Shown: positions 1 through 64,000, counted from the stretch's first letter. The stretch is DNA of 64,000 nucleotides from Poseidonia sp. (GCA_030827365.1 JAUREO010000001.1:22312-86311), one strand, 5' to 3'. The notes: generated by a model not told the origin, from the sequence alone. Numbers and translations: made by a program.

Positions 1-350
1 TGCTCATGGGATTATTCCTTTCAGGCCTACTCCAATCCATCCCAGCATTCGCAGTAGCGCCTGCTCTTGTTGTGGTGGGTGCTATGATGATGAGAGGAGC
101 AGCAGACATCAACTGGAATGACAAAGAATTGGCTATTCCAGCATTCATTACGATCGTTATGATGCCACTCACCTATTCAATTGCAGATGGTATCGCTTGG
201 GGTATTATCTCATACGTCGTTATGAAATTAGGAACTGGTAAAATGGACCAAATCAATACCGTCATGGGAGTACTCTGTGCTCTTATGGTCATGTTCTACC
301 TCGGCCCAGGCAACGAAACCACCTTTGAGTGGATTTTCGGAATGCTCTGA
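1..350 (+). CDS. Purine (adenine/guanine/hypoxanthine) permease, NCS2/AzgA family, C-terminal fragment; 5' end outside window
   Basis: The frame is open from the window edge to the TGA at 348-350. It has hydrophobic TM segments and the stretch IPAFITIVMMPLTYSIADGIAWGIISYV typical of AzgA/PbuG-type permeases. It is followed by apt, which fits a purine salvage context. Confidence 0.7.
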   Translation, partial: LMGLFLSGLLQSIPAFAVAPALVVVGAMMMRGAADINWNDKELAIPAFITIVMMPLTYSIADGIAWGIISYVVMKLGTGKMDQINTVMGVLCALMVMFYLGPGNETTFEWIFGML

Positions 351-353
351 CAT

Positions 354-369
354 TGACATCTAGATGTCA
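354..369. promoter_or_regulatory. Perfect 16-bp palindrome TGACATCTAGATGTCA between permease stop and apt start (candidate operator or hairpin)
   Basis: Read directly. It is self-complementary over all 16 positions. It begins 4 nt after the permease stop and lies about 50 nt upstream of the apt ATG. Confidence 0.35.
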
Positions 370-419
370 AAAACTGTAGCCATGGTGTATCTGGCGGTCA
401 AACGTGATTGGTGAAACCT

Positions 420-935
420 ATGAACCTCAAATCGTATATCCGAGGGGTTCCTGATTTTCCAATTGATGGCATCCTCTTCTACGATATTGCAACGTTGTTA
501 CGCTCACCAGAAGCCTTAGAGTATTGTCTTGATGCATTGGAAACTCAACTTCGGGCATGGAATCCAGATGTTATTGCCGGCATCGAAAGCAGAGGCTTTC
601 TCTTTGCCGTTCCTTTAGCACAACGCATGGGTCTACCGATGATGATGATTCGCAAAGAAGGAAAATTACCTGGACCAACTCGAAGTTTCGTTTACGAATT
701 AGAATACGGTACAGACACCATCGAGATTCAAGAAGATGCCCTTGAATCCGGTCAAAAGGTGGTCATCCTCGATGACCTTCTTGCTACTGGTGGAACGCTT
801 GCTGCATCTGTCGAATTATGCAGACAAGTCGGTGCAGAAGTTGTTGGGTGCGGCGTGGTGATCGAACTAACCTTCCTCAACGGAAGGGCCCAATTCGATG
901 TACCAATCCACGCCTTAGTTGAATACGACGAATAA
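420..935 (+). CDS. apt: Adenine phosphoribosyltransferase
   Basis: Matches include DFPIDGILFYDIATLL, GIESRGFLFAVPLA, YELEYGTD and the PRPP-binding motif VVILDDLLATGGT. The ATG at 420 is preceded by GGTGA 7 nt upstream. The track start at 408 is a GTG. Confidence 0.9.
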   Translation: MNLKSYIRGVPDFPIDGILFYDIATLLRSPEALEYCLDALETQLRAWNPDVIAGIESRGFLFAVPLAQRMGLPMMMIRKEGKLPGPTRSFVYELEYGTDTIEIQEDALESGQKVVILDDLLATGGTLAASVELCRQVGAEVVGCGVVIELTFLNGRAQFDVPIHALVEYDE

Positions 936-966
936 CGACAAGATTGAGATTTGTCTTTCGGTTGGC

Positions 967-2388
967 TCAGTTCAAGTTTCGAATCTCGGGTGTTTGGTCG
1001 GCGAGGAGGAATTCAAGCATTGCAGCCCACATAACAAATTCAATTGATTTTTGAATTTCTTCTACACCACCTACCATCTGAATCATGTTATCCAAAGTAT
1101 CGCTCGGTGAATGGTAGGCATCATAGTCAGCGTCGTATGCTCCCAAATGGAAGATGGTTTGGGCACCAAGATTTCTGAACGTCACGTGGTCGGAGCGCCC
1201 AAACGTATCTTCATGCACATCCATGACCAAATTCTCATGTTCATCCCAGTGTTGGTCACATCCCGCACCGTAGGTGCCTTCAATGGTCAAATTCATTGGT
1301 GCTTTCAGAATGTTCCGATGGACATGGTCAAGAATCGAAGTGATTTCGACATCTTGCTGGTTGGGGTCGCTATCCGGTCCAGACCATGCGTGATATGGAT
1401 ATGGCTCACCAGTCGGCTTGTAGGCCGGCCAGGAAATACCCATCATGTCCATGTTGATGTAGAATCGGAGTTCCTTATCTTGAGGCAAACAAGCATCACA
1501 ATCGTTGTTTGCAAAGGCGTTTGAACCACGTAGACCTTCTTCTTCAGACGACCATAACGCAAGGAATGTATCACATTCAAAGGTCATGTCAACAAACGCT
1601 CTTGCGAAGAGCATCATCGTCACCGTTCCTGCAGTGTTATCGTACGCTCCTTCGTATGTTCCTCCACCCGGTGGGCCTCCAGGAGGTGCGATATCGAAAT
1701 GAGCACCCATGCCTTGAACACAGGTATCGCTTCGTCCTTCCTTCCAAGCAATCACATTGAGAGATTCTGGTTGACTTGGATTGAGATGGTCGTTGACTCG
1801 CAGAATATCAGTTTCGTAGCCCAATCCTTCGAAGTGACCTTGGAAGAAGGCGGCGGCTCTCTCAAAGGCTGGATTTGGCGTTCCCATCCATCTGTTGACG
1901 TACCCACCACATGCTGAAGAATCGCTGCAAACTGAGGTAATGAATTCCATTTTCTCATACCAGTCCTCCCCGTTGACAACAGGCGTTCCGTTTTCAAGAG
2001 GAATCGTGAGTTGTGATGTGATGCCAGCATTATTCATGACTTGAAGTTCAACTTTTTCTGTGTAGGGAGTGGTCAAGATCCAACCACCAAGCACTTCGTT
2101 CTCATCTGTCCGAACTTCTCCAGTAGGAACAATGCTTCCATTGACGAACAACAACACATCATCCTGTTCGGTAAAGAGAACAAGGTTTTCTCCCCGTAGC
2201 AAGAAATCGTGCATTTCACCTCGGTACAAAGTTGCATCAGATGTTACTTTGCCATCGATGAAGAGAATATTGGAAATGATGACTTTTTCAGCCTCTTCTT
2301 CTCCAAAACATCCTGCAAGTGGTCCGATAAGCAGAAGGAATAGAACCCCAAACAGAGTACTATTCTTAGGTAACAAAGAGGCCTTCAT
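967..2388 (-). CDS. M28-family aminopeptidase, lipoprotein-like signal
   Basis: M28 zinc-site context: GAHFDI, AYDNTAGTV, SSEEEGLRGS, MDMMG and AYHSPSD. The probable start MKASLLPKNSTLFGVLFLLLIGPLAGC carries a lipobox-like LAGC. The longer track ORF (to 2562) runs through the tRNA gene, so I trimmed it to the ATG at 2388. Confidence 0.8.
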   Translation of the reverse strand: MKASLLPKNSTLFGVLFLLLIGPLAGCFGEEEAEKVIISNILFIDGKVTSDATLYRGEMHDFLLRGENLVLFTEQDDVLLFVNGSIVPTGEVRTDENEVLGGWILTTPYTEKVELQVMNNAGITSQLTIPLENGTPVVNGEDWYEKMEFITSVCSDSSACGGYVNRWMGTPNPAFERAAAFFQGHFEGLGYETDILRVNDHLNPSQPESLNVIAWKEGRSDTCVQGMGAHFDIAPPGGPPGGGTYEGAYDNTAGTVTMMLFARAFVDMTFECDTFLALWSSEEEGLRGSNAFANNDCDACLPQDKELRFYINMDMMGISWPAYKPTGEPYPYHAWSGPDSDPNQQDVEITSILDHVHRNILKAPMNLTIEGTYGAGCDQHWDEHENLVMDVHEDTFGRSDHVTFRNLGAQTIFHLGAYDADYDAYHSPSDTLDNMIQMVGGVEEIQKSIEFVMWAAMLEFLLADQTPEIRNLN

Positions 2389-2463
2389 TGCTGTACTGGA
2401 GAAGCGGTGATTTAACAGGTTATCCATAAACCGAAACAACCCCTTGAGAAAAGAAGGCAGGAG

Positions 2464-2534
2464 TGCGGATGGCGGGAGTCGAACCCGCGCAGCGAGCTTG
2501 GAAGGCTCGAGTGCTACCACTACACCACATCCGC
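2464..2534 (-). tRNA. tRNA-Gly (anticodon UCC)
   Basis: The reverse complement folds as GCGGATG-TG-GTGT-AGTGGTA-GCAC-T-CGAGC-CTTCCAA-GCTCG-CTGC-GCGGG-TTCGACT-CCCGC-CATCCGC-A. It has a 7-bp acceptor stem, 5-bp anticodon and T stems, and anticodon TCC. It is 71 nt long with no encoded CCA. Confidence 0.9.
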
Positions 2535-2634
2535 ATGTGGCAAACCTGCCGACACGCATCACCTCTTTGAAAAAATCGGTTGAACTTCTTGTAGCGGCAT
2601 CTTCGATTTGCTAAATTGATGTCATCGATGTGGC

Positions 2635-5600
2635 TCAAAGTTGTGGTGGACGAGGAGGCAATCGTTGAGATTGAAGTTGCCTGTTTCGCAAGAATTCTTC
2701 CTGCTTTATTTGACGAAGTTCCTCGATTTTCTTATTCTTCTTTGAGCCACGCTTGACGAGCAGTCCCATCAGAAGTGCCAAAGATCCGATACCAAGCAAA
2801 GCCTGACCTATCGGGTTATTGATGCCTTTTTGCAGTAATGAACCGAAGGCTCCATCTGAGTCATCATCAAGTGAAGAGTTGAAGACTTCAAGTTTGATGG
2901 AATGCGTATCCATCGGTTGAGTTGAACCGGGTTCTCTTGCTACGATGACAAGATTTGCTTTCCCTGTCTTCAAAATCGTACCGCTAAACGTTACAGTTTG
3001 AGTATGTCCTGTGGTGTCATCGAAAGTCAAGGCTTGCACCGTTGCTTGGCTGATAAAAATGGACATCGGTTGCCACTCGATACGTGCGAAGAACGCAGAT
3101 TCAGTATCGGTTGTGAGGGTGCATGAAAAGGTAAAACTCGTTTCCACCACAATGTCGATTTCAAGTTCGCTTAGTGAACACATCAATTCACCTTCGGCTG
3201 AATTCCGAGTAGGGTCGTTGGGATAATGGTCGGGTTTGTATGAACCAAGTTGATCATTGTCACCCCAACCATCGCCATCAGCATCGCTGTGTTGGGTAAC
3301 TTGGTCCGGAAACGCATCATCTGAATCCGCATATGAATCTCCATCTGCGTCAGGACAGCCAAACATACCGTTCGCTGTGGCTGTTCCAAATTCAGTTGGA
3401 CAAGCGTCACCATCGACTGCATTGGATTCATCACCATATCCGTCCCCGTCGCTGTCCATCCACTGCGAAGCATCGTCTGGCCACAAGTCGTTTTCATCGC
3501 TCATGCCATCGTTATCTGAATCCTCACATCCAAATTGATCGATGGTCGAAGTTCCTGCTGTGGTTGGGCAAGAATCGGATTGGAATCCATCTGCCTCATC
3601 ACCATAACCATCACCATCCGAATCAAGCCATTGGGTGTTAACGCTCGGGAAATCATCACCGTCATCGGAGTAACCATCACTATCCGAATCAACACAACCA
3701 TACACATCAATCGAGGAACTACCCTGTATGGTTGGACAACTATCCGGATTGGTTCCATTTGGTTCGTCTCCAAATCCATCTCCATCGCTGTCAGACCATT
3801 GGGTTGGGTCATTAACAAACGCATCAGCACCATCGGAAGTGTTCCAAACACCTGATACCGGATTCGAGTAACCGTCACCGTCCGTGTCCACACAACCATT
3901 TCGGTCAAGTGTTGAATTTCCTAAGACATAGGGACATGCATCTTCGAGGTCATCAAATCCATCGTTGTCCGAGTCTGTTGAACGGGTTGGGTCTAGTGGG
4001 AATGAATCGTTGATGTCTGAAACGCCATCTCCATCCGAGTCTGGACAGCCGTATTGGTCGAAGGTTGAGTTACCTGCTTGACCAGGGCAACCATCTGGGA
4101 ACTCACCTGAGGCGTTATCGCCATATCCATCACCATCTTGGTCGAGCCATTGTGTGCCCGAGTCAGGTAGTTCATCGATGACGTTTTCCCATCCGTCTCC
4201 ATCGTCATCTGGACAGCCGTATCTATTTCCTTTCGTTGAATTCCCCGGCGTTGTTGGGCAGGTGTCGGGTGTCGTACCACCAGGATTGTCACCAAATCCA
4301 TCATTGTCTGTATCGTTCCATTGGGTATTGTCTGAAGGGAATGCATCAATTGAATCTGCACGACCATCGTTATCTCCATCTGGACAGCCGAGAGCCTGTG
4401 AGGTCCATGAGGTACCAAATTCGGTTGGACATGCATCTGGGTTGTTTCCAGATGGGTTGTCACCGTATCCGTCACCATCGGTATCGTTCCACTGTGTAGC
4501 ATCGTTCGGGAAGGCATCAGCACCCATAGCAACTGTATGACTTCCGCTTGCATCGGAATATCCATCTCCATCGCTATCGAGGCAACCAATTCGGTCGTGA
4601 ATCGAAGTTCCTGCTACATTCTCACAGTCATCCTCTGTTTGGTCAGAGAAACCGTCCCCGTCCCCATCAGACCATGCGTTAGGGTTGCTTGGATATGCAT
4701 CCGCACCATCACTTGCCGTCCAACCTGAATCGGGGTCAGAATATCCATCGCCGTCTGTATCAGGACAACCTATTCGGTCATTGACTGAAGTACCCGAGGT
4801 TGATGGACATTGGTCGCCGTTTGTACCTGTGGGGTTGTCACCATAACCATCGCCATCTGAATCGGCTGATTGGCTGGAATCATTAGGGAATTCATCGGCT
4901 CCATCGCCGACGGTCCAACTGGCATCGGGGTCGGAAACTCCGTCCCCGTCGCTATCAAGACAACCGTTTCGGTCGACGTTCGAGGTTGCGCTCACTGTTG
5001 GACATGCGTCAGGGTTGTTTCCTGAGGCATTATCCCCATAGCCATCGCCATCAGCGTCTTCGAACTGTGTTGCATCGTTATCAAATTCATCATCGAGGTC
5101 GGCATACCCATCGCCATCCGAGTCTGGACAACCCAATCTATTGAGTTGAGTAGAGGTTCCTGAAGTTGATGGACAAGCGTCCGGATTGTTACCGCTTGAA
5201 TTGTCACCGTATCCATCCCCGTCAGAATCAACCCACTGTGTTGCGTCGGATGTAAATGCATCAGCACCTTGCCCGACGGTCCATGTCGAATCAGGGTCAG
5301 AATAACCATCACCATCGGAATCGGTGCAACCAAATCGGTCTTGATCCGAAGTACCAGAGGTTGTTGGACATGCATCTCCATCGGTTGCTGGTGGCGGGTT
5401 GTCACCGTATCCATCTCCGTCCGAATCTTCCCATTGCGAACTATCGTTCGGGAAGGCATCAGCACCGTTTGATGTCGTCCATGTGGAATCGCCATCGCTT
5501 GCCCCATCACCATCGGTATCGGTGCAACCATTTCTGTCTCTATACGAATCTCCTGCGACTGTTTCACAAGCATCTGCGCCGTTTGCCGTCGTCCAAGTTG

Positions 5601-8160
5601 AATCCGGATTTGAGTATCCATCGCCATCATCATCAGTACATCCGAATCTGTCGGTCGTTGAATTTCCAGCAGTCGATACACAGGCATCAGGGTTGGTTCC
5701 TGCGGAGTTGTCGCCGTATCCGTCAAAATCGGTGTCAGCCCATTGAGTGCTATCCGAAGGAAAAGCATCAGCACCGTTGTTGACGGTCCAGTTTGAATCA
5801 GGGTTTGAATAACCATCGCCATCGGTGTCAGGACACCCATCCCTGTCTTGTGTTGAGGTACCAAACACAGAACTGCAATCGTCTGCAGTATCAATGACGC
5901 CATCGTTGTCCATGTCTTGGGTGAGGTTCGTAAAACTCACATCGGCATTGATGGCCAACGCAAAAAATTGAGGCCCGGTGGGGATGTTGGAACCGAGGAC
6001 ATGTACTTCCCAGGTTCCTTGGGCTGGGTTGGAAAATTTGAGACCACGAAGATTGTCACGGTCGTTTGAAAGGTTAGTCCAGGTGCCCGATGGGTCTTTG
6101 ACAGCGAGGTCAAGGTCATTGACCAGATTAACGCTTGCGACCGTGGTCGATGCAGGGTCTGTCCACGACAGGAGTATTTGGAAATCTTCAGCATTTGCTG
6201 GTATTGAAAACGACCATCCTCTATCGTCGTTGGTTGAAAGGGATTCTTTGTCGATCCAAGACGTATTAACCGCCGCAGACATATTCACGAGTCCCCATCC
6301 TTCGTGGATGTTCGGTGAGGCTTCTTTCGCTCCATTTGTCCCATCGCCCCCGCTGGAGTATTGACCTTCCATGTCATGTGCAGAAGCGGTCATAATGGCT
6401 TTGATGAGGGCTGAAGTTGGTGCAGAGTAATTTTCATTCTCATCAAGATGTTGAATCAACAACGCTACTGCACCTGCTGTGAGTGGAGTGGCCATACTTG
6501 TGCCGCCCATGTAGCAATAACTTGTGTTGTATGAACCCCATCCACAATTACCGGCCGAACGAGATTTCGTCGACAGAATGTATGTCCCTGGTGCTGAGAT
6601 GTCAGGTTTAATTCGGTCATCGTCAGCTGGTCCTCGACTTGAGAACGCAGCCATGCCCTCCGGATTATCAGCTAATCTATCTGAGGAAATTGGTGAACCA
6701 TAATTCGTTGAACCCCAAACGTTTGAAATCGAAGGTCTGTTGTTTTCTGAAGCCCCCACGGTGATGACGTTCTTTGCACTTGCAGGTGAACCAAGTGAAT
6801 CATTGTCAATTTCACCATCTGAATTTGCATCAGCACCTTCATTTGCTGCAGCAAAGAGAATCACGAGTTCATCATGCGTTCGAGCACTTGCATCGGCTTG
6901 CATTGAACTTGTTGTGTATTGACCGTTGACGTCAGAACCCCATGAGTTTGTGTGGACTTGACTACCGTTCGCCCAAGCAAGGCTAAACATGTCATCGAGG
7001 TCATCAGGTATTCCTGCGAGCAATTCACTGCCGCCTACCGTTGTAGCGATAGAATGGACAAGCAAGTGTGCCTCGGGTGCTGAACCGATGATGCCAATGG
7101 TGTTGTCTGTTCCATCTCCAAGAACTGAGCCAGCGACGTGGGTTCCATGGCCATGATGGTCTTCAGCATCATCAGCACATCCAGATGGAACGGTGTATCC
7201 TTGACTGTTGTAATAGTTGCATGTTGAGGCCGACATCGGCCAAGATAAAATTCCGGTGATATGGTCTTTGAAATCGGGATGCATGTTTGAATTATTATAG
7301 CCGTTATCCAAACCCGTATCTGCAACGGTGACAATCACGCCTGAACCATCCAGTCCTATCCAGTTGGAATCGATAGCAGCCATGTTGGTTGAGGACCACA
7401 CATCGTTGACTTTCATCACTTCAGTGGCTTCACTATTGAGCAGAAAGTAGTAAGGTTTCTCTTCGACCCATTCGATTTCATGATGCTCGACCAACCACTT
7501 GATGCCGTCGCTATTGGCCCACATCGTTGCAAATCGAGTGGAATGCGATTTCACGGAAATGTCATCGATGGATTCGATGCCGGAAGGTAGTTCGATTCCA
7601 GAGAGCACCACGTTGACATAGGCTTCACCAGTTGATACAAATGGATTGTAACCATGCATGGATTGACCAGTGAGTCCACGAGCAAGGTTCGTTCGAATTT
7701 TATCGGTCGGGTCCATTTTGCTGACTCCAATGACATCTAGCTGTGCCAACTCAGAAGATTTGAGGTCTGGGACATAACAGTGGAATGAACTTCTTGGCAG
7801 GTATGAATAGCAATCTATACCCTTTTCACTTAAACGCCCAACCCAATCCGTTGGTACGGGGTAGGAATGTGTTAAGATATGGAATCCAGAGATGATTGAA
7901 CTTCCAGTGAGAGTAGCAAATTGTGAAGGCGTAAGGGGTTTGGAATCACGGTACAAAAATCCGACCGTCTCCTCGACATTCGATGCAATTGACCAGCCAT
8001 ATTCTGGAGAAGCCTGAGGGTGAATGTTGAGGAGGGCAAGTGTGTCGATATCAGCTTCTGAATCCATATTAATTGAAGGAGATACCAATGCTTGAACACT
8101 GACCGTTGGTAGCAGAATTTGGGTAAAGAAGAGAACCACAACAAAAAAACTCATACGCAT
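2635..8160 (-). CDS. Giant secreted, C-terminally membrane-anchored S8 subtilisin-like serine protease with about 15 thrombospondin-type-3-like Ca-binding modules
   Basis: Catalytic triad motifs are VTVADTGLD, HGHGTHVAGSV and GGTSMATPLTAG. The signal-like N-terminus is MRMSFFVVVLFFTQILLPTVSVQA (ATG at 8160). There is a long array of DxDGDGYxD / GC modules. The C-terminal TM is LLGIGSLALLMGLLV, followed by a basic, Pro-containing tail. Confidence 0.9.
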   Translation of the reverse strand: MRMSFFVVVLFFTQILLPTVSVQALVSPSINMDSEADIDTLALLNIHPQASPEYGWSIASNVEETVGFLYRDSKPLTPSQFATLTGSSIISGFHILTHSYPVPTDWVGRLSEKGIDCYSYLPRSSFHCYVPDLKSSELAQLDVIGVSKMDPTDKIRTNLARGLTGQSMHGYNPFVSTGEAYVNVVLSGIELPSGIESIDDISVKSHSTRFATMWANSDGIKWLVEHHEIEWVEEKPYYFLLNSEATEVMKVNDVWSSTNMAAIDSNWIGLDGSGVIVTVADTGLDNGYNNSNMHPDFKDHITGILSWPMSASTCNYYNSQGYTVPSGCADDAEDHHGHGTHVAGSVLGDGTDNTIGIIGSAPEAHLLVHSIATTVGGSELLAGIPDDLDDMFSLAWANGSQVHTNSWGSDVNGQYTTSSMQADASARTHDELVILFAAANEGADANSDGEIDNDSLGSPASAKNVITVGASENNRPSISNVWGSTNYGSPISSDRLADNPEGMAAFSSRGPADDDRIKPDISAPGTYILSTKSRSAGNCGWGSYNTSYCYMGGTSMATPLTAGAVALLIQHLDENENYSAPTSALIKAIMTASAHDMEGQYSSGGDGTNGAKEASPNIHEGWGLVNMSAAVNTSWIDKESLSTNDDRGWSFSIPANAEDFQILLSWTDPASTTVASVNLVNDLDLAVKDPSGTWTNLSNDRDNLRGLKFSNPAQGTWEVHVLGSNIPTGPQFFALAINADVSFTNLTQDMDNDGVIDTADDCSSVFGTSTQDRDGCPDTDGDGYSNPDSNWTVNNGADAFPSDSTQWADTDFDGYGDNSAGTNPDACVSTAGNSTTDRFGCTDDDGDGYSNPDSTWTTANGADACETVAGDSYRDRNGCTDTDGDGASDGDSTWTTSNGADAFPNDSSQWEDSDGDGYGDNPPPATDGDACPTTSGTSDQDRFGCTDSDGDGYSDPDSTWTVGQGADAFTSDATQWVDSDGDGYGDNSSGNNPDACPSTSGTSTQLNRLGCPDSDGDGYADLDDEFDNDATQFEDADGDGYGDNASGNNPDACPTVSATSNVDRNGCLDSDGDGVSDPDASWTVGDGADEFPNDSSQSADSDGDGYGDNPTGTNGDQCPSTSGTSVNDRIGCPDTDGDGYSDPDSGWTASDGADAYPSNPNAWSDGDGDGFSDQTEDDCENVAGTSIHDRIGCLDSDGDGYSDASGSHTVAMGADAFPNDATQWNDTDGDGYGDNPSGNNPDACPTEFGTSWTSQALGCPDGDNDGRADSIDAFPSDNTQWNDTDNDGFGDNPGGTTPDTCPTTPGNSTKGNRYGCPDDDGDGWENVIDELPDSGTQWLDQDGDGYGDNASGEFPDGCPGQAGNSTFDQYGCPDSDGDGVSDINDSFPLDPTRSTDSDNDGFDDLEDACPYVLGNSTLDRNGCVDTDGDGYSNPVSGVWNTSDGADAFVNDPTQWSDSDGDGFGDEPNGTNPDSCPTIQGSSSIDVYGCVDSDSDGYSDDGDDFPSVNTQWLDSDGDGYGDEADGFQSDSCPTTAGTSTIDQFGCEDSDNDGMSDENDLWPDDASQWMDSDGDGYGDESNAVDGDACPTEFGTATANGMFGCPDADGDSYADSDDAFPDQVTQHSDADGDGWGDNDQLGSYKPDHYPNDPTRNSAEGELMCSLSELEIDIVVETSFTFSCTLTTDTESAFFARIEWQPMSIFISQATVQALTFDDTTGHTQTVTFSGTILKTGKANLVIVAREPGSTQPMDTHSIKLEVFNSSLDDDSDGAFGSLLQKGINNPIGQALLGIGSLALLMGLLVKRGSKKNKKIEELRQIKQEEFLRNRQLQSQRLPPRPPQL
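3250..5915 (-). repeat. In-frame array of about 15 degenerate coding repeats (~55-65 aa each) inside the protease gene
   Basis: The repeated unit is roughly CPxxxGxSxxDRxGCxDxDGDGYSDPDSxWTxxxGADAFPxDxxQWxDxDGDGYGDNxxGxNPDA. I counted about 15 xGC(P/T/L/V)D(S/T/D)DGDG cores by eye. Confidence 0.85.
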
Positions 8161-8272
8161 ACAACACACCCTACAATGTCTTGTGTGCAGACCTCCCTCA
8201 TCAAACATTTGCCTACAAATCTTTAGCAAAAGAACAGAAAGCATTCAAAAACCTCGTTCATTAGGTCGGCTT

Positions 8273-10138
8273 ATGACTGGTTCAAGATCTGGAAATAAAC
8301 AGGACCACCTTAAACCAGAAGAAATTAATGATGACAAACAAATCATTGGTCGTCAAATATGGAGGGTGGTTCCATACGCCAAGAAATATCCAAAACGAGC
8401 CATTGTGGGTATTGCAGCAAACGCTATGGCACGATTTTTTGATTTGATTCCATTTGTCGCTATTGGACTTGCTGTTGACTTTTTCACAACGAATTCACTT
8501 TCTGGCCCACAAATCGTTCAAGATGTTGTGCAGGGCATTCATTCTGAACCTGCCATTGGATATGGGATTATCATCTTCCTCAGCTTCGTGTGCTTAGCAA
8601 TTTTTCAAGGAATATCAGAATACTCATGGCAAACACTTGGTTACAAAATTCAACACGATTTGAGGATGGATGCCACCCGTTCGCTCATTGCCATGGAAGC
8701 CTCATATTACGATTTACGTCAAACAGGTCAACTTATGTCGATTTTATCGAGCGATGTCAATCAACTCGAAGACGTGGTGAGTGATTCTTCAACATCAATT
8801 ATTCGCATCATTATCACTTTTTTCACGGCGTTCTTGATCCTCGTGTTGATGTCTTGGAAACTCGCACTAATCTTGTTTGGGCCCATTATTTTCATTGTTC
8901 CAATCGTGTATTGGTTCTCAACCAATGTTCAACGAAAATACAGAAAGCAGAGGGAATCAACCGGTGATATTAATGCCATTCTTGAGAACCTCATTTCAGG
9001 AATATCCGTCGTTCAGGCATACAATGCTCAAGAATGGGAAGCACTGCGAGTGGACAAGGAATCCGGTGAATACAGGGACCAAGCAATGGCAGCAAGTAAA
9101 GACCGCAACCGATTTGTTCCGATGATTTACGCTCTTGCTGGTGTTGCATTCGGGCTTCTGGTCACAGCGGGTGGATTCCTTGTCCAACCACCAAATGCTG
9201 AAATTACGACCGGCCAATTTGTCACCTTTTTGCTCATCAGTACTCGTATGACCATGCCCATGTTCATTTTTGGTATCCTTATCAATCAACTTCAGCGTGG
9301 CGAAGCAGCAGCTCGACGTGTGTTCTCAGTGGTTGACCTCGAACCAAAAATCATCGACAAAGAAGGAGCCATTGAAATTGAAGGCGGTATAAAATCAGTC
9401 GAATTTAGGGATGTTCATTTCACCTATCCAAACACCACCACAAAAGTGCTGAGTGGTATTTCTTTCAAAGTTGAAGGAGGTGATTTTCTCGGAATTATGG
9501 GGCATACTGGTGCAGGGAAAACCACCATCCTCAAACTTTTGATGAGATATTATACTCCAGATAGCGGTGATGTGCTCATCAATGGCAAATCAATTGATGA
9601 CTTCACTCTGGATTCTTTAAGAAATGCAATCGGATTTGTGAGTCAAGAACCCTTCTTGTTCTTCGGAACCATCAAGGAAAACGTCGTTTATAATCAAGTG
9701 GCAACTGATGATGAAGTCAAACATGCCCTTCAACTCGCTGGAGCACTCGAATTTGTTGAGAACCTTGAACAAGGCTACGATACCATTGTTGGTGACCGAG
9801 GTGTGAAGTTAAGCGGTGGCCAAAGAGCGAGAATTTCACTGGCTCGTGCACTGCTCAAATCCCCAAGCCTACTCATTCTTGACGAGGCCAGCAGTGCCCT
9901 CGATGCAGAGACTGAAAAGAAAATTCAGGAAAATCTGCTTTCAACTGGTAAGGCAAGAGCAACCATCGCCGTAGCCCATCGATTGAGTACCATTCGCAAT
10001 GCAACAGAAATACTCGCCATGGTCGATGGAGCCGTCGTCGAACGAGGAAAGCATGAGGCTCTCTTATCAAATGGCGGTGTGTATTCAAGTCAATGGAATA
10101 TTCAAACCGGTTCGATGTCAGAGTCATCTACCGAATAA
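8273..10138 (+). CDS. ABC exporter, fused permease-ATPase (MsbA/MdlB-like)
   Basis: The N-terminal half has six hydrophobic helices. The C-terminal NBD has Walker A GHTGAGKTT, signature LSGGQRARISLARA and Walker B LLILDEASSALD. The first ATG free of the divergent protease gene is at 8273. Confidence 0.85.
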   Translation: MTGSRSGNKQDHLKPEEINDDKQIIGRQIWRVVPYAKKYPKRAIVGIAANAMARFFDLIPFVAIGLAVDFFTTNSLSGPQIVQDVVQGIHSEPAIGYGIIIFLSFVCLAIFQGISEYSWQTLGYKIQHDLRMDATRSLIAMEASYYDLRQTGQLMSILSSDVNQLEDVVSDSSTSIIRIIITFFTAFLILVLMSWKLALILFGPIIFIVPIVYWFSTNVQRKYRKQRESTGDINAILENLISGISVVQAYNAQEWEALRVDKESGEYRDQAMAASKDRNRFVPMIYALAGVAFGLLVTAGGFLVQPPNAEITTGQFVTFLLISTRMTMPMFIFGILINQLQRGEAAARRVFSVVDLEPKIIDKEGAIEIEGGIKSVEFRDVHFTYPNTTTKVLSGISFKVEGGDFLGIMGHTGAGKTTILKLLMRYYTPDSGDVLINGKSIDDFTLDSLRNAIGFVSQEPFLFFGTIKENVVYNQVATDDEVKHALQLAGALEFVENLEQGYDTIVGDRGVKLSGGQRARISLARALLKSPSLLILDEASSALDAETEKKIQENLLSTGKARATIAVAHRLSTIRNATEILAMVDGAVVERGKHEALLSNGGVYSSQWNIQTGSMSESSTE

Positions 10139-10404
10139 AGTGAATCTCCGAGAAGGATAACGATGGAGATGACCAAAAAGAGCGGTAGCCCGACAATGAT
10201 TGACCAAATTGAGAGACTTAATGATGAAATGATGATCTCATTAAACAATTCCGAAACGATGATGATAGCGAAGATGACCACGACTCGAACAATTGACAAC
10301 AAAGCCCTGAATCCTTTCCAGATATCGACCAAATCATCTCCATGAGTCGGTTGGTCCAATTCTTCAAAACGACGCATCAATTTTGAAGAATTCATGAATC
10401 GCAT
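10102..10404 (-). CDS. Small hypothetical membrane protein (two predicted TM helices)
   Basis: ATG-initiated 100-aa ORF with hydrophobic runs VVVIFAIIIVSELF and IVGLPLFLVISIVILL. It has no recognisable family. Its 3' end overlaps the convergent ABC gene by 37 nt. Confidence 0.4.
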   Translation of the reverse strand: MRFMNSSKLMRRFEELDQPTHGDDLVDIWKGFRALLSIVRVVVIFAIIIVSELFNEIIISSLSLSIWSIIVGLPLFLVISIVILLGDSLYSVDDSDIEPV

Positions 10405-10471
10405 TATCCCTCTTTATCAAAGGTTTTCCTTCGTTTTTGAATAAAAACTACTGATTTAAGCATAAGTTGTT

Positions 10472-11614
10472 TCAAGCGGTTCGAATTCTATCATCGATTT
10501 GAGCACCTTCTCCCGCACGACCGCCGGTTCTTCGAATCTCTTTCCACGCTTTATTCACCCCTTGCCCGTAAGCCCAATGTGCTAAGAAAACGAACAATGG
10601 GGCAAGGAAGACCGTTGCGATTGAACGATGTGGTGATGTTCCTATCGCTGCACCGAGCCAAGCCAATACAATGTAAAACGAGATGAGACCGAGAGTACCA
10701 TGAAACATTGCTCGAAAGATATCCCACTCGCCACTTAGGGTGAACCAATGAGAGGAGTCTGCACCTCCATTGATTGCCCCAAAAAGCAGCATGAGGATGC
10801 CCACGATCGTCACCCATGGGAAAAATCCGATGGCTGTATGCGACCAGGTTGCTATTTCTGGCCAGCGTTTATTCGCAACCATTCGTGTGTAGCCATAATT
10901 TCTCATTTGCTTCATGTAGGGTTTGAACGGCTTTCGTCTTCGATGAGGCATAACGTTGGATGGGTCGATGAATATCTTGTGTCCAGCACGTTGTATTTTT
11001 GCATCGAGGACCACATCTTCAGCACCGATACAGCCTTCTTCAAAGAAGTTCACTTCTCGAAGATTTTTCATTCGGTGGGCACAGTTGACTCCTGGGTTGT
11101 GAGTGATGGGTACGAGCTCACCTTTTGGTTGAGCCCCATATCTTGTTCCTGCTGTCATGAATCGTGTGCAAAAAGCAACATCAGCGCATTTTGAGCCAAA
11201 TGAATCTTCATCTGGGGCGAAATTAGGACCCCCGACTGCACCAACGTTCGGGTCGCTGAACCAACGAACTAATTTTTCAACCCAATCGAGTGGAGGGATG
11301 GTATCATCATCGGTGAATAAAATCAGGTCATAATCGATTTGCCGAAGGGCAAAGTTGCAAGCATCAGCCCTATTTCGTGAAGGGTCATCAATCCAAATCG
11401 CTTTCCATTTTTCACAGACATCTTTCGTGTGGTCTCTTGATTTCGAGTCCGAGATGACAATATCGAAATGAGGATAAGTTTGTTTTGATAACCGTTCCAA
11501 GACGATATCGAGTTCATCGGCATTGTTGATTGTAGGAATCAAAACTGCTGTTGAGTACGGGGTTCCATCCTCGCGGCATATGACGGGTACATTTGACCCT
11601 TGGCCTTCGCCCAT
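10472..11614 (-). CDS. Family-2 glycosyltransferase with C-terminal membrane domain
   Basis: GT-A motifs AVLIPTINNADELD, ISDSKSRDHT and FTDDDTIPP (DxD). C-terminal TM helices follow (IGFFPWVTIVGILMLLFG and others). Confidence 0.8.
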   Translation of the reverse strand: MGEGQGSNVPVICREDGTPYSTAVLIPTINNADELDIVLERLSKQTYPHFDIVISDSKSRDHTKDVCEKWKAIWIDDPSRNRADACNFALRQIDYDLILFTDDDTIPPLDWVEKLVRWFSDPNVGAVGGPNFAPDEDSFGSKCADVAFCTRFMTAGTRYGAQPKGELVPITHNPGVNCAHRMKNLREVNFFEEGCIGAEDVVLDAKIQRAGHKIFIDPSNVMPHRRRKPFKPYMKQMRNYGYTRMVANKRWPEIATWSHTAIGFFPWVTIVGILMLLFGAINGGADSSHWFTLSGEWDIFRAMFHGTLGLISFYIVLAWLGAAIGTSPHRSIATVFLAPLFVFLAHWAYGQGVNKAWKEIRRTGGRAGEGAQIDDRIRTA

Positions 11615-11757
11615 GTTGACCCGAGGGACACGGCCATTAAGAATTCACGGCTTATTTGAAAAATCAAAAATTATTATCAGTGCATCGTTTTCATATGTTT
11701 ATGATAATAAGTTCATAAGCCGTCGTAAATGGGTGAAGAGTGAGGGGTGTATCTCAA

Positions 11758-12498
11758 ATGATGAACGTCGCGGCCCGCCAAGAATTAATGAGTAAAATTG
11801 TTGATACCCTTGGGGTTGTAGTTGAAGATGCAAAATTTGAATTTAAGAGTGATGGATTGCATACGAGGGTGGTTGATGCATCACACGTTGCTATGATCAA
11901 ACTTGATGTCGATTCAGCTGCATTTGAAACATGGGAACTGGATGATGTTAACCTCGGCCTCGAGTTGAAGAAAATCAAAGAATTCGTGAGCCTTGGTGGT
12001 CCAACAGACTTGATTGAAATGTCTTGGAACGATGCCAGCGGAGAACTGAGCCTGAATCTCGGACTCATCGACAAAACCATGAGGCCTATCGATGAATCTG
12101 CCATCGTTTCGCCTCAAGTACCTCCACTTGAACAAAAATCAACTGTTAAAATCAACGGTGCTGCTTTGGCAACAGCCTTGCAAGCCGCTCGCCAAGTAGG
12201 AGATTTGGTGTCCTTTAGTTTGGATTCAGACCATTTTACTATTCACGTTCAAGGAAATTCAGATTCGGTGACGGTTAAATTTGGCAAAGACCAAGTTGAG
12301 TCAATCAAATGCGACAATCCAATCCGAAGTCAATATTCCTTGACATACTTAGTACCGCTCGCCAAAGTGTTCAAAACCATTGAGTCGGTTCACATTGGTT
12401 TTGGAGATAGTTACCCTCTTTCTCTTCAATTTACATTCCAAGACGGTGCAGGTGAGGTCCAATATTTCCTTGCACCACGAGTCGAGAATGAATTTTAG
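11758..12498 (+). CDS. pcn: DNA polymerase sliding clamp PCNA
   Basis: About 246 aa with the two-domain PCNA pattern: GLHTRVVDASHVAMIKLDV, SFSLDSDHFTIHVQG, SQYSLTYL and YFLAPRVE at the C-terminus. The ATG at 11758 is preceded by GAGGGGTG. Confidence 0.85.
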   Translation: MMNVAARQELMSKIVDTLGVVVEDAKFEFKSDGLHTRVVDASHVAMIKLDVDSAAFETWELDDVNLGLELKKIKEFVSLGGPTDLIEMSWNDASGELSLNLGLIDKTMRPIDESAIVSPQVPPLEQKSTVKINGAALATALQAARQVGDLVSFSLDSDHFTIHVQGNSDSVTVKFGKDQVESIKCDNPIRSQYSLTYLVPLAKVFKTIESVHIGFGDSYPLSLQFTFQDGAGEVQYFLAPRVENEF

Positions 12499-12854
12499 TA
12501 TTCTCTCCACCCATGACTACAATCATTGTTTGCACAGGTCAACATTCTCGTCTCGGGTTCATCCGATGACCTTGTTTGCTCAAGGTAGGCATAGACTTCG
12601 GTAAAATCACATTTTGGGCACATGTATGTTCCTTTTGTCAAGATACCCTGAACATTGTCTTCCTCTTTGATAATTTCATATTCTCTTGATTCGGTTTTTG
12701 TTTGGCTTGTGACCTTTGACAAATCGATTTCAGATCCATCAGTTCCTTTGACAATGAGTTTTGCAGGACCCTTGTATCCACATTTGTAATTTGTGCAAGA
12801 TATGTCTCCCGACGGTGTCGGAAATGATAAGGTTCCACATTTTGGACAAAACAT
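12495..12854 (-). CDS. tfs: Transcription elongation/cleavage factor TFS (RpoM/TFIIS-like)
   Basis: The N-terminal zinc ribbon is MFCPKCGTL...CTNYKC. The C-terminal TFIIS-type ribbon is CPKC...QTRSSDEPETRMLTC...C with the acidic SDE loop. Confidence 0.9.
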   Translation of the reverse strand: MFCPKCGTLSFPTPSGDISCTNYKCGYKGPAKLIVKGTDGSEIDLSKVTSQTKTESREYEIIKEEDNVQGILTKGTYMCPKCDFTEVYAYLEQTRSSDEPETRMLTCANNDCSHGWREY

Positions 12855-12877
12855 TACAGTGAGTTGAAACAAAGTTG

Positions 12878-12885
12878 TATATCAA
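12878..12885 (-). promoter_or_regulatory. TATA-like box (TTGATATA on the minus strand) about 24 nt upstream of the tfs ATG
   Basis: Read directly. The spacing implies a leaderless or near-leaderless transcript. Confidence 0.4.
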
Positions 12886-12966
12886 TATTGTTCATTCTCG
12901 ACATAAAACGATGGACTCGTGCATCATCATCGGAAGTGTCAAGTCAAAACCATATGTGGCCCAATT

Positions 12967-13974
12967 ATGTGGCTGGTGTACGATTGGCAGGCTGCAGTTG
13001 TCATCGACCAAGTAGGTCAAATCATTGATGACATTCAAGTTCAAGGCATACTCAGTACACGAGATATCCTTCAACGCTTGTCCGACCTTCAGAACAACCA
13101 ACCAACACCTGAAGCACTTGAATTACATCACCGCTTTAGCGATGCACAAATGTGCCAGAAACATGAGCCTAACCTTCCACTATTCGCACTGCCAGAACCA
13201 AGTATTGAAAATGTTGAACAATTCGACAAAGCACTCATTTTGCAAACCAAAATGGAAATTGAATTCGGTGCAGGACATCCAGATCGTCGGTTAGAACATC
13301 TGGTTCGGTTGTCCGATGAATTACGTTCAAGTCAATTAACACTTGAAAACCGCTGCATTGAGTGGTTTGGGGATATGTTCCCGTACGCCCAACAAAAGCG
13401 AGACCGTCACGAGTTCCTAAGAAAGGCTTCTACCCATGAGGAGATGGCAACATTTTGTGAATCAATCGGCATTGAATTACCCCAACACAATATGCCTTCA
13501 AAAGAATGGAATTTGATGAGGACTTCCGCTCAACATGTCCTTGATTTAAAGGCTGAAATTGACAGAGTTGAACAAGCCCTAAGGATGCTTTCAAACGAAT
13601 ATTTACCATCTGTATCAGTGCTGCTCGGACCTCTGCTTGCAGCGAGAATGTGTGTCGAAGCTCACGGAAGAGAACGATTGAGCAAATTACCATCAGGCAC
13701 CATACAAGTGTTGGGGGCCGAAAAGGCATTTTTCCATCATTTGAAAACAGGTTCTCCGCCGCCTAAACACGGGCATATTTTCATGCACCCATGGATTTCA
13801 CATTCACCAAAATGGGTACGAGGAAAAATATCTCGAATGCTCGCATCAAAGGTGAGTATTGCAGCAAAGATTGACGCTTTTCAAGGCGAGGCTTGGACCG
13901 AAAAAGATGTTGAAAAAATTGGAAAACGAGTTGAGGTTTTGCGCTCCGCAAAACGAAAGAAGAACCAAAAGTGA
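12967..13974 (+). CDS. Nop5 (Nop56/58) box C/D sRNP core protein
   Basis: NOSIC/Nop domain: LLGPLLAARMCVEAHGRERLSKLPSGTIQVLGAEKAFFHHLKTGSPPPKHGHIFMHPWI. It has a Lys-rich C-terminus, and its stop overlaps the fibrillarin start. Confidence 0.9.
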   Translation: MWLVYDWQAAVVIDQVGQIIDDIQVQGILSTRDILQRLSDLQNNQPTPEALELHHRFSDAQMCQKHEPNLPLFALPEPSIENVEQFDKALILQTKMEIEFGAGHPDRRLEHLVRLSDELRSSQLTLENRCIEWFGDMFPYAQQKRDRHEFLRKASTHEEMATFCESIGIELPQHNMPSKEWNLMRTSAQHVLDLKAEIDRVEQALRMLSNEYLPSVSVLLGPLLAARMCVEAHGRERLSKLPSGTIQVLGAEKAFFHHLKTGSPPPKHGHIFMHPWISHSPKWVRGKISRMLASKVSIAAKIDAFQGEAWTEKDVEKIGKRVEVLRSAKRKKNQK

Positions 13975-14684
13975 TGATGTGCATGTCAAACAATCATCAA
14001 CCGAAATCAAAGCGATTTTTGATGGAGAAATCCTCAATTTGGACACTTAACGCCACCCCCGGAAAGAGGGTCTACGGCGAGCAATTGAAACGATTCTCTG
14101 GCCAAGAATTTCGAAGATGGGACCCCTACCGTTCGAAAATTGCCGCGGCACTTTTGAGAACAAAACAAGAACCAGAAAACCTCCTGCCAAGACCAGGTTC
14201 AAACGTCTTGTATCTCGGTGCTGGGCATGGAACAACGATCAGCCATATCCATGATATTGTATGTGGGTCGAAAAACCACTCAAAAGGTCGAATCGTTGGC
14301 GTTGATATTTCTCCTCGTTGTATCCGAGATTTACTCCTCTTGGTCGAAAAACGGCCAGGTTTTATTCCAATTTTAGCAGATGCAAGAAAAAATGATTGGC
14401 AAAACGCTATGCTTCAGAGGGCTGATTGGCTTTTTCAAGATGTGTCACAAACAGGTCAATTGGACATTTTTTTAGAGACCTGTGGCAACCATCTCAAGTC
14501 AGATGCTAAGGCATTGTTTTCTTTCAAAATGGCGAGTGAACGTTGGACAGATGAAGCCATTGCCAATCAACTTGAAACGATGAAAGCAAGAATTGAACAT
14601 TCAAACTTTGTGTGTGAAGAAGTTCTTGATTTACAAGGATACGAAGACGAACATTTCCTGTTTGTCATTCGGAGTATTGGGTGA
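13974..14684 (+). CDS. flpA: Fibrillarin-like rRNA/tRNA 2'-O-methyltransferase
   Basis: Motifs VYGE, RRWDPYRSKIAAALL, VLYLGAGHGTTISHIHDIV, VGVDISPR and ILADAR. The start region GTGATGATG overlaps the nop5 stop, so the start is 13971, 13974 or 13977 (ambiguous). Confidence 0.9.
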   Translation: MMCMSNNHQPKSKRFLMEKSSIWTLNATPGKRVYGEQLKRFSGQEFRRWDPYRSKIAAALLRTKQEPENLLPRPGSNVLYLGAGHGTTISHIHDIVCGSKNHSKGRIVGVDISPRCIRDLLLLVEKRPGFIPILADARKNDWQNAMLQRADWLFQDVSQTGQLDIFLETCGNHLKSDAKALFSFKMASERWTDEAIANQLETMKARIEHSNFVCEEVLDLQGYEDEHFLFVIRSIG

Positions 14685-14689
14685 AGTGC

Positions 14690-15595
14690 ATGCCCGAATT
14701 ACCCGAAGTTGAGACTGTAAAACGTGGATTATCGTCTTCACTGCTGGGAAAAAGATTGGTTGAAGTTGTGGTGCGAACAAGTAAATTGAGGTACGATGTC
14801 CCATCGACCATTCATGAACTTGTGCAAAGAAAACTTGTCAATATTCGAAGGCGAGCGAAATATCTCTTGCTTGACTTTGAAGGTTCAATGGTCATGCTAT
14901 CACATCTTGGAATGAGTGGCCGCTATACGATTTTTTCCCCAGATGAGGTCCAAAGAGTCTTTCCTCATACAACAAATGGAGGCCAATTAAGTGCATTTGG
15001 AACAACAACCGGATACGAAGGAAAGCACGACCACCTCGAATTCAAATTTGAAGATGGCAGCGTCGCAGTGTACACTGACCCCCGAAGATTTGGCTTTATC
15101 GATGTGTTCACCTTGGATCAGGAAGGCGAACACCCAAGACTCGTACAACTTGGTCCTGAACCTTTTGATGATTGGGATGCGAAAGATTTCGCCAGTAAGA
15201 TCCACAAAAGTCAAAGGTCGATTAAATTACTGCTGCTTGAACAATCAATGGTCGTGGGCGTAGGCAACATTTACGCCTGTGAGGCGTTGCATCGAAGTGG
15301 TATTTCGCCTCGAACACTCGGAACTACATTGGTCACTCAAACCGGTAAGCCGACAAAGAAACTCCAAATATTGGTTCATGAGGTTCAAGATGTGCTTAAA
15401 GAAGCGATAGATTCAGGAGGCTCGACATTGAATGATTTTTCCAATACGGATGGTTCATTGGGGTATTTTTCACATCAATTTCAAGTCTACGGGCGAGAAG
15501 ATGAACCTTGTCTTAAACAAGGGTGTTTTGGAATTATTGAACGAATTGTGCAAGGACAAAGGTCGACTTTCCTCTGTCCGCGATGTCAAAAATGA
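14690..15595 (+). CDS. mutM: Formamidopyrimidine-DNA glycosylase (Fpg/MutM, Fpg/Nei family)
   Basis: The N-terminus MPELPEVETVKRGL provides the catalytic Pro2 and Glu3. The H2TH region is GVGNIYACEALHRSGISP. The C-terminal zinc finger is C..GC...x...CPRCQ. The ATG lies 5 nt after the flpA stop. Confidence 0.9.
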   Translation: MPELPEVETVKRGLSSSLLGKRLVEVVVRTSKLRYDVPSTIHELVQRKLVNIRRRAKYLLLDFEGSMVMLSHLGMSGRYTIFSPDEVQRVFPHTTNGGQLSAFGTTTGYEGKHDHLEFKFEDGSVAVYTDPRRFGFIDVFTLDQEGEHPRLVQLGPEPFDDWDAKDFASKIHKSQRSIKLLLLEQSMVVGVGNIYACEALHRSGISPRTLGTTLVTQTGKPTKKLQILVHEVQDVLKEAIDSGGSTLNDFSNTDGSLGYFSHQFQVYGREDEPCLKQGCFGIIERIVQGQRSTFLCPRCQK

Positions 15596-16207
15596 TTACA
15601 ATGCCCACACAACAGAAATCGCAAAGAGCCAGAGAACGCATGCGGTCATTTTGTATATTTGTTGACTATTGTTTTGGATGAATTCAAGAAACGTCGAACC
15701 CGTGAGCACAATAGCAACGATGAGATACCAAGTTGTATCGATGATCATGCCTACAAATCCAACAGCGAGTTTACTTTCCAGATTCATGTCGCTTTCAAGC
15801 ACCTGCGCGAGCACCGCAACAAGAAAAAGAGCGATTTTTGGATTAAAAAACGCTATCGCAAAACCTTCCATCCATCCTTTTTGATTTGATTGAGGCACGT
15901 CCGAATCGGACTGGAATGAATCATTTTTCCAAAGTGAGTATCCATAATAGATGAGAAGGAGGGCACCTAAAATCTGTAGGGTTTGAAACACAGAAGGGTG
16001 CTCTTCAAGCAAATAAATGAGTCCAAAAACGGCACATAATGCATACAATCCAAAACCAAATCCATGGCCGAGAGCACATGCGATACCTCGTGTTCGACCA
16101 CCAATGAGCGTATTTCGCAGAACAACGAGTAAACTTGGTCCAGGTGATATTGCACCTAAACAGAACACAGTAGCAGCAGGGAGTAAAATCCCCCATGCGA
16201 TATCCAT
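15596..16207 (-). CDS. LysE/RhtB-family amino-acid exporter
   Basis: About 200 aa with six hydrophobic helices. The N-terminal motif is ISPGPSLLVVLRNTLIGGRTRG and GFAIAFFNPKIALF also matches. Confidence 0.8.
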   Translation of the reverse strand: MDIAWGILLPAATVFCLGAISPGPSLLVVLRNTLIGGRTRGIACALGHGFGFGLYALCAVFGLIYLLEEHPSVFQTLQILGALLLIYYGYSLWKNDSFQSDSDVPQSNQKGWMEGFAIAFFNPKIALFLVAVLAQVLESDMNLESKLAVGFVGMIIDTTWYLIVAIVLTGSTFLEFIQNNSQQIYKMTACVLWLFAISVVWAL

Positions 16208-16536
16208 GTCCAGTTTAGAAGGTTGGCTTACTTATGGTTGCCGAATCAACCATTTGGAAACAGGTCATACTTGAGATTGATGTTGCTTAGAAGAGGTAAA
16301 TGGAATATGACAAACCTTGTCCTTTCTTCTCAAGGTATTTTTCACAATTTTTTGATGATTGAATCGCTGCGTTGTGAATTTTTCTGTTCTTCATTACGGT
16401 AAAGACAGCCCTCATGAGAGCGTCTCGATTTTTTCCATCACCATACTTTTCGGTCACACTATGACAATCGCCGTAGACCTACTTATATGTTGTTTAATTT
16501 GCATCATCGATGCTTCACAACTTTCAAGTGTAGTAT

Positions 16537-17652
16537 TTACACTACCTCAGCACGTTGAATTATGTTCTCGTACACGGCTTTTTTCTTTTGAGGATACACC
16601 CGAAATGTGTAATTTCCAATCTTTGCGGAACTTCCGTGCCGTCGGCCCATCATCTTGAGTCCAACCGCCCGGAGTTTAGCAATTTCAAGTCGTTCTCGCT
16701 GAGGCGATGAATGGATTTGATGTTTCAAAATATGCAATCCATAATGTATCGCGGTATCTGACTCTTGACGGGATGAGTGTCGTTTCCATCGTTGCAATTT
16801 CTTGCCTACACTGCCTTGAACGCCGTCGACAAACCACTGTTCTGAGGGGAGTGTCTGTTGTCGAATGACTTTGAGCGATTTGACATCAACAGCAACAAGC
16901 GACGGTAAGACATGATTGTAAGCACCTACGTCGACGGCGACCCAAGCACTTCGACCATCATCAATTGTATGACAGGAAGGAACTATATCTCCTCCCAATC
17001 CAAATTTTGTTGTGGTTGAATGTCCAAAAAATATCGTTCTTTTCGAATCAACGACTTTGTCGGATTGATACCATTGCTTTCGAATCCAAAGATGTTCTGC
17101 TTCACTTTGTTTGCAAATGGGTACATGGGGGTCGTAGCCTGCGTGGACAAAGCGATAAGCATCGAGTACGATTTCTGTTGGTAACGTATCCAACCATGAA
17201 AAATCATCGATCATCTTCGCTTTGGCTTTCCACAAGTCGCCATTTGATTGAACAATGTATGAGCCATAGGTAGATTTTCCACCTCGTTGCATCCAAGGCT
17301 TCCAAGCCTCAAATCCACCAGAATCTGTAAGAGATTGGATTGCCATCTGTTCATGATTGCCTTTGATGCAGATAATATTTTGATGGTTTCGAATGAACGA
17401 AATGAGTCCAGCGGAATCTGGCCCTCGGTCAATCATGTCACCTAAGCAAAGTACAATATCCTCAGGTTGAAGTTTTAGTCGATGAATAAGTGCTCTAAAG
17501 GTTTCAAAATGACCATGTATATCTCCGACAACATACACTTTGTAGTTGGCGTCAAGACAGTTTTGTAACTTAGTTTCAGTGTGAGAGCAGCGAATGCCAC
17601 GACGATACGACAGGGATTTCTTGAATCCCTTCATGTGCCGTTCTGAACTCAT
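16537..17652 (-). CDS. Calcineurin-like metallophosphoesterase (PrpA/ApaH-like Ser/Thr phosphatase family) with ~110-aa basic C-terminal extension
   Basis: Motifs VVGDIHGH, LGDMIDRGPDS, KGNHE and VHAG. The C-terminal third has no recognisable family. Confidence 0.75.
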   Translation of the reverse strand: MSSERHMKGFKKSLSYRRGIRCSHTETKLQNCLDANYKVYVVGDIHGHFETFRALIHRLKLQPEDIVLCLGDMIDRGPDSAGLISFIRNHQNIICIKGNHEQMAIQSLTDSGGFEAWKPWMQRGGKSTYGSYIVQSNGDLWKAKAKMIDDFSWLDTLPTEIVLDAYRFVHAGYDPHVPICKQSEAEHLWIRKQWYQSDKVVDSKRTIFFGHSTTTKFGLGGDIVPSCHTIDDGRSAWVAVDVGAYNHVLPSLVAVDVKSLKVIRQQTLPSEQWFVDGVQGSVGKKLQRWKRHSSRQESDTAIHYGLHILKHQIHSSPQRERLEIAKLRAVGLKMMGRRHGSSAKIGNYTFRVYPQKKKAVYENIIQRAEVV

Positions 17653-17782
17653 GAATGAACATCGAGTATTCTTGAAAGACTATATGTTCTTCTCAATATT
17701 TGCGCATTTGAAGGTCGTTTTTTCAAGTACATTTGTTAAATCAAAAAAACTTGAGTTTAAACGGTGATGCGAGATTGATTAA

Positions 17783-19417
17783 ATGAAGAAAATGGATTCG
17801 TTTGGCAAATTTATCCGTTCACATAATTGTGCTCAGTTTGGGGACTTGAGTGAATGGTGGTGGCTTCCTTACGACCAGTTAAACACTGAATTTTTACCCG
17901 ATAACAAACAGATTGGCGTGCTTTTGATTGAGAGTCTTCACAAAGGTCAATCAAAACCATATCATAAGCAAAAACTATGCCTTGTTCTATCCAACATGAG
18001 ACATTTTGCCGTAGAACTCATCGAATTAGGATACCATGTGAAGTATGTTTGTACCTCGAAATCCTATGCTGAATATCTTGAATCGATTCGTGACCAGATT
18101 TCGGTGCTTCATCTTTGCAGACCGGCTGAATTAACGCTTCGAAAAGAAATCAAACCCCTCATCGAATCGAAATTTATCCACATTCATGCACATCCAGGGT
18201 GGCTTACTCAACGAGAATGGTTTGAGTCTTCGGTTGGCTCATCACCACCATTTCGAATGGACCGTTTTTATCAACGCGTTCGCAAAGAATTGAATGTATT
18301 AATGGAAAATGGTTCACCTCTTGGTGGAAAATATAGTCACGACGCAGAGAATCGTCTTGCATGGAAAGGTGAGCCGCCCGTACCACCTCTGCCGATTTTT
18401 GATTGTGATACTATTGATGACGAGGTCGTTGCTCTCGTCGAACGGAATTTTTCATCACATCCCGGTGTAGCAAGGCTCGACATCCATCCAACGTCAACTC
18501 GAGATTTGGATAGAGCCGTACAACATGCGATTGATGTGTTGCCAAACTTTGGCCCTTTTGAGGATGCATTTTCAGAGCAGAGCCGTTCTTTGTTTCATAC
18601 CAAACTCGCCCCAGTTCTCAATCTTCATCGAATTCTTCCCCGAACAATGATGGATATTGTTTTTCAGCTCGATATGCCCCTTTCCTCAAAAGAAGGCTAT
18701 TTTCGTCAACTCATTTGGCGAGAATATGTATTTCACATCCATGATGTGACGGATGGTTTTGCCCATCTCGATGTGAAGCAATCGTTGGTGTCAAACCGAA
18801 CAGCAAGATGGAATGATGCCTCATCGGAGCCTGAATTGCATGCAAATCAATTGCAACAATCACAGCCACTGCCTCAGGCATATTGGGGTAAAAAGAGCTC
18901 ACTTCGCTGTCTTGATACTGTTGTCGAACAAGTTCTCGATGAAGCCTGGACGCATCATATCCCACGACTCATGGTGCTTTCAAACATCGCAAATTTACTC
19001 GATATTCAACCAAGAGAATTGACCGATTGGTTTCATATCGCATTCGTTGATGCCTTTGATTGGGTTGTTGAACCCAATGTTCTCGGAATGGGTACCTTTG
19101 CCCTCGGCGATGCTATGATGACCAAACCATATGTCTCAGGCTCTGCTTACATTCATCGAATGGGTGATTCATGTTCCTCCTGTGCTTTCAATCCAAAGAA
19201 AGATTGCCCCATCACTCCTCTATATTGGCAATTTTTTGAGCGTCACAAGGACGAATTTTTAGGAAATCATCGACTTGCGATGACGCTCAAAACCTTGGAG
19301 CGTAGGTCCCAAGAGCAGAAGGACAAGGATCTGCGAATCTTCAATGAAGTACAATCCCGCTTGAGCCAAGGGCTACCGCTCATTGTGAGCCTTGGTGATG
19401 TTCATCACCCTGAGTAG
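17783..19417 (+). CDS. Cryptochrome/photolyase-family protein of the FeS-BCP / prokaryotic (6-4) photolyase (PhrB/CryB) type
   Basis: Matches include HKQKLCLVLSNMRHFA, GGKYSHDAENR, HHIPRLMVLSNIANLL, DAFDWVVEPNVLGMG and KPYVSGSAYIHRMGDSCSSC...DCP. The four Cys are in the positions of the [4Fe-4S] ligands of this subfamily. Confidence 0.8.
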   Translation: MKKMDSFGKFIRSHNCAQFGDLSEWWWLPYDQLNTEFLPDNKQIGVLLIESLHKGQSKPYHKQKLCLVLSNMRHFAVELIELGYHVKYVCTSKSYAEYLESIRDQISVLHLCRPAELTLRKEIKPLIESKFIHIHAHPGWLTQREWFESSVGSSPPFRMDRFYQRVRKELNVLMENGSPLGGKYSHDAENRLAWKGEPPVPPLPIFDCDTIDDEVVALVERNFSSHPGVARLDIHPTSTRDLDRAVQHAIDVLPNFGPFEDAFSEQSRSLFHTKLAPVLNLHRILPRTMMDIVFQLDMPLSSKEGYFRQLIWREYVFHIHDVTDGFAHLDVKQSLVSNRTARWNDASSEPELHANQLQQSQPLPQAYWGKKSSLRCLDTVVEQVLDEAWTHHIPRLMVLSNIANLLDIQPRELTDWFHIAFVDAFDWVVEPNVLGMGTFALGDAMMTKPYVSGSAYIHRMGDSCSSCAFNPKKDCPITPLYWQFFERHKDEFLGNHRLAMTLKTLERRSQEQKDKDLRIFNEVQSRLSQGLPLIVSLGDVHHPE

Positions 19418-19426
19418 GCTTTGATG

Positions 19427-22174
19427 TTATTCTGTATCTTCTTCAGAAGATTCTTCGCCAGATGAATACATGTTCATCTCTTCATCCTCAGAACTACCGA
19501 CCATGCCGTACAAACCCAACACAAGAAGTGCTACACCTGCAATGTAGAAGAGCAGTGTGACGAAGTCGATGGGGTGGTCAAAGTTTGTCCAATATCCAAA
19601 GAATTCTTGATTGGTGTAAATTGCTGATTCAAGGCTATCGGCATCGCTGTCCGAAAGTTCTCCAGAGGTTTCGATGATGAACACAGGTTGTAAATCATCC
19701 ATGGTTGGAGGTGTAGCTTGGTTGCCCATCTCACGTGTGTCGAGGTAGAATGTCGACTTCGAGGTTCCACTGATGATGGCACCGCTCATGTCTTCTGCCT
19801 TCACAGTGACATCACTGCCGAAATACACCGGAAGTGCACCTGGAAGTGCATCAAGGAGTGTATCTGTTCCAAGGAGTTTGGCTTGAACTGAACGTGTGGT
19901 TGGGTCCATGGATGCTTGACAAGTTGTCACTGGGATGTCTTTGACGGTTTCAGAACCGTCTGTACAAACGAGGTCAACAACACCATATCCAGAGAGGTCA
20001 ACTTTGTCGCCATCACCTGTGATGAAGCCACCAGTTGCACCTTCGAGAGATTCGGGCGTAAGGATACCTAAAGTTCCTGTTGCCTTTTCCATGTCTCGCC
20101 ATGAGACATAGGGGCTACCGTCTTGCAAGAGCATTTCACCCTTATCACAATCTGCGTTTTCACCAGTACAAATGGTGTATTGAGTTCCATCACCATTGGC
20201 AATACCACCAGAACCGTAGTAGGTTGCATTGGTTTCAAGGCTCATCCAACCCGCACTCATGTCCATTGGGTTGCCTGTTTCAAGGTAAGCGTTGACTGGG
20301 TCATGCCATCCGAGAAGCCACTGGTTCATCTCCATAGTGATGTATGGTGTGGTGCCAAAGGAGTCCATCAAGAAGCCTGGAACAAAGTCAGCCATGATGG
20401 CATCCATGAGAATTAAACGGACCGCTCTAGCCGCATTGACATCAATTTGGTACAATGCCGCAACAGTTTCATCAGCCCAAGGCATTGGAGTATCTGGTTG
20501 CATGGTGAGGAAATTGATAGGCGGTGTTTGTCCAGCCATTTCACCGTAAATGAAGAGCGTAGCACCTGCCTGTGTGGTTAGACCGAGTGGGCCATAGAGG
20601 AGGTTTCCCGATTGTTCTGGCGTAAGTTCCACAGGTGCATTGCCGAGCATCATCCACAACCCACCGAGGTTGAGTGAGTACTCAAGGTATGTACCATCGA
20701 TTGGATTGACATTTCCAAATGAAGTGTTGACAAATTGAGACGCGGTCATTGTGCCAGTTCCACCGAGTAAGACGAGTGGAATGCTCGAAGCATCGGTGAG
20801 CCATCCACCAGCCCACATCATGACAGCACCATATTGTGCCTCATCGAGCATGTAGGTTGCCATGGCATCTGCAGGGGTCATGCCCATGAAAGCAGCGAGA
20901 CCGAAGTCATCACCATCTTCATTGGTGGCAAATAAGCCAAGGGGCATGTCAGTGCCTGTGCCGTTGAGCAGGAGATTCATCGCAATCATGTTGTCAATGG
21001 TGATGCCAAGCATGTTGTACAATCGTGCTGCAGCGTTGACGGACATACCGGTGGTGTCCATCATCCATGTTTCATCACCTGCTCCAGCCATGAGAGCACC
21101 GCCACCCACTGCAAAACACAAAGCCGCATCTCGAGCGAGCGTCGTATCAATATCTGGCATTGTTTCGGTTGCCATCGCCATAAAGCCCCAAACATTTGCA
21201 CGTTGCATCGAACCAACATTTGCAAATCCGTTGGCAGCGTCTGCCATGACTTCGTCGTACGTAGCAGTTGGATATGCCTCACAATGTCCAGCGAATGCAA
21301 GTGGACCTTGGGTGCTTAGAAGGTTGACAGAGTCGCCAGTTGGCATCATGGCACTGTTGAGTGCGTAAGATAGATTGCCAAATGCAGCACCTCCGAATAC
21401 AGTTGTGTTGTTTGAAGTTCTTGCTTGAATTTGCATTGTGGTAATATCTGTGTAAGAATAGGTCACATTCTCGTTGTTCATTCCTGACATATTCATCGCA
21501 GCGAAGTAGGCATCGAATTGCTGGTAGGCACCATTACCCCATCCTGCTGAGTAAGCTGCATCCATGGCTTCTGAACCATCGCTTGCCGCCATCACTGAAT
21601 CAATGGAAGCTGCGACCGCTTTTCCTGCTTGCATATTTTCAAGGTCGTTGGCCATGGCTTTTACGGAGAATCCGACCTTGGTAAGGTCCATGATTCCAGC
21701 CACAGCAGTACCTGTGGCACCAATGACTTGAGGCATGAAGGCAATGTTGAGGTTGGTGATTTGGGTTGTGCAATCATTTGCAGAATCAGCAGCACACTCG
21801 TAGGAAATGACTTCATTGTAGGTGAGTGTTCCAGCGGTTGAGTTGTGCTCAACGACAGTCTTTGTTGATGTGACGTCGTAGGTGAAAGGCCCAAGCATTT
21901 CATAGGTTGGGGCAACATCATCCGACATCATGGCGGCTAAATTCGTAATCGAGTAGGCGTAGAAATCTCTCGATTCGGTCGAACTTGCCCAGTCATCTTC
22001 GACATTGTCACAGTTACCGTCAGTGCAGGCATCGTCAAGAGGCTTTGTTGCTACATTCTCTTGAACTGCGTCCTCGACGGCACCCGTTGACAATGGGGCA
22101 AGAACTGCCATATTGACAACGAGTAATGCTATTCCGATAATTAATCCATTTTTACCTTGCAGGAAAGGGGTCAT
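19427..22174 (-). CDS. Two-TM (hairpin) surface protein with CD36/SR-B-family-like motifs and a large Met/Ala/Gly-rich insertion
   Basis: The N-terminal TM is LIIGIALLVVNMAVLAPL and the C-terminal TM is FVTLLFYIAGVALLVLGLYGMV, followed by an acidic tail. An ordered set of CD36-family-like motifs is present (GPFTYDV, TLTYNEVISYE, LLGWHDPV, YTICTGENADCDKGEMLL, LPVYFGS, FYLDTREMGN, PVFIIETSGEL). The family assignment is by eye only. Confidence 0.55.
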   Translation of the reverse strand: MTPFLQGKNGLIIGIALLVVNMAVLAPLSTGAVEDAVQENVATKPLDDACTDGNCDNVEDDWASSTESRDFYAYSITNLAAMMSDDVAPTYEMLGPFTYDVTSTKTVVEHNSTAGTLTYNEVISYECAADSANDCTTQITNLNIAFMPQVIGATGTAVAGIMDLTKVGFSVKAMANDLENMQAGKAVAASIDSVMAASDGSEAMDAAYSAGWGNGAYQQFDAYFAAMNMSGMNNENVTYSYTDITTMQIQARTSNNTTVFGGAAFGNLSYALNSAMMPTGDSVNLLSTQGPLAFAGHCEAYPTATYDEVMADAANGFANVGSMQRANVWGFMAMATETMPDIDTTLARDAALCFAVGGGALMAGAGDETWMMDTTGMSVNAAARLYNMLGITIDNMIAMNLLLNGTGTDMPLGLFATNEDGDDFGLAAFMGMTPADAMATYMLDEAQYGAVMMWAGGWLTDASSIPLVLLGGTGTMTASQFVNTSFGNVNPIDGTYLEYSLNLGGLWMMLGNAPVELTPEQSGNLLYGPLGLTTQAGATLFIYGEMAGQTPPINFLTMQPDTPMPWADETVAALYQIDVNAARAVRLILMDAIMADFVPGFLMDSFGTTPYITMEMNQWLLGWHDPVNAYLETGNPMDMSAGWMSLETNATYYGSGGIANGDGTQYTICTGENADCDKGEMLLQDGSPYVSWRDMEKATGTLGILTPESLEGATGGFITGDGDKVDLSGYGVVDLVCTDGSETVKDIPVTTCQASMDPTTRSVQAKLLGTDTLLDALPGALPVYFGSDVTVKAEDMSGAIISGTSKSTFYLDTREMGNQATPPTMDDLQPVFIIETSGELSDSDADSLESAIYTNQEFFGYWTNFDHPIDFVTLLFYIAGVALLVLGLYGMVGSSEDEEMNMYSSGEESSEEDTE

Positions 22175-22198
22175 AAAATCTGTTTCCTCAAGTTTAGG

Positions 22199-22210
22199 TT
22201 TTAATATTTA
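22199..22210 (-). promoter_or_regulatory. A/T-rich TATA-like box (AAATATTAAAA on the minus strand) about 25 nt upstream of the CD36-like gene ATG
   Basis: Read directly in the 89-bp gap after icmF. It suggests this gene has its own, near-leaderless promoter. Confidence 0.35.
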
Positions 22211-22263
22211 GCCCATTTTTCACCTTTAGATGTGGTAAAATGAATGATTGAATACAAATCGGC

Positions 22264-25200
22264 TCACATGTTTCGTCGATATTGTCCACCGACTTGGAAG
22301 AGTGCTGTTGTGATTTGACCAAGGCTGGCAACTTTCACGGTCTCCATCAACTCTTCAAACACATTGCCACCACTTCGTGCTACGTGTTGGAGGCGCTTGA
22401 GTGCAACATCGGTTGCGTCTCCATGGGTGTTGTGCAAACCATTTGTTCGGTCAAGGCAGGCTTGTTTCTCCTCTGGTGTTGAGCGAGCAAGTTCCATATC
22501 AAATTCATCAGCGTTGGATTCATCAAATGCTTGTGCGTTCGGGTTTTGGAAGGTGTTCACACCAATGATTGGTAGCGTTCCATCGTGTTTGAGGTGTTCG
22601 TAATACATCGATTCATCTTGAATCTTTCCTCGTTGGTACATCGTTTCCATGGCACCGAGCACACCACCACGGCGGCTGATGGCTTCGAATTCCTCAAGCA
22701 CAGCCTGTTCGACAAGGTCAGTTAATTCCTCGACGATGAACGAACCTTGCATTGGATTTTCTGTCTTGGTCCAACCACTTTCTTTGTTGACAATGAGTTG
22801 AATGGCAAGGGCACGGCGAACGCTTCCTTCCGTTGGGGTGGTGATCGCTTCATCGTAGGCATTGGTGTGAAGGGAATTGGCATTGTCTTGAATGGCGAGC
22901 AGTGCTTGAAGCGTGGTTCGAATATCATTGAAATCAATCTCTTGAGCGTGCAAACTTCGGCCACTGGTTTGAATATGATACTTGAGTTTCTGGCTACGCT
23001 CGTCTGCACCGTACAACTCTCGCATGGCAACAGCCCAAATTCGACGTGCTACACGACCAATAACGGTGTATTCTGGGTCAAGACCGTTGCTGAAGAAGAA
23101 CGAAAGATTCGGTGCAAATCTGTTGATGTCCATGCCTCGACTTTTGTAATATTCGACATAGGTGAAGCCATTGGCAAGCGTAAAAGCGAGTTGAGTAATC
23201 GGGTTTGCCCCTGCTTCAGCGATGTGATAACCTGAAATCGAAACCGAATAGTGATTCCTCACATTGTGGTCGATGTAGTACTGCTGAACATCTCCCATGA
23301 GTTTGAGGGCAAACGGAGTGGAAAAAATGCAGGTGTTCTGTGCTTGGTCCTCCTTGAGAATGTCAGCCTGCACCGTGCCACGAACGGTGGAGAGAGCCAT
23401 TGCTTTGAGTTCCGCGTACGTTTCAGCATCGACCAATTCATCACCACGGCGACCAACAGTTCCAAGGCCGAACCCGTTGTGTCCATCGGGCAAATCTCCA
23501 CGATATGCGTCTGTTGGAATATCGAGCGGTGTACCCTGCTGGGCAAGATAACGCTCCACTTGTTGGTCGATTGCGGCGTTGAGGAAAAAGGCGAGAATGA
23601 TTGGAGCAGGCCCGTTGATGGTCATGCTCACAGAGGTGTTTGGGTCACACAGGTCGAAACCAGAATACAGCCGTTTTGCATCATCGCATGAGGCGATACT
23701 GACACCAGAATTGCCAACTTTGCCCCAAATATCAGGGCGCAACGCTGGGTCTCGGCCGTACAGGGTGACCGAATCGAAAGCTGTTGACAGCCTTGCGAAA
23801 TCTTGTCCTTTGGAGAGATAGTGGAATCGGCGATTGGTTCGCTCAGCCTCACCTTCACCAGCAAACATCCTCGCTGACAATTCATCAGTTCGCTTGAATG
23901 GAAAGACACCTGCTGTGTACGGGAAGTGGCCCGGGGCATTTTCTCGACTCATCCATGTATGCAATTCACCATCATCAGCAAAGGTTGGTAACGCTACTCT
24001 TGGGATATTGGAATGGGCGAGCGACTCGGTTGTGGTTTGAACGGTAAACGGTTTTCCACGGACGTGGTAGGTGTATTCTCCTGAAGCATACTGTTGAGCG
24101 AGGTCTCGAAATGCTTGCAACTCTTTTCTTGCATCTTCAAGTTGGGAAATGAGTTCGTCAATTTGCGCTTGCAAGTCGTCTGCAACACTTCCTTGCCCCC
24201 GTTGCCTTGCATGGTTGGCAGCGGTCTCCAAGTGCTGGCAAAGGCGTAATTTCTGAGCCATCTCCTCGTTGTGCTTGTGGTATTCTCGAACAGTTGCCGA
24301 AATTTCTGCAAGGTAATTGACACGCTCTGGGGGGATGACACCCTTTGCCCCACCAAATTCATCGGTCGGCGGGGAGGCTACAAAACCAACGAGGTCGGCG
24401 ACCTTCATCCAAAGTCGGTCAACACCAGCATCGGCGAATTGGCTTGCAATCGTAGCGACCACCGGCAGTTCTTCATCGGAAATGTCGAAAAGATTTCGAT
24501 TTCGTCGAACCTGTTTTCGAATGGCTCGGAGTGCATCTTCACTCCCTCGCTTCTCAAATTTGTTGAGCACAACAACATCAGCGACATCGAGCATCTCAAT
24601 TTTTTCAAGTTGGGTGTGGGCACCGAATTCAGCCGTCATGACGTACAGGGAATGGTCAGCAACCGAGGTGATGGCATCGCTACCTTGGCCAATGCCGCTC
24701 GTTTCACAAAAGATGAGGTCGAAACCTACCGCCTTTGCTACTTCGATGGCACGGTCGAGATGTTGGCTGATTTCAGAACCCGATCCTCGGGACGCGAGAG
24801 AGCGCATGTAGAGGTCGTTGTTTGAAAGCGAATTCATTCGAATTCGGTCACCGAGCAATGCCCCACCAGTTCGCTTTCTCGTTGGGTCAACGCACAAGAG
24901 ACAGACTCGTTTTCCTGGGTTGTCACGCTGAATTCGGAGCATCAATTCATCGAGAAGGCTTGATTTTCCTGCCCCTCCTGTTCCCGTAAATCCGATGACA
25001 GGAACATCGTTTGTCGAAGAGCGACAACGCTCCAACACCTCTCGAAACGAAGCATCATCCATGGATTCGCTTAGAGTGAGAAGAAGTCCAACCTTTGCAG
25101 TGTCCATCGCGTTTACAGGACCATCGAGGCTTGCCATTCGGTCTTCACTGATGAGGTCAACTTCCGATGCTTGGCCCATCAAGTGGTGAATCATGCCCAT

Positions 25201-25614
25201 GAGCCCCATGGTTCGTCCATCATCAGGCGAGTAAATTTTTGATATTCCAGCTTGGTGAAGTGTTTTGATTTCTGGAGGGGTAATCGTCCCACCTCCACCT
25301 CCAAAGATGCGAATATGGCTGCACCCTGCTTCGTCGAGGAGTTCTCGGATGTAGGTGAAGTATTCCACGTGTCCGCCTTGATACGATGTCAGTGCTACAG
25401 CGTGGGCATCCTCTTGAATGGCGCAATCGACCACATCCTTTGCTGAACGGTCATGCCCAAGATGGATGACTTCCGCACCACTTGATTGAATGAGTCGTCG
25501 CATGACATTGATGGCTGCATCGTGACCATCGAACAATGAAGCAGCGGTTATGACACGCACAGGACCTGTGGATGTCGAAAAGGTGACATCATCACCCTGC
25601 TCATCATCGCTCAT
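22264..25614 (-). CDS. icmF: Fused isobutyryl-CoA mutase IcmF (B12-binding domain + MeaB-like GTPase + acyl-CoA mutase catalytic domain)
   Basis: The N-terminal B12 domain has the DGHD motif (SLFDGHDAAINVM). The central P-loop is GFTGTGGAGKSSL, with NKFE as the G4-like motif. The C-terminal ~600 aa is a mutase TIM-barrel domain. The first ATG downstream of the divergent promoter region is at 25614. Confidence 0.85.
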   Translation of the reverse strand: MSDDEQGDDVTFSTSTGPVRVITAASLFDGHDAAINVMRRLIQSSGAEVIHLGHDRSAKDVVDCAIQEDAHAVALTSYQGGHVEYFTYIRELLDEAGCSHIRIFGGGGGTITPPEIKTLHQAGISKIYSPDDGRTMGLMGMIHHLMGQASEVDLISEDRMASLDGPVNAMDTAKVGLLLTLSESMDDASFREVLERCRSSTNDVPVIGFTGTGGAGKSSLLDELMLRIQRDNPGKRVCLLCVDPTRKRTGGALLGDRIRMNSLSNNDLYMRSLASRGSGSEISQHLDRAIEVAKAVGFDLIFCETSGIGQGSDAITSVADHSLYVMTAEFGAHTQLEKIEMLDVADVVVLNKFEKRGSEDALRAIRKQVRRNRNLFDISDEELPVVATIASQFADAGVDRLWMKVADLVGFVASPPTDEFGGAKGVIPPERVNYLAEISATVREYHKHNEEMAQKLRLCQHLETAANHARQRGQGSVADDLQAQIDELISQLEDARKELQAFRDLAQQYASGEYTYHVRGKPFTVQTTTESLAHSNIPRVALPTFADDGELHTWMSRENAPGHFPYTAGVFPFKRTDELSARMFAGEGEAERTNRRFHYLSKGQDFARLSTAFDSVTLYGRDPALRPDIWGKVGNSGVSIASCDDAKRLYSGFDLCDPNTSVSMTINGPAPIILAFFLNAAIDQQVERYLAQQGTPLDIPTDAYRGDLPDGHNGFGLGTVGRRGDELVDAETYAELKAMALSTVRGTVQADILKEDQAQNTCIFSTPFALKLMGDVQQYYIDHNVRNHYSVSISGYHIAEAGANPITQLAFTLANGFTYVEYYKSRGMDINRFAPNLSFFFSNGLDPEYTVIGRVARRIWAVAMRELYGADERSQKLKYHIQTSGRSLHAQEIDFNDIRTTLQALLAIQDNANSLHTNAYDEAITTPTEGSVRRALAIQLIVNKESGWTKTENPMQGSFIVEELTDLVEQAVLEEFEAISRRGGVLGAMETMYQRGKIQDESMYYEHLKHDGTLPIIGVNTFQNPNAQAFDESNADEFDMELARSTPEEKQACLDRTNGLHNTHGDATDVALKRLQHVARSGGNVFEELMETVKVASLGQITTALFQVGGQYRRNM

Positions 25615-25752
25615 GCCCTTCCCATTATGTAATGGTTCATGAAATACACCTTTTCTTCCAATACACAATGTTTGCAATCATGGAGGAAACCCAATCCCAA
25701 TTTCTTCACGTTTAACAACTTGATACCGCGCCGACAAGATTGGGGGATTCCA

Positions 25753-27429
25753 ATGGTTCGTGAACTCATCCGCATCGAGGGTGTCGACAGAAGTTTTGGG
25801 CCAGTCGATGTACTCAAGGACATCACCTTCAATGTCAACGATGGCGACCGAATCGGTATTGTGGGCCACAACGGTGCTGGAAAAACCACATTGCTCAACA
25901 CCATTAGCGAACAAGCACAAGATGTTGGTGATGTTGAACTTGCCCCTGGTATTCGCCTTGCTTACCTCACACAAATTCGTGATTTAGAATCAACAAAAAC
26001 CATCGAGGAAGAATTGAGTCGAAAAGGTCGCCAATTCCAAGAACTCGAGGAAGAAATCGCCTCCATCGAAGCACAAATGGTCGACCCTGCATTTTACGAG
26101 GGGAATTGGGAGCCTGTGATGGAACGTTATACTGAATTGCAACAAACACTTGCATCGAGCGGTGGAGGAAACGTCGCTGGTATCGCTAAAGGCATTCTTG
26201 AACGCCTTGGACTTGACAAGCATCCTATGGAAATGCCTGTCGCACAACTCTCTGGCGGTGAAAAGGCAAAACTTGCTCTTGCTCGCCAACTTGTGGGACT
26301 TGCTGGCATTGACGTGATCTTTCTCGACGAACCTACAAATCACCTTGATATTCGAACAACCGAATGGCTTGAAGCCTTTCTTCGAGACTTCAAAGGTGCC
26401 CAACTCATCGTTTCCCACGACCGTTATTTCCTTGACCAAGTGTGCACGAGAATCATTGAAATTGACAATTTAAGGGCTTGGCCATGGAAGGGCAACTACT
26501 CCCAATTCATAGCACAAAAGGCAGCCAGTGAGTCCTCGCTCAATGACCAAATCAAGACCACAGAAAAGAAGATTCAAGCGACACTCGGGGCTCTCCAACA
26601 AATGAAGAGGGCAAATAAATACGACAAATCGATATCTGCAAAACATAAAATGGTCGAGCGACTTCAATTAGAACTCAAGGCACTCAAATCAAGAATTCCT
26701 AAGAAACGCAAACCCCTCATTATCAAACTCGAAGCCATCGAGAAAGGAAGCATGGATGTGCTCAACATTGAGGGCGGAACCAAAACCTTTGATGGCCTAA
26801 AACGTCCAATCCTCAACAATCAACATCTCGAAGTCCGAAAAGGTGACAGAATTGGCATTGTGGGCGGAAACGGCCAAGGTAAAACCACATTGCTCAAACT
26901 CATCAACGGTGAAGAAAAACTCACTTCCGGAAAACTCAACCTTGCACCAGGAGCCGTCATTGGTTATTTTCATCAAGACCACGGAACACTTGACTTCTCC
27001 CTCAACCCCATCGAACAAATTCAAAAGTTAAGGCCGGACTTTCAGTATGGCGATATTCGTGCTGCCCTCGGCCGATTTCAGTTCAAAAATGATCAAGTTG
27101 AAACAAAACTTTCCCAATTGTCTGGGGGCGAACGTGCCCGAGTTGCCCTGCTCAAATTGCTCCTTGAGGAGAATAACTTACTGCTCATGGACGAGCCTAC
27201 AAACCATTTGGACATGGAATCCAAAGAAACACTCGAAGAAGCCCTCATCAATTACGAAGGATCACTCGTCACGGTCTCTCACGACAGATGGTTCCTCGAC
27301 CAAGTCGTCAATCGCATTTGGGAACTTGAAAACGGTGTCATTACCGTGTACTACGGCAATTATACGGATTATATTCGAGCCAAAAAAGGCCTACCGCCTC
27401 TTGGTGAGGATGAAATTTCAGAAGTTTAA
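25753..27429 (+). CDS. ABC-F family ATPase (two NBDs, no TM domain; EttA/Uup/YheS-like)
   Basis: Walker A appears twice (GHNGAGKTT, GGNGQGKTT) and the signature twice (LSGGEKAKLALA, LSGGERARVALL). A charged inter-domain linker of about 80 aa joins them. There are no hydrophobic segments. Confidence 0.85.
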   Translation: MVRELIRIEGVDRSFGPVDVLKDITFNVNDGDRIGIVGHNGAGKTTLLNTISEQAQDVGDVELAPGIRLAYLTQIRDLESTKTIEEELSRKGRQFQELEEEIASIEAQMVDPAFYEGNWEPVMERYTELQQTLASSGGGNVAGIAKGILERLGLDKHPMEMPVAQLSGGEKAKLALARQLVGLAGIDVIFLDEPTNHLDIRTTEWLEAFLRDFKGAQLIVSHDRYFLDQVCTRIIEIDNLRAWPWKGNYSQFIAQKAASESSLNDQIKTTEKKIQATLGALQQMKRANKYDKSISAKHKMVERLQLELKALKSRIPKKRKPLIIKLEAIEKGSMDVLNIEGGTKTFDGLKRPILNNQHLEVRKGDRIGIVGGNGQGKTTLLKLINGEEKLTSGKLNLAPGAVIGYFHQDHGTLDFSLNPIEQIQKLRPDFQYGDIRAALGRFQFKNDQVETKLSQLSGGERARVALLKLLLEENNLLLMDEPTNHLDMESKETLEEALINYEGSLVTVSHDRWFLDQVVNRIWELENGVITVYYGNYTDYIRAKKGLPPLGEDEISEV

Positions 27430-28001
27430 GCCCATTCTTTGAGGAGTTCAAATTTTGTAGCATTCGTTGGTGTACTCTTCGTTTTCCATAACTCCATTCG
27501 AGGGTTAGGGGCCGGAGTTTGCAACTGTCCATCGGTGGAAGTCTCATCCCATGTTGTTTTTTCATCCGCAACTGGCCAGTGGAGTACGATGCCATACTCG
27601 ATACCTGAAAGCATGGATGCACTGTGGATTGGAGCGTTGTGAAGATATCCGAACAATTGCAATCTTGCTTTGTCTTTGGCGGCTTTAGTTGGATTGGAAT
27701 GCTTAACTTCGATGATAATATCCTTTGTGAATTTATTTTTACCACCTGGTTGTAAAACAAAATCTGCACGTAAATCTTTGAGTGGAAACGATTTGTACAG
27801 AACTTCGATTGTGACTTCTGAATGATATTTTAGTTTGGCTCGATTGAGCTCGTAGGCAAAGCATTGTTGGTAAATTTTTTCGATGGAACTTTCTGCTGCA
27901 AAATAAAAGCACGTTTTATTGACATCGCATGCCATCTTGAAAATCAAATCACAAATCGCTTCCAAGTCCGTATCCATCGTATCTCTCCCAATCTTGCTCA
28001 T
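27426..28001 (-). CDS. GxxExxY-family protein (PD-(D/E)XK nuclease-like fold) with C-terminal extension
   Basis: Matches ESSIEKIYQQCFAYEL, LRADFVL, IIIEVK, RLQLFGYL and GIVLHW, in the order typical of GxxExxY proteins. Its ATG overlaps the stop of the upstream acyl-CoA synthetase (ATGA). Confidence 0.6.
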   Translation of the reverse strand: MSKIGRDTMDTDLEAICDLIFKMACDVNKTCFYFAAESSIEKIYQQCFAYELNRAKLKYHSEVTIEVLYKSFPLKDLRADFVLQPGGKNKFTKDIIIEVKHSNPTKAAKDKARLQLFGYLHNAPIHSASMLSGIEYGIVLHWPVADEKTTWDETSTDGQLQTPAPNPRMELWKTKSTPTNATKFELLKEWA

Positions 28002-29908
28002 TGAATTGTTTGAATTTCTTCGTCAAATTTGGACAAGAGATTTCGTAGTTTGACCTTCATGGATGGTGTCATCATGTCGTTGTCCGTTGTCCATTCTTCG
28101 TGGTCAAGAATAATGGTTTTTGCAACTTCATATCCTTTCCAATCTGGAGCCTTCATGTTGTTGGTTTGCAATTCACCAAGCAACCAATTTCGTACTTCAG
28201 GTTGCTTGCACATGGCCTCGTCCGATGCATCGACCGAAACACCTGCAGACGAAGCGGCACTTCGCAGAGCCTCAAGGTTCGGATGGACAATGAGGAAGGT
28301 GTTCTTCATGTTTCGACCATCGAGCACTGCTTGCTCAACAAGGGGCGAAAGTTTGAGGTTCTCTTCGAGTGATGAGGGTGAAACATACTTGCCGTTTTCT
28401 AACTTGAATTGAGACTTTACACGGCCCGTGATGGAGAGGTAACCGTCCTTGGTCAACTTTCCAAGGTCACCGGTTCTAAAGGTGCCTGGTTCAACGATGA
28501 CCTCTTTGGTTGCTTCTTCGTTGTTCCAGTAACCCATCATGACGTTTGGTCCAGTGACGACGATTTCGCCTTCATCTGGTCGGTCTGGGTCATCCCAAGC
28601 CGAGGTGTCAATGGTCACTTTCACACCATTTGCGACTCTACCAACGGTGTTGAGTTTACTTGTACCAGGGCCCATCCAACCATTTGCTGAAACGAGAGGA
28701 GATGTTTCTGTGAGCCCGTAGCCTTCGTAGCAGTTGAATCCAACCATTTGGATAAAGGAAGCAACATCTGGAGAGAGAGCTGCTGCTCCAGACATACAGA
28801 ATCGGATGTTTCCACCGAAACGAGCACGGACTTTCTTCCACACGAGTTTGTCCCACAACTTGTCACCGAATCCCTTTGGTGGAACGGCGTCACATTCGAC
28901 ACCAGCATTAGCAATTCGCTTTGCAGCGGATTTCTTTGCGTTGTTGATGAACTTCTTCTTGAGGCCGGTTGCTGCTTCAAACTGACTGTTGACTCTGTCG
29001 TAGAATTTGTTCCAAACTCTTGGGACGGCAAGTAACACAGCGGGTTTAATCTCTTGGCATTCATCTGCGATCTTTGTCAAATCTGAGATAAGGTTGATAT
29101 GAACACCACAACGAATCATCCAATGCAGATCAAATGTTGAACCAAATGAGTGAGCCCAGGGTAAGAAGGCTGCGTTTTTGTCACCGATGTAAATTTTGAA
29201 GGCGGATTGAACACAAAGAATGTTTGAAAGTGTGTTCCAATTTGACAACATCACACCCTTCGGATGACCTGTGGTACCGGAGGTGTAAATCAAGGTGTTG
29301 AGTGCAAATGGGTCATCAGCGATTTCGAACATGTCAGCATCACGGCCAGCGTTGACGAAATCTTTCCATGCATGGACTGAAATGGCTTCGGGAGGAATTT
29401 CGTTTGCTTCTTCATCACCAAGAAGAATGATACCACACCTTGGCCAACCGGATGCCTCTTTGGGCATGTGTGCAACAAGTTTGTCGAGTACTGAGGTGTT
29501 CTGAACCGCAAGAATAGCGGGCGTCGAATCACCAAGAATGTAAGCCCATTCTTCGCCGTGTTGGTGCGTATACATCGCAGTATAAGCAGCACCAATGCCG
29601 TTTGCTCCGTAGGAGAGGGCAGCCCACTCGACCGAGTTATCGAGGATGATGGCAACTCTGTCGCCGGCTTGAACACCAACGGCTGCTAACTGCTTGCCAA
29701 CGGCGGTGGCCAGATCGCCAAATTCATTGTAGGAGAGATGTATTCTTGGCATACCCGGACTGGGGATGTATCCAAAACAGTGGTCGTCGCCAAACATACT
29801 GACGCTCGTTGCCAACATTTGGTACAAAGTTCGTGGGTCGTCACCTTCCGGTTTCTCCCATTGACGGTCATCCGGTTGTCTTTTCCATGCCATTTTCAGT
29901 TCTGTCAT
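27998..29908 (-). CDS. Long-chain fatty acid-CoA ligase (AMP-forming)
   Basis: The AMP-binding motif is LIYTSGTTGHPKGVMLSN. GYGLTETS and TGDLGKLTKDGYLSITGRVK also match. The start is ambiguous: GTG at 29944 overlapping the SMUG stop, or ATG at 29908 or 29893. Confidence 0.85.
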   Translation of the reverse strand: MTELKMAWKRQPDDRQWEKPEGDDPRTLYQMLATSVSMFGDDHCFGYIPSPGMPRIHLSYNEFGDLATAVGKQLAAVGVQAGDRVAIILDNSVEWAALSYGANGIGAAYTAMYTHQHGEEWAYILGDSTPAILAVQNTSVLDKLVAHMPKEASGWPRCGIILLGDEEANEIPPEAISVHAWKDFVNAGRDADMFEIADDPFALNTLIYTSGTTGHPKGVMLSNWNTLSNILCVQSAFKIYIGDKNAAFLPWAHSFGSTFDLHWMIRCGVHINLISDLTKIADECQEIKPAVLLAVPRVWNKFYDRVNSQFEAATGLKKKFINNAKKSAAKRIANAGVECDAVPPKGFGDKLWDKLVWKKVRARFGGNIRFCMSGAAALSPDVASFIQMVGFNCYEGYGLTETSPLVSANGWMGPGTSKLNTVGRVANGVKVTIDTSAWDDPDRPDEGEIVVTGPNVMMGYWNNEEATKEVIVEPGTFRTGDLGKLTKDGYLSITGRVKSQFKLENGKYVSPSSLEENLKLSPLVEQAVLDGRNMKNTFLIVHPNLEALRSAASSAGVSVDASDEAMCKQPEVRNWLLGELQTNNMKAPDWKGYEVAKTIILDHEEWTTDNDMMTPSMKVKLRNLLSKFDEEIQTIQ

Positions 29909-29940
29909 GAACACCTGATGTAGTCGGCAACATTTGAATT

Positions 29941-30717
29941 TCACCCCGAGTTTTTATGAAGGGTTTCGAGAACATTTCTTTTCCAGTCCTCGCCGTTGTT
30001 TTGATTTGCAAGCGGACTTGCTGGGCTAGGGTGCCAAACAGATTGAATCAAAATAGAGGTGCCATCGTCTTTTTTACCCGTCCCTTTTTTTGCTTTGAAG
30101 ACCAACGATGCTCTTCGTTCAGCATATTTTCCTACCCCGATGATTCTTTCGATGCCCAAAATCTCGACGAGGTTCTTGAGGTAAAGGTCACAAGTCTGCA
30201 TGAGAGTTTCGAGCAATGATTTGGGTAACTGGTCCGGCGTTATGTTTTGGCCACGTTCACCAAGAAGCAAAAGTGGACAGTGATTGACGACAAAGACATG
30301 TGAGAAACATGCTTCTGGTGAGCCGTACGTCTCTTTCATAAGATTCCATATTCTTGTTCCTGAGGCCTCTTGACGTTTCAAACTTAATCCTTCGATTTGG
30401 CGTTTTGGATGAGCGTTTTTTGGCGTTTGGAGTTGGACCGGTTTGATGTCGAGAAACTCCCGAACGCACTGCGTCGCACCAAATGGAACGCCCGTCTGTG
30501 CCATGCCAAACGGGCCGGGGTTCATGCCGAGCAAGATGGTCTTCGCTCCAAGACCAGCCCATTTCGTGAGATATTGTTCATGAAGTGGCCAAGCATAATC
30601 CAAAGGATTGGTTGCATGGGCGACAAGTGCATGCTGTTCAAGTGTACTCTGAAGCGCAGAGCATTCATCTCGAAAACGCTTCGTTCGTTCGACCAGAAGG
30701 TCTTGAACACTGCCCAT
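29941..30717 (-). CDS. SMUG1-type (family 3) uracil-DNA glycosylase
   Basis: The motif GMNPGPFGMAQTGVPFG is nearly identical to the SMUG1 active-site motif. The second motif is HPSPASPLAN. Confidence 0.8.
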   Translation of the reverse strand: MGSVQDLLVERTKRFRDECSALQSTLEQHALVAHATNPLDYAWPLHEQYLTKWAGLGAKTILLGMNPGPFGMAQTGVPFGATQCVREFLDIKPVQLQTPKNAHPKRQIEGLSLKRQEASGTRIWNLMKETYGSPEACFSHVFVVNHCPLLLLGERGQNITPDQLPKSLLETLMQTCDLYLKNLVEILGIERIIGVGKYAERRASLVFKAKKGTGKKDDGTSILIQSVWHPSPASPLANQNNGEDWKRNVLETLHKNSG

Positions 30718-30751
30718 GCCAACGCCTAAGGGTTTACCTTGATGTGTTTAT

Positions 30752-33406
30752 TCACTCGAATTTTCGGCGAGATGAGATGACCACACATGCACCAATAATT
30801 GATGCAAGTGTAGCGAACATACCGATTGAAGGAAGGCCAGAAATGGATTCCTCCTCTTCATCATCACCAGATTCTTCAACTTCATCGACATCACATGCAG
30901 TTCCGATACCATCATCGTCTGCATCGAGTTGATCGGCGTTTGCTACATTTGGACAGTTGTCCAAAACATCAGCAATTCCATCATTATCCGAATCTGTTTC
31001 CTCTTCCTCTTGAGTCACACAAAGGCCACTATTACATGAAGCGCCATAGGGGCAAGCATTGCCGCAAGCGCCACAATTTGTAATGTCTGTTGAAATGTCG
31101 ACACAATTGCCATTGCAATCGATTTGATCATAGGGACACAACAAAATTTCACATCCCTCTTGGTCAACAACTTCACCTGAGGCCGTTTCCGGGCATGAAT
31201 CGACAATATCATCCACACCATCCCCATCATCATCGGCATCGATTACATCGCACTCTCCATCGCCATCGAAATCAGTTGGCACATCGTTCGCATCTGTAGC
31301 ATTGGAACCGCAATCCCATTCTTCCCAATCGGAGTACGAATCATTGTCATCATCACTGTCGATAACATCGCATGTACCATCCATGTCGAAGTCAGTTGGT
31401 ACGCTGTTGTTATCCGAGGCATTGGTGTAACAGTAGTACTCATCTTGATCCGTCCATCCATCGCCATCGGTATCGGTATTCGTGTCGATGACCCCAAAGT
31501 TGACGCTTCGCGAGCCGACATAATACCAAGAATTATTGGATTCTAAGATAATCCAAGTTTCAATGTAGAAGTTGTAACTGCCTTCTTGCAGAGGACCAGA
31601 GGCTAATTGACTGAAATTGAAATACAATTCATCCCAATCGTTTTGAGCGGTATAACTTGAATTTCCATAGTCTATGATGGTTCCATTAGTTTCTGAGCTG
31701 TAGATTGAGATCCACCATTCATTAACGATGGTTGCATTCAACACATTGCAGTAATTTGCAATGTAAGCATACACTTCATCACCGACATAATACACATCAC
31801 CGTTGTACAATCCGCTAAGGGACAAGTATGCGTAGCTTGCATCATAACCACAACCCATGCCACTATTGTTTTGAGCGACCACAGAGAAGTTTGCGTACTC
31901 TTCGCCGAGGTTGTACGTCGTTCCTTGCCACACCATCGTAGCACTTGTTGAGAACGAGTAGTTCCCGACACCAAGATTGGTGAAATTGAGGGGGTGGTAA
32001 TCAGAAGTGTTGTATGCGGTCCAATTCCAAGAACCATAATCAATGTTTGTTGAGCCAGAGTTCAATTCCCAATTGATGATCATTTGGGCTCCGAGCACAT
32101 TACAATAGGTTGACATGTATGGGTATGGCATGTAAGTTCCAAGGATGTACTCGTCACCTTCGTAAAGTCCACTCATGTAGAACATAGTATAACTTGCATC
32201 GTATCCGCAACCCGAAGGTGCTGTGACATTGAAATGATACGTGTAGGAGTCGAGCAAAACTTGCTGAGTGCTGCTATCAATGTAGGACATTGAGGTCGAT
32301 ACGGTATAATTTCCGATACTCAAGTTACTCATGTAGAAGTAGTGATAATCGTACAGGTTGTACGCAGTCCAACTCCATGATCCATTGTCAAGCTCCAATA
32401 ACTCTGAATTATTGTTGATCCACTGATAGATTGTGTAATTGACAATCATGGTTTGATTGAGCATGTTACAGTAGGTGTACACGGTAGCATTGAGCGAATC
32501 ACCTTCGAAGAGGGGATAGTAATTGTTCCATGCTGAGATGTACGCATAACTCTCTTCATAACCGCAACCTGAGTTGTTACTTGAAGAAGATGAAACAGTG
32601 AATGAGTCATAATCGTAGTCGAGATATGTCCATCCTTGATTTGTGGTGTTCCAGGTGTACAAAGTAGCATACAGTGTGTACGAACCTGCGCTGATGTTGG
32701 TGTAGTTGATGTCGTAGTAATATGTTGAGTATGATGCATTCCATTGGAAAGACCCTGTGGTGAGATTCATGCTGTTGTTGTTGTCCATAATGTACCAGTC
32801 AACTCGCATGGTGTTTCCAAGAAGGGCACAATATGTGTCGATGTATGCCTCATAGGTGTCGCCAGCAGTGTATGATGTGTAGTAACTGTTGGGGTCGAGA
32901 TAGGCATAACTCGAATTATAACCACATCCTGAACTGCTGCTGTTTGATACGGTAAAGTTGTATGAATAGCCATCCAGCCAAGTGAACGTTTGCGAGTTAT
33001 CGTAGTAATACAATCCAAGATTCACAGTATATGTGCCGTAAACTAGATTTTGGAGGTAATGATAATGTGTTTGCGTTATTGAATACGCCGTCCAATTCCA
33101 AGCGCCTGATTGAACGTAGGTACCGTTAGGTGCAGTCACGTTGTATATGACATACATGGTCTGATTGAGCATATTACAATTTGAGTAGACCGATCCGTTG
33201 AATGAGTCCCCGACGTAGTACGGCCCGTTGTTGTACCAACCCGAAATATAAGCGTAGGATTCGTTGTATCCACATCCTGTTGAATTATTTCCTGAATTTG
33301 CTTCTGTTGTCGATTCTTCCAACATGATTGTTGTTGAATTCATCATACTGGGAGCCATTGAACCCAAAACAAAAACAAGAGTTATCACTAGTGTACGGCC
33401 GTTCAT
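30752..33406 (-). CDS. Secreted, C-terminally anchored Tyr/Asn-rich surface (glyco)protein: 5 x ~118-aa novel repeats + TSP3-like repeats + Cys-rich module
   Basis: The signal-like N-terminus is MNGRTLVITLVFVLGSMAPS. Five GCGY...YCN.L...W(N/S)WTAY repeats are dense in NxS/T sequons. They are followed by DTDGDGWTDQDE and DSDNDGIADVLDNCPNVANADQLDADDDGIGTACD, then CNGNC...CGACGNAC. The C-terminal TM is followed by RRKFE. Confidence 0.85.
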   Translation of the reverse strand: MNGRTLVITLVFVLGSMAPSMMNSTTIMLEESTTEANSGNNSTGCGYNESYAYISGWYNNGPYYVGDSFNGSVYSNCNMLNQTMYVIYNVTAPNGTYVQSGAWNWTAYSITQTHYHYLQNLVYGTYTVNLGLYYYDNSQTFTWLDGYSYNFTVSNSSSSGCGYNSSYAYLDPNSYYTSYTAGDTYEAYIDTYCALLGNTMRVDWYIMDNNNSMNLTTGSFQWNASYSTYYYDINYTNISAGSYTLYATLYTWNTTNQGWTYLDYDYDSFTVSSSSSNNSGCGYEESYAYISAWNNYYPLFEGDSLNATVYTYCNMLNQTMIVNYTIYQWINNNSELLELDNGSWSWTAYNLYDYHYFYMSNLSIGNYTVSTSMSYIDSSTQQVLLDSYTYHFNVTAPSGCGYDASYTMFYMSGLYEGDEYILGTYMPYPYMSTYCNVLGAQMIINWELNSGSTNIDYGSWNWTAYNTSDYHPLNFTNLGVGNYSFSTSATMVWQGTTYNLGEEYANFSVVAQNNSGMGCGYDASYAYLSLSGLYNGDVYYVGDEVYAYIANYCNVLNATIVNEWWISIYSSETNGTIIDYGNSSYTAQNDWDELYFNFSQLASGPLQEGSYNFYIETWIILESNNSWYYVGSRSVNFGVIDTNTDTDGDGWTDQDEYYCYTNASDNNSVPTDFDMDGTCDVIDSDDDNDSYSDWEEWDCGSNATDANDVPTDFDGDGECDVIDADDDGDGVDDIVDSCPETASGEVVDQEGCEILLCPYDQIDCNGNCVDISTDITNCGACGNACPYGASCNSGLCVTQEEEETDSDNDGIADVLDNCPNVANADQLDADDDGIGTACDVDEVEESGDDEEEESISGLPSIGMFATLASIIGACVVISSRRKFE
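31485..33277 (-). repeat. Five tandem in-frame ~118-aa coding repeats (GCGY repeat)
   Basis: Each unit begins GCGY(N/E/D)xSY and contains a second Cys in YCN(M/V)L(N/G). It ends with an aromatic-rich segment and F(T/N/S)V. Confidence 0.8.
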
Positions 33407-33461
33407 AATTCTATTGAGTGCAAAATAGGATATAAAATAATCTCAAATTGTGTCAATTTCT

Positions 33462-35222
33462 TCATTCGAAAAAATTCGAAAAACTGAGATTCCAATCAAT
33501 ATTCACCGATTTGAACCAATTCTCCGCGACAATTTCTTGTTTTTTTGAGCGTAATTTTGCGCGTTCACTCACAAGCTTCCACGCAGACTTTTTCCCGATT
33601 CCTGGTATGGCCTCGAGTTGTTTTTCAGTTACTGAATCTACATCAAGACCGATTTCAACTCCGGTGATTGAACGCTGACCGTGACTTGTGACAATGATGT
33701 CCGAGGTCGTTTCCAGAGGTATCTTGTACTCAACTCCAATAAGAATCGGATATGCCCCGATTTGACGGCCAAAAGTTACCCCGGCTTTGCCGTGGCAAGC
33801 CAGTTCCCGATGTTCCTCAGTCTCATGAATTGGTAGTCGTGTCCTGCCATCATGACTCTCCCAGTGAACGTCCCGAAGAATTTGACCAATTGGAAACAAT
33901 TCCTTGAGCAGTGGTTCGTCGAAATTCTCTCGTACATGTGATTTGAAATCAGCGAAGTCATCTTTATCCACAGGTTGAAAACCATCGCCTTCAACTTGAC
34001 GAATGTTAATTCGGCGAAGCCAGTGACCTTGGCTTCGAATTTCTCGCAGTAAATTGAGATTTAAATCGTAGGATTCCGGTCGCTCGCCATTCAAACCAGC
34101 AATAAAATTGAGGCCTGGTAAAAGTTTGGGTAGGCCACGTTGCCCACGCTCTTTACCATATTTATTAATGAGCGAAATTGCAGATTTTAGTTGGTTGGCA
34201 TCGCAATTTAACCAATTGAGTTCGTGCACATTTGGATCTGCAGATTCAAGACCAAATGACAAGACTGCACCGTCAGAGAGAGTATTGACGAGTGTTTTTG
34301 TGATTTCTTCCGAGGGTTCAAGATGTTCTGCAATGATGGAAGGGTTTGCATTATCGGTGTGTAAAATATTGAGGCGTTCATCCTCACGCAAACCGTAGAG
34401 AAGTTTAGCAATGGGTTCAGGATTTGGAATTGGATATTCAAGTTCCACAACACCTTCAGCCATGTAGGTGTATGTGTCAGTCATCCCCCCAAGTCGGACA
34501 TGTTGGACCCCTTGGTCGAGAGCAAGTTTCACTTCACGAATGATGTCATCGGGACGACGCCAAATTGGTACACCCTTTTTTGGCTCAATGCAAAATTTGC
34601 AACCATGTTTGTATCGTACACACCCTTGATACACCTCCACCTCGTAAGTTAGAGGGCCTGGTTGCTGAGGTGAACCGAGGTCAGGATGGTGTGTTACCGC
34701 CTTTGAGGTGGCACCCAGTTGTGCCCAAATGGTCCATTGTTCAGGTGTTCTTCGTTGATGCTTCATTTCGCCTACTCTAAGATAATGATGAAGGGTCGCA
34801 TCTGTGTCTTGTACGCACAGGAATAGATTCTTTCGTAACGGTTGCCAACCCTGATGACGCCATCCACGAATGGCCCAGCCTCCAAAAATCATTGGAATGT
34901 CACGAGGTGCTTGGGCGATGACCTCATTGACTTCTTTTTGAGAAATTGGTGTGCCTCGTAGATATTTTCCCGGAACAATCGCACCTGCAATGAGTGCAAT
35001 TCCTTTGCTGGTTGACAAGATTTTTGCTGCTTCATCTTGTTGATTTGATACAATTCTTCGCCATTCATCGATGGTCATGAATCGGTAAGGAAGGGCATGT
35101 TGTTCGAGTACACCACACACATATCGAATGTGGAAACCAATGTATGGGGGAACACCAAATGCTGCAGGTTCATCCTCATAGCCATCGATGACGAGCCATT
35201 GTCTGGATTCTCCTGAGTCCAT
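33462..35222 (-). CDS. Radical-SAM-like Fe-S protein with flavodoxin/B12-binding-like N-domain and C-terminal helix-hairpin-helix
   Basis: The Cys cluster is GCVRYKHGCKFC. A TIM-barrel-like central region follows. The C-terminal HhH is LEAIPGIGKKSAWKLV. The track start (35228) is TTG and the first ATG is at 35222. Confidence 0.6.
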   Translation of the reverse strand: MDSGESRQWLVIDGYEDEPAAFGVPPYIGFHIRYVCGVLEQHALPYRFMTIDEWRRIVSNQQDEAAKILSTSKGIALIAGAIVPGKYLRGTPISQKEVNEVIAQAPRDIPMIFGGWAIRGWRHQGWQPLRKNLFLCVQDTDATLHHYLRVGEMKHQRRTPEQWTIWAQLGATSKAVTHHPDLGSPQQPGPLTYEVEVYQGCVRYKHGCKFCIEPKKGVPIWRRPDDIIREVKLALDQGVQHVRLGGMTDTYTYMAEGVVELEYPIPNPEPIAKLLYGLREDERLNILHTDNANPSIIAEHLEPSEEITKTLVNTLSDGAVLSFGLESADPNVHELNWLNCDANQLKSAISLINKYGKERGQRGLPKLLPGLNFIAGLNGERPESYDLNLNLLREIRSQGHWLRRINIRQVEGDGFQPVDKDDFADFKSHVRENFDEPLLKELFPIGQILRDVHWESHDGRTRLPIHETEEHRELACHGKAGVTFGRQIGAYPILIGVEYKIPLETTSDIIVTSHGQRSITGVEIGLDVDSVTEKQLEAIPGIGKKSAWKLVSERAKLRSKKQEIVAENWFKSVNIDWNLSFSNFFE

Positions 35223-35246
35223 GAACAACTCAAGGAGTTTACAATT

Positions 35247-36635
35247 TCAATCCTTCTTCTCTTTTCGAGGGCGATGTCTTTTTTTCTTTCCGTCTTGCTC
35301 TTCTTCAAGCATGGCTCGAAGTTCTCTCGACGATTTATTGGATTTCTTCCCGGTTTGACCTGCGACATCGATGCGAATTTTTCGACCATCGATTTCAGTG
35401 TTCGTGATTTGGCCAACCAATTCATCTGCGTTGGTTTCGGATGTTGTTGAGACGAAAGCAAATCCTTTCGGTTTGTTGTCAGGACCAGTCACAATGTTGA
35501 TGTGTGTTATTTCGGCTTTGTCTTTAAACAATGAACGAATTTGCTCTTCAGTAATTGAAAATGGTAAATTCCCGACATAGAATTTAACCTCAGGTATTGA
35601 TTTTGGTTTGTCTTTCTTACTTTTGTCATCGGCTAAATTCACACCAAGAATCCGACCTTGCACCTTTTTGGTTTTCATGGCTTGAATGGCTGCTTGAGCC
35701 ATATCTTTGTGTTCATAAGTGACAAAACCGAATCCGCGGCTGTTGCCAGATTCGTCGGTCATGACGATGCAATCATCCATTTCACCATATTCACCAAAAA
35801 TTTCACGAAGCCCATTGGTATCGATGTCTCTTGGAATTCCTCCAACGAAAAGTCGGCAGTCTGGGTCTGCTTGTTGCTTTGCTCCACCACCGCCTGAAGA
35901 ACCGCCTTCGAAAGAAAAATATTCGATTTCTCGACCATCATTTCGAACATCGGCTGCAATTCGAGTTGCACGAGCAGAAGGACCGATGTTTCTAAATTTC
36001 TCAGTTGCTTCACTCCAGCGTTTTCCTTTCCTTGAAACTTCATCGATGTCTTCTCGACCAGTGCCCCAACCCACACCAAATTGGTCGGATACTGCACGGA
36101 AATCTTTGGTGTTGCAGACGGTGCAAGCAACATTCCAATCGTCATCAAGTTTAATCTTCATGTCACCGCCACATGCACCGCAAATGGTGCTGAGAACACC
36201 GAGCTCCGAAGAGGAGCGAAAGTCAATTCTCAACACAGGTTTGGTTTCAATGACCACACCGCGGCAAATATCACGGATATTGAGTGCATCTCGAGTTTGG
36301 TGGAGATAACGATCTGTAATATTGGTGACGTGGAATTGAGCAATTAAGTTCTCTGCATCGATTGAACCTCGCTTGCCTTCGATGACAAGTAACGTGGCTT
36401 CGCCATTTTTTTCATTGAGGCGACTAATTTCACAAAGGACTTTATCGCCAATTTCCGGTACAGGAGGTTGTTTATTTGCAAGGATACTAATGACCCCGTC
36501 GAGGTGTTGAACTTCCCCAAAAATGCTTGCCCTCAGCACACCCTCGTGGGATATAACTCCGTGACCAGCCTCAAATTCACCGTCATTGCACAACTTCGTT
36601 CCGGGGGTGACGATGCTCGCCGTCATAATTCTCAT
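35247..36635 (-). CDS. Exosome cap subunit Csl4 fused to two RRM (RNP-type) RNA-binding domains and a Lys-rich tail
   Basis: The Csl4 part has VTPGTKL..GHGV, an S1-like core EIGDKVLCEISR...FHVTNI..IRDICRGVVIE, and the zinc ribbon CGACGG...CTVCN. A GGSSGGGG linker follows. RRM1 has LFVGGI and RGFGFVTY; RRM2 has FYVGNL and KGFAFVST. The start is ambiguous (GTG 36683, ATG 36635 or 36626). Confidence 0.8.
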   Translation of the reverse strand: MRIMTASIVTPGTKLCNDGEFEAGHGVISHEGVLRASIFGEVQHLDGVISILANKQPPVPEIGDKVLCEISRLNEKNGEATLLVIEGKRGSIDAENLIAQFHVTNITDRYLHQTRDALNIRDICRGVVIETKPVLRIDFRSSSELGVLSTICGACGGDMKIKLDDDWNVACTVCNTKDFRAVSDQFGVGWGTGREDIDEVSRKGKRWSEATEKFRNIGPSARATRIAADVRNDGREIEYFSFEGGSSGGGGAKQQADPDCRLFVGGIPRDIDTNGLREIFGEYGEMDDCIVMTDESGNSRGFGFVTYEHKDMAQAAIQAMKTKKVQGRILGVNLADDKSKKDKPKSIPEVKFYVGNLPFSITEEQIRSLFKDKAEITHINIVTGPDNKPKGFAFVSTTSETNADELVGQITNTEIDGRKIRIDVAGQTGKKSNKSSRELRAMLEEEQDGKKKRHRPRKEKKD

Positions 36636-36735
36636 TCCTTGGACATGGCCATCGACAGGTCGCACGCCGCTAAACAACCCCACATGTCATTCCTTTTCAA
36701 ACCCCTTCATTCAATCACAACCGGGCATTTCACAT

Positions 36736-37344
36736 TCATCGTGTCAATGCCCAGCAAGAAATTGATGTGGATTGTTGTCGACTCTGATGATGCTGATATA
36801 TTGCTGGTAACCGAAATTGGTCGTTGAACAATTTTTGACAAGACCAACCCATGTCTTTTGCTAATGTTTGGATATGCTGTGCTTCAGATGAATGAAGCAC
36901 ATGTACTGAAGATGCCATGCAAGATAGTGCAGTGTTGAAAAACGCTCGATCAGCCATCGACTTTTGAACGCCCCATGGAGGATTCATGATGACCATTTGG
37001 ATGTTTGATGGTAATACGGTACCTTCATCGATACTTTGGTGAACGATAGTGTATCTTTCACTTGGAATATCCTTCAAGTTGTTGTGAAGAATTTCAATGG
37101 CGTTCACATCAGATTCGATAAAAGTCACATGTTCAGCACCTAATAGCAAGCATCCAATGCCGAGAATGCCATTTCCACAACCCAAATCAGCTACAATCAC
37201 ATCATCGATTTGGTATTGCTGCTCGATGACGGTTAACCACCTTGCAGCAAGTGCCCCTTCGGTTTGATATTGCTCAAGAGCAACACTGAGTTGGGGATGT
37301 TGCTCAAGACTTGAGAGGTGCATCGCGAGATGCTTCGTTTTCAT
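36736..37344 (-). CDS. METTL5-like N6-adenine RNA methyltransferase (COG2263-type predicted RNA methylase)
   Basis: The SAM motif is VADLGCGNGILGIG and the catalytic motif is MNPPWG. This is the classic neighbour of csl4 in archaeal exosome gene neighbourhoods. Confidence 0.75.
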   Translation of the reverse strand: MKTKHLAMHLSSLEQHPQLSVALEQYQTEGALAARWLTVIEQQYQIDDVIVADLGCGNGILGIGCLLLGAEHVTFIESDVNAIEILHNNLKDIPSERYTIVHQSIDEGTVLPSNIQMVIMNPPWGVQKSMADRAFFNTALSCMASSVHVLHSSEAQHIQTLAKDMGWSCQKLFNDQFRLPAIYQHHQSRQQSTSISCWALTR

Positions 37345-37392
37345 TCCCTCACCATCGAGGTGGCTGCTGATATTGTTGTTGCATTTGGAATC

Positions 37393-37539
37393 TTATGTTT
37401 TGAATTTGTTGGGCTTCCATGCGTAGCCGTTGGAGAAGGGCTTCACCAGGTTGTTGATTGCCGCAAAATCTGCAGAATCGCGTTCCATCTGGATGTGATT
37501 GGCCGCAGTTGATACAAAATGCCATTCTTCTTCCTCCAT
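37393..37539 (-). CDS. Possible 48-aa small protein (MEEEEWHFVSTAANHIQMERDSADFAAINNLVKPFSNGYAWKPNKFKT)
   Basis: This is the only sizeable ORF in the 218-bp gap between the 363-aa hypothetical gene and the methylase gene, and it is on the same strand. The ATG lies 24 nt after the upstream stop. It has no recognisable family. Confidence 0.25.
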   Translation of the reverse strand: MEEEEWHFVSTAANHIQMERDSADFAAINNLVKPFSNGYAWKPNKFKT

Positions 37540-37562
37540 TTTATGCTTTATTGAATTCCTTT

Positions 37563-38654
37563 TCAACCTATTGATGTCATGTCGACCAAAATAGACCAAG
37601 TATCAAGTTGATTGGCAATCGCACGTTCGTTCAATTCCTCCCAGCGTGGGTCATCCATAAACTCTGAAACATCCGCCCCGGCGTCCATTTTTTCTTGAAT
37701 AAATGCTCTGAATTCAATTTCAACCTCTGACTGAGGTTCCGCTTCCTCTTCAGGCGCTTCTTCGATAGCAACTTCTTCGACATCGGGTTCCTCGGAATGA
37801 ACCGATTCTTCGGGAGCCGAGGTTTCTATGTCATCGGTGTATTGATTATTGGGCAGTGGCACATCCTCGACTTCAACGGCAGTTTCTGAAGGAGGTAAAG
37901 GAACATGTTCAACCTCTCCAACTTCGACCTCATGTTCCTCAGGTTGAGAATCGATGAATTTAGGTTCTACGACCTCTTCAACAACTGGTTGCTCGATGGT
38001 AATATTATCAACTGGTTGCTCAACAACCTGTGGTGCAGGTCGTTGAAGTCGCCCAACTCCAAGCACTTCGGCTTGTTGTCGTGCAAATTCTGCTGCTTGT
38101 CTTCGTGGAAGACTTATGAAAGCTTTCCCGGGTAAGGAACTTGTTGGAAATGGTAGAAAGTATTCGTTGATGGGTGCGATATCGGGATGCGAAAAACACA
38201 TGATTTGTTCTACTTCAAAGGCCCTTTGTGCTGGTGAATCAATCGAAAATGGAAGTGGGCGAACTACGATACTGCTTCGTTTCCATCCCTCGTTTTTGAT
38301 AAGGTGTTGGACCCATGGACCCAAATCGGTCGTGGCAAGGTCAACGAATTGAAAAGAGGCATCTCGTGGATTCAAACCTTGCTCCTCGAGAAGTTGTGCT
38401 TGCTCACGTGGGCGGTGGAAGATAGATACAATCGGTTGTCCATGTTCGACGAGGTCTCCGTGCAATTCCATCATTTTACGGTCCTTTCTCGGGCACAACA
38501 TAAGAATCCTCATGCGGGTGGCGTTCACATCCCAAATTTCCCCCCATCGTTGTTCAGCCTCTACGAACAGTTGTCCCATGGTAGCATCAGGAATCATCGC
38601 AGTTATGCCCATCGTCTCACCTGTATGTTTGACATTGTTTTCCTCTTTAGCCAT
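37563..38654 (-). CDS. Hypothetical protein with acidic low-complexity central region
   Basis: Long ORF in the same orientation as its neighbours. The track start (38663) is TTG and the first ATG is at 38654 (MAKEENN). The E/V/P-rich segment is VVEEVVEPKF...EEAPEEEAEPQSE. No family recognised. Confidence 0.6.
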   Translation of the reverse strand: MAKEENNVKHTGETMGITAMIPDATMGQLFVEAEQRWGEIWDVNATRMRILMLCPRKDRKMMELHGDLVEHGQPIVSIFHRPREQAQLLEEQGLNPRDASFQFVDLATTDLGPWVQHLIKNEGWKRSSIVVRPLPFSIDSPAQRAFEVEQIMCFSHPDIAPINEYFLPFPTSSLPGKAFISLPRRQAAEFARQQAEVLGVGRLQRPAPQVVEQPVDNITIEQPVVEEVVEPKFIDSQPEEHEVEVGEVEHVPLPPSETAVEVEDVPLPNNQYTDDIETSAPEESVHSEEPDVEEVAIEEAPEEEAEPQSEVEIEFRAFIQEKMDAGADVSEFMDDPRWEELNERAIANQLDTWSILVDMTSIG

Positions 38655-38666
38655 GAGGGTCAAAAA

Positions 38667-39722
38667 TCATGAACCAAAATACCCCTTCATATGTGCGAAT
38701 TCCGCCAAGTAAAGGACACCCCCAGCGGCGCCACGGATGAGGTTGTGAGAGTATCCTTTGAATCGAATCGTTTCTTTATCCACCTGAACGATATCACCAA
38801 TCGTTACTGACATTCCATGACTTCGTCGATATGCCGATTGGTCTGGTCGTGCATTTGAGTTTCCATTTGACCATAAATCTGAGTTCACATCGATGGAATC
38901 ACGAATGCTCATCAATTTCTCTGGACTTGATGGTAGACCAAGATGTTGCTTGGAATTGAAGTCTTCAATGGATTGCTTGAATTCTTCAATGCTATAGGGT
39001 TCTTCAAATTCCACTTGGACTTCAGCGATATGCCCATCTTTTCTTTCCACACGGCTGCATGAAACGCTGATGGGTATGTTTGTGTTTGATAAATATTTGA
39101 ATTCTTGAATTATTTTTTCCGCCTCACCTGGGATGGTTGGCTCAGCAATCCGTCGCTGCTTTTCAAAGTCTTCTATGAGCCTTCGACCTCCCCCGGATAA
39201 TGCTTGTTGAGTAAGTACTTTACAATCACGAATTATCGTGGGACGAAGTAAAGGTTGAAGGGCGAAAATAAAACTTAACACGGTGCAATTTGTCGCACAA
39301 AAGTGCTTTGAGGATGCATGGAGATCGAATAATTCAGGATTGATTTCTGGAACGATGGTCGGAATATCATCTCTGCATCGATATGAACTTGAGTTTGAAA
39401 AAACAGAAATGCCGTTGCGAGTCCAAAGTGGTTCAATATCATGTGCAAATTGCGATGGTAAAGTCGAAATTGCTAATTGAACACCGCTTTTTGCAAGTGA
39501 AATGATGGTTTGTTCGTCATCAAGGGATACAACACTATTCTTTGGAATTGTTGGCCGAGGGTACTCGATCCACCAAGGTAATTCTTGAACTGGCGTACCT
39601 ACCTTTTGCGGGCTGCCTGCAATAAAATCCAGAGAAAAAAAAGGATGGTCTGTGAGCAAAAGTTGGACATATTGAGAGACCATTCCTGTTGAACCCAACA
39701 GAACTGTACTCACCTTCGTCAT
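38667..39722 (-). CDS. asd: Aspartate-semialdehyde dehydrogenase, archaeal type
   Basis: The N-terminus is VLLGSTGMVSQY and the active-site Cys lies in CATNCTV. SCSRVERKDGHIAEVQV, GMSVTIGDI and HNLIRGAAGG also match. I chose the ATG at 39722 because the longer ORF overlaps the upstream GT2 gene. Confidence 0.75.
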   Translation of the reverse strand: MTKVSTVLLGSTGMVSQYVQLLLTDHPFFSLDFIAGSPQKVGTPVQELPWWIEYPRPTIPKNSVVSLDDEQTIISLAKSGVQLAISTLPSQFAHDIEPLWTRNGISVFSNSSSYRCRDDIPTIVPEINPELFDLHASSKHFCATNCTVLSFIFALQPLLRPTIIRDCKVLTQQALSGGGRRLIEDFEKQRRIAEPTIPGEAEKIIQEFKYLSNTNIPISVSCSRVERKDGHIAEVQVEFEEPYSIEEFKQSIEDFNSKQHLGLPSSPEKLMSIRDSIDVNSDLWSNGNSNARPDQSAYRRSHGMSVTIGDIVQVDKETIRFKGYSHNLIRGAAGGVLYLAEFAHMKGYFGS

Positions 39723-39747
39723 ACAAATTTCACCTCGTCCTTCTTTT

Positions 39748-40470
39748 TCAAAGCGTGTTCTTTTGCGTGGCATCATAAGGCAGAGGGAATATTCGTCGAA
39801 TAATCAGTTTTTTCAAAATGTGCCAACCATCCGAAGTTGAACCAAGTTTAGCATCACCAATTCTTGGCAAATACTGAACAGGAACATATTTGACACCAAG
39901 ACCGAGATGGACGCATGTTGCAAACATCTCAGCTTCGAGTTCAAATTCGATACTGTTGAGTTTCATTTTTTCAAGGGCTTTTGATGAAAACATCCAATAT
40001 CCCGAGCAAAGGTCTTCGCACCGCCGATTGAAGAGGATTGATGCAATCCATGTCAGAATGTGATTTCCGAGCAAATTGAATTTCGTCATTGCATGTGGAG
40101 ATAATTTTCCGCAGAGCCGATTTCCAATGATGACATCGTGCCTTGAAAGATGTGGAATAAACTCCACCATCTCTTTCGGGTCATATGTTCCATCAGCATC
40201 GAGCATCACAATGATGTCGGGATTGTAACTGATCGCTTTTTCAAATCCTTGACGAATGGCCAAACCTTTGCCTTTCCCGACTTGTTTAAACACATCGAAG
40301 GAGAGGACTTCAGCTAATTCGCCTGAACCATCATCCGAGTGTCCATCTGCAACAATACACGTGGTTTCAAAACCCATGTGTCGCAATTCTTGCAACGGAA
40401 GACGCTCATGAACCCAACGTAATCCATCAGCTTCGTTCAGCGTTGGAAGAAGAACAACTAGGCTCTTCAT
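39748..40470 (-). CDS. GT2 glycosyltransferase, dolichyl-phosphate sugar synthase (Dpm1-like)
   Basis: Motifs VVLLPTLNEADGL, ADGHSDDGS and MLDADGTYDP. About 240 aa, soluble GT-A type. Confidence 0.8.
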   Translation of the reverse strand: MKSLVVLLPTLNEADGLRWVHERLPLQELRHMGFETTCIVADGHSDDGSGELAEVLSFDVFKQVGKGKGLAIRQGFEKAISYNPDIIVMLDADGTYDPKEMVEFIPHLSRHDVIIGNRLCGKLSPHAMTKFNLLGNHILTWIASILFNRRCEDLCSGYWMFSSKALEKMKLNSIEFELEAEMFATCVHLGLGVKYVPVQYLPRIGDAKLGSTSDGWHILKKLIIRRIFPLPYDATQKNTL

Positions 40471-40512
40471 ATGATGCTCTAAGCAAGAATCTCCATTGAT
40501 ACTTTCGCCTCC

Positions 40513-42627
40513 TCAATTTGTCTCGATTGCCACAAGAGAAATTCCAGTCGAATCAACAATATGTTCTCCTCGACCAGATATACCAGTTGGGTTGATGTAC
40601 ATTGAAGATGAGGTATGTTGCCAATGAATGACAAATTTTTGGACATCCAATTTATGAATACAAATTCGATGGTATCCTGCCGATGAATCAAGGCGATGCG
40701 ATTCATTGTTCACCAAAATGAAAATCCCTCCTGTTGAACCATGAGTTATGTAAGTTAAACACATGGACTGCGGCTGTTGCGCGATATTTTGCAAATGAAT
40801 TTCAGCAAACTGACCTTCCTCGATAAATTGAGTTTGACCGTCAAACCCAAGACGATGACCGATACTATGCTGTTCATACCAAATGTCATGTCTTGATTCG
40901 CATCCAAAGCAATTCTCAGAACTCACATGAACAATATCCCACTTCATTGCAGTACCTTCGACATTGAATTCCCACAGCCGACTTCCATCGATATTGTCAA
41001 CCTCGATCCAATATTCTGAGGTTGAAAGATACCATTGCAACATCCCCATTGGTGAAGTTAAGACTGCATCAATACCTAAGTTTGAAATTGTGTCGACATC
41101 GTTGAAGCGAATGGCTGTCAAAGCGATTGTATGCGTAGTTGAATCAAATTTTGCAAGCCCAACAGTTGGTTTGCCAAGAAATTCACTTTCATGATCGGTC
41201 CATACATATCCCCAAGGAGCATTTTCAGAAAATAGCGAGTCGTAGTGAGTGGAATATCGTTCCATCAATTCAAGATCCGAAGATTGGATTGCTTTGTTTT
41301 GTTCAAGAGGAGTTACCTGCAAAACAAGAACTAATGGAAAGATCAACAAGGCAACAAGAATCAAGGATTTCAACCATTTCAATGACTCCTGTTGGAATGT
41401 GATGTTGTTGGTTCTAAACGACAGTGCAACGATTCCCGCTAAAGGAATATGGAAAGCATGCAAACTCATAGAATAGAGAATTTGAGATAAAAATCCAAAC
41501 AGCAGGATTGGAGTAAAGGGACCAATGTATTGAATGATGCTTAGGAGATAGAGCAACAAAAACCAGTGGCTGAACAAGCGTATATCCCTCGTCTTCGAAC
41601 ATTGGAGATAACAATACAATGCTGGAAGGAGAAGCAGGACATTAAACATGAGAAATGGTACTCCACCCTGCCAACCGTATTCTTGCTCAATCCAATGGTC
41701 TGTCGAAACATTGAACACTCGAACCACGGATTCGAATCCAAGAAACAAAAGCACCATGATGAAGACGAATCGTGAATTCATTTGTGGAGCATGGTTGGGG
41801 CTCTCATCTCTTAATGATTGAAGGAGGATTGCAAAATAAAATATGAAAAGATAAAGAAATCCAGTGGGGTGAATAAGTAGGTTTCCGACCAACAAAACAG
41901 AACGCGTCAATGTTGTATCCTGTTTACTGAAATAGAGAAAGATAGCCAATGAAATTGGGATAAGACTCGAAACAGTTGGGTATCCGGAATCAAAGAATTT
42001 TGCAAAAATTGCAATGCCAACAATCATTGAAACCATCATTTGAAATGATACTTCCCGTTGTTCAAAAGCACCATAAAGGCCGCACAATAAAGCGATGAAG
42101 CCTGCGATTCCAATATCGAATGTGGTGTTGAGGTATCCTTGAGCAGTAAAAAATTCAACATGGGTTACGAGGGCAGGAAGTGCTGGAGAGTACCACCAAT
42201 TGAACTCTGAAAATATGAGGCCTTGGTTGGCGAGACCATATTCAGAAGCAATGATAGCGAATCCAATCCAATCCATGCCGAATGGAATTAGAGTGATGAA
42301 TCTGTAGAACAAAACGGTACCAACGGTCGTATATAGCGGCAGAGAAGTCCATCGATTTGATTGATTTTTTAATTGTACAAATCGGATTTGCGACCTCTTC
42401 CAATTCAACATCGAGTATAGATTTACAACAACGATGATTGAGAGGTAGAGCCATGGTGAACATCCCAAGATGATAACCAAGAGCGCCGACAACATAAATT
42501 GAAGAAAGACAGAAATGGCAATGGCTAAGCATACCAGTTGTGTTTTCGTTTTGAATTCATACCTCAATGTCAAGTATATACAAGCTGGTATCAATCCTGC
42601 GAGAAGAACAAAAAAGACTCCCCACAT
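40513..42627 (-). CDS. Polytopic membrane protein with C-terminal soluble domain (possible GT-C-type glycosyltransferase)
   Basis: About 470 aa with many hydrophobic helices, then about 230 aa of hydrophilic domain. It lies immediately upstream of the Dpm1-like GT2. I saw no WWDYG-type AglB motif. The track start (42690) is GTG and the first ATG is at 42627. Confidence 0.4.
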   Translation of the reverse strand: MWGVFFVLLAGLIPACIYLTLRYEFKTKTQLVCLAIAISVFLQFMLSALLVIILGCSPWLYLSIIVVVNLYSMLNWKRSQIRFVQLKNQSNRWTSLPLYTTVGTVLFYRFITLIPFGMDWIGFAIIASEYGLANQGLIFSEFNWWYSPALPALVTHVEFFTAQGYLNTTFDIGIAGFIALLCGLYGAFEQREVSFQMMVSMIVGIAIFAKFFDSGYPTVSSLIPISLAIFLYFSKQDTTLTRSVLLVGNLLIHPTGFLYLFIFYFAILLQSLRDESPNHAPQMNSRFVFIMVLLFLGFESVVRVFNVSTDHWIEQEYGWQGGVPFLMFNVLLLLPALYCYLQCSKTRDIRLFSHWFLLLYLLSIIQYIGPFTPILLFGFLSQILYSMSLHAFHIPLAGIVALSFRTNNITFQQESLKWLKSLILVALLIFPLVLVLQVTPLEQNKAIQSSDLELMERYSTHYDSLFSENAPWGYVWTDHESEFLGKPTVGLAKFDSTTHTIALTAIRFNDVDTISNLGIDAVLTSPMGMLQWYLSTSEYWIEVDNIDGSRLWEFNVEGTAMKWDIVHVSSENCFGCESRHDIWYEQHSIGHRLGFDGQTQFIEEGQFAEIHLQNIAQQPQSMCLTYITHGSTGGIFILVNNESHRLDSSAGYHRICIHKLDVQKFVIHWQHTSSSMYINPTGISGRGEHIVDSTGISLVAIETN

Positions 42628-42694
42628 ACGACATGGGTGACCTTCGAGCCTCTTTTTCTTTCTGTTAAAGCATAAGTAGAACCGACGCACATCA

Positions 42695-43315
42695 ATGTTT
42701 GAGCGTGTTTTCGTGTTTCATGCAACTGTACTTCTCGATGAACCCTATTGGGTGTTTGATTTCACGAAACCAAACTCTTCACCTTGGCTACATCATTTCA
42801 AATACACGGTTGGAAGATACGATGAGACACGACCTAGCATGTACGAGGCAGCATTGTTTGAAAACAAACGCAATCACCATGTTGGAATCGACATCGGAGC
42901 CCCAGTTGGTACGCCAATATACGCCTTTGGAGACGGTGAGATTTTCATGTTCCAAAATAATGCTGAGGAGGGCTCATATGGTCCAACGCTGATCACCAAA
43001 CACACCCTCTCCTTGCCATCAAAAATAGGTTCAGAAGAAATTGGCGAGGTTCAAACATTCTGGGTTCTTTACGGACACTTGAGCAGTGATGTACTCACCA
43101 TGTGGACTGCAGGTCAATCCTTTGCAGAGGGGGAGGTTCTCGCGTACATTGGTAATGAGCATGAGAATGGAGGTTGGGCACCCCATGTTCATGTTCAGAT
43201 TTCTCGAATCGAGCCAAAAGTTTGCGATTTGCCGGGCGTAGTTGCTTTAGAAGATAGAAGTCAAGCACTGTTGGATTTCCCAGACCCAAGGTTGATTCTC
43301 GGACCGATTTATTGA
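42695..43315 (+). CDS. M23 (LytM-type) metallopeptidase-domain protein, no signal peptide
   Basis: Motifs HHVGIDIGAPVGTPIYAFGDGEI (HxxxD) and APHVHVQI (HxH). I saw no N-terminal hydrophobic segment. Confidence 0.7.
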   Translation: MFERVFVFHATVLLDEPYWVFDFTKPNSSPWLHHFKYTVGRYDETRPSMYEAALFENKRNHHVGIDIGAPVGTPIYAFGDGEIFMFQNNAEEGSYGPTLITKHTLSLPSKIGSEEIGEVQTFWVLYGHLSSDVLTMWTAGQSFAEGEVLAYIGNEHENGGWAPHVHVQISRIEPKVCDLPGVVALEDRSQALLDFPDPRLILGPIY

Positions 43316-44442
43316 ACCGATTTGAGGAATTCTTTGAGAGCCCCAATGGGTTGAATCTTATTCGGGTCTTTTCCATGAAGCAGAGATAATGCAATGGAAA
43401 GCCAATCCATGATAATGCAATGGTAGAGAAGCGATTCGAATAACGATTGGCCCTCCCCTTGAATTCTCCAAGCAAATTCAGTTGGGCTATGGGCAATGAG
43501 CCAATCCGTACGTTGGAGAACTCTTGGATGCATGCCTACCCAAGACAACACGAGGAGGACCTGAGTGTCACTTGTGGGGTCGCTATGTTCGCCAACGCCA
43601 CCCCAAGCGACAATTTCGTTGTGATTCATTTCGGGGATGAGTCCGATTTTTGCAAATCTTGCTGAATTTTCGTTGAGTTGATTTTTGAAACGAAGGACTG
43701 CTGGGCCACATTCTGTTGGTCCAAGAATGGATATAGGCCGCGAGGTCATGGCTGCAGCCAATTGTGCGATGTCACCTTCTGGGTCGAGTGTAAAATCAAA
43801 ATTTTGTGAAACATCTTCAAGGCGGTCAAAGATTTCATTTAATTCCTGTTCGCTTTTCATGTTCATGATGCCAAGTCGTTGTAAGCATGCATATTGGCGA
43901 CTAAAAATATGGCCAAATGCGGTGCGAGGAGGCTGTCCGCCAACGGTTGGTACAAGAAAACACGTCGAATATAGTTCAGAAAACCCAGCAAGTTCTCCTC
44001 CAGATGCAATCACAATAACCACGCCACCACGTTTGAGAATTTGCTCGGTGGCTGAAACAGTTTCTTCTGTTGTGCCACTATGGCTTGTTGCAAGAACAAG
44101 CGATTGGTCAGTCCACCATGAAGGCACATCGTAATCACGATGGACTCGAATTGGAACCGTACCTTCATGGTCTGCAAGAGCAGCCAAGAAATCACCGCTA
44201 CTTGCTGAACCTCCCATGCCCAAACAAAGAACAGAATTCCATTTCTGCTCTGCGAGTAATGAGTACCATTCATCGTTTGATTGTTGAACAAAGGCAAATC
44301 CTTTGCGTAAATCGTCGACGAACGATTGGGTATGACCGATCATTCCCTGTGTGTCAAACTTGTGAGCCAAGTCGACGAGTGTAGCAACAGAAGTTTCTTG
44401 CTGGTCAACCATGTGTACGCACCTAGTATTATTGGCTTCCAT
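43309..44442 (-). CDS. Bifunctional phosphoglucose/phosphomannose isomerase (SIS-domain, archaeal PGI/PMI family)
   Basis: SIS motifs LGMGGSASSGDF and TSHSGTTEET; about 370 aa. An alternative ATG at 44412 would remove the 14-nt overlap with the NMD3 gene. Confidence 0.7.
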   Translation of the reverse strand: MEANNTRCVHMVDQQETSVATLVDLAHKFDTQGMIGHTQSFVDDLRKGFAFVQQSNDEWYSLLAEQKWNSVLCLGMGGSASSGDFLAALADHEGTVPIRVHRDYDVPSWWTDQSLVLATSHSGTTEETVSATEQILKRGGVVIVIASGGELAGFSELYSTCFLVPTVGGQPPRTAFGHIFSRQYACLQRLGIMNMKSEQELNEIFDRLEDVSQNFDFTLDPEGDIAQLAAAMTSRPISILGPTECGPAVLRFKNQLNENSARFAKIGLIPEMNHNEIVAWGGVGEHSDPTSDTQVLLVLSWVGMHPRVLQRTDWLIAHSPTEFAWRIQGEGQSLFESLLYHCIIMDWLSIALSLLHGKDPNKIQPIGALKEFLKSVQ

Positions 44443-45568
44443 ATTTTATTTTTTCATCAATTCCGAGCCTCGGAAGGGCAATCCACTCCCCTTCTATTTT
44501 ACACAAGAGAATTCTTGATTGTTGTGCATAGGTGTATGGCAATCGAACCGAACTCATCTGCCAATTTGTTGGGTCAAGGAATTCACCGACCGATGCGTCT
44601 TCGGTAAGCAATTCTACTTCGAGGATATCTTTTCGCCTTGCTGATACGTTTGCAGATTCAAGGTCTCGCCATGAGACTCCAGTTTTCTCATGATGACTGA
44701 CCCGTTGAATAATCGCACCATCCTTCGACCAAGAGGTTGGTCGCCACAGTGCATCTCGGAATGAAATCACATCACCTAAATCATAGCCTGGTTTTCGATA
44801 GAGTAAGGTCAAACGAGTGACATCGACTCCATCCCTTTTCCCGACAACAGAATTTGTTTCAACGGCGTGCCCTCCGAATTCAGAGATGAGGTGACGCCCC
44901 CAAGAACGCGCTAAACCTTTGCTTCCGAGCACCACATCATAACCCCCCTGTACCGGCCCTTCTTTTGAGATGAAAAACATTGGATCATTCGGCATAGAGT
45001 CGAGAACATCATCAAAGGTATCTCGAAGTGCTTTGAATTCCTCCTCATCGAGTCGACGTGCGGAACTACGTAGCTGAACGGTCGCCTCAAAGTAGTTGCC
45101 CGCCTTTCTCGTACAGGTTATGCAAACACCATTCGCCATTCTTGCCCTCATGGTGTGTTCTTCTTGATAGAGCAATGAATCAATCACACCTTCCACTTGA
45201 ATATGAAGCAAGGTATGGCGTTCACTTATTGGTTCAACTTCCATTGCTATGCTCGTTTGTTCTGCTAAATGATGAACTTGGACATGACGTTGAAGCAATT
45301 CATCCCACAATTGATCAAACGAAATGTCGGTCCACTTTCCTTCAAGTTCAACAATTCCGCACCGAGCACACCGCACCCAAGGAATATTTTTTGGCACGAG
45401 AGCAAGTTTTGTTCTCTTTCTACAACAATCCTCACACAATCGGTCAGTAAAGAGCGGAGGCTCTTGCCCACAAACCAGGCAAAATTCACCACCGAGGACA
45501 CTTGACATAAAGAACGCCAAAGGTGAGGACCAACCACTTTGATTTGAAGATATAGGATTGTTATTCAT
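44429..45568 (-). CDS. NMD3-family ribosomal large-subunit biogenesis/export factor homolog
   Basis: N-terminal Cys clusters are CLVCG...LCEDCC...CARCG. The second cluster CITCTRKAGNYFEATVQLR is the NMD3 hallmark. The ATG at 45568 overlaps the ccmD stop (ATGAATAA). Confidence 0.7.
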   Translation of the reverse strand: MNNNPISSNQSGWSSPLAFFMSSVLGGEFCLVCGQEPPLFTDRLCEDCCRKRTKLALVPKNIPWVRCARCGIVELEGKWTDISFDQLWDELLQRHVQVHHLAEQTSIAMEVEPISERHTLLHIQVEGVIDSLLYQEEHTMRARMANGVCITCTRKAGNYFEATVQLRSSARRLDEEEFKALRDTFDDVLDSMPNDPMFFISKEGPVQGGYDVVLGSKGLARSWGRHLISEFGGHAVETNSVVGKRDGVDVTRLTLLYRKPGYDLGDVISFRDALWRPTSWSKDGAIIQRVSHHEKTGVSWRDLESANVSARRKDILEVELLTEDASVGEFLDPTNWQMSSVRLPYTYAQQSRILLCKIEGEWIALPRLGIDEKIKYGSQ

Positions 45569-45731
45569 TTTCCGAATCTTCTTTGTTTGCATTTTGTTGA
45601 GCCAGTGCTTCTTCAATCGATTCAATTTGTAAAATCAATCGGCTATGTCTTGTTGCGACGATATATGTCCAAATTCCGAGGGCAAAAATCATGCCTAAGT
45701 ATGCGATTGCAAGGTAGGTTATGCTTTCCAT
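45561..45731 (-). CDS. ccmD: CcmD-like small heme-exporter subunit (56 aa; below the ORF-track size cutoff)
   Basis: My own translation is MESITYLAIAYLGMIFALGIWTYIVATRHSRLILQIESIEEALAQQNANKEDSENE. It has a single TM followed by a basic/charged tail. It starts 2 nt after the ccmC stop. Confidence 0.55.
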   Translation of the reverse strand: MESITYLAIAYLGMIFALGIWTYIVATRHSRLILQIESIEEALAQQNANKEDSENE

Positions 45732-45733
45732 GA

Positions 45734-46429
45734 TCATCCATCCATTTCTGATTGTAACACTGCAAGTTTTTGTTCAAGTTGACTTGTTTGTAATGAGAGC
45801 AAAACTTGGCCAACGATGGCAATTGAGAATGAAATCGCACCAATGAGGAGAACAAGTCCCATATCAGAATCAAGCGAACTGCCTTCACCTGTGGCGACCA
45901 CAGGGCCAGGATGTCGAATGGTCCATAATCGTGTAGCGACATATGTGACAGGTACCAGAACAAAACCATAGAGCCCAAAAGTGGAGAATGTATCACGTGA
46001 TTCAACACTGTCCGGCTGGCTTTGTCTTCCAAGCACGAGATAGACAGCGAGAAGCGTGAGCAGTCCAAATGTGTTCAAGCGTGGGTCAGCCCAGTCCCAA
46101 GGTACCCCCCATTCTGCAGCACCCCATATACAACCGGACCAAACGGTCATGAGGCCGGTGACAAGTCCTGCTTCTGCCCCCGCAACATGCAGTTTCCAGC
46201 CGAGTTCTGACCTTCGAAAAATCCACAGCGCTGAACCCACGAATAGAATACCAAATGCAAGAAAAGCTGCCCAAGCGGATGGTACATGCCAGTAAAAAAT
46301 ACGTTGTGCACTCGGCGACTCAAATGCATCGATGGAAACTTGAGGGGCCCACAAAAAGCCCAGCCCTAAGGTTGCGGCGACCCCACAATAACCCAAGCCC
46401 AAAATGAGTGGGGCTTTGGTGGTCAGCAT
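45734..46429 (-). CDS. ccmC: Cytochrome c maturation heme-handling protein CcmC
   Basis: The WWD motif is WGAAEWGVPWDWADPRL and the conserved His context is WHVPSAW. It has six hydrophobic helices. I chose the ATG at 46429 because the longer ORF overlaps ccmAB. Confidence 0.8.
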   Translation of the reverse strand: MLTTKAPLILGLGYCGVAATLGLGFLWAPQVSIDAFESPSAQRIFYWHVPSAWAAFLAFGILFVGSALWIFRRSELGWKLHVAGAEAGLVTGLMTVWSGCIWGAAEWGVPWDWADPRLNTFGLLTLLAVYLVLGRQSQPDSVESRDTFSTFGLYGFVLVPVTYVATRLWTIRHPGPVVATGEGSSLDSDMGLVLLIGAISFSIAIVGQVLLSLQTSQLEQKLAVLQSEMDG

Positions 46430-46466
46430 GATTTGTGGACCATGTCCCCCCTTCTTGAAGATGGTG

Positions 46467-47693
46467 TCATTGGGACAAGAAATCAAGCAAGAGGGCAAAT
46501 GGTAAGATGAGAACGGGGGTGAGCAGTCCAATAAAAACTGCATGTGGCCTCGCCAGTTGTTCAACTTGGAGTTGCACCAGTCGCATGATATGGGCGATGA
46601 TGCCTGCAAGCAGTGAGCCCACCATCACCAATTCGGTTGTTGTTTGGTCAATGCCTGCTAAGATTGAATTTGATAGAAATGTGACGACGACCCCGAGTAA
46701 AAAAGGCAACCAAGAAGAATGTGGCGTTCCATAGGATGTCGCTTTCCACCACGACAGGCTTCGTTCTTCTCTCAACATGATGACAAGCCCATCACCACAT
46801 AATCCAATGGCAAGAGCCGGAGCAAGAATAAACCCAAGGTGGTCAATCGAATTGGTTCCAATAGGTAATGAAAGAATTGCCATGAGAACGCCAAGGGTCA
46901 TCATGGCTGCAAGACCATTGTGACTCAACCATCGCATTGTTCGGAATTGTTGCCGAAGTCCAAAGCTCGAAGGACGAGTTCTTTTGCATTCTTTTCCAAA
47001 AGGCATTTCTTTTTGAGCTGGGGGCTCTAATGCTGTATGTTGTTGTACGGTGTTATTATCAAGCGAATGAATGTGTGTTGCGAGAGACTCGAAAACGCCT
47101 TGATGGGAACTCAAAACAATGCCATGACCGTTGTGTTGCAAAGCACGAAGCCACATGGTTAAGGTTTGAATGGAACCTTCATCGAGTCCTGCATCGGGTT
47201 CATCAAGAAGAATCATGGTCGGCGATGCTGAAGCAAAAGCAGGTAGAATGGCTGCAAGAATTGCAACTTTTCGTCGCTGACCAGCCGATAGCGTTGCGAC
47301 CAAATCATGTTTTCTGTGGAGAAGTGAAAAGGCCTCAAGAAATGGTGCTTGGTCAATACTTCGACCATACATGCTGGTTGCAAATTCAAGATGTTCAGCG
47401 ATAGTTTCTGAACCCATGACGCCATTTGATTGAAGGGCTATGGCGACGTGAATGGTGCTTCTTTTGCGACGACCTTCACCGTCTGCAACCAGTTCCCCAC
47501 CATGTTGCAAAGTACCTTGTTCGAAAGTCGTCAATCCAGCAAGTGATTCAATGAGTGTGGATTTTCCAGAACCGTTTGTGCCAACAAGGAGGTGAATGTC
47601 TTCTTGTTTTACTTCGAAAGACTTGTCTTTCAAAACCAGGTTCATCCCTCGACGCACTGTGACCCTTTGGAGTTGAGCCAATGTGCGAGTCAT
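46467..47693 (-). CDS. CcmA-type ABC ATPase fused to a CcmB-like membrane domain
   Basis: The NBD has GTNGSGKST, LSAGQRRKVAILAA and ILLDEPDAGLD. It is followed by about 180 aa with five to six hydrophobic helices. It lies directly upstream of ccmC. The track start (47699) is TTG and the first ATG is at 47693. Confidence 0.65.
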   Translation of the reverse strand: MTRTLAQLQRVTVRRGMNLVLKDKSFEVKQEDIHLLVGTNGSGKSTLIESLAGLTTFEQGTLQHGGELVADGEGRRKRSTIHVAIALQSNGVMGSETIAEHLEFATSMYGRSIDQAPFLEAFSLLHRKHDLVATLSAGQRRKVAILAAILPAFASASPTMILLDEPDAGLDEGSIQTLTMWLRALQHNGHGIVLSSHQGVFESLATHIHSLDNNTVQQHTALEPPAQKEMPFGKECKRTRPSSFGLRQQFRTMRWLSHNGLAAMMTLGVLMAILSLPIGTNSIDHLGFILAPALAIGLCGDGLVIMLREERSLSWWKATSYGTPHSSWLPFLLGVVVTFLSNSILAGIDQTTTELVMVGSLLAGIIAHIMRLVQLQVEQLARPHAVFIGLLTPVLILPFALLLDFLSQ

Positions 47694-47779
47694 GGTCAAG
47701 CGAAAAGGTCCTTCTAAGTCAATTCTCCGACCATGAGAACAGCGTCAAACCAATAGGTAATCACTTCATCGATGCACCT

Positions 47780-48826
47780 ATGGGCTACCATTTCATGTCC
47801 TTTGGTGCAGCGGAATGGGCCATCTTAGGGATGTGGTTCATCGCCATCCTCGCTCCTTTAGGCTTCGCAATCCGACACCAGACTTCTCTTGCTCTCTCAC
47901 TGACCCTAAGCGTGTTGCTTGGCTCAATTGTTCAACTTCTTTGGTCGATTCTTTACAACTCAGGTCTGTTATCGACTTGGCTTTGGCATGATTTTGTCTT
48001 AGTTCCTTCTCGGACAACTGAACCAATGTGGTGGCACACCATTTTCACTTCGGGTTTTTTGCACAGTAACGATGTCATGCACGTGCTCGGAAATACAATC
48101 ATTCTTGCATTGGTTGGCATACCGCTGGAACAACGGTTAGGCATGAGAAGATATGCATTGGTGTATACTGCAGGTCTCTTTTTTGGTTCAACAGCATGGA
48201 TGTTGATGAATTTAGATTCGAGCAGGCCTGCATTAGGGGCATCAGGTGCTGCTTTTGGTCTGCTGGGCGCATATCTCGCAGGATGGCCCAAGGACGAGAT
48301 ACCTTTTCCGTTTATTCTCATTCGAAAATGGCCAATTACTTTGATTGCATTGGTGTATTTTGGTTTGGAAATACTTCGAGCATACTCCACCATTGGCCTT
48401 CATCAAACCAGCGATGTAGCACACATGGCTCACTTAGGTGGTTTTCTCGGTGCTTACATTTGTTTACCGCTCATTGCAAAAGGTGGGCCTGTACCACTCG
48501 GTATTGAAGATGGTGGGCCTTCGCTCATCAATTCAATACAAAGCAAAAACATGGCCATACGATCTAAAATGGTGGACCTATCAACTCTTGAATCCCCATG
48601 GGAAGTTGATGGAACCATTCCAAAACATCTTCGTGAGCTATTGTCAAAATTAAAGCAAGAAGGTGATGAAGTTGAAACGAGGTTGGCGTGGATGGAGCAA
48701 ATATCTTACCTTGCATTTTGCCCAATTTGTGAACAACAAATTGTCATGACAGAACACAGTGATGGTCCAAGGTTGACGTGCATGGAGAATGCATCTCATC
48801 TCGACTGGCCAAAGGCAATCGATTGA
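47780..48826 (+). CDS. Rhomboid-family intramembrane serine protease with C-terminal cytoplasmic zinc-ribbon-like tail
   Basis: Motifs WWHTIFTSGFLHSNDVMHVLGN, the catalytic GASGAAFG and AHLGGFLG. The tail is CPIC-x16-C-x5-H. Confidence 0.85.
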   Translation: MGYHFMSFGAAEWAILGMWFIAILAPLGFAIRHQTSLALSLTLSVLLGSIVQLLWSILYNSGLLSTWLWHDFVLVPSRTTEPMWWHTIFTSGFLHSNDVMHVLGNTIILALVGIPLEQRLGMRRYALVYTAGLFFGSTAWMLMNLDSSRPALGASGAAFGLLGAYLAGWPKDEIPFPFILIRKWPITLIALVYFGLEILRAYSTIGLHQTSDVAHMAHLGGFLGAYICLPLIAKGGPVPLGIEDGGPSLINSIQSKNMAIRSKMVDLSTLESPWEVDGTIPKHLRELLSKLKQEGDEVETRLAWMEQISYLAFCPICEQQIVMTEHSDGPRLTCMENASHLDWPKAID

Positions 48827-48876
48827 TTTTTCAGAAATTTCCATTCAAAACAAAGATAGAATAAAGGAGGTAAACC

Positions 48877-48900
48877 ATGACATACAGGCAGGAGGGGTGA
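48877..48900 (+). promoter_or_regulatory. Candidate 7-codon leader ORF (MTYRQEG*) with a strong AAGGAGGT Shine-Dalgarno-like site, ending 1 nt before the subtilase ATG
   Basis: Read directly: aaAGGAGGtaaaccATGacatacaggcaGGAGGggTGAaATG. The second GGAGG, inside the leader ORF, sits 6-10 nt upstream of the main ATG. Confidence 0.3.
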
Positions 48901-48901
48901 A

Positions 48902-51900
48902 ATGCAACGTCAACGAAATTCTCGATTGAGCATTCTCATTCTCATGATATTCATCATGGTCTTTTCAACAACACTTTCTCCAATTGTTGCACATCCAATC
49001 TCAAATGTTGTGGTAAAAAACAGCGATGAACCGATTCTCATCGAGGGTTTGCCCCCACTAGTGTGCGGTGAAGAACTGTGTCGATTCAATGATCGTTTGA
49101 TTGAACGAAATGGCATGCCTGCATCCGAAGATGAACTTTGGTGGTTGTCGTACGGTCCAGATTTAGATTGGAATGGGATGGACGATAGATTACAACGTGT
49201 TCTTGCGGGAGCGGAGTCGATATCTCCTACCGCCATTATTGGCCCTGATGGCAGAAAAACCGTTGCCATCGTTGTCGATTATGCATGGCATCCAACAAAT
49301 AAAGAGCATGAAGAACTGCAAGCGATTCTTATCGCCCATGGTTGGGTCGGCGAAGAAGGTGGTGCGTGGTACCAAGCGCTCGATTCATTGGATGCTATCG
49401 TTGTTGACAAAGTTCCAGTGTCAGCTCTCATGGATATTTATTCATCCGAAGGGGTTGTCGTCATTGAAATGCAGAACGTCATGGTACCATCCAATGACAT
49501 CGCTACAAGGGCACTCCGAATGCGTCCATCAGATGTGTACACCGCAACTGCATATGAGCGAGGATATGATGGACAAGGCGTGGTCATTGCTGTCCTTGAT
49601 ACTGGGGTTGATAATGAACACCGTTCATTGAATGATTTTGACGATAAAAATGACGCACCAGATGAAGACCCCACCTCTTACAATGATCAAAAGTGGGTCG
49701 CAGGCTACGATGCCACCTCGGCTGCAGCAAACCAGGATGGTTCACAAGACCCAGATGACGGTCAAGGTCATGGGACCCACGTGGCTGGAAGTGCCCTCGG
49801 GACTGGGGGTAGTGACCGAACCCATATGGGTACAGCGCCCGGAGCATTCCTTGTGGACATCAAAGTCCTCACCGATTCAGGCGGCACAAATTCACAGGCA
49901 TCGTTGAACGGAATCCAATGGATGATTAACAATAGAAATACCGATTGGGGTAACAACGCCTCAAGTCGAGGCATTGATGTAGCTTCGATGTCGTTTGGTT
50001 CGGTATCATCCCCACTCAATCCCGGCGACGAAGGAGATAATGGTTCAGGTGCTGAGGCACGACTTGTGAATAATGCGACTTCGGCTGGAATTGTTTGCGT
50101 AGTTGCAATGGGTAACGATGGTTCTCGTCGAGTACCTTCTCCAGCAAGTGCAGATGGTGCAATATCAGTCGCTGCCGCAAATGATCGAAACAATGTCAAT
50201 CGAACCAACGACGTTATCGCATCCTATTCAAACTCGGGCCCGAGGATTTCAGATGATGACGATGATGATTGGGACGAACTTAAGCCAGATGTAACATCGT
50301 TCGGTACGGGAATTGTTTCCGCATCGGCGGCAACAGGGCCATCTTTGCCTGGCCAATTCAAAACCCTTGCCGATAATGACTACGAGTCCTTGGACGGTAC
50401 CAGTATGGCCACCCCGCTCGTATCGGGGGTTGTTGCTATTATGTTACAAGCAGACGACTCGTTGACGCCCGAACAAGTCAAGGACATCCTCCGAAACTCA
50501 TCAGAAATTAAAGGAAGTGCCAGTGAACCATCCATCTCGAATCGGTGGAACGCAAATTGGGGTTTTGGTCTTGTTGATGCCTCTTGTGCCCTTGACCAGG
50601 TCTTGAAACGAGTTTGTACATCTCTTGACGATTCAGGCGTGGTCATTGACCCTCCACCAGGCGGTGGTGTTGGTGACCATGTTGACCTCGATGAACCAGA
50701 GAACCAAACCTATCACCTTGCTGGCAAATATCTTCGAGTTGCAGGAACCACAGATATTCCAAACGATGTGAATTATGTCCAGGTTCAAGTTCTTCTTGAG
50801 CAAGTCAATGATGATGGAGATAAGACCGAACTTATGCCATGGACTGCAGCGACTGGTTCTGTTGATTCATGGTATCTTGATGTCTTGGTCCAAGACGATT
50901 GGGCAGACCCAGAAGCCGATTACAATGTCATTTACGCAAGAGCCGTTACCGATGAGGGCGATGCGTCTGCAATCGCATACAAAATTGTCCAATTTGGGAA
51001 AATGGATATTACCTTTTCATCACCTCTCGCAGATGCGATATTGTCTGGTATCGTTGAGGTTTCAGGAACTGTAGAAGGAACCGACCATAATCGAATCGAA
51101 TACAAAGTGGATGGTGGGGATTGGGTCGTTGGAACTACGCTTTCCCCAATGAAAGAGGGACAACAATCATGGTCATTCACGTGGAATTCACAAGAGGTCG
51201 AAGATGGAATTCACAAATTAAGTGTCAGAATGGTCAATGATTCCGAAATAAAGACCGATATCGAACGAAGGTCATTTACAATCGATAATTTCCCAGCCGC
51301 TCCAGATTTTGAGATTTTTGGAGTACCTGAAATTCACGAGCAAGGCTTACCCGTGTACGAAGCAATCGCAGGCACCTTACTCGAAGTCAAGGTCTCAATT
51401 CGTAATATTGGCGATGATGATGGTAAAGAAGTGTATGTTCTTCTCGATGCCCCCGGAACCGTCTCGACATCCTATCCTTCGGATTATGAAGTTGCACTAC
51501 TTGAAGAAGGCTCAACAGTGTCAATCACACTTCATTGGTGGGCTACTGAAGCGGGAGAGCATTCAGTCAGTATCGAAGTTGACCCGAACAACCAATTCAC
51601 TGAACCAAATGAAGAGAACAATGTCTACAGTTTTAATTTTAAAATCAATGAACGACCTACTCAACCAGTCTTGCGTTTTCAATCTGGTTCAGTAAGTACA
51701 ACACCAGTCATACCGACTCCAAACCAACCGTTCAAAATCAATGTGCGAGTGGATAATTATGGGCAAAATGATGCAACAAACTTGCAACTTGCTCTCGATA
51801 GATTCGTTGATGGTATAGGCTGGAATCGTTTGGATTCGAAGGAAATCATCGTCATACCAGGGTCAATTGTTTTCCCAGGTTTTATTGAAGTTGAATTTAC

Positions 51901-53743
51901 CGAGCTTATCCAAGAGGCGGGGCCGCAACAATACCGTGCGACACTTAGTGGCAACGGAGTCGAGGTTGAACATAGCCAATATCGCTTCAACATTTCAGTG
52001 TCAGAATACACAGTCAGTGCACTCGTTCGACTCAATCTTGATGCAAATGAAGTTCCAATCGACCTTGTGAGTGTTGAAGATAGATCACTGCTTTTTACGG
52101 TTCGAAAAGGTGAACTCCATGTAAGAGTTTATGGAAAAACCAATCAATTGATCTCCGACATTTTGCTTGAAGGAAACTGGGATGGCGAACTTGCCACACT
52201 CGTTCGCGAAGATGACTTAGTTCATGTTGCTTGGACCCGAAAAACCGAAAGTGTTGATGGGTATACGCTGACCAACATTGGTATGACTTCAATTTCAAGT
52301 GAAGGAAAAATAACACCAAAACACTATCATTTGCAACCTTTGAAATTATCTGAGGGAAGTTATTGGGGTCTTGCCTTGGATGAATATGACGAACGAGTCG
52401 TTCTCGCCGGTTACCACAGAGACATATCTACAGGTGGCTCGTGGCAAGATATTACCTCCATATTTGTACTCGTGAGCGACACACCCGACCGAGGAAATTC
52501 TTGGGGGAATGAAGTGGTCGTTCTTGCTGATGTCGACATTCGAAAGAGTGAGGCACAACCACTCGCTATCGCACTTGGTGAAGAATACTTACACATTCTC
52601 TACCAACAACGCAGAGATGACATCACGGGCATCGAACGTGTTGGACTCATGTACACACATGGCGAACCAACACAGGCCTCTTGGTCGTTCAAATCTGCTG
52701 TTGACGATGAAAGTTACAATGCTGTCATCGATGTTCATGTGGAGGATAAGGAAGATATTCTCATCGCCGCTTGGATGAAAAATACAGGTCGATACACAAA
52801 AATTGCGACTGCAGTAACCGACACCAGTTGGTCCATTGACGACCCAACATATGTTTCTGCACCAGGCTCGCAATTTTTGACCATTGGAAAGCACCGCGAT
52901 GGATATTATGTCCTGTATGATGAAATCAATGTGTTTGGTCCTGTCACTCGTTTTGGTCAATTTGCTGATGACGATGGACAGGCAGTGAATGGGGTATCAA
53001 ACATCATTGCAAATGGCTATATTCGGGGCTATGGTGTTGAGGAAAATAACGACGGTGTCATGCTTTTGATTTCTACATCAGGCTCGTATGAATTCAAAGA
53101 CATCATCTCTGGCGAAGATTACGAACAAGGTGAAAAGCTATCAGGTTTGGAACTGCTGCTTGAACCGCTTCCAGGGTCATTTGAAACAAAACTGATTGTA
53201 GCATCAACGAGCGTAGTCTTGTTGGCCCTGTTTCTCATCTTCGTTGTCGTTTCTCTCAAGAAAAGTCGTCGAGAGGTAGAATTGGAAATTGCAAAAGCGG
53301 CAGAAGACCAAGACAATATTGAACTTATGATACAACCAGAAGAAGACATTGGTCCTTTGCTCGCTATTGATGCGGAAGAAGAAGACCTTGTTGTGTCAAC
53401 ATCTGCACCACTGGTCCAAGAAGATGAAGAGAAGCACTCACTTTCGGAGGAGTTAGAACATAAAATCGAACAAGGTGAAGGTAGTGCAAGAATGGAGAGA
53501 AGAATGAAACGCATGAAAGAACGAGAACTTGCTGAGATGTTTGCTAATATGCCTACCCCTAAACTGCCTCTACCAGGTGATGTACCTCCACCTGCGTTTG
53601 TTCCTTTACCACAGGCCTCAATGCCCCTTCCTGAATTGTCAAAACAAATGACGTGTTCAAAATGTTCTGCGACGATTAAGGTCAAAGATATCATGCGTGC
53701 ATCAATCAAATGTCCAATTTGTTCGGCCAATATTGAATCTTGA
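48902..53743 (+). CDS. Giant S8 subtilisin-like serine protease with Ig-like/CARDB-like domains, a beta-propeller-like region, a single TM and a ~160-aa cytoplasmic tail ending in a zinc ribbon
   Basis: Catalytic triad motifs are VIAVLDTGVD, GQGHGTHVAGSA and DGTSMATPLVSG. The signal is LSILILMIFIMVFSTTLSPIVA. CARDB-like signatures include IRNIGDDDGKEVYV...EPNEENNVYSF. The TM is LIVASTSVVLLALFLIFVVVSL. The tail has acidic and Pro-rich parts and CSKC-x15-CPIC. Confidence 0.9.
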   Translation: MQRQRNSRLSILILMIFIMVFSTTLSPIVAHPISNVVVKNSDEPILIEGLPPLVCGEELCRFNDRLIERNGMPASEDELWWLSYGPDLDWNGMDDRLQRVLAGAESISPTAIIGPDGRKTVAIVVDYAWHPTNKEHEELQAILIAHGWVGEEGGAWYQALDSLDAIVVDKVPVSALMDIYSSEGVVVIEMQNVMVPSNDIATRALRMRPSDVYTATAYERGYDGQGVVIAVLDTGVDNEHRSLNDFDDKNDAPDEDPTSYNDQKWVAGYDATSAAANQDGSQDPDDGQGHGTHVAGSALGTGGSDRTHMGTAPGAFLVDIKVLTDSGGTNSQASLNGIQWMINNRNTDWGNNASSRGIDVASMSFGSVSSPLNPGDEGDNGSGAEARLVNNATSAGIVCVVAMGNDGSRRVPSPASADGAISVAAANDRNNVNRTNDVIASYSNSGPRISDDDDDDWDELKPDVTSFGTGIVSASAATGPSLPGQFKTLADNDYESLDGTSMATPLVSGVVAIMLQADDSLTPEQVKDILRNSSEIKGSASEPSISNRWNANWGFGLVDASCALDQVLKRVCTSLDDSGVVIDPPPGGGVGDHVDLDEPENQTYHLAGKYLRVAGTTDIPNDVNYVQVQVLLEQVNDDGDKTELMPWTAATGSVDSWYLDVLVQDDWADPEADYNVIYARAVTDEGDASAIAYKIVQFGKMDITFSSPLADAILSGIVEVSGTVEGTDHNRIEYKVDGGDWVVGTTLSPMKEGQQSWSFTWNSQEVEDGIHKLSVRMVNDSEIKTDIERRSFTIDNFPAAPDFEIFGVPEIHEQGLPVYEAIAGTLLEVKVSIRNIGDDDGKEVYVLLDAPGTVSTSYPSDYEVALLEEGSTVSITLHWWATEAGEHSVSIEVDPNNQFTEPNEENNVYSFNFKINERPTQPVLRFQSGSVSTTPVIPTPNQPFKINVRVDNYGQNDATNLQLALDRFVDGIGWNRLDSKEIIVIPGSIVFPGFIEVEFTELIQEAGPQQYRATLSGNGVEVEHSQYRFNISVSEYTVSALVRLNLDANEVPIDLVSVEDRSLLFTVRKGELHVRVYGKTNQLISDILLEGNWDGELATLVREDDLVHVAWTRKTESVDGYTLTNIGMTSISSEGKITPKHYHLQPLKLSEGSYWGLALDEYDERVVLAGYHRDISTGGSWQDITSIFVLVSDTPDRGNSWGNEVVVLADVDIRKSEAQPLAIALGEEYLHILYQQRRDDITGIERVGLMYTHGEPTQASWSFKSAVDDESYNAVIDVHVEDKEDILIAAWMKNTGRYTKIATAVTDTSWSIDDPTYVSAPGSQFLTIGKHRDGYYVLYDEINVFGPVTRFGQFADDDGQAVNGVSNIIANGYIRGYGVEENNDGVMLLISTSGSYEFKDIISGEDYEQGEKLSGLELLLEPLPGSFETKLIVASTSVVLLALFLIFVVVSLKKSRREVELEIAKAAEDQDNIELMIQPEEDIGPLLAIDAEEEDLVVSTSAPLVQEDEEKHSLSEELEHKIEQGEGSARMERRMKRMKERELAEMFANMPTPKLPLPGDVPPPAFVPLPQASMPLPELSKQMTCSKCSATIKVKDIMRASIKCPICSANIES

Positions 53744-53752
53744 AGTGATCAT

Positions 53753-55573
53753 ATGTGTAGCATCTTTGCATATATTGGCTATCGTAAAGCCCAACCAATC
53801 TTGCTTGACGGCATACGAAGAATGGAATACAGAGGTTATGATTCTGCAGGTATCGCAGTCAAAAACCCTGAAATTCAAGTTATCAAATCCGTTGGAAATG
53901 TTTCTCAACTTCAAGAAAAAATTACACAGATCTTTGATGGCCAAACTGGAATTGCACATACTCGATGGGCTACACACGGTGGAGTTACCGATGAAAATGC
54001 ACATCCTCATTTTTCATTCGACCGAAAAGTTGTTTTGGTACACAATGGAATTATTGAAAATTATAAAGCATTAGCAAGGCAACTTCAATCATTAAACATC
54101 GAACTCAAATCGCAAACAGATACTGAAATTATTGCCCATCTCATCGCCCTCGAATTAAAATCAGGGAAAAACCCAACTGCATCGGTTCTCAATACCGTAA
54201 AGAAACTACGCGGAACATGGGGGATTTGCGTCATGTTTGCAGACCATCAAGAACTCGTATGTGCCCGATTTGGTTCCCCGTTGCTCGTTGGTAAAAATGA
54301 AAATGAAATGTTTGTCTCAAGTGACCCCCACGCACTGCATCCCTACACCGACCGCGTTATTTTCCTCGAAGAGGGCCATATTGCCACGCTTACTCAAAAC
54401 AATGTTGAATTATCCTCTCCTACAAAAAACTCAGTCAAAGCAGAAATTGTAACTTTAGAACAAGATTGGGGCGAAGCAGAATTAGGAGAGTTTGAACATT
54501 TCATGCTCAAGGAGATTTACGAGCAACCCGATGCACTCCGTCATTGTGTTTCGGGGCGAATGAGTCTGAATCAAGGCATTGGACGGTTAGGGGGAATGAG
54601 GTTAGAGCCTGCTGTGCTACAACAGACACCGCATGTACGATTACTTGGATGTGGAACAGCGTTCCATGCTGCAGAAATCGGAGCTGCATTGGTTGAGCGT
54701 TTAGCAAGAATTCCTGCAGTTGCTACTATTTCCAGTGAATTCAAAACCAACGACCCAGTCATTAATCCGAAAGCAATACATCTTGCGATATCTCAATCTG
54801 GAGAAACTGCCGATACAATTGCTGCTATTCAAGAAATTCATCTTAAAGGTGCGAAAGCGTACGGTGTGGTCAATGTTGTAGGTTCCACCATTTCACGTCT
54901 GTGTGGGCAAGGTGTGTACATTCACTCTGGCCCAGAGCAAGCCGTAGCCTCCACAAAGGCATTCACAAATATGATTGCAGCTTTGACATTGTTTGCGACT
55001 CAAATTGGTCGTTCAAGGCACATTTCAAAAGACCAAGGGGTTGATATCCTCAAAGAATTACAACAAATTCCGCACAAAATGGAAGGATATCTTGAGTCTC
55101 AAGGCGACATTATGAAAGCAGTTGAGTTACTTAAGGATGCGAAATGTGTGTTGTTTTTGGGACGCGGTATCTCTGCACCAGTCGCCAAAGAAGGAGCACT
55201 CAAACTCATGGAAGTTGCCTACATCCCTTGTTTGGCATATCCTGCAGGTGAAATTAAACATGGACCAATTGCTCTGCTTGAGGAAGGTAGTCCTGTCGTC
55301 GTCGTAGCACCAAACGACTCACTGCAAGTCAAAGCCCTATCAGCAATTCACGAATGTAGGGCGAGGGGTGCAAAAATAATTTTGATTCATGAAGAAGGTG
55401 ATTCAATTTCATCTGAAGGTGACATTTCTATTGCCATACCAAAATGCCATGAGCTGCTATCACCTCTGTTGACCGTCATTCCATTACAATTGATTGCTTA
55501 CCACACTGCTGTTGCGCGAGGTTGCAATGTGGACCGACCACGCAATCTAGCAAAATCAGTCACGGTCGAGTGA
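53753..55573 (+). CDS. glmS: Glutamine--fructose-6-phosphate aminotransferase (isomerizing)
   Basis: The N-terminus MCSIFAYIG provides the Ntn Cys. RGYDSAG and HTRWATHG also match. There are two SIS domains, and the C-terminus is PRNLAKSVTVE. Confidence 0.95.
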   Translation: MCSIFAYIGYRKAQPILLDGIRRMEYRGYDSAGIAVKNPEIQVIKSVGNVSQLQEKITQIFDGQTGIAHTRWATHGGVTDENAHPHFSFDRKVVLVHNGIIENYKALARQLQSLNIELKSQTDTEIIAHLIALELKSGKNPTASVLNTVKKLRGTWGICVMFADHQELVCARFGSPLLVGKNENEMFVSSDPHALHPYTDRVIFLEEGHIATLTQNNVELSSPTKNSVKAEIVTLEQDWGEAELGEFEHFMLKEIYEQPDALRHCVSGRMSLNQGIGRLGGMRLEPAVLQQTPHVRLLGCGTAFHAAEIGAALVERLARIPAVATISSEFKTNDPVINPKAIHLAISQSGETADTIAAIQEIHLKGAKAYGVVNVVGSTISRLCGQGVYIHSGPEQAVASTKAFTNMIAALTLFATQIGRSRHISKDQGVDILKELQQIPHKMEGYLESQGDIMKAVELLKDAKCVLFLGRGISAPVAKEGALKLMEVAYIPCLAYPAGEIKHGPIALLEEGSPVVVVAPNDSLQVKALSAIHECRARGAKIILIHEEGDSISSEGDISIAIPKCHELLSPLLTVIPLQLIAYHTAVARGCNVDRPRNLAKSVTVE

Positions 55574-55575
55574 TC

Positions 55576-56334
55576 TCATAGAATTGAGAATCGTTGCTCA
55601 TCGGCTTTCCAAGTGAATGGTTTGTACCCAAGGATATGTCGAGTGTGTCGCATTTTAACGATTCCAATTTTTCTTGAGACTTCATCACCTTGACGTTCCA
55701 TCACAAGGTGAATCACGCCGTCTGAAAGATAATCCTCCACACCATATTCACCAAATTGTTTATTGTCATCACCAGTCATTTCACAGATAAAGAATGAAGT
55801 GAGATTTAATCTTCGAACTGCCTCAAAGAGCCTAAAGATTTCATCTCGTGGGTTCTCCATCTTCGTAAGCGTGAAGAATGCTCCAAGAGAGTCGAATACG
55901 AGCAATTCAAAACCAATGGATTGTCGATATGATGTCAATTGTTTGATGAGTTGCCCCATCCAATCTACTCGCTTGCTCATGCCTTGCTCATCGAGTTGAA
56001 CACGTAGGTCGGCGAGATCAATAATTGCGATTCTGTTACGAACTCGGGCATCTTCGACATTCATACCCATGTTTGCCATATGGGAGCGTAGGGATTCTTT
56101 GCCTTGTTCAAGAGTAACATAAATGCCGCTGGTTTCGCCGTAAAGAACAGCGTTGTAGAGCATAGAAAAAGTTAGACTTGATTTCATGGCGCCTGAAGCC
56201 CCAGCAACAATACAAATGTGGCCTTGTGGGATTCCACCTTGCATATTTTCATCTAATCCTTCAATGTTCGATGGGATTCTTTCACTATCTGCCACTTGAC
56301 TCACTACTTTATGGGAATTGTTTGGTTTCTTCAA
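55576..56334 (-). CDS. KaiC/RadA-like single-domain ATPase (RAD55-type archaeal paralog)
   Basis: IPSNIEGLDENMQGGIPQGHICIVAGASGAMKSS covers the N-terminal motif and the Walker A region. Walker B is LLVFDSL. Every start upstream of the conserved N-terminal motif is non-ATG (TTG at 56334, GTG at 56304 or 56295). Confidence 0.7.
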   Translation of the reverse strand: MKKPNNSHKVVSQVADSERIPSNIEGLDENMQGGIPQGHICIVAGASGAMKSSLTFSMLYNAVLYGETSGIYVTLEQGKESLRSHMANMGMNVEDARVRNRIAIIDLADLRVQLDEQGMSKRVDWMGQLIKQLTSYRQSIGFELLVFDSLGAFFTLTKMENPRDEIFRLFEAVRRLNLTSFFICEMTGDDNKQFGEYGVEDYLSDGVIHLVMERQGDEVSRKIGIVKMRHTRHILGYKPFTWKADEQRFSIL

Positions 56335-56389
56335 GTTCTCGTTTGATTTTGATGGATAAAACTACGGCATTTCTTCAATTACGGAGTGC

Positions 56390-56962
56390 ATGGAGGTCGT
56401 ATTGGCATCCGCCTCGTCAAGGCGAAAAACACTTCTTGAGCAACTTCATTTTGTTGTGGAAACAAAGCCAATGATAGGTATTGATGAAACCCCGCCACCT
56501 GGGGTCGAGGTCCGTTTGCAAGTTGAAATGATTTGCCGCAGAAAGGCAGATGGCTACGACTTGGTTCAAAATGAAATTATCATCGTCGCGGATACGATGA
56601 TTGAGCATCCGCATGACTCAAACAAGAGCATAGGTAAACCAGCAGACTTGAACCATGCAAGAGAAATACTGAGTCTATTGTCTGGGCAAAACCATAAAGT
56701 ATGGACGACAACGGGAATATTCTCAAAAGGAGAATGGCATATGTTTACCAATGTAGCGGTTGTTTTTATCCCGAATTTGGACGATGAGACGATGCTTCAT
56801 CTCCTCGATTCTGGTTCATGGATAGGCAAGGCGGGGGCATATGATTTGCATGGTGAAATGCAAAAGTTTGCTTTGCTAAAACTCGGGGAAGAATCGACGG
56901 TACTCGGTATTGCTTCGGAAGCCATCGCTTTTCTTCAAAGCATGGATGAAGGCGTCATTTGA
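56390..56962 (+). CDS. maf: Maf-like nucleoside triphosphate pyrophosphatase
   Basis: The N-terminus is VVLASASSRRKTLLEQL. Motifs ADT, KP and GKAGAYD also match; about 190 aa. Confidence 0.8.
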   Translation: MEVVLASASSRRKTLLEQLHFVVETKPMIGIDETPPPGVEVRLQVEMICRRKADGYDLVQNEIIIVADTMIEHPHDSNKSIGKPADLNHAREILSLLSGQNHKVWTTTGIFSKGEWHMFTNVAVVFIPNLDDETMLHLLDSGSWIGKAGAYDLHGEMQKFALLKLGEESTVLGIASEAIAFLQSMDEGVI

Positions 56963-57519
56963 GGTGTTAATCCTAATTCATGTTTTGTTGCATCAACCAC
57001 CACATCTTTGCCAGGTATAAGGAACAATTTATCGTATTGGTCGAGGGCATAAACGCCAATTCCATAGTGGCTTGATCTCGATTTTAACTCACGCTTAAGT
57101 GCATCTTGATGTGTTTCCATATGAAGGAGTGAACGCAAATCTAGAATAATAGAGTCGCCTTGAATCACTCTATCAAACATTTCATGGAAGGGGATTCGGA
57201 ATTTTTCATCAGGGCTCACATATCGAACGGCTTTGTCAGGAATTAGATTTTGATAAGTAAGTGGAATGCCAAGGTCATGAAACGGCTCACCGTCTGATGT
57301 GACAGGACCTTTCCAATCGAACGGAATTTCCCTTCGTTGTTGCGGTGTTGCCCTCGGCATCATTTGATTGACAGGTGGTGGGATGTCCAAGTGGTCAGCA
57401 TCAATCAAGGTCTCATGATTTGATTGCTGAGTCAGAGCCCTTTCTGAGCGTTTTTTCTTTGTAGGTAGCTTGTTTCCATCCGGGTCTGGTAAACCAAAAA
57501 ATTGCCACAAACTTACCAT
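56935..57519 (-). CDS. Possible SepF-like (DUF552) cell-division protein with long N-terminal linker
   Basis: The N-terminal amphipathic segment MVSLWQFFGL resembles the SepF membrane-targeting helix. The C-terminal ~80 aa (FDRVIQGDSIILDLRSL...YGIGVYALDQYDKLFLIPGKDVVV) follows the SepF core pattern. Assigned by eye only. Confidence 0.4.
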   Translation of the reverse strand: MVSLWQFFGLPDPDGNKLPTKKKRSERALTQQSNHETLIDADHLDIPPPVNQMMPRATPQQRREIPFDWKGPVTSDGEPFHDLGIPLTYQNLIPDKAVRYVSPDEKFRIPFHEMFDRVIQGDSIILDLRSLLHMETHQDALKRELKSRSSHYGIGVYALDQYDKLFLIPGKDVVVDATKHELGLTPQMTPSSML

Positions 57520-57528
57520 ATTGTTTCC

Positions 57529-60500
57529 TCAAAAGTCTAGGTCATCTAACAAATCGTGGATAGATGATAACGCAAGTTGAGGTGCAGTATCAAAGGCTTG
57601 TGGTTGCATAGGCGGTGCAGGGGTCGAATTTGCGTCCAACCACTGTTGGCCATAGTAATTCCATTGGTCCATCGTCCAACCCTGAGGAAGACCATTAGCC
57701 GGTAATGGAGGGCCGCTCGAAACAGGTGCAGTCGCCATCGGATTGGGTGGAATCGAGGTTTGTACAACGTCGAGAGCTGGTAAAGGTTTAGGCTGTGGTT
57801 GAGGAGGTGAAGCCTGCAAAGAAGGTAAAGCAGGTAAGGCTGGTAAGGCAGGCAAGGCGGGTAGAGGTTGTTGTTGGAAGACCGGTAGTTCGGCTTGGCC
57901 TCCAATCCCGAAGACAGCATCATCGAATTTTGTTTCGTACACATCATCAGAGGCTCTTGGTTTGGTGATGAACATGAATCCGATGAGAAGGACCACGATG
58001 ATGACGATGGTCATGAGCGTATACGTCATTGTCGGTCCAATGGCTGACTCAATTGATTCAAAGATGCCATCTGGGGGTTGTTCTGTGACTTTGATGGTCA
58101 TTGATGTTGTTTGGAATTCACCGTCGTCATCGATCACCGTGAGTACAATATCCCATGTACCAGGTGGAAGGTTTGTGAGTTCAATAGATTCAGTTGTAAA
58201 ATCAACATCACCTGCGTTTTTCCCATCGAGATTTCCATCGAGGTAGCCAACATCCCATGAGTATTGAAGATTTAATTTGTCAGTTTCTGTCTCTCTTGTT
58301 CCTGCAGCAGAAAGTATGATGGTATCGCCTTCCATTAAGTCTGTGAGGAGTGATTCTGAGCCTATTACAGGAACAGGTGGCAGATTGAGTACACTGACAT
58401 TCATCGAAATCGATGCCGAAGCCCCGTCGTTGTCGATCACAGTAGCCGTCACTTTTCGAACACCTTTTGTTCCCCATGATGCGTTGAGATTTTCTCCCTT
58501 GACTTCACAGTCGTCATCCATTACACCGTTGTTATCGAGGTCAACACTCGAGTCGAGGTCCCAGCACACGACAAGACTTTCCAAATCGGACGGCGTATCA
58601 TCGATATCAACGGACAAATATAGTGGGTCATCTTCGAAGAGTGGAACATCTCCAAAGAATCCGGATATGGTGGGTGCTACATTGTTGACCATCACAGTAC
58701 CATAGCGAAGTTCAGAAGATGCTCCATCATCATCCACGGCTCGTACTGAAATGACATGTTTACCAGATATATTCCATGAAATAAGTTGCATCGATTCTGC
58801 TCCAGTGGTTGTCAATGTCCAGTTGGCGTTTTTGTTTGATGGGTGCCATTCAATGAGAAGTGTTGGCTCATCGCTGATTGAATCATCAGCAAGGACATTG
58901 AGGAATCCGACCTCATCTTCGTTGACAACCCATACACCATCACCGTTGACCAATGCTGGCTCTCCGGCGAGAATGAGTTGGGGTTGGCCAATCGTTGGAG
59001 CTATGTTGAGAACAGTAATGTTGTACTCCACTTCAGTCGTGGCCCCATCATCATCAACGCCAACCGCCTTGACACTCATTGGCCCTTCTTCGAGTGGTGT
59101 AAATGTGCATAATCGTTGGGTCATTCCTTCGTCACAATCAAGTCCTGGCCAAGATATTACCACATCTTGCCCTTCTGGAGAAATGGTGTCGTTATCTTCA
59201 ACTCCGACGGCTTGAATTGTGATTTTTGACTCAACCTCGACCGATGTTGGTCCTGTGAGGTCAAATTCTGGTGGTCGATTGAGGACATTGATGGTGTGAT
59301 TGAGTTCCGACGTATCCAATTCATTGTCGGTGACAATGAGGTGAACATTCCATTGCCCATCGTCTGACCAGTTGAATTCAGTGATGCAATTTTCAGCATA
59401 GATTCGTGTGATGAGACTTGGCTTGTATTCGATTTCAAACATACATTCGATGTTTCCACCGTCTTCGTCAAAACTTGCCGATGCATCAAGGATGATGTTT
59501 TGCCATGTGAACATCCCTTCGGTCGAGGTCATGTTGCTCGTGGGTAATCGTCCAAAGAACAGATTAACATTCCCTTGATTGTTTGTTCGGTCGGCATCCT
59601 CGGTTACACTTTGTGTAGGGTCGACGACGTAGGAGAATGTTGATGTCCCGACGGCTTGGTCGACTTGGACAGTGTATTCAAGTTCGACTCGGTAGGTCGA
59701 ATATGGGCCTATGGCGGGTACTGTGGTGCTTGAGCTGGTCGAAAGCACATTTCCATCGAGCAGGAATTGCACTGTTGTTGCGGGGGAAGTAGCAATGCCT
59801 CTGTTTTCAATGGGTAAGGAAAAGGTAAGGATATCACCCGGAATTGAATTGAATCCGACTGCTGAATTCAACGTAGTTGTTTCTCCATCCCTCGTTCTTT
59901 CAACAATCGTAGCAGATGCTTGTGCAATGAGGTCAACTCCAACGATGGACAGGTCCATGACAACACTCGTCACTCCGATAACCCTTGCAACTGGGTCCCA
60001 AACGATGAGACCATTGCTCGAGTAGTCATCACTTGCAGGTGTATCATCGGTAAATTCAGAAGTATCAAGGTCGGTAATCGAAATATTTCCTACGGAATTA
60101 GTCGTAGGATTTCGAATGTTTTTATCAATTTCATATCGAACTTGTAGGTTCGTGTTTGCTACGGCATTTCCACCGTTGAGGTATTGAGCAGAGAAACTTG
60201 TTTCAATTTCCGGAAGGACTCTTGGATAGGTCATTTGTACATTGATGACTTTGTTTCGAGTGCCTGGGTCAGAGGTTGCCGAAACCCCAGTTGAATCAGC
60301 AGGACTGTATGTCTTGAGGAACCAATCGATAGTGAATCCTGCAGTGTTTGACACTCTGTTCCACGCTGGGCCACGCACATTTGGACAGTACCAATTGAAT
60401 CCTGTGTTAACTCCAGTTCCGTTCCATTCCATAATTTTGAATGAATTTTGACAGCCTTGGTAGGTGGGTGACTTTCCTGCTTCGGATGGGGCTTGATTTT

Positions 60501-61209
60501 TTGTAATCTGCCAAGAGTAATTTTCCGTAACGGTGTTGTCAAAGCCCGATGGGTCAAAATAATTCGAACTTCCAGAGACATCAGTTTCGGCCTCGATAAG
60601 AGAATACCATTGGTTTCCGTTTTGTAAAGGAAAATCGTGAGATTCTTTCGGAGGGGAATAGGTCGTATTGAATTCAAGTGTTGCAATATCTTGTTTCAGC
60701 CAGTTTGCTGGAAATCCGAAAATGGAGGGAATAAAATCGACATCGAGTTCAAACACAGTGACAATAGTGGCTAAATCTCGAACCCTGACATAATCTGCAC
60801 CGTCATAGGCGATGTTGAGTGTGCCTTGATTCCCATCGAGTGTGGCACCATTTGTTCCGGAGGTGAAATCTCCAGTGATCAAAATCTCGTAAACGAGGGT
60901 TTGAGTGCCGTCCACATCGACAAATCCAATGGCGTTGACCTCACGAGTCGTGTCTCCGTCGAGGGTATTGATGGATGCGGATACGCCGGATTGTTGAACA
61001 AGACTCGAAACATCAAAATCAGTATCATAGACCCAAGTGTCACCAACTCTGTAATTTGGAACATCAACCACAGAATTCGTGCTTCGCCCGGCTTTGAACG
61101 AAGCGATGTCGAGGGTCAACCTTTGCTCATGCTCAGCAAACAGTGCTAAACTCGGCAAAATAAAAATGAACAGGAGTATGAGCGAAACTGCTCTTCGGTT
61201 CATATTCAT
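57529..61209 (-). CDS. Large surface protein with multiple PKD/Ig-like domains, a single C-terminal TM and a Pro-rich cytoplasmic tail
   Basis: The signal is AVSLILLFIFILPSLALFA. Repeated PKD-type endings occur (VDDDGATTEVEYNITVLNIAPT, VDDDGASSELRYGTVMVNNVAPT, IDNDGASASISMNVSVLNLPP, IDDDGEFQTTSMTIKVTE). The TM is MTYTLMTIVIIVVLLIGFMFI. The tail contains LPALPALPALPALPSL. Confidence 0.85.
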   Translation of the reverse strand: MNMNRRAVSLILLFIFILPSLALFAEHEQRLTLDIASFKAGRSTNSVVDVPNYRVGDTWVYDTDFDVSSLVQQSGVSASINTLDGDTTREVNAIGFVDVDGTQTLVYEILITGDFTSGTNGATLDGNQGTLNIAYDGADYVRVRDLATIVTVFELDVDFIPSIFGFPANWLKQDIATLEFNTTYSPPKESHDFPLQNGNQWYSLIEAETDVSGSSNYFDPSGFDNTVTENYSWQITKNQAPSEAGKSPTYQGCQNSFKIMEWNGTGVNTGFNWYCPNVRGPAWNRVSNTAGFTIDWFLKTYSPADSTGVSATSDPGTRNKVINVQMTYPRVLPEIETSFSAQYLNGGNAVANTNLQVRYEIDKNIRNPTTNSVGNISITDLDTSEFTDDTPASDDYSSNGLIVWDPVARVIGVTSVVMDLSIVGVDLIAQASATIVERTRDGETTTLNSAVGFNSIPGDILTFSLPIENRGIATSPATTVQFLLDGNVLSTSSSTTVPAIGPYSTYRVELEYTVQVDQAVGTSTFSYVVDPTQSVTEDADRTNNQGNVNLFFGRLPTSNMTSTEGMFTWQNIILDASASFDEDGGNIECMFEIEYKPSLITRIYAENCITEFNWSDDGQWNVHLIVTDNELDTSELNHTINVLNRPPEFDLTGPTSVEVESKITIQAVGVEDNDTISPEGQDVVISWPGLDCDEGMTQRLCTFTPLEEGPMSVKAVGVDDDGATTEVEYNITVLNIAPTIGQPQLILAGEPALVNGDGVWVVNEDEVGFLNVLADDSISDEPTLLIEWHPSNKNANWTLTTTGAESMQLISWNISGKHVISVRAVDDDGASSELRYGTVMVNNVAPTISGFFGDVPLFEDDPLYLSVDIDDTPSDLESLVVCWDLDSSVDLDNNGVMDDDCEVKGENLNASWGTKGVRKVTATVIDNDGASASISMNVSVLNLPPVPVIGSESLLTDLMEGDTIILSAAGTRETETDKLNLQYSWDVGYLDGNLDGKNAGDVDFTTESIELTNLPPGTWDIVLTVIDDDGEFQTTSMTIKVTEQPPDGIFESIESAIGPTMTYTLMTIVIIVVLLIGFMFITKPRASDDVYETKFDDAVFGIGGQAELPVFQQQPLPALPALPALPALPSLQASPPQPQPKPLPALDVVQTSIPPNPMATAPVSSGPPLPANGLPQGWTMDQWNYYGQQWLDANSTPAPPMQPQAFDTAPQLALSSIHDLLDDLDF
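57824..57868 (-). repeat. Five tandem 9-bp units (GGTAARGCN-like) encoding the (LPA)n tract
   Basis: Read directly on the plus strand: ggtaaagca ggtaaggct ggtaaggca ggcaaggcg ggtagaggt. Confidence 0.8.
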
Positions 61210-61265
61210 GGGATATCATTCAACTACTTGAGTGAATGTGTTGTTGGTTCAATGACCGACTTTTC

Positions 61266-61880
61266 TCAAAGCAAATCAGCGAGTTCATCTTTGATGATTT
61301 CGACTGCTTCAAGAATTTCATCCTTGTGTCTTGCCCCAGTAATCACCATCTTTCCTGAACCGAAGATGAGACAAACAACCTTTGGATAATCAAGTCGATA
61401 AATCAAACCTGGGAATTGTTCAGGTTCGTATTCAACTTTGTCGAATGGCAGGTGGAAGGTGAGGTGATTGAGATTGAGTTTGCGAGGTTGTCCTGCAAGT
61501 GGTTCCCCTGTAAATTTGTCAGCACCATCGTAATCTTCTGGGTAGTGAAGTGCATAGGTTGCAACCATATTTTGGACTTCGATTTCAACTTGGTCGAGTT
61601 CCCAAGTGGTGATTCCTGCCTTGCGTAGGTCTTCGATCATGATTTTGATGCCGTGGTGGATGTTGTCCTCGTCCTTTCCACCTGTACAGACCGCTCGTCC
61701 GCTTCGGAACATGAGAATTGCAAGTTTTGGTTCAACAACACGATAAACGACACCAGGGAATTGTTCTGGCTCGTATTCGCAGTTCAGTTGGATTGCGATA
61801 TCAGGCAAGTCGAGTTCTTCAGCGACTCGTGTACTTGCTACTACATTTACTACAGTTAAGCGTTCTTCATCGGTTGGCAT
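61266..61880 (-). CDS. tbp: TATA-box binding protein
   Basis: It has two direct repeats, each with EYEPEQFPG(V/L)(V/I)YR. NVVAS / NMVAT and SG(R/K).V.TG also match. The second repeat carries an extra ~20 aa. Confidence 0.9.
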   Translation of the reverse strand: MPTDEERLTVVNVVASTRVAEELDLPDIAIQLNCEYEPEQFPGVVYRVVEPKLAILMFRSGRAVCTGGKDEDNIHHGIKIMIEDLRKAGITTWELDQVEIEVQNMVATYALHYPEDYDGADKFTGEPLAGQPRKLNLNHLTFHLPFDKVEYEPEQFPGLIYRLDYPKVVCLIFGSGKMVITGARHKDEILEAVEIIKDELADLL

Positions 61881-61901
61881 GCATTTCCCACCGGCAACCA
61901 G

Positions 61902-61910
61902 TATATAAAA
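61902..61910 (-). promoter_or_regulatory. Canonical archaeal TATA box (TTTTATATA on the minus strand) about 22 nt upstream of the tbp ATG
   Basis: Read directly: ccTTTTATATActggttgccggtgggaaatgcATG. The spacing implies a leaderless transcript. Confidence 0.5.
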
Positions 61911-61940
61911 GGAAACACTTTCTCTATGGAAAAATTATCT

Positions 61941-63065
61941 TCAAAATCCGAGGATGTTTTCGAATGATTCCAAACGCACACCATCTTTTGAAATCGAGGT
62001 GATAAAACTCGTTCCACCTGCAGATTCGATGGCCGAAGCGGTTTGTTCAGGGTGATGTGTAAGAGCGATCATGCATCCCCCACCTCCAGCTCCAGATAAT
62101 TTTGTTCCAAGGGAAGTGGGAAGGGCAGCACGAATGAGACGTCGTAACTCTGTGCTTGAAACCTGCAATTTTTCAAGGAGGATTTGGTTTTGATTCATCA
62201 ACCGTCCGACCTCCACAAAATCACCATTTTGCATAGCCTCTAAACCAGCCATCGTAATGGTTCCTATATCATCGATGTAGGATGCGTGTTCATTTGAATT
62301 TGAAATGAGTTCGGCAACATGCTTAACTTGTTCCCGCGTTGATGACTTGACGCCCGTTGATCCAATGACGAGGTACAAATCCTCAGGGAATCGAGGTTGA
62401 ATATGGTTGATATCCCATGAACGAATTTGTTGATTGACCATAAGTTCCCTTGTGTACAAATATTGTTCTTTTCTATTTGTTCCAAGCAAAATAAGTCCGC
62501 CATGTGCCGAGGTTGAGGTATCCATTGGCGAAGCCAATCCGCCTTGAGCAAATGCTTCAGCTGCATGAGCCAACAATCCACATTCATCGGTTGATATTGC
62601 ATCGTGCCCTAACACATTCGGGGGCATCTCATAGTGGTCAAAAGATGAGCGTTCGTATGCTTGTTTTGAATTGTAAAACGAAGACCAACCTTCCAACCAA
62701 TGACCCTGTTGGTCGGTTCGTCGACCTCTTGCTGCCCTTAAGCAGGCAATCAAAGCGTTGCACATTGCTGCACTTGAACCAAGACCAGATGCTGACGGAA
62801 TTGTGCTTTGAATCTCGATGGAGAGACGTTGTTCTATCGATGATTTCGGCCAAAGCTTTTGGAGCAGAAAATGAATATGAGGGTGAATTTTTGGTTGAAA
62901 CTTGCAACCCTCAAGTTGGGTTCGAGAATTGGCTTGTATAGAGACTTGAGTACGTAAATCAAGAGCAACTGCCATAGCAGGCTGTCCATACACTACGGCA
63001 TGCTCACCAAAGAGAACGCATTTCGCGGGGGCACTTGCCAAAATCATTGGTTGACCCTCCCCCAT
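61941..63065 (-). CDS. mvk: Mevalonate kinase (GHMP kinase family)
   Basis: Motifs APAKCVLFGEHAVVYG, IPSASGLGSSAA and KLSGAGGGGC. The start is ambiguous (ATG at 63128, 63107, 63065 or 63047). Confidence 0.85.
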   Translation of the reverse strand: MGEGQPMILASAPAKCVLFGEHAVVYGQPAMAVALDLRTQVSIQANSRTQLEGCKFQPKIHPHIHFLLQKLWPKSSIEQRLSIEIQSTIPSASGLGSSAAMCNALIACLRAARGRRTDQQGHWLEGWSSFYNSKQAYERSSFDHYEMPPNVLGHDAISTDECGLLAHAAEAFAQGGLASPMDTSTSAHGGLILLGTNRKEQYLYTRELMVNQQIRSWDINHIQPRFPEDLYLVIGSTGVKSSTREQVKHVAELISNSNEHASYIDDIGTITMAGLEAMQNGDFVEVGRLMNQNQILLEKLQVSSTELRRLIRAALPTSLGTKLSGAGGGGCMIALTHHPEQTASAIESAGGTSFITSISKDGVRLESFENILGF

Positions 63066-63188
63066 GGCATGAACATCTGCTGTTTGTTGAAATGTCTTTT
63101 GAAACATATTCACAACATATTGACACATCGGTGCATTGAAAGACGGTCTCGTGTTGGCTTACTGTAAGCAACAAAGGTGGAATGGTTA

Positions 63189-64000
63189 ATGGTCGTGCAC
63201 CCCTTAGAAGTCGAGTATTTTGGTGCGGTTCAAGGATGGTGGTTTCTTATCGTCCTGTTTGGTGCTTCAGGTGGCTTTTTTGGATTTCAAGTAGTAAAAG
63301 CAACTCGACTCGTTTTGCTCGGTAAACCAGAAAATCGTTTTGATAATTGGGGCCTGCGAATCAAAGAAGTCATCACCGGATGGTTGGGGCAAAAGAAGGT
63401 GCTCAAAGACAGAATTGCTGGCGGCATCCACGTTCTCATGTTTTGGGGATTTTTGATGCTCTGTACCGATATGCTCGACCTTGCAACTGCAAATCGATTT
63501 TCGCATGCACTACCCGAATGGTTTCGAAATCCTTGGAACCTCATCGTTGAAATCGGATATCTTTCAGCATTCATTGGCTGTATTTTTGCCTTGATTCGAA
63601 GAGTCATCTTTACCCCAGACAAACTCAAAGGCAAATCTCAACTCGAGGGAAATGTCATTTTGTTGCTCATCTTGACCATCACAGCAACGTCCTTTATCAT
63701 CGAATCCTACGAAGCCACCCTAACGCAAACTTGGGAGCCTATCGGTTACATGGTAAGTCAAGAAATGGAACCAACACAATCCTTGGTGAATACAGCCTAC
63801 TGGATGCACATGCTTGCGATATCGGTGTTTCTCTTTTTGATCCCTCTTTCAAAGCATATGCATCTGGTCATGGCTTTTCCAAATGTGTTTTTCCATGACC
63901 TACGGCCAATGGCAACAATGGAGCCTCTGGCTCGAAACGAAACTGGAAAAGCGATGTCCCTCGATGACCTCGACCTTGAGTCCTTTGGAGCCGTCAACTA
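63189..64000 (+). CDS. Membrane-bound Fe-S oxidoreductase, N-terminal NarI/HdrE-like membrane domain (3' end outside window)
   Basis: This ORF is not in the track because no stop occurs before the window end. My translation from the ATG at 63189 is MVVHPLEVEYFGAVQGWWFLIVLFG...IAGGIHVLMFWGFLML...AYWMHMLAISVFLFLIPLSKHMHLVMAFPNVFF. That is typical of the TM domain preceding CCG/4Fe-4S domains in HdrD/GlpC-like proteins. Confidence 0.6.
   Translation, partial: MVVHPLEVEYFGAVQGWWFLIVLFGASGGFFGFQVVKATRLVLLGKPENRFDNWGLRIKEVITGWLGQKKVLKDRIAGGIHVLMFWGFLMLCTDMLDLATANRFSHALPEWFRNPWNLIVEIGYLSAFIGCIFALIRRVIFTPDKLKGKSQLEGNVILLLILTITATSFIIESYEATLTQTWEPIGYMVSQEMEPTQSLVNTAYWMHMLAISVFLFLIPLSKHMHLVMAFPNVFFHDLRPMATMEPLARNETGKAMSLDDLDLESFGAVN

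Follow-up and report, generated by a model that had tools for sequence, protein, structure and literature searches.

The rhomboid gene in the 64-kb window (the whole stretch of Poseidonia DNA analysed here) and the giant S8 subtilase gene that follows it on the same strand constitute a conserved, probably co-expressed unit. Our tentative explanation is that the rhomboid targets the one transmembrane (TM) anchor at the C-terminus of its neighbour, by which the subtilase ectodomain would be shed or the anchor cleared. A preliminary description had read the locus as a dedicated sheddase and its substrate, or at minimum as two proteins co-assembling through matching zinc-ribbon tails, and this interpretation is partly supported overall.

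The first gene of the pair and its features are as follows:

47780 to 48826, + strand: rhomboid intramembrane serine protease gene (348 aa, 1+6 TM helices, N-out/C-in)
48080 to 48094, + strand: TM2 HxxxN motif HVLGN (H101, N105), from the sequence and invariant among relatives
48236 to 48259, + strand: catalytic serine motif GASGAAFG (S155) in TM4, from the sequence and invariant
48428 to 48442, + strand: catalytic histidine motif AHLGG (H218) in TM6, from the sequence and invariant
48497 to 48823, + strand: cytoplasmic C-terminal domain, three helices and then a zinc ribbon (AF2, pLDDT ~90)
48665 to 48700, + strand: DEVETRLAWMEQ, within the helices of this tail (AF2)
48719 to 48799, + strand: zinc-ribbon ligands CPIC-x16-C-x5-H (C314, C317, C334, H340), invariant in Poseidoniales

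The product scored 82.8 bits against the Pfam Rhomboid profile (PF01694, MEROPS S54; cutoff 22.6), and the three motifs HVLGN, GASGAAFG and AHLGG were all invariant in an alignment of 75 relatives. Its AF2 model (pLDDT 87.9, seven TM helices) includes a GlpG-like six-helix core, for which the top 36 Foldseek matches were GlpG or iRhom, the best being GlpG (E 1.9e-4; TM-score 0.67, normalised to the target). Profile and fold agree with the earlier identification of a rhomboid from GASGAAFG and AHLGG, both of which were located. A longer open reading frame (ORF) starting at 47681 was rejected, given that it overlaps the divergent ABC gene and that orthologues align from the methionine at 47780. 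A search of NCBIfam with the window rhomboid at E<=1 gave no match, including to the rhombosortase model TIGR03902. In the cytoplasmic tail, AF2 placed helices at residues 249-263, 282-294 and 298-311 and strands at 320-326 and 329-334; the motif ETRxAWhE...CPxC of this tail is common to distant archaeal rhomboids.

The second gene encodes an anchored exoprotease:

48902 to 53743, + strand: giant type-I membrane-anchored S8 subtilase, 1613 aa (Pfam profiles)
48902 to 48994, + strand: N-terminal signal peptide MQRQRNSRLSILILMIFIMVFSTTLSPIVAH (sequence, hydropathy)
49571 to 50518, + strand: catalytic domain, residues 224-539 (Pfam and motifs)
51008 to 51631, + strand: Ig-like Big_7 (703-775) and CARDB (801-910) domains (Pfam)
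53153 to 53179, + strand: juxtamembrane motif LLLEPLPGS on the outside face (column conservation 80-90%, 89 orthologues)
53189 to 53257, + strand: single TM anchor KLIVASTSVVLLALFLIFVVVSL, conserved in position and not in sequence
53258 to 53740, + strand: 161-aa cytoplasmic tail, conserved among orthologues
53351 to 53371, + strand: GPLLAID of the tail (conservation)
53474 to 53527, + strand: basic helix GEGSARMERRMKRMKERE of the tail (conservation, AF2)
53654 to 53722, + strand: zinc ribbon CSKC-x15-CPIC (C4), present in every intact orthologue

Its Peptidase_S8 score (PF00082, MEROPS S8) was 159.5 bits, with Big_7 and CARDB domains in addition, which confirms the 1613-aa S8 protease described earlier on the strand of the rhomboid. 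The triad occurs in order, with Asp in VLDTGVD, His in GHGTH and Ser in GTSMATP, and AMGND supplies the oxyanion Asn; judged by their motifs, both the rhomboid and the subtilase look catalytically competent. The signal peptide and KLIVASTSVVLLALFLIFVVVSL are the only hydrophobic segments, so that the single TM segment proposed earlier stands, although its coordinates are 53189-53257 rather than about 53194-53259. Beyond the anchor, the tail runs from KKSRRE through GPLLAID, an acidic stretch, the basic helix and a Pro-rich linker to the zinc ribbon; in AF2 predictions for eight sequences the basic helix (pLDDT ~85) and the ribbon (83-89) were folded and the remainder disordered. The type-I orientation of the subtilase (N-out, C-in), which is the one cleaved by rhomboids, together with the C-in tail of the rhomboid, fits a rhomboid-substrate relation.

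The two genes are separated by a short intergenic stretch:

48827 to 48901, + strand: rhomboid-S8 spacer, 75 nt (sequence)

This is one nucleotide less than the 76 nt given earlier. The spacer contains two Shine-Dalgarno-like GGAGG sites, the second of them 6 nt ahead of the start codon (ATG) of the S8 gene, and an A/T-rich stretch, ATAGAATAAA, that could be a TATA box. Its length is constrained among orthologues (median 75 nt, 5-95% range 22-136), with a 20-nt overlap in four. An S8 orthologue lay downstream of the rhomboid on the same strand in 138/138 assessable Poseidoniales loci, representing both families, with rhomboid identity among these loci as low as 38%. One locus (L154) seemed to be without the subtilase, an apparent absence that proved to be an artefact of the tblastn summary, N-runs, frameshifts or contig ends. 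The adjacency was retained where the upstream Ccm genes were lost (L093, L094 and L097) and in 12 loci without downstream glmS/kaiC. The DNA runs were estuary, aquatic, freshwater-labelled and marine metagenomes, and a search for RNA runs that would bear on co-transcription yielded none; a single-protein metagenome scan with P0153 found no match.

The preliminary description had made conservation of the adjacency in related genomes its first check, and the pair is indeed kept throughout, though neighbouring pairs are about equally conserved. ABC and rhomboid were adjacent in 138/138 loci, CcmC and ABC in 131/131, and all gene pairs of the block were 88-100% conserved. Because of this, adjacency within Poseidoniales is non-discriminating, and we rejected it as proof of a rhomboid-S8 linkage once all neighbour pairs had been quantified. 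Inherited synteny alone is accordingly a distinct possibility: the rhomboid would be a housekeeping or general membrane protease, serving in quality control or as a non-specific sheddase, and the subtilase one of several anchored, protein-scavenging exoproteases. Quality control is a role of bacterial GlpG-type rhomboids (PMC9263693), and 1-4 extracellular S8 proteases occur per MGII genome (PMC6864105). Five of the ~44 ORFs in the window (~11%) encode large proteins that combine a signal peptide with one TM segment at the C-terminus, so that the chance of a rhomboid adjoining one of them is ~20%. These five anchored giants within 64 kb include a second S8, not beside a rhomboid, whose TM segment, ALLGIGSLALLMGLLV, looks at least as rhomboid-like; the four other than the rhomboid's neighbour lie at 2635-8244, 19427-22174, 30752-33406 and 57529-61209. 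Against synteny as the whole explanation, the link between rhomboid and S8 outlives the rearrangements that removed flanking genes. In another lineage, moreover, members of this rhomboid clade are translationally coupled to an anchored hydrolase, and in the absence of a functional link that coupling would be difficult to account for.

The anchor itself gave little sign of a recognition sequence. The small residues (A-S-T-S) at the start of the TM segment, earlier taken as a context suited to rhomboid cleavage, are not conserved, their place being taken by RLLGIIAL, ILILSVTS, KAILIGTV and others. Neither around LPGS nor around the TM start did the sequence fit the canonical pattern of rhomboid recognition (P1 small, P4 and P2' hydrophobic), and the pattern was not conserved there. 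Assignment of the subtilase to the GlyGly-CTERM proteins was rejected (no Gly-Gly motif, 161 residues after the TM segment, no CTERM model matched), as was a PGF-CTERM/archaeosortase signal, where LPGS does precede the TM segment but the protein continues into a long tail and matches none of the CTERM models of NCBIfam.

The cytoplasmic zinc-ribbon tails described earlier on both proteins are conserved and are predicted with confidence to fold as zinc ribbons. Both ligand sets were kept in all Poseidoniales orthologues examined, with knuckles ~15 residues apart; the seemingly ribbon-less S8 tails of L041, L051 and L072 were due to N-runs, frameshifts or contig ends. The predicted ribbons form a beta-hairpin in the rhomboid, made of the two strands noted above, and four short strands in the S8 tail. 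A CxxC...CxxC-type pattern occurred in five of the ~44 ORFs, and neither this pattern nor the co-occurrence of anchored proteins is rare as a bare pattern in one window; it is by virtue of conservation, and not of the bare pattern, that the modules of both proteins are real. Neither tail matched a curated zinc-ribbon family above threshold in Pfam (searched to E<=10). Below threshold, the S8 tail resembled DUF7560 (21.3 bits, cutoff 27) and Zn_ribbon_LysW, and the sole Pfam match of the rhomboid tail was zf_UBZ (E 0.087); a PDB sequence search with the tails gave nothing above threshold. Searching with the S8 tail alone recovered nothing but fragments of the same S8 family, and a 208-aa protein (P0124) considered as a separate tail protein belongs to an S8 ORF that is broken up in L246. 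On the evidence of these searches, the S8 tail is confined to this family and is not a mobile module.

Of the likeness between the tails that had been emphasised earlier, the motifs are as described and their ligands are kept, but the resemblance is generic: hhalign gave a probability of 34-63% over 25-30 columns, and we rejected homology of the two ribbons. The shared CPIC is the first knuckle in the rhomboid and the second in the subtilase, with its x positions varying among orthologues, and to judge from these alignments it is coincidental.

Beyond Poseidoniales, the zinc-ribbon rhomboid clade was represented by 84 informative loci in other Thermoplasmatota. In 64/84 of them an ORF encoding PLDc_2 and LTD (with or without CARDB) ended at or overlapped the rhomboid start, and a further 14/84 had a contig-cut PLD copy or an anchor-coding remnant before the rhomboid. 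These PLD/LTD/CARDB-rhomboid pairs are translationally coupled, with an overlap of ~10 nt. The PLD partners have a signal peptide and a conserved C-terminal signal, YKN-TIYIxxIFTMTFALIA-RDWRKRxW, and thus a tripartite end with a motif other than GlyGly; they are without a zinc ribbon, and the basic tail after the anchor is 6-9 residues long. A Thermoplasmata relative of the rhomboid scored 42.3 bits against TIGR03902 (cutoff 84). Gene order in Poseidoniales, with the rhomboid first and no overlap, is reversed relative to these pairs. The recurrence of PLD-rhomboid coupling independently supports dedicated rhomboid-target pairing of a kind analogous to bacterial rhombosortase, and it speaks against a principle of pairing by matched tails.

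The ribbon of the rhomboid in these other Thermoplasmatota is of the C4 type (CPxC-x8-12-CxxC), and from its distribution the ribbon is old and ancestral in a large clade of archaeal rhomboids. Because the ribbon of the rhomboid is older than the pairing and partners without a ribbon exist, matching tails are not the organising principle, and the earlier proposal that they pair the two proteins is not supported. We regard co-assembly through cytoplasmic ribbons serving as a recognition device, the minimal claim of the preliminary description, as improbable. Both ribbons are cytoplasmic, invariant across the order and predicted to fold, and the C4 ribbon of the rhomboid gave way to CPxC-x16-C-x5-H in precisely that lineage which has the S8 partner; however, this change is a single lineage event, the likeness and the common CPIC carry little for the reasons given above, and the ancestral ribbon occurs with PLD partners that have the short basic tail alone. 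The helix-plus-ribbon domain of the rhomboid would instead be a general regulatory or recruitment module and not a partner of the S8 ribbon, and the S8 tail, with its basic helix and ribbon, could provide lineage-specific control or mark the stub after cleavage.

Action of the rhomboid on the S8 anchor is supported by the identities, motifs and fold of the proteins, by the adjacency in every assessable locus, by a short, constrained, same-strand spacer with a Shine-Dalgarno-like site, by the PLD-rhomboid coupling of other Thermoplasmatota and by the bacterial rhombosortase precedent. The equally conserved background synteny, the frequency of anchored proteins in the window, the poor conservation of the S8 TM segment, the lack of a canonical recognition motif and the gene order reversed with respect to the PLD pairs count against it. 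We infer cleavage of the anchor, and the rhomboid-S8 unit would then correspond, in archaea, to a rhombosortase paired with a dedicated target. A bolder version seems rather unlikely to us: the helix-plus-zinc-ribbon clade as a whole would perform dedicated, rhombosortase-like processing of anchored exo-hydrolases (PLD/LTD proteins with YKN...RDWRKRxW in many Thermoplasmatota, the giant S8 in Poseidoniales), and the ribbon tail acquired by the subtilase would be read by the cytoplasmic domain of the rhomboid, leading to regulated shedding of an enzyme with a major part in protein degradation by these abundant marine archaea.

It is very improbable that the subtilase is receptor-like, with a signalling or nucleic-acid-binding tail that regulated intramembrane proteolysis would release or activate. 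In favour of this are the length and conservation of the tail, its basic helix of the ARLERRMKRKQQRE type and the weak resemblance of its ribbon to small archaeal zinc-ribbon proteins; however, the tail matches no DNA-binding family, the S8 ectodomain is of the ordinary degradative sort, and rhomboids cut near the outer leaflet, which leaves the cytoplasmic tail membrane-bound.

Eukaryotic sheddases (Drosophila Rhomboid-1 with Spitz, apicomplexan ROM4/5 with adhesins, RHBDL2 with thrombomodulin) release type-I ectodomains, and recognition of thrombomodulin is directed by its cytoplasmic tail. Enzymes and substrates are unrelated to the Poseidoniales pair and have no known genomic linkage, and these substrates have defined helix-destabilising TM motifs, whereas such motifs are not conserved in the present S8. 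RhoII of Haloferax volcanii has an N-terminal zinc-finger domain instead of a C-terminal ribbon. Its domain organisation is different and no neighbouring candidate substrate is reported. Like the Poseidoniales enzyme it comes from an archaeon; it is implicated in processes at the cell surface, with natural substrates still unproven (PMC9263693). In Bacillus subtilis YqgP (GluP), an extra cytoplasmic domain senses or recruits, resulting in regulated, substrate-specific cleavage of MgtE (cited in PMC9263693). Unlike in the Poseidoniales pair, that domain is N-terminal and not a zinc ribbon, and MgtE is a polytopic transporter encoded at a non-adjacent site.

A close parallel is the rhombosortase/GlyGly-CTERM system (Haft and Varghese 2011; VesB of Vibrio cholerae, ExeM of Shewanella), in which, as here, genes for a rhomboid-family protease and for exo-hydrolases with a signal peptide and a single C-terminal TM helix are paired in the genome. 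Its targets include S8 and trypsin-like proteases and LTD nucleases, and a single target is encoded adjacent to the enzyme (PMC3237569, PMC6219818, PMC6085458). The Poseidoniales rhomboid and subtilase are adjacent in 138/138 loci, in a setting where synteny is conserved globally and the genome has other anchored proteins. Rhombosortase is bacterial and its targets have a Gly-Gly motif and end in a few basic residues, whereas the archaeal S8 has no Gly-Gly and continues from its anchor into the long conserved tail; the archaeal rhomboid differs in its extra N-terminal TM helix and its cytoplasmic helix-plus-zinc-ribbon domain.

Archaeal rhomboids have no validated natural substrates (PMC9263693), and the subtilase, on the present sequence evidence, may be the first. 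The putatively dedicated rhomboid-S8 pair is a directly testable candidate, and the PLD-rhomboid pairs of Thermoplasmatota are a second, independent one. If true, the cytoplasmic ribbon domain of the rhomboid would be a new example of rhomboid regulation or substrate direction. Poseidoniales rank with the most abundant archaea of the plankton, and proteins are their presumed food; the way in which they handle dissolved and particulate protein in the ocean is affected by whether the S8 protease, their main giant subtilase, remains cell-bound or is shed.

The rhomboid and S8 subtilase features of this Poseidoniales (Marine Group II) archaeon are real and conserved, and motifs, Pfam matches and reading frames bear out the preliminary description of them save for a few bases in the coordinates. 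The two genes are:

47780-48826, plus strand: rhomboid protease (Pfam PF01694, 82.8 bits)
48902-53743, plus strand: giant S8 subtilase of 1613 aa (Peptidase_S8, 159.5 bits; Big_7; CARDB)

The nearest public locus, in a Candidatus Poseidoniales MAG, encodes a rhomboid of 95% protein identity, and DNA runs containing the stretch were mainly metagenomes labelled estuary, aquatic or freshwater. The rhomboid carries the motifs HVLGN, GASGAAFG (S155) and AHLGG (H218) and ends in CPIC-x16-C-x5-H; a start at 47681 was rejected because the longer reading runs into the divergent ABC gene and the orthologue alignment begins at the ATG at 47780. Its AlphaFold2 model (pLDDT 87.9; 75-sequence alignment) has seven transmembrane helices, comprising the six-helix core and one extra ahead of it, with a C-terminal domain of three helices and a beta-hairpin (320-334), and Foldseek matched the core to E. 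coli GlpG (E 1.9e-4; TM-score 0.67, normalised to target). The sixth core helix finishes on the cytoplasmic side, so a cytoplasmic tail is predicted.

The S8 protein (triad motifs VLDTGVD, GHGTH and GTSMATP) contains, besides its signal peptide, only one hydrophobic helix (53189-53257), past which 161 residues terminate in CSKC-x15-CPIC. Given the signal peptide and the KKSRRE that follows the helix, its predicted topology is type I, the orientation cleaved by rhomboids. A model of the C-terminal region, built on an alignment of only eight sequences, shows, after the transmembrane helix, an acidic stretch that is disordered, then a basic helix and, beyond a linker rich in proline, the zinc ribbon as a small four-stranded module (pLDDT 83-89). 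That the rhomboid may act as a sheddase with the S8 protein as its substrate, as first proposed, is plausible and has outside support, and we advance it tentatively.

Checked in relatives (143 distinct Poseidoniales loci from both families, with identities from 95% to 38% for the rhomboid and down to about 32% for S8), the S8 gene lies downstream of the rhomboid on the same strand at all 138 loci judgeable by contig extent; L154, a seeming locus without S8, was a false negative. Both ribbons and the rhomboid motif DExETRxAWMEH are conserved, as are juxtamembrane LLExLPG and the tail motifs GPLLAID and G(E)GNARLERRMKRKQQRE of the S8 orthologues; apparent ribbon losses were assembly artefacts. 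However, the other neighbour pairs of the block are equally stable (ABC-rhomboid 138/138, CcmC-ABC 131/131, KaiC-Maf 83/83, S8-GlmS 92/104, the last being its weakest-conserved link), and the within-order adjacency is therefore background synteny, which by itself cannot establish a functional link. This favours the main rival explanation, inherited synteny around a general-purpose rhomboid, which is possible, if on the unlikely side. The adjacency outlasts local loss of Ccm genes (L093, L094, L097) and of glmS/kaiC (12 loci).

The spacer between the two genes is short and constrained (75 nt in the window; among Poseidoniales loci a median of 75 nt and a 5-95% range of 22-136, with a 20-nt overlap in four). 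Its 48866-48901 segment holds two GGAGG sites, the first preceding a 7-codon mini-ORF (ATG 48877, TGA 48898) whose end lies 1 nt ahead of the S8 start codon, ATG, at 48902. Downstream, glmS (53753-55573, plus strand) starts 9 nt past the S8 stop (gap 53744-53752), and maf directly follows S8 in several Thalassarchaeaceae. On one JGI contig (L246:3820-8627) S8 is split into several short called genes between intact neighbours, either a pseudogene or a long-read assembly error.

The 64-kb window encodes five large proteins that combine a signal peptide with just one transmembrane helix, at the C-terminus, so a random gene would adjoin one about one time in five, which also favours inherited synteny. 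Besides the S8 protein they are:

2635-8244, minus strand: second giant subtilase of 1869 aa (Peptidase_S8, 147 bits)
19427-22174, minus strand: large anchored protein
30752-33406, minus strand: large anchored protein
57529-61209, minus strand: large anchored protein

The second subtilase has a signal peptide, and its C-terminal transmembrane helix, rich in Gly and Ser, is followed by a basic tail of 39 aa; the protein has no zinc ribbon and its gene no adjoining rhomboid. Its anchor ALLGIGSLALLMGLLV contains more small residues than that of the S8 protein beside the rhomboid. One of the other three has a CD36-family match (E 6e-16), unusual for an archaeon, another thrombospondin type-3 and STIG1-like Cys-rich repeats, and the last CARDB/PKD domains together with a proline-rich cytoplasmic tail of 144 aa. 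Elsewhere in the window, 35247-36635 (minus strand, 462 aa) combines an exosome Rrp4/Csl4-type N-terminal domain, CxxC...CxxC and two RRM_1 domains (E 4e-36), which are rare in archaea, and 22264-25614 (minus strand, 1116 aa) fuses B12-binding, MeaB GTPase and methylmalonyl-CoA-mutase domains in an IcmF-like architecture.

The A-S-T-S start of the S8 helix had been read as a rhomboid-cleavage context, which orthologues do not uphold (RLLGIIAL, ILILSVTS, KAILIGTV etc.); within the C-terminal region, no part is less conserved than this helix. Nor does the common CPIC distinguish the two tails: neither family constrains the x of CPxC, the motif forms knuckle one in the rhomboid ribbon and knuckle two in that of S8, and the two-knuckle Cys pattern occurs in 5 of about 44 window ORFs. 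Profile-profile comparison of the ribbon alignments gave only 34-63% probability over 25-30 columns, and neither ribbon reached a curated zinc-ribbon family; their likeness is that of generic zinc ribbons and no more. An exhaustive profile search found ...E[VI]RxAWLExF...CPxC-x8-12-CxxCGY in many archaeal rhomboids, and the helix-plus-ribbon tail is ancient. Both points count against co-assembly through matching tails, as had been proposed, and leave it improbable.

The nearest paradigm for the pair is the bacterial rhombosortase, whose GlyGly-CTERM targets, among them LTD nucleases and proteases of the S8 and trypsin-like kinds, are in single-target genomes encoded beside it (PMC3237569, PMC6219818, PMC6085458). 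The window pair was rejected as a member, having no rhombosortase model match and no GlyGly-CTERM, and the S8 protein has a long, predicted structured tail in contrast to the short basic end of those targets. Archaeal rhomboid substrates are only putative according to a 2022 review (PMC9263693), and extracellular S8 peptidases have been noted in all MGII genomes without a rhomboid link (PMC6864105); our literature search found no paper joining 'rhomboid' with 'Marine Group II', or 'rhomboid protease' with 'zinc ribbon'.

The clade of rhomboids with the helix-plus-ribbon tail was sampled in non-Poseidoniales Thermoplasmatota at 13 genome/assembly and 80 metagenome loci, 84 of them with room upstream of the rhomboid. 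At 64 of the 84, the rhomboid start meets the end of a gene for a signal-peptide-bearing protein that has LTD, two PLD (HKD) domains and often CARDB, the usual overlap being 10 nt; 14 have a contig-cut PLD copy or an anchor-coding remnant alone, and six have none of these. The PLD partners resemble NucT/DrmC-type PLD nucleases; their C-termini carry a conserved signal, [DE]YKN-TIYIxxIFTMTFALIA-RDWRKRxW, and no zinc ribbon, further weakening the case for matching tails. In nearly all PLD-rhomboid loci (L159-L163, L239, L241-L245, L247-L326) a convergent signal-peptide peptidase (A22B) gene lies immediately downstream of the rhomboid, as at L244:

2348-6010: PLD protein
6001-6972: rhomboid
6978-7907: signal-peptide peptidase

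At L265, L267, L268, L270, L283 and L292 there is no intact PLD gene, and a short stop-to-stop frame (30-75 codons, overlapping the rhomboid start) encodes only the anchor signal (...IFTMTFALIARDWRKRxW). Upstream of the rhomboid at L240, L263 and L292, the translated frames suggest a putative tRNA gene.

The PLD-rhomboid loci appear to represent a previously undescribed system in which a C-terminal signal has its dedicated rhomboid, and genes for two intramembrane proteases adjoin each other. With PLD coupling there and S8 here, one rhomboid clade is thus tightly coupled to two different hydrolases in two lineages, both giant CARDB-bearing exo-hydrolases with a type-I C-terminal anchor. Such coupling in a second lineage speaks against inherited synteny with a general-purpose rhomboid, argues against ribbon-to-ribbon pairing as a principle, and is, among the comparative evidence, what best supports an enzyme-target relation.
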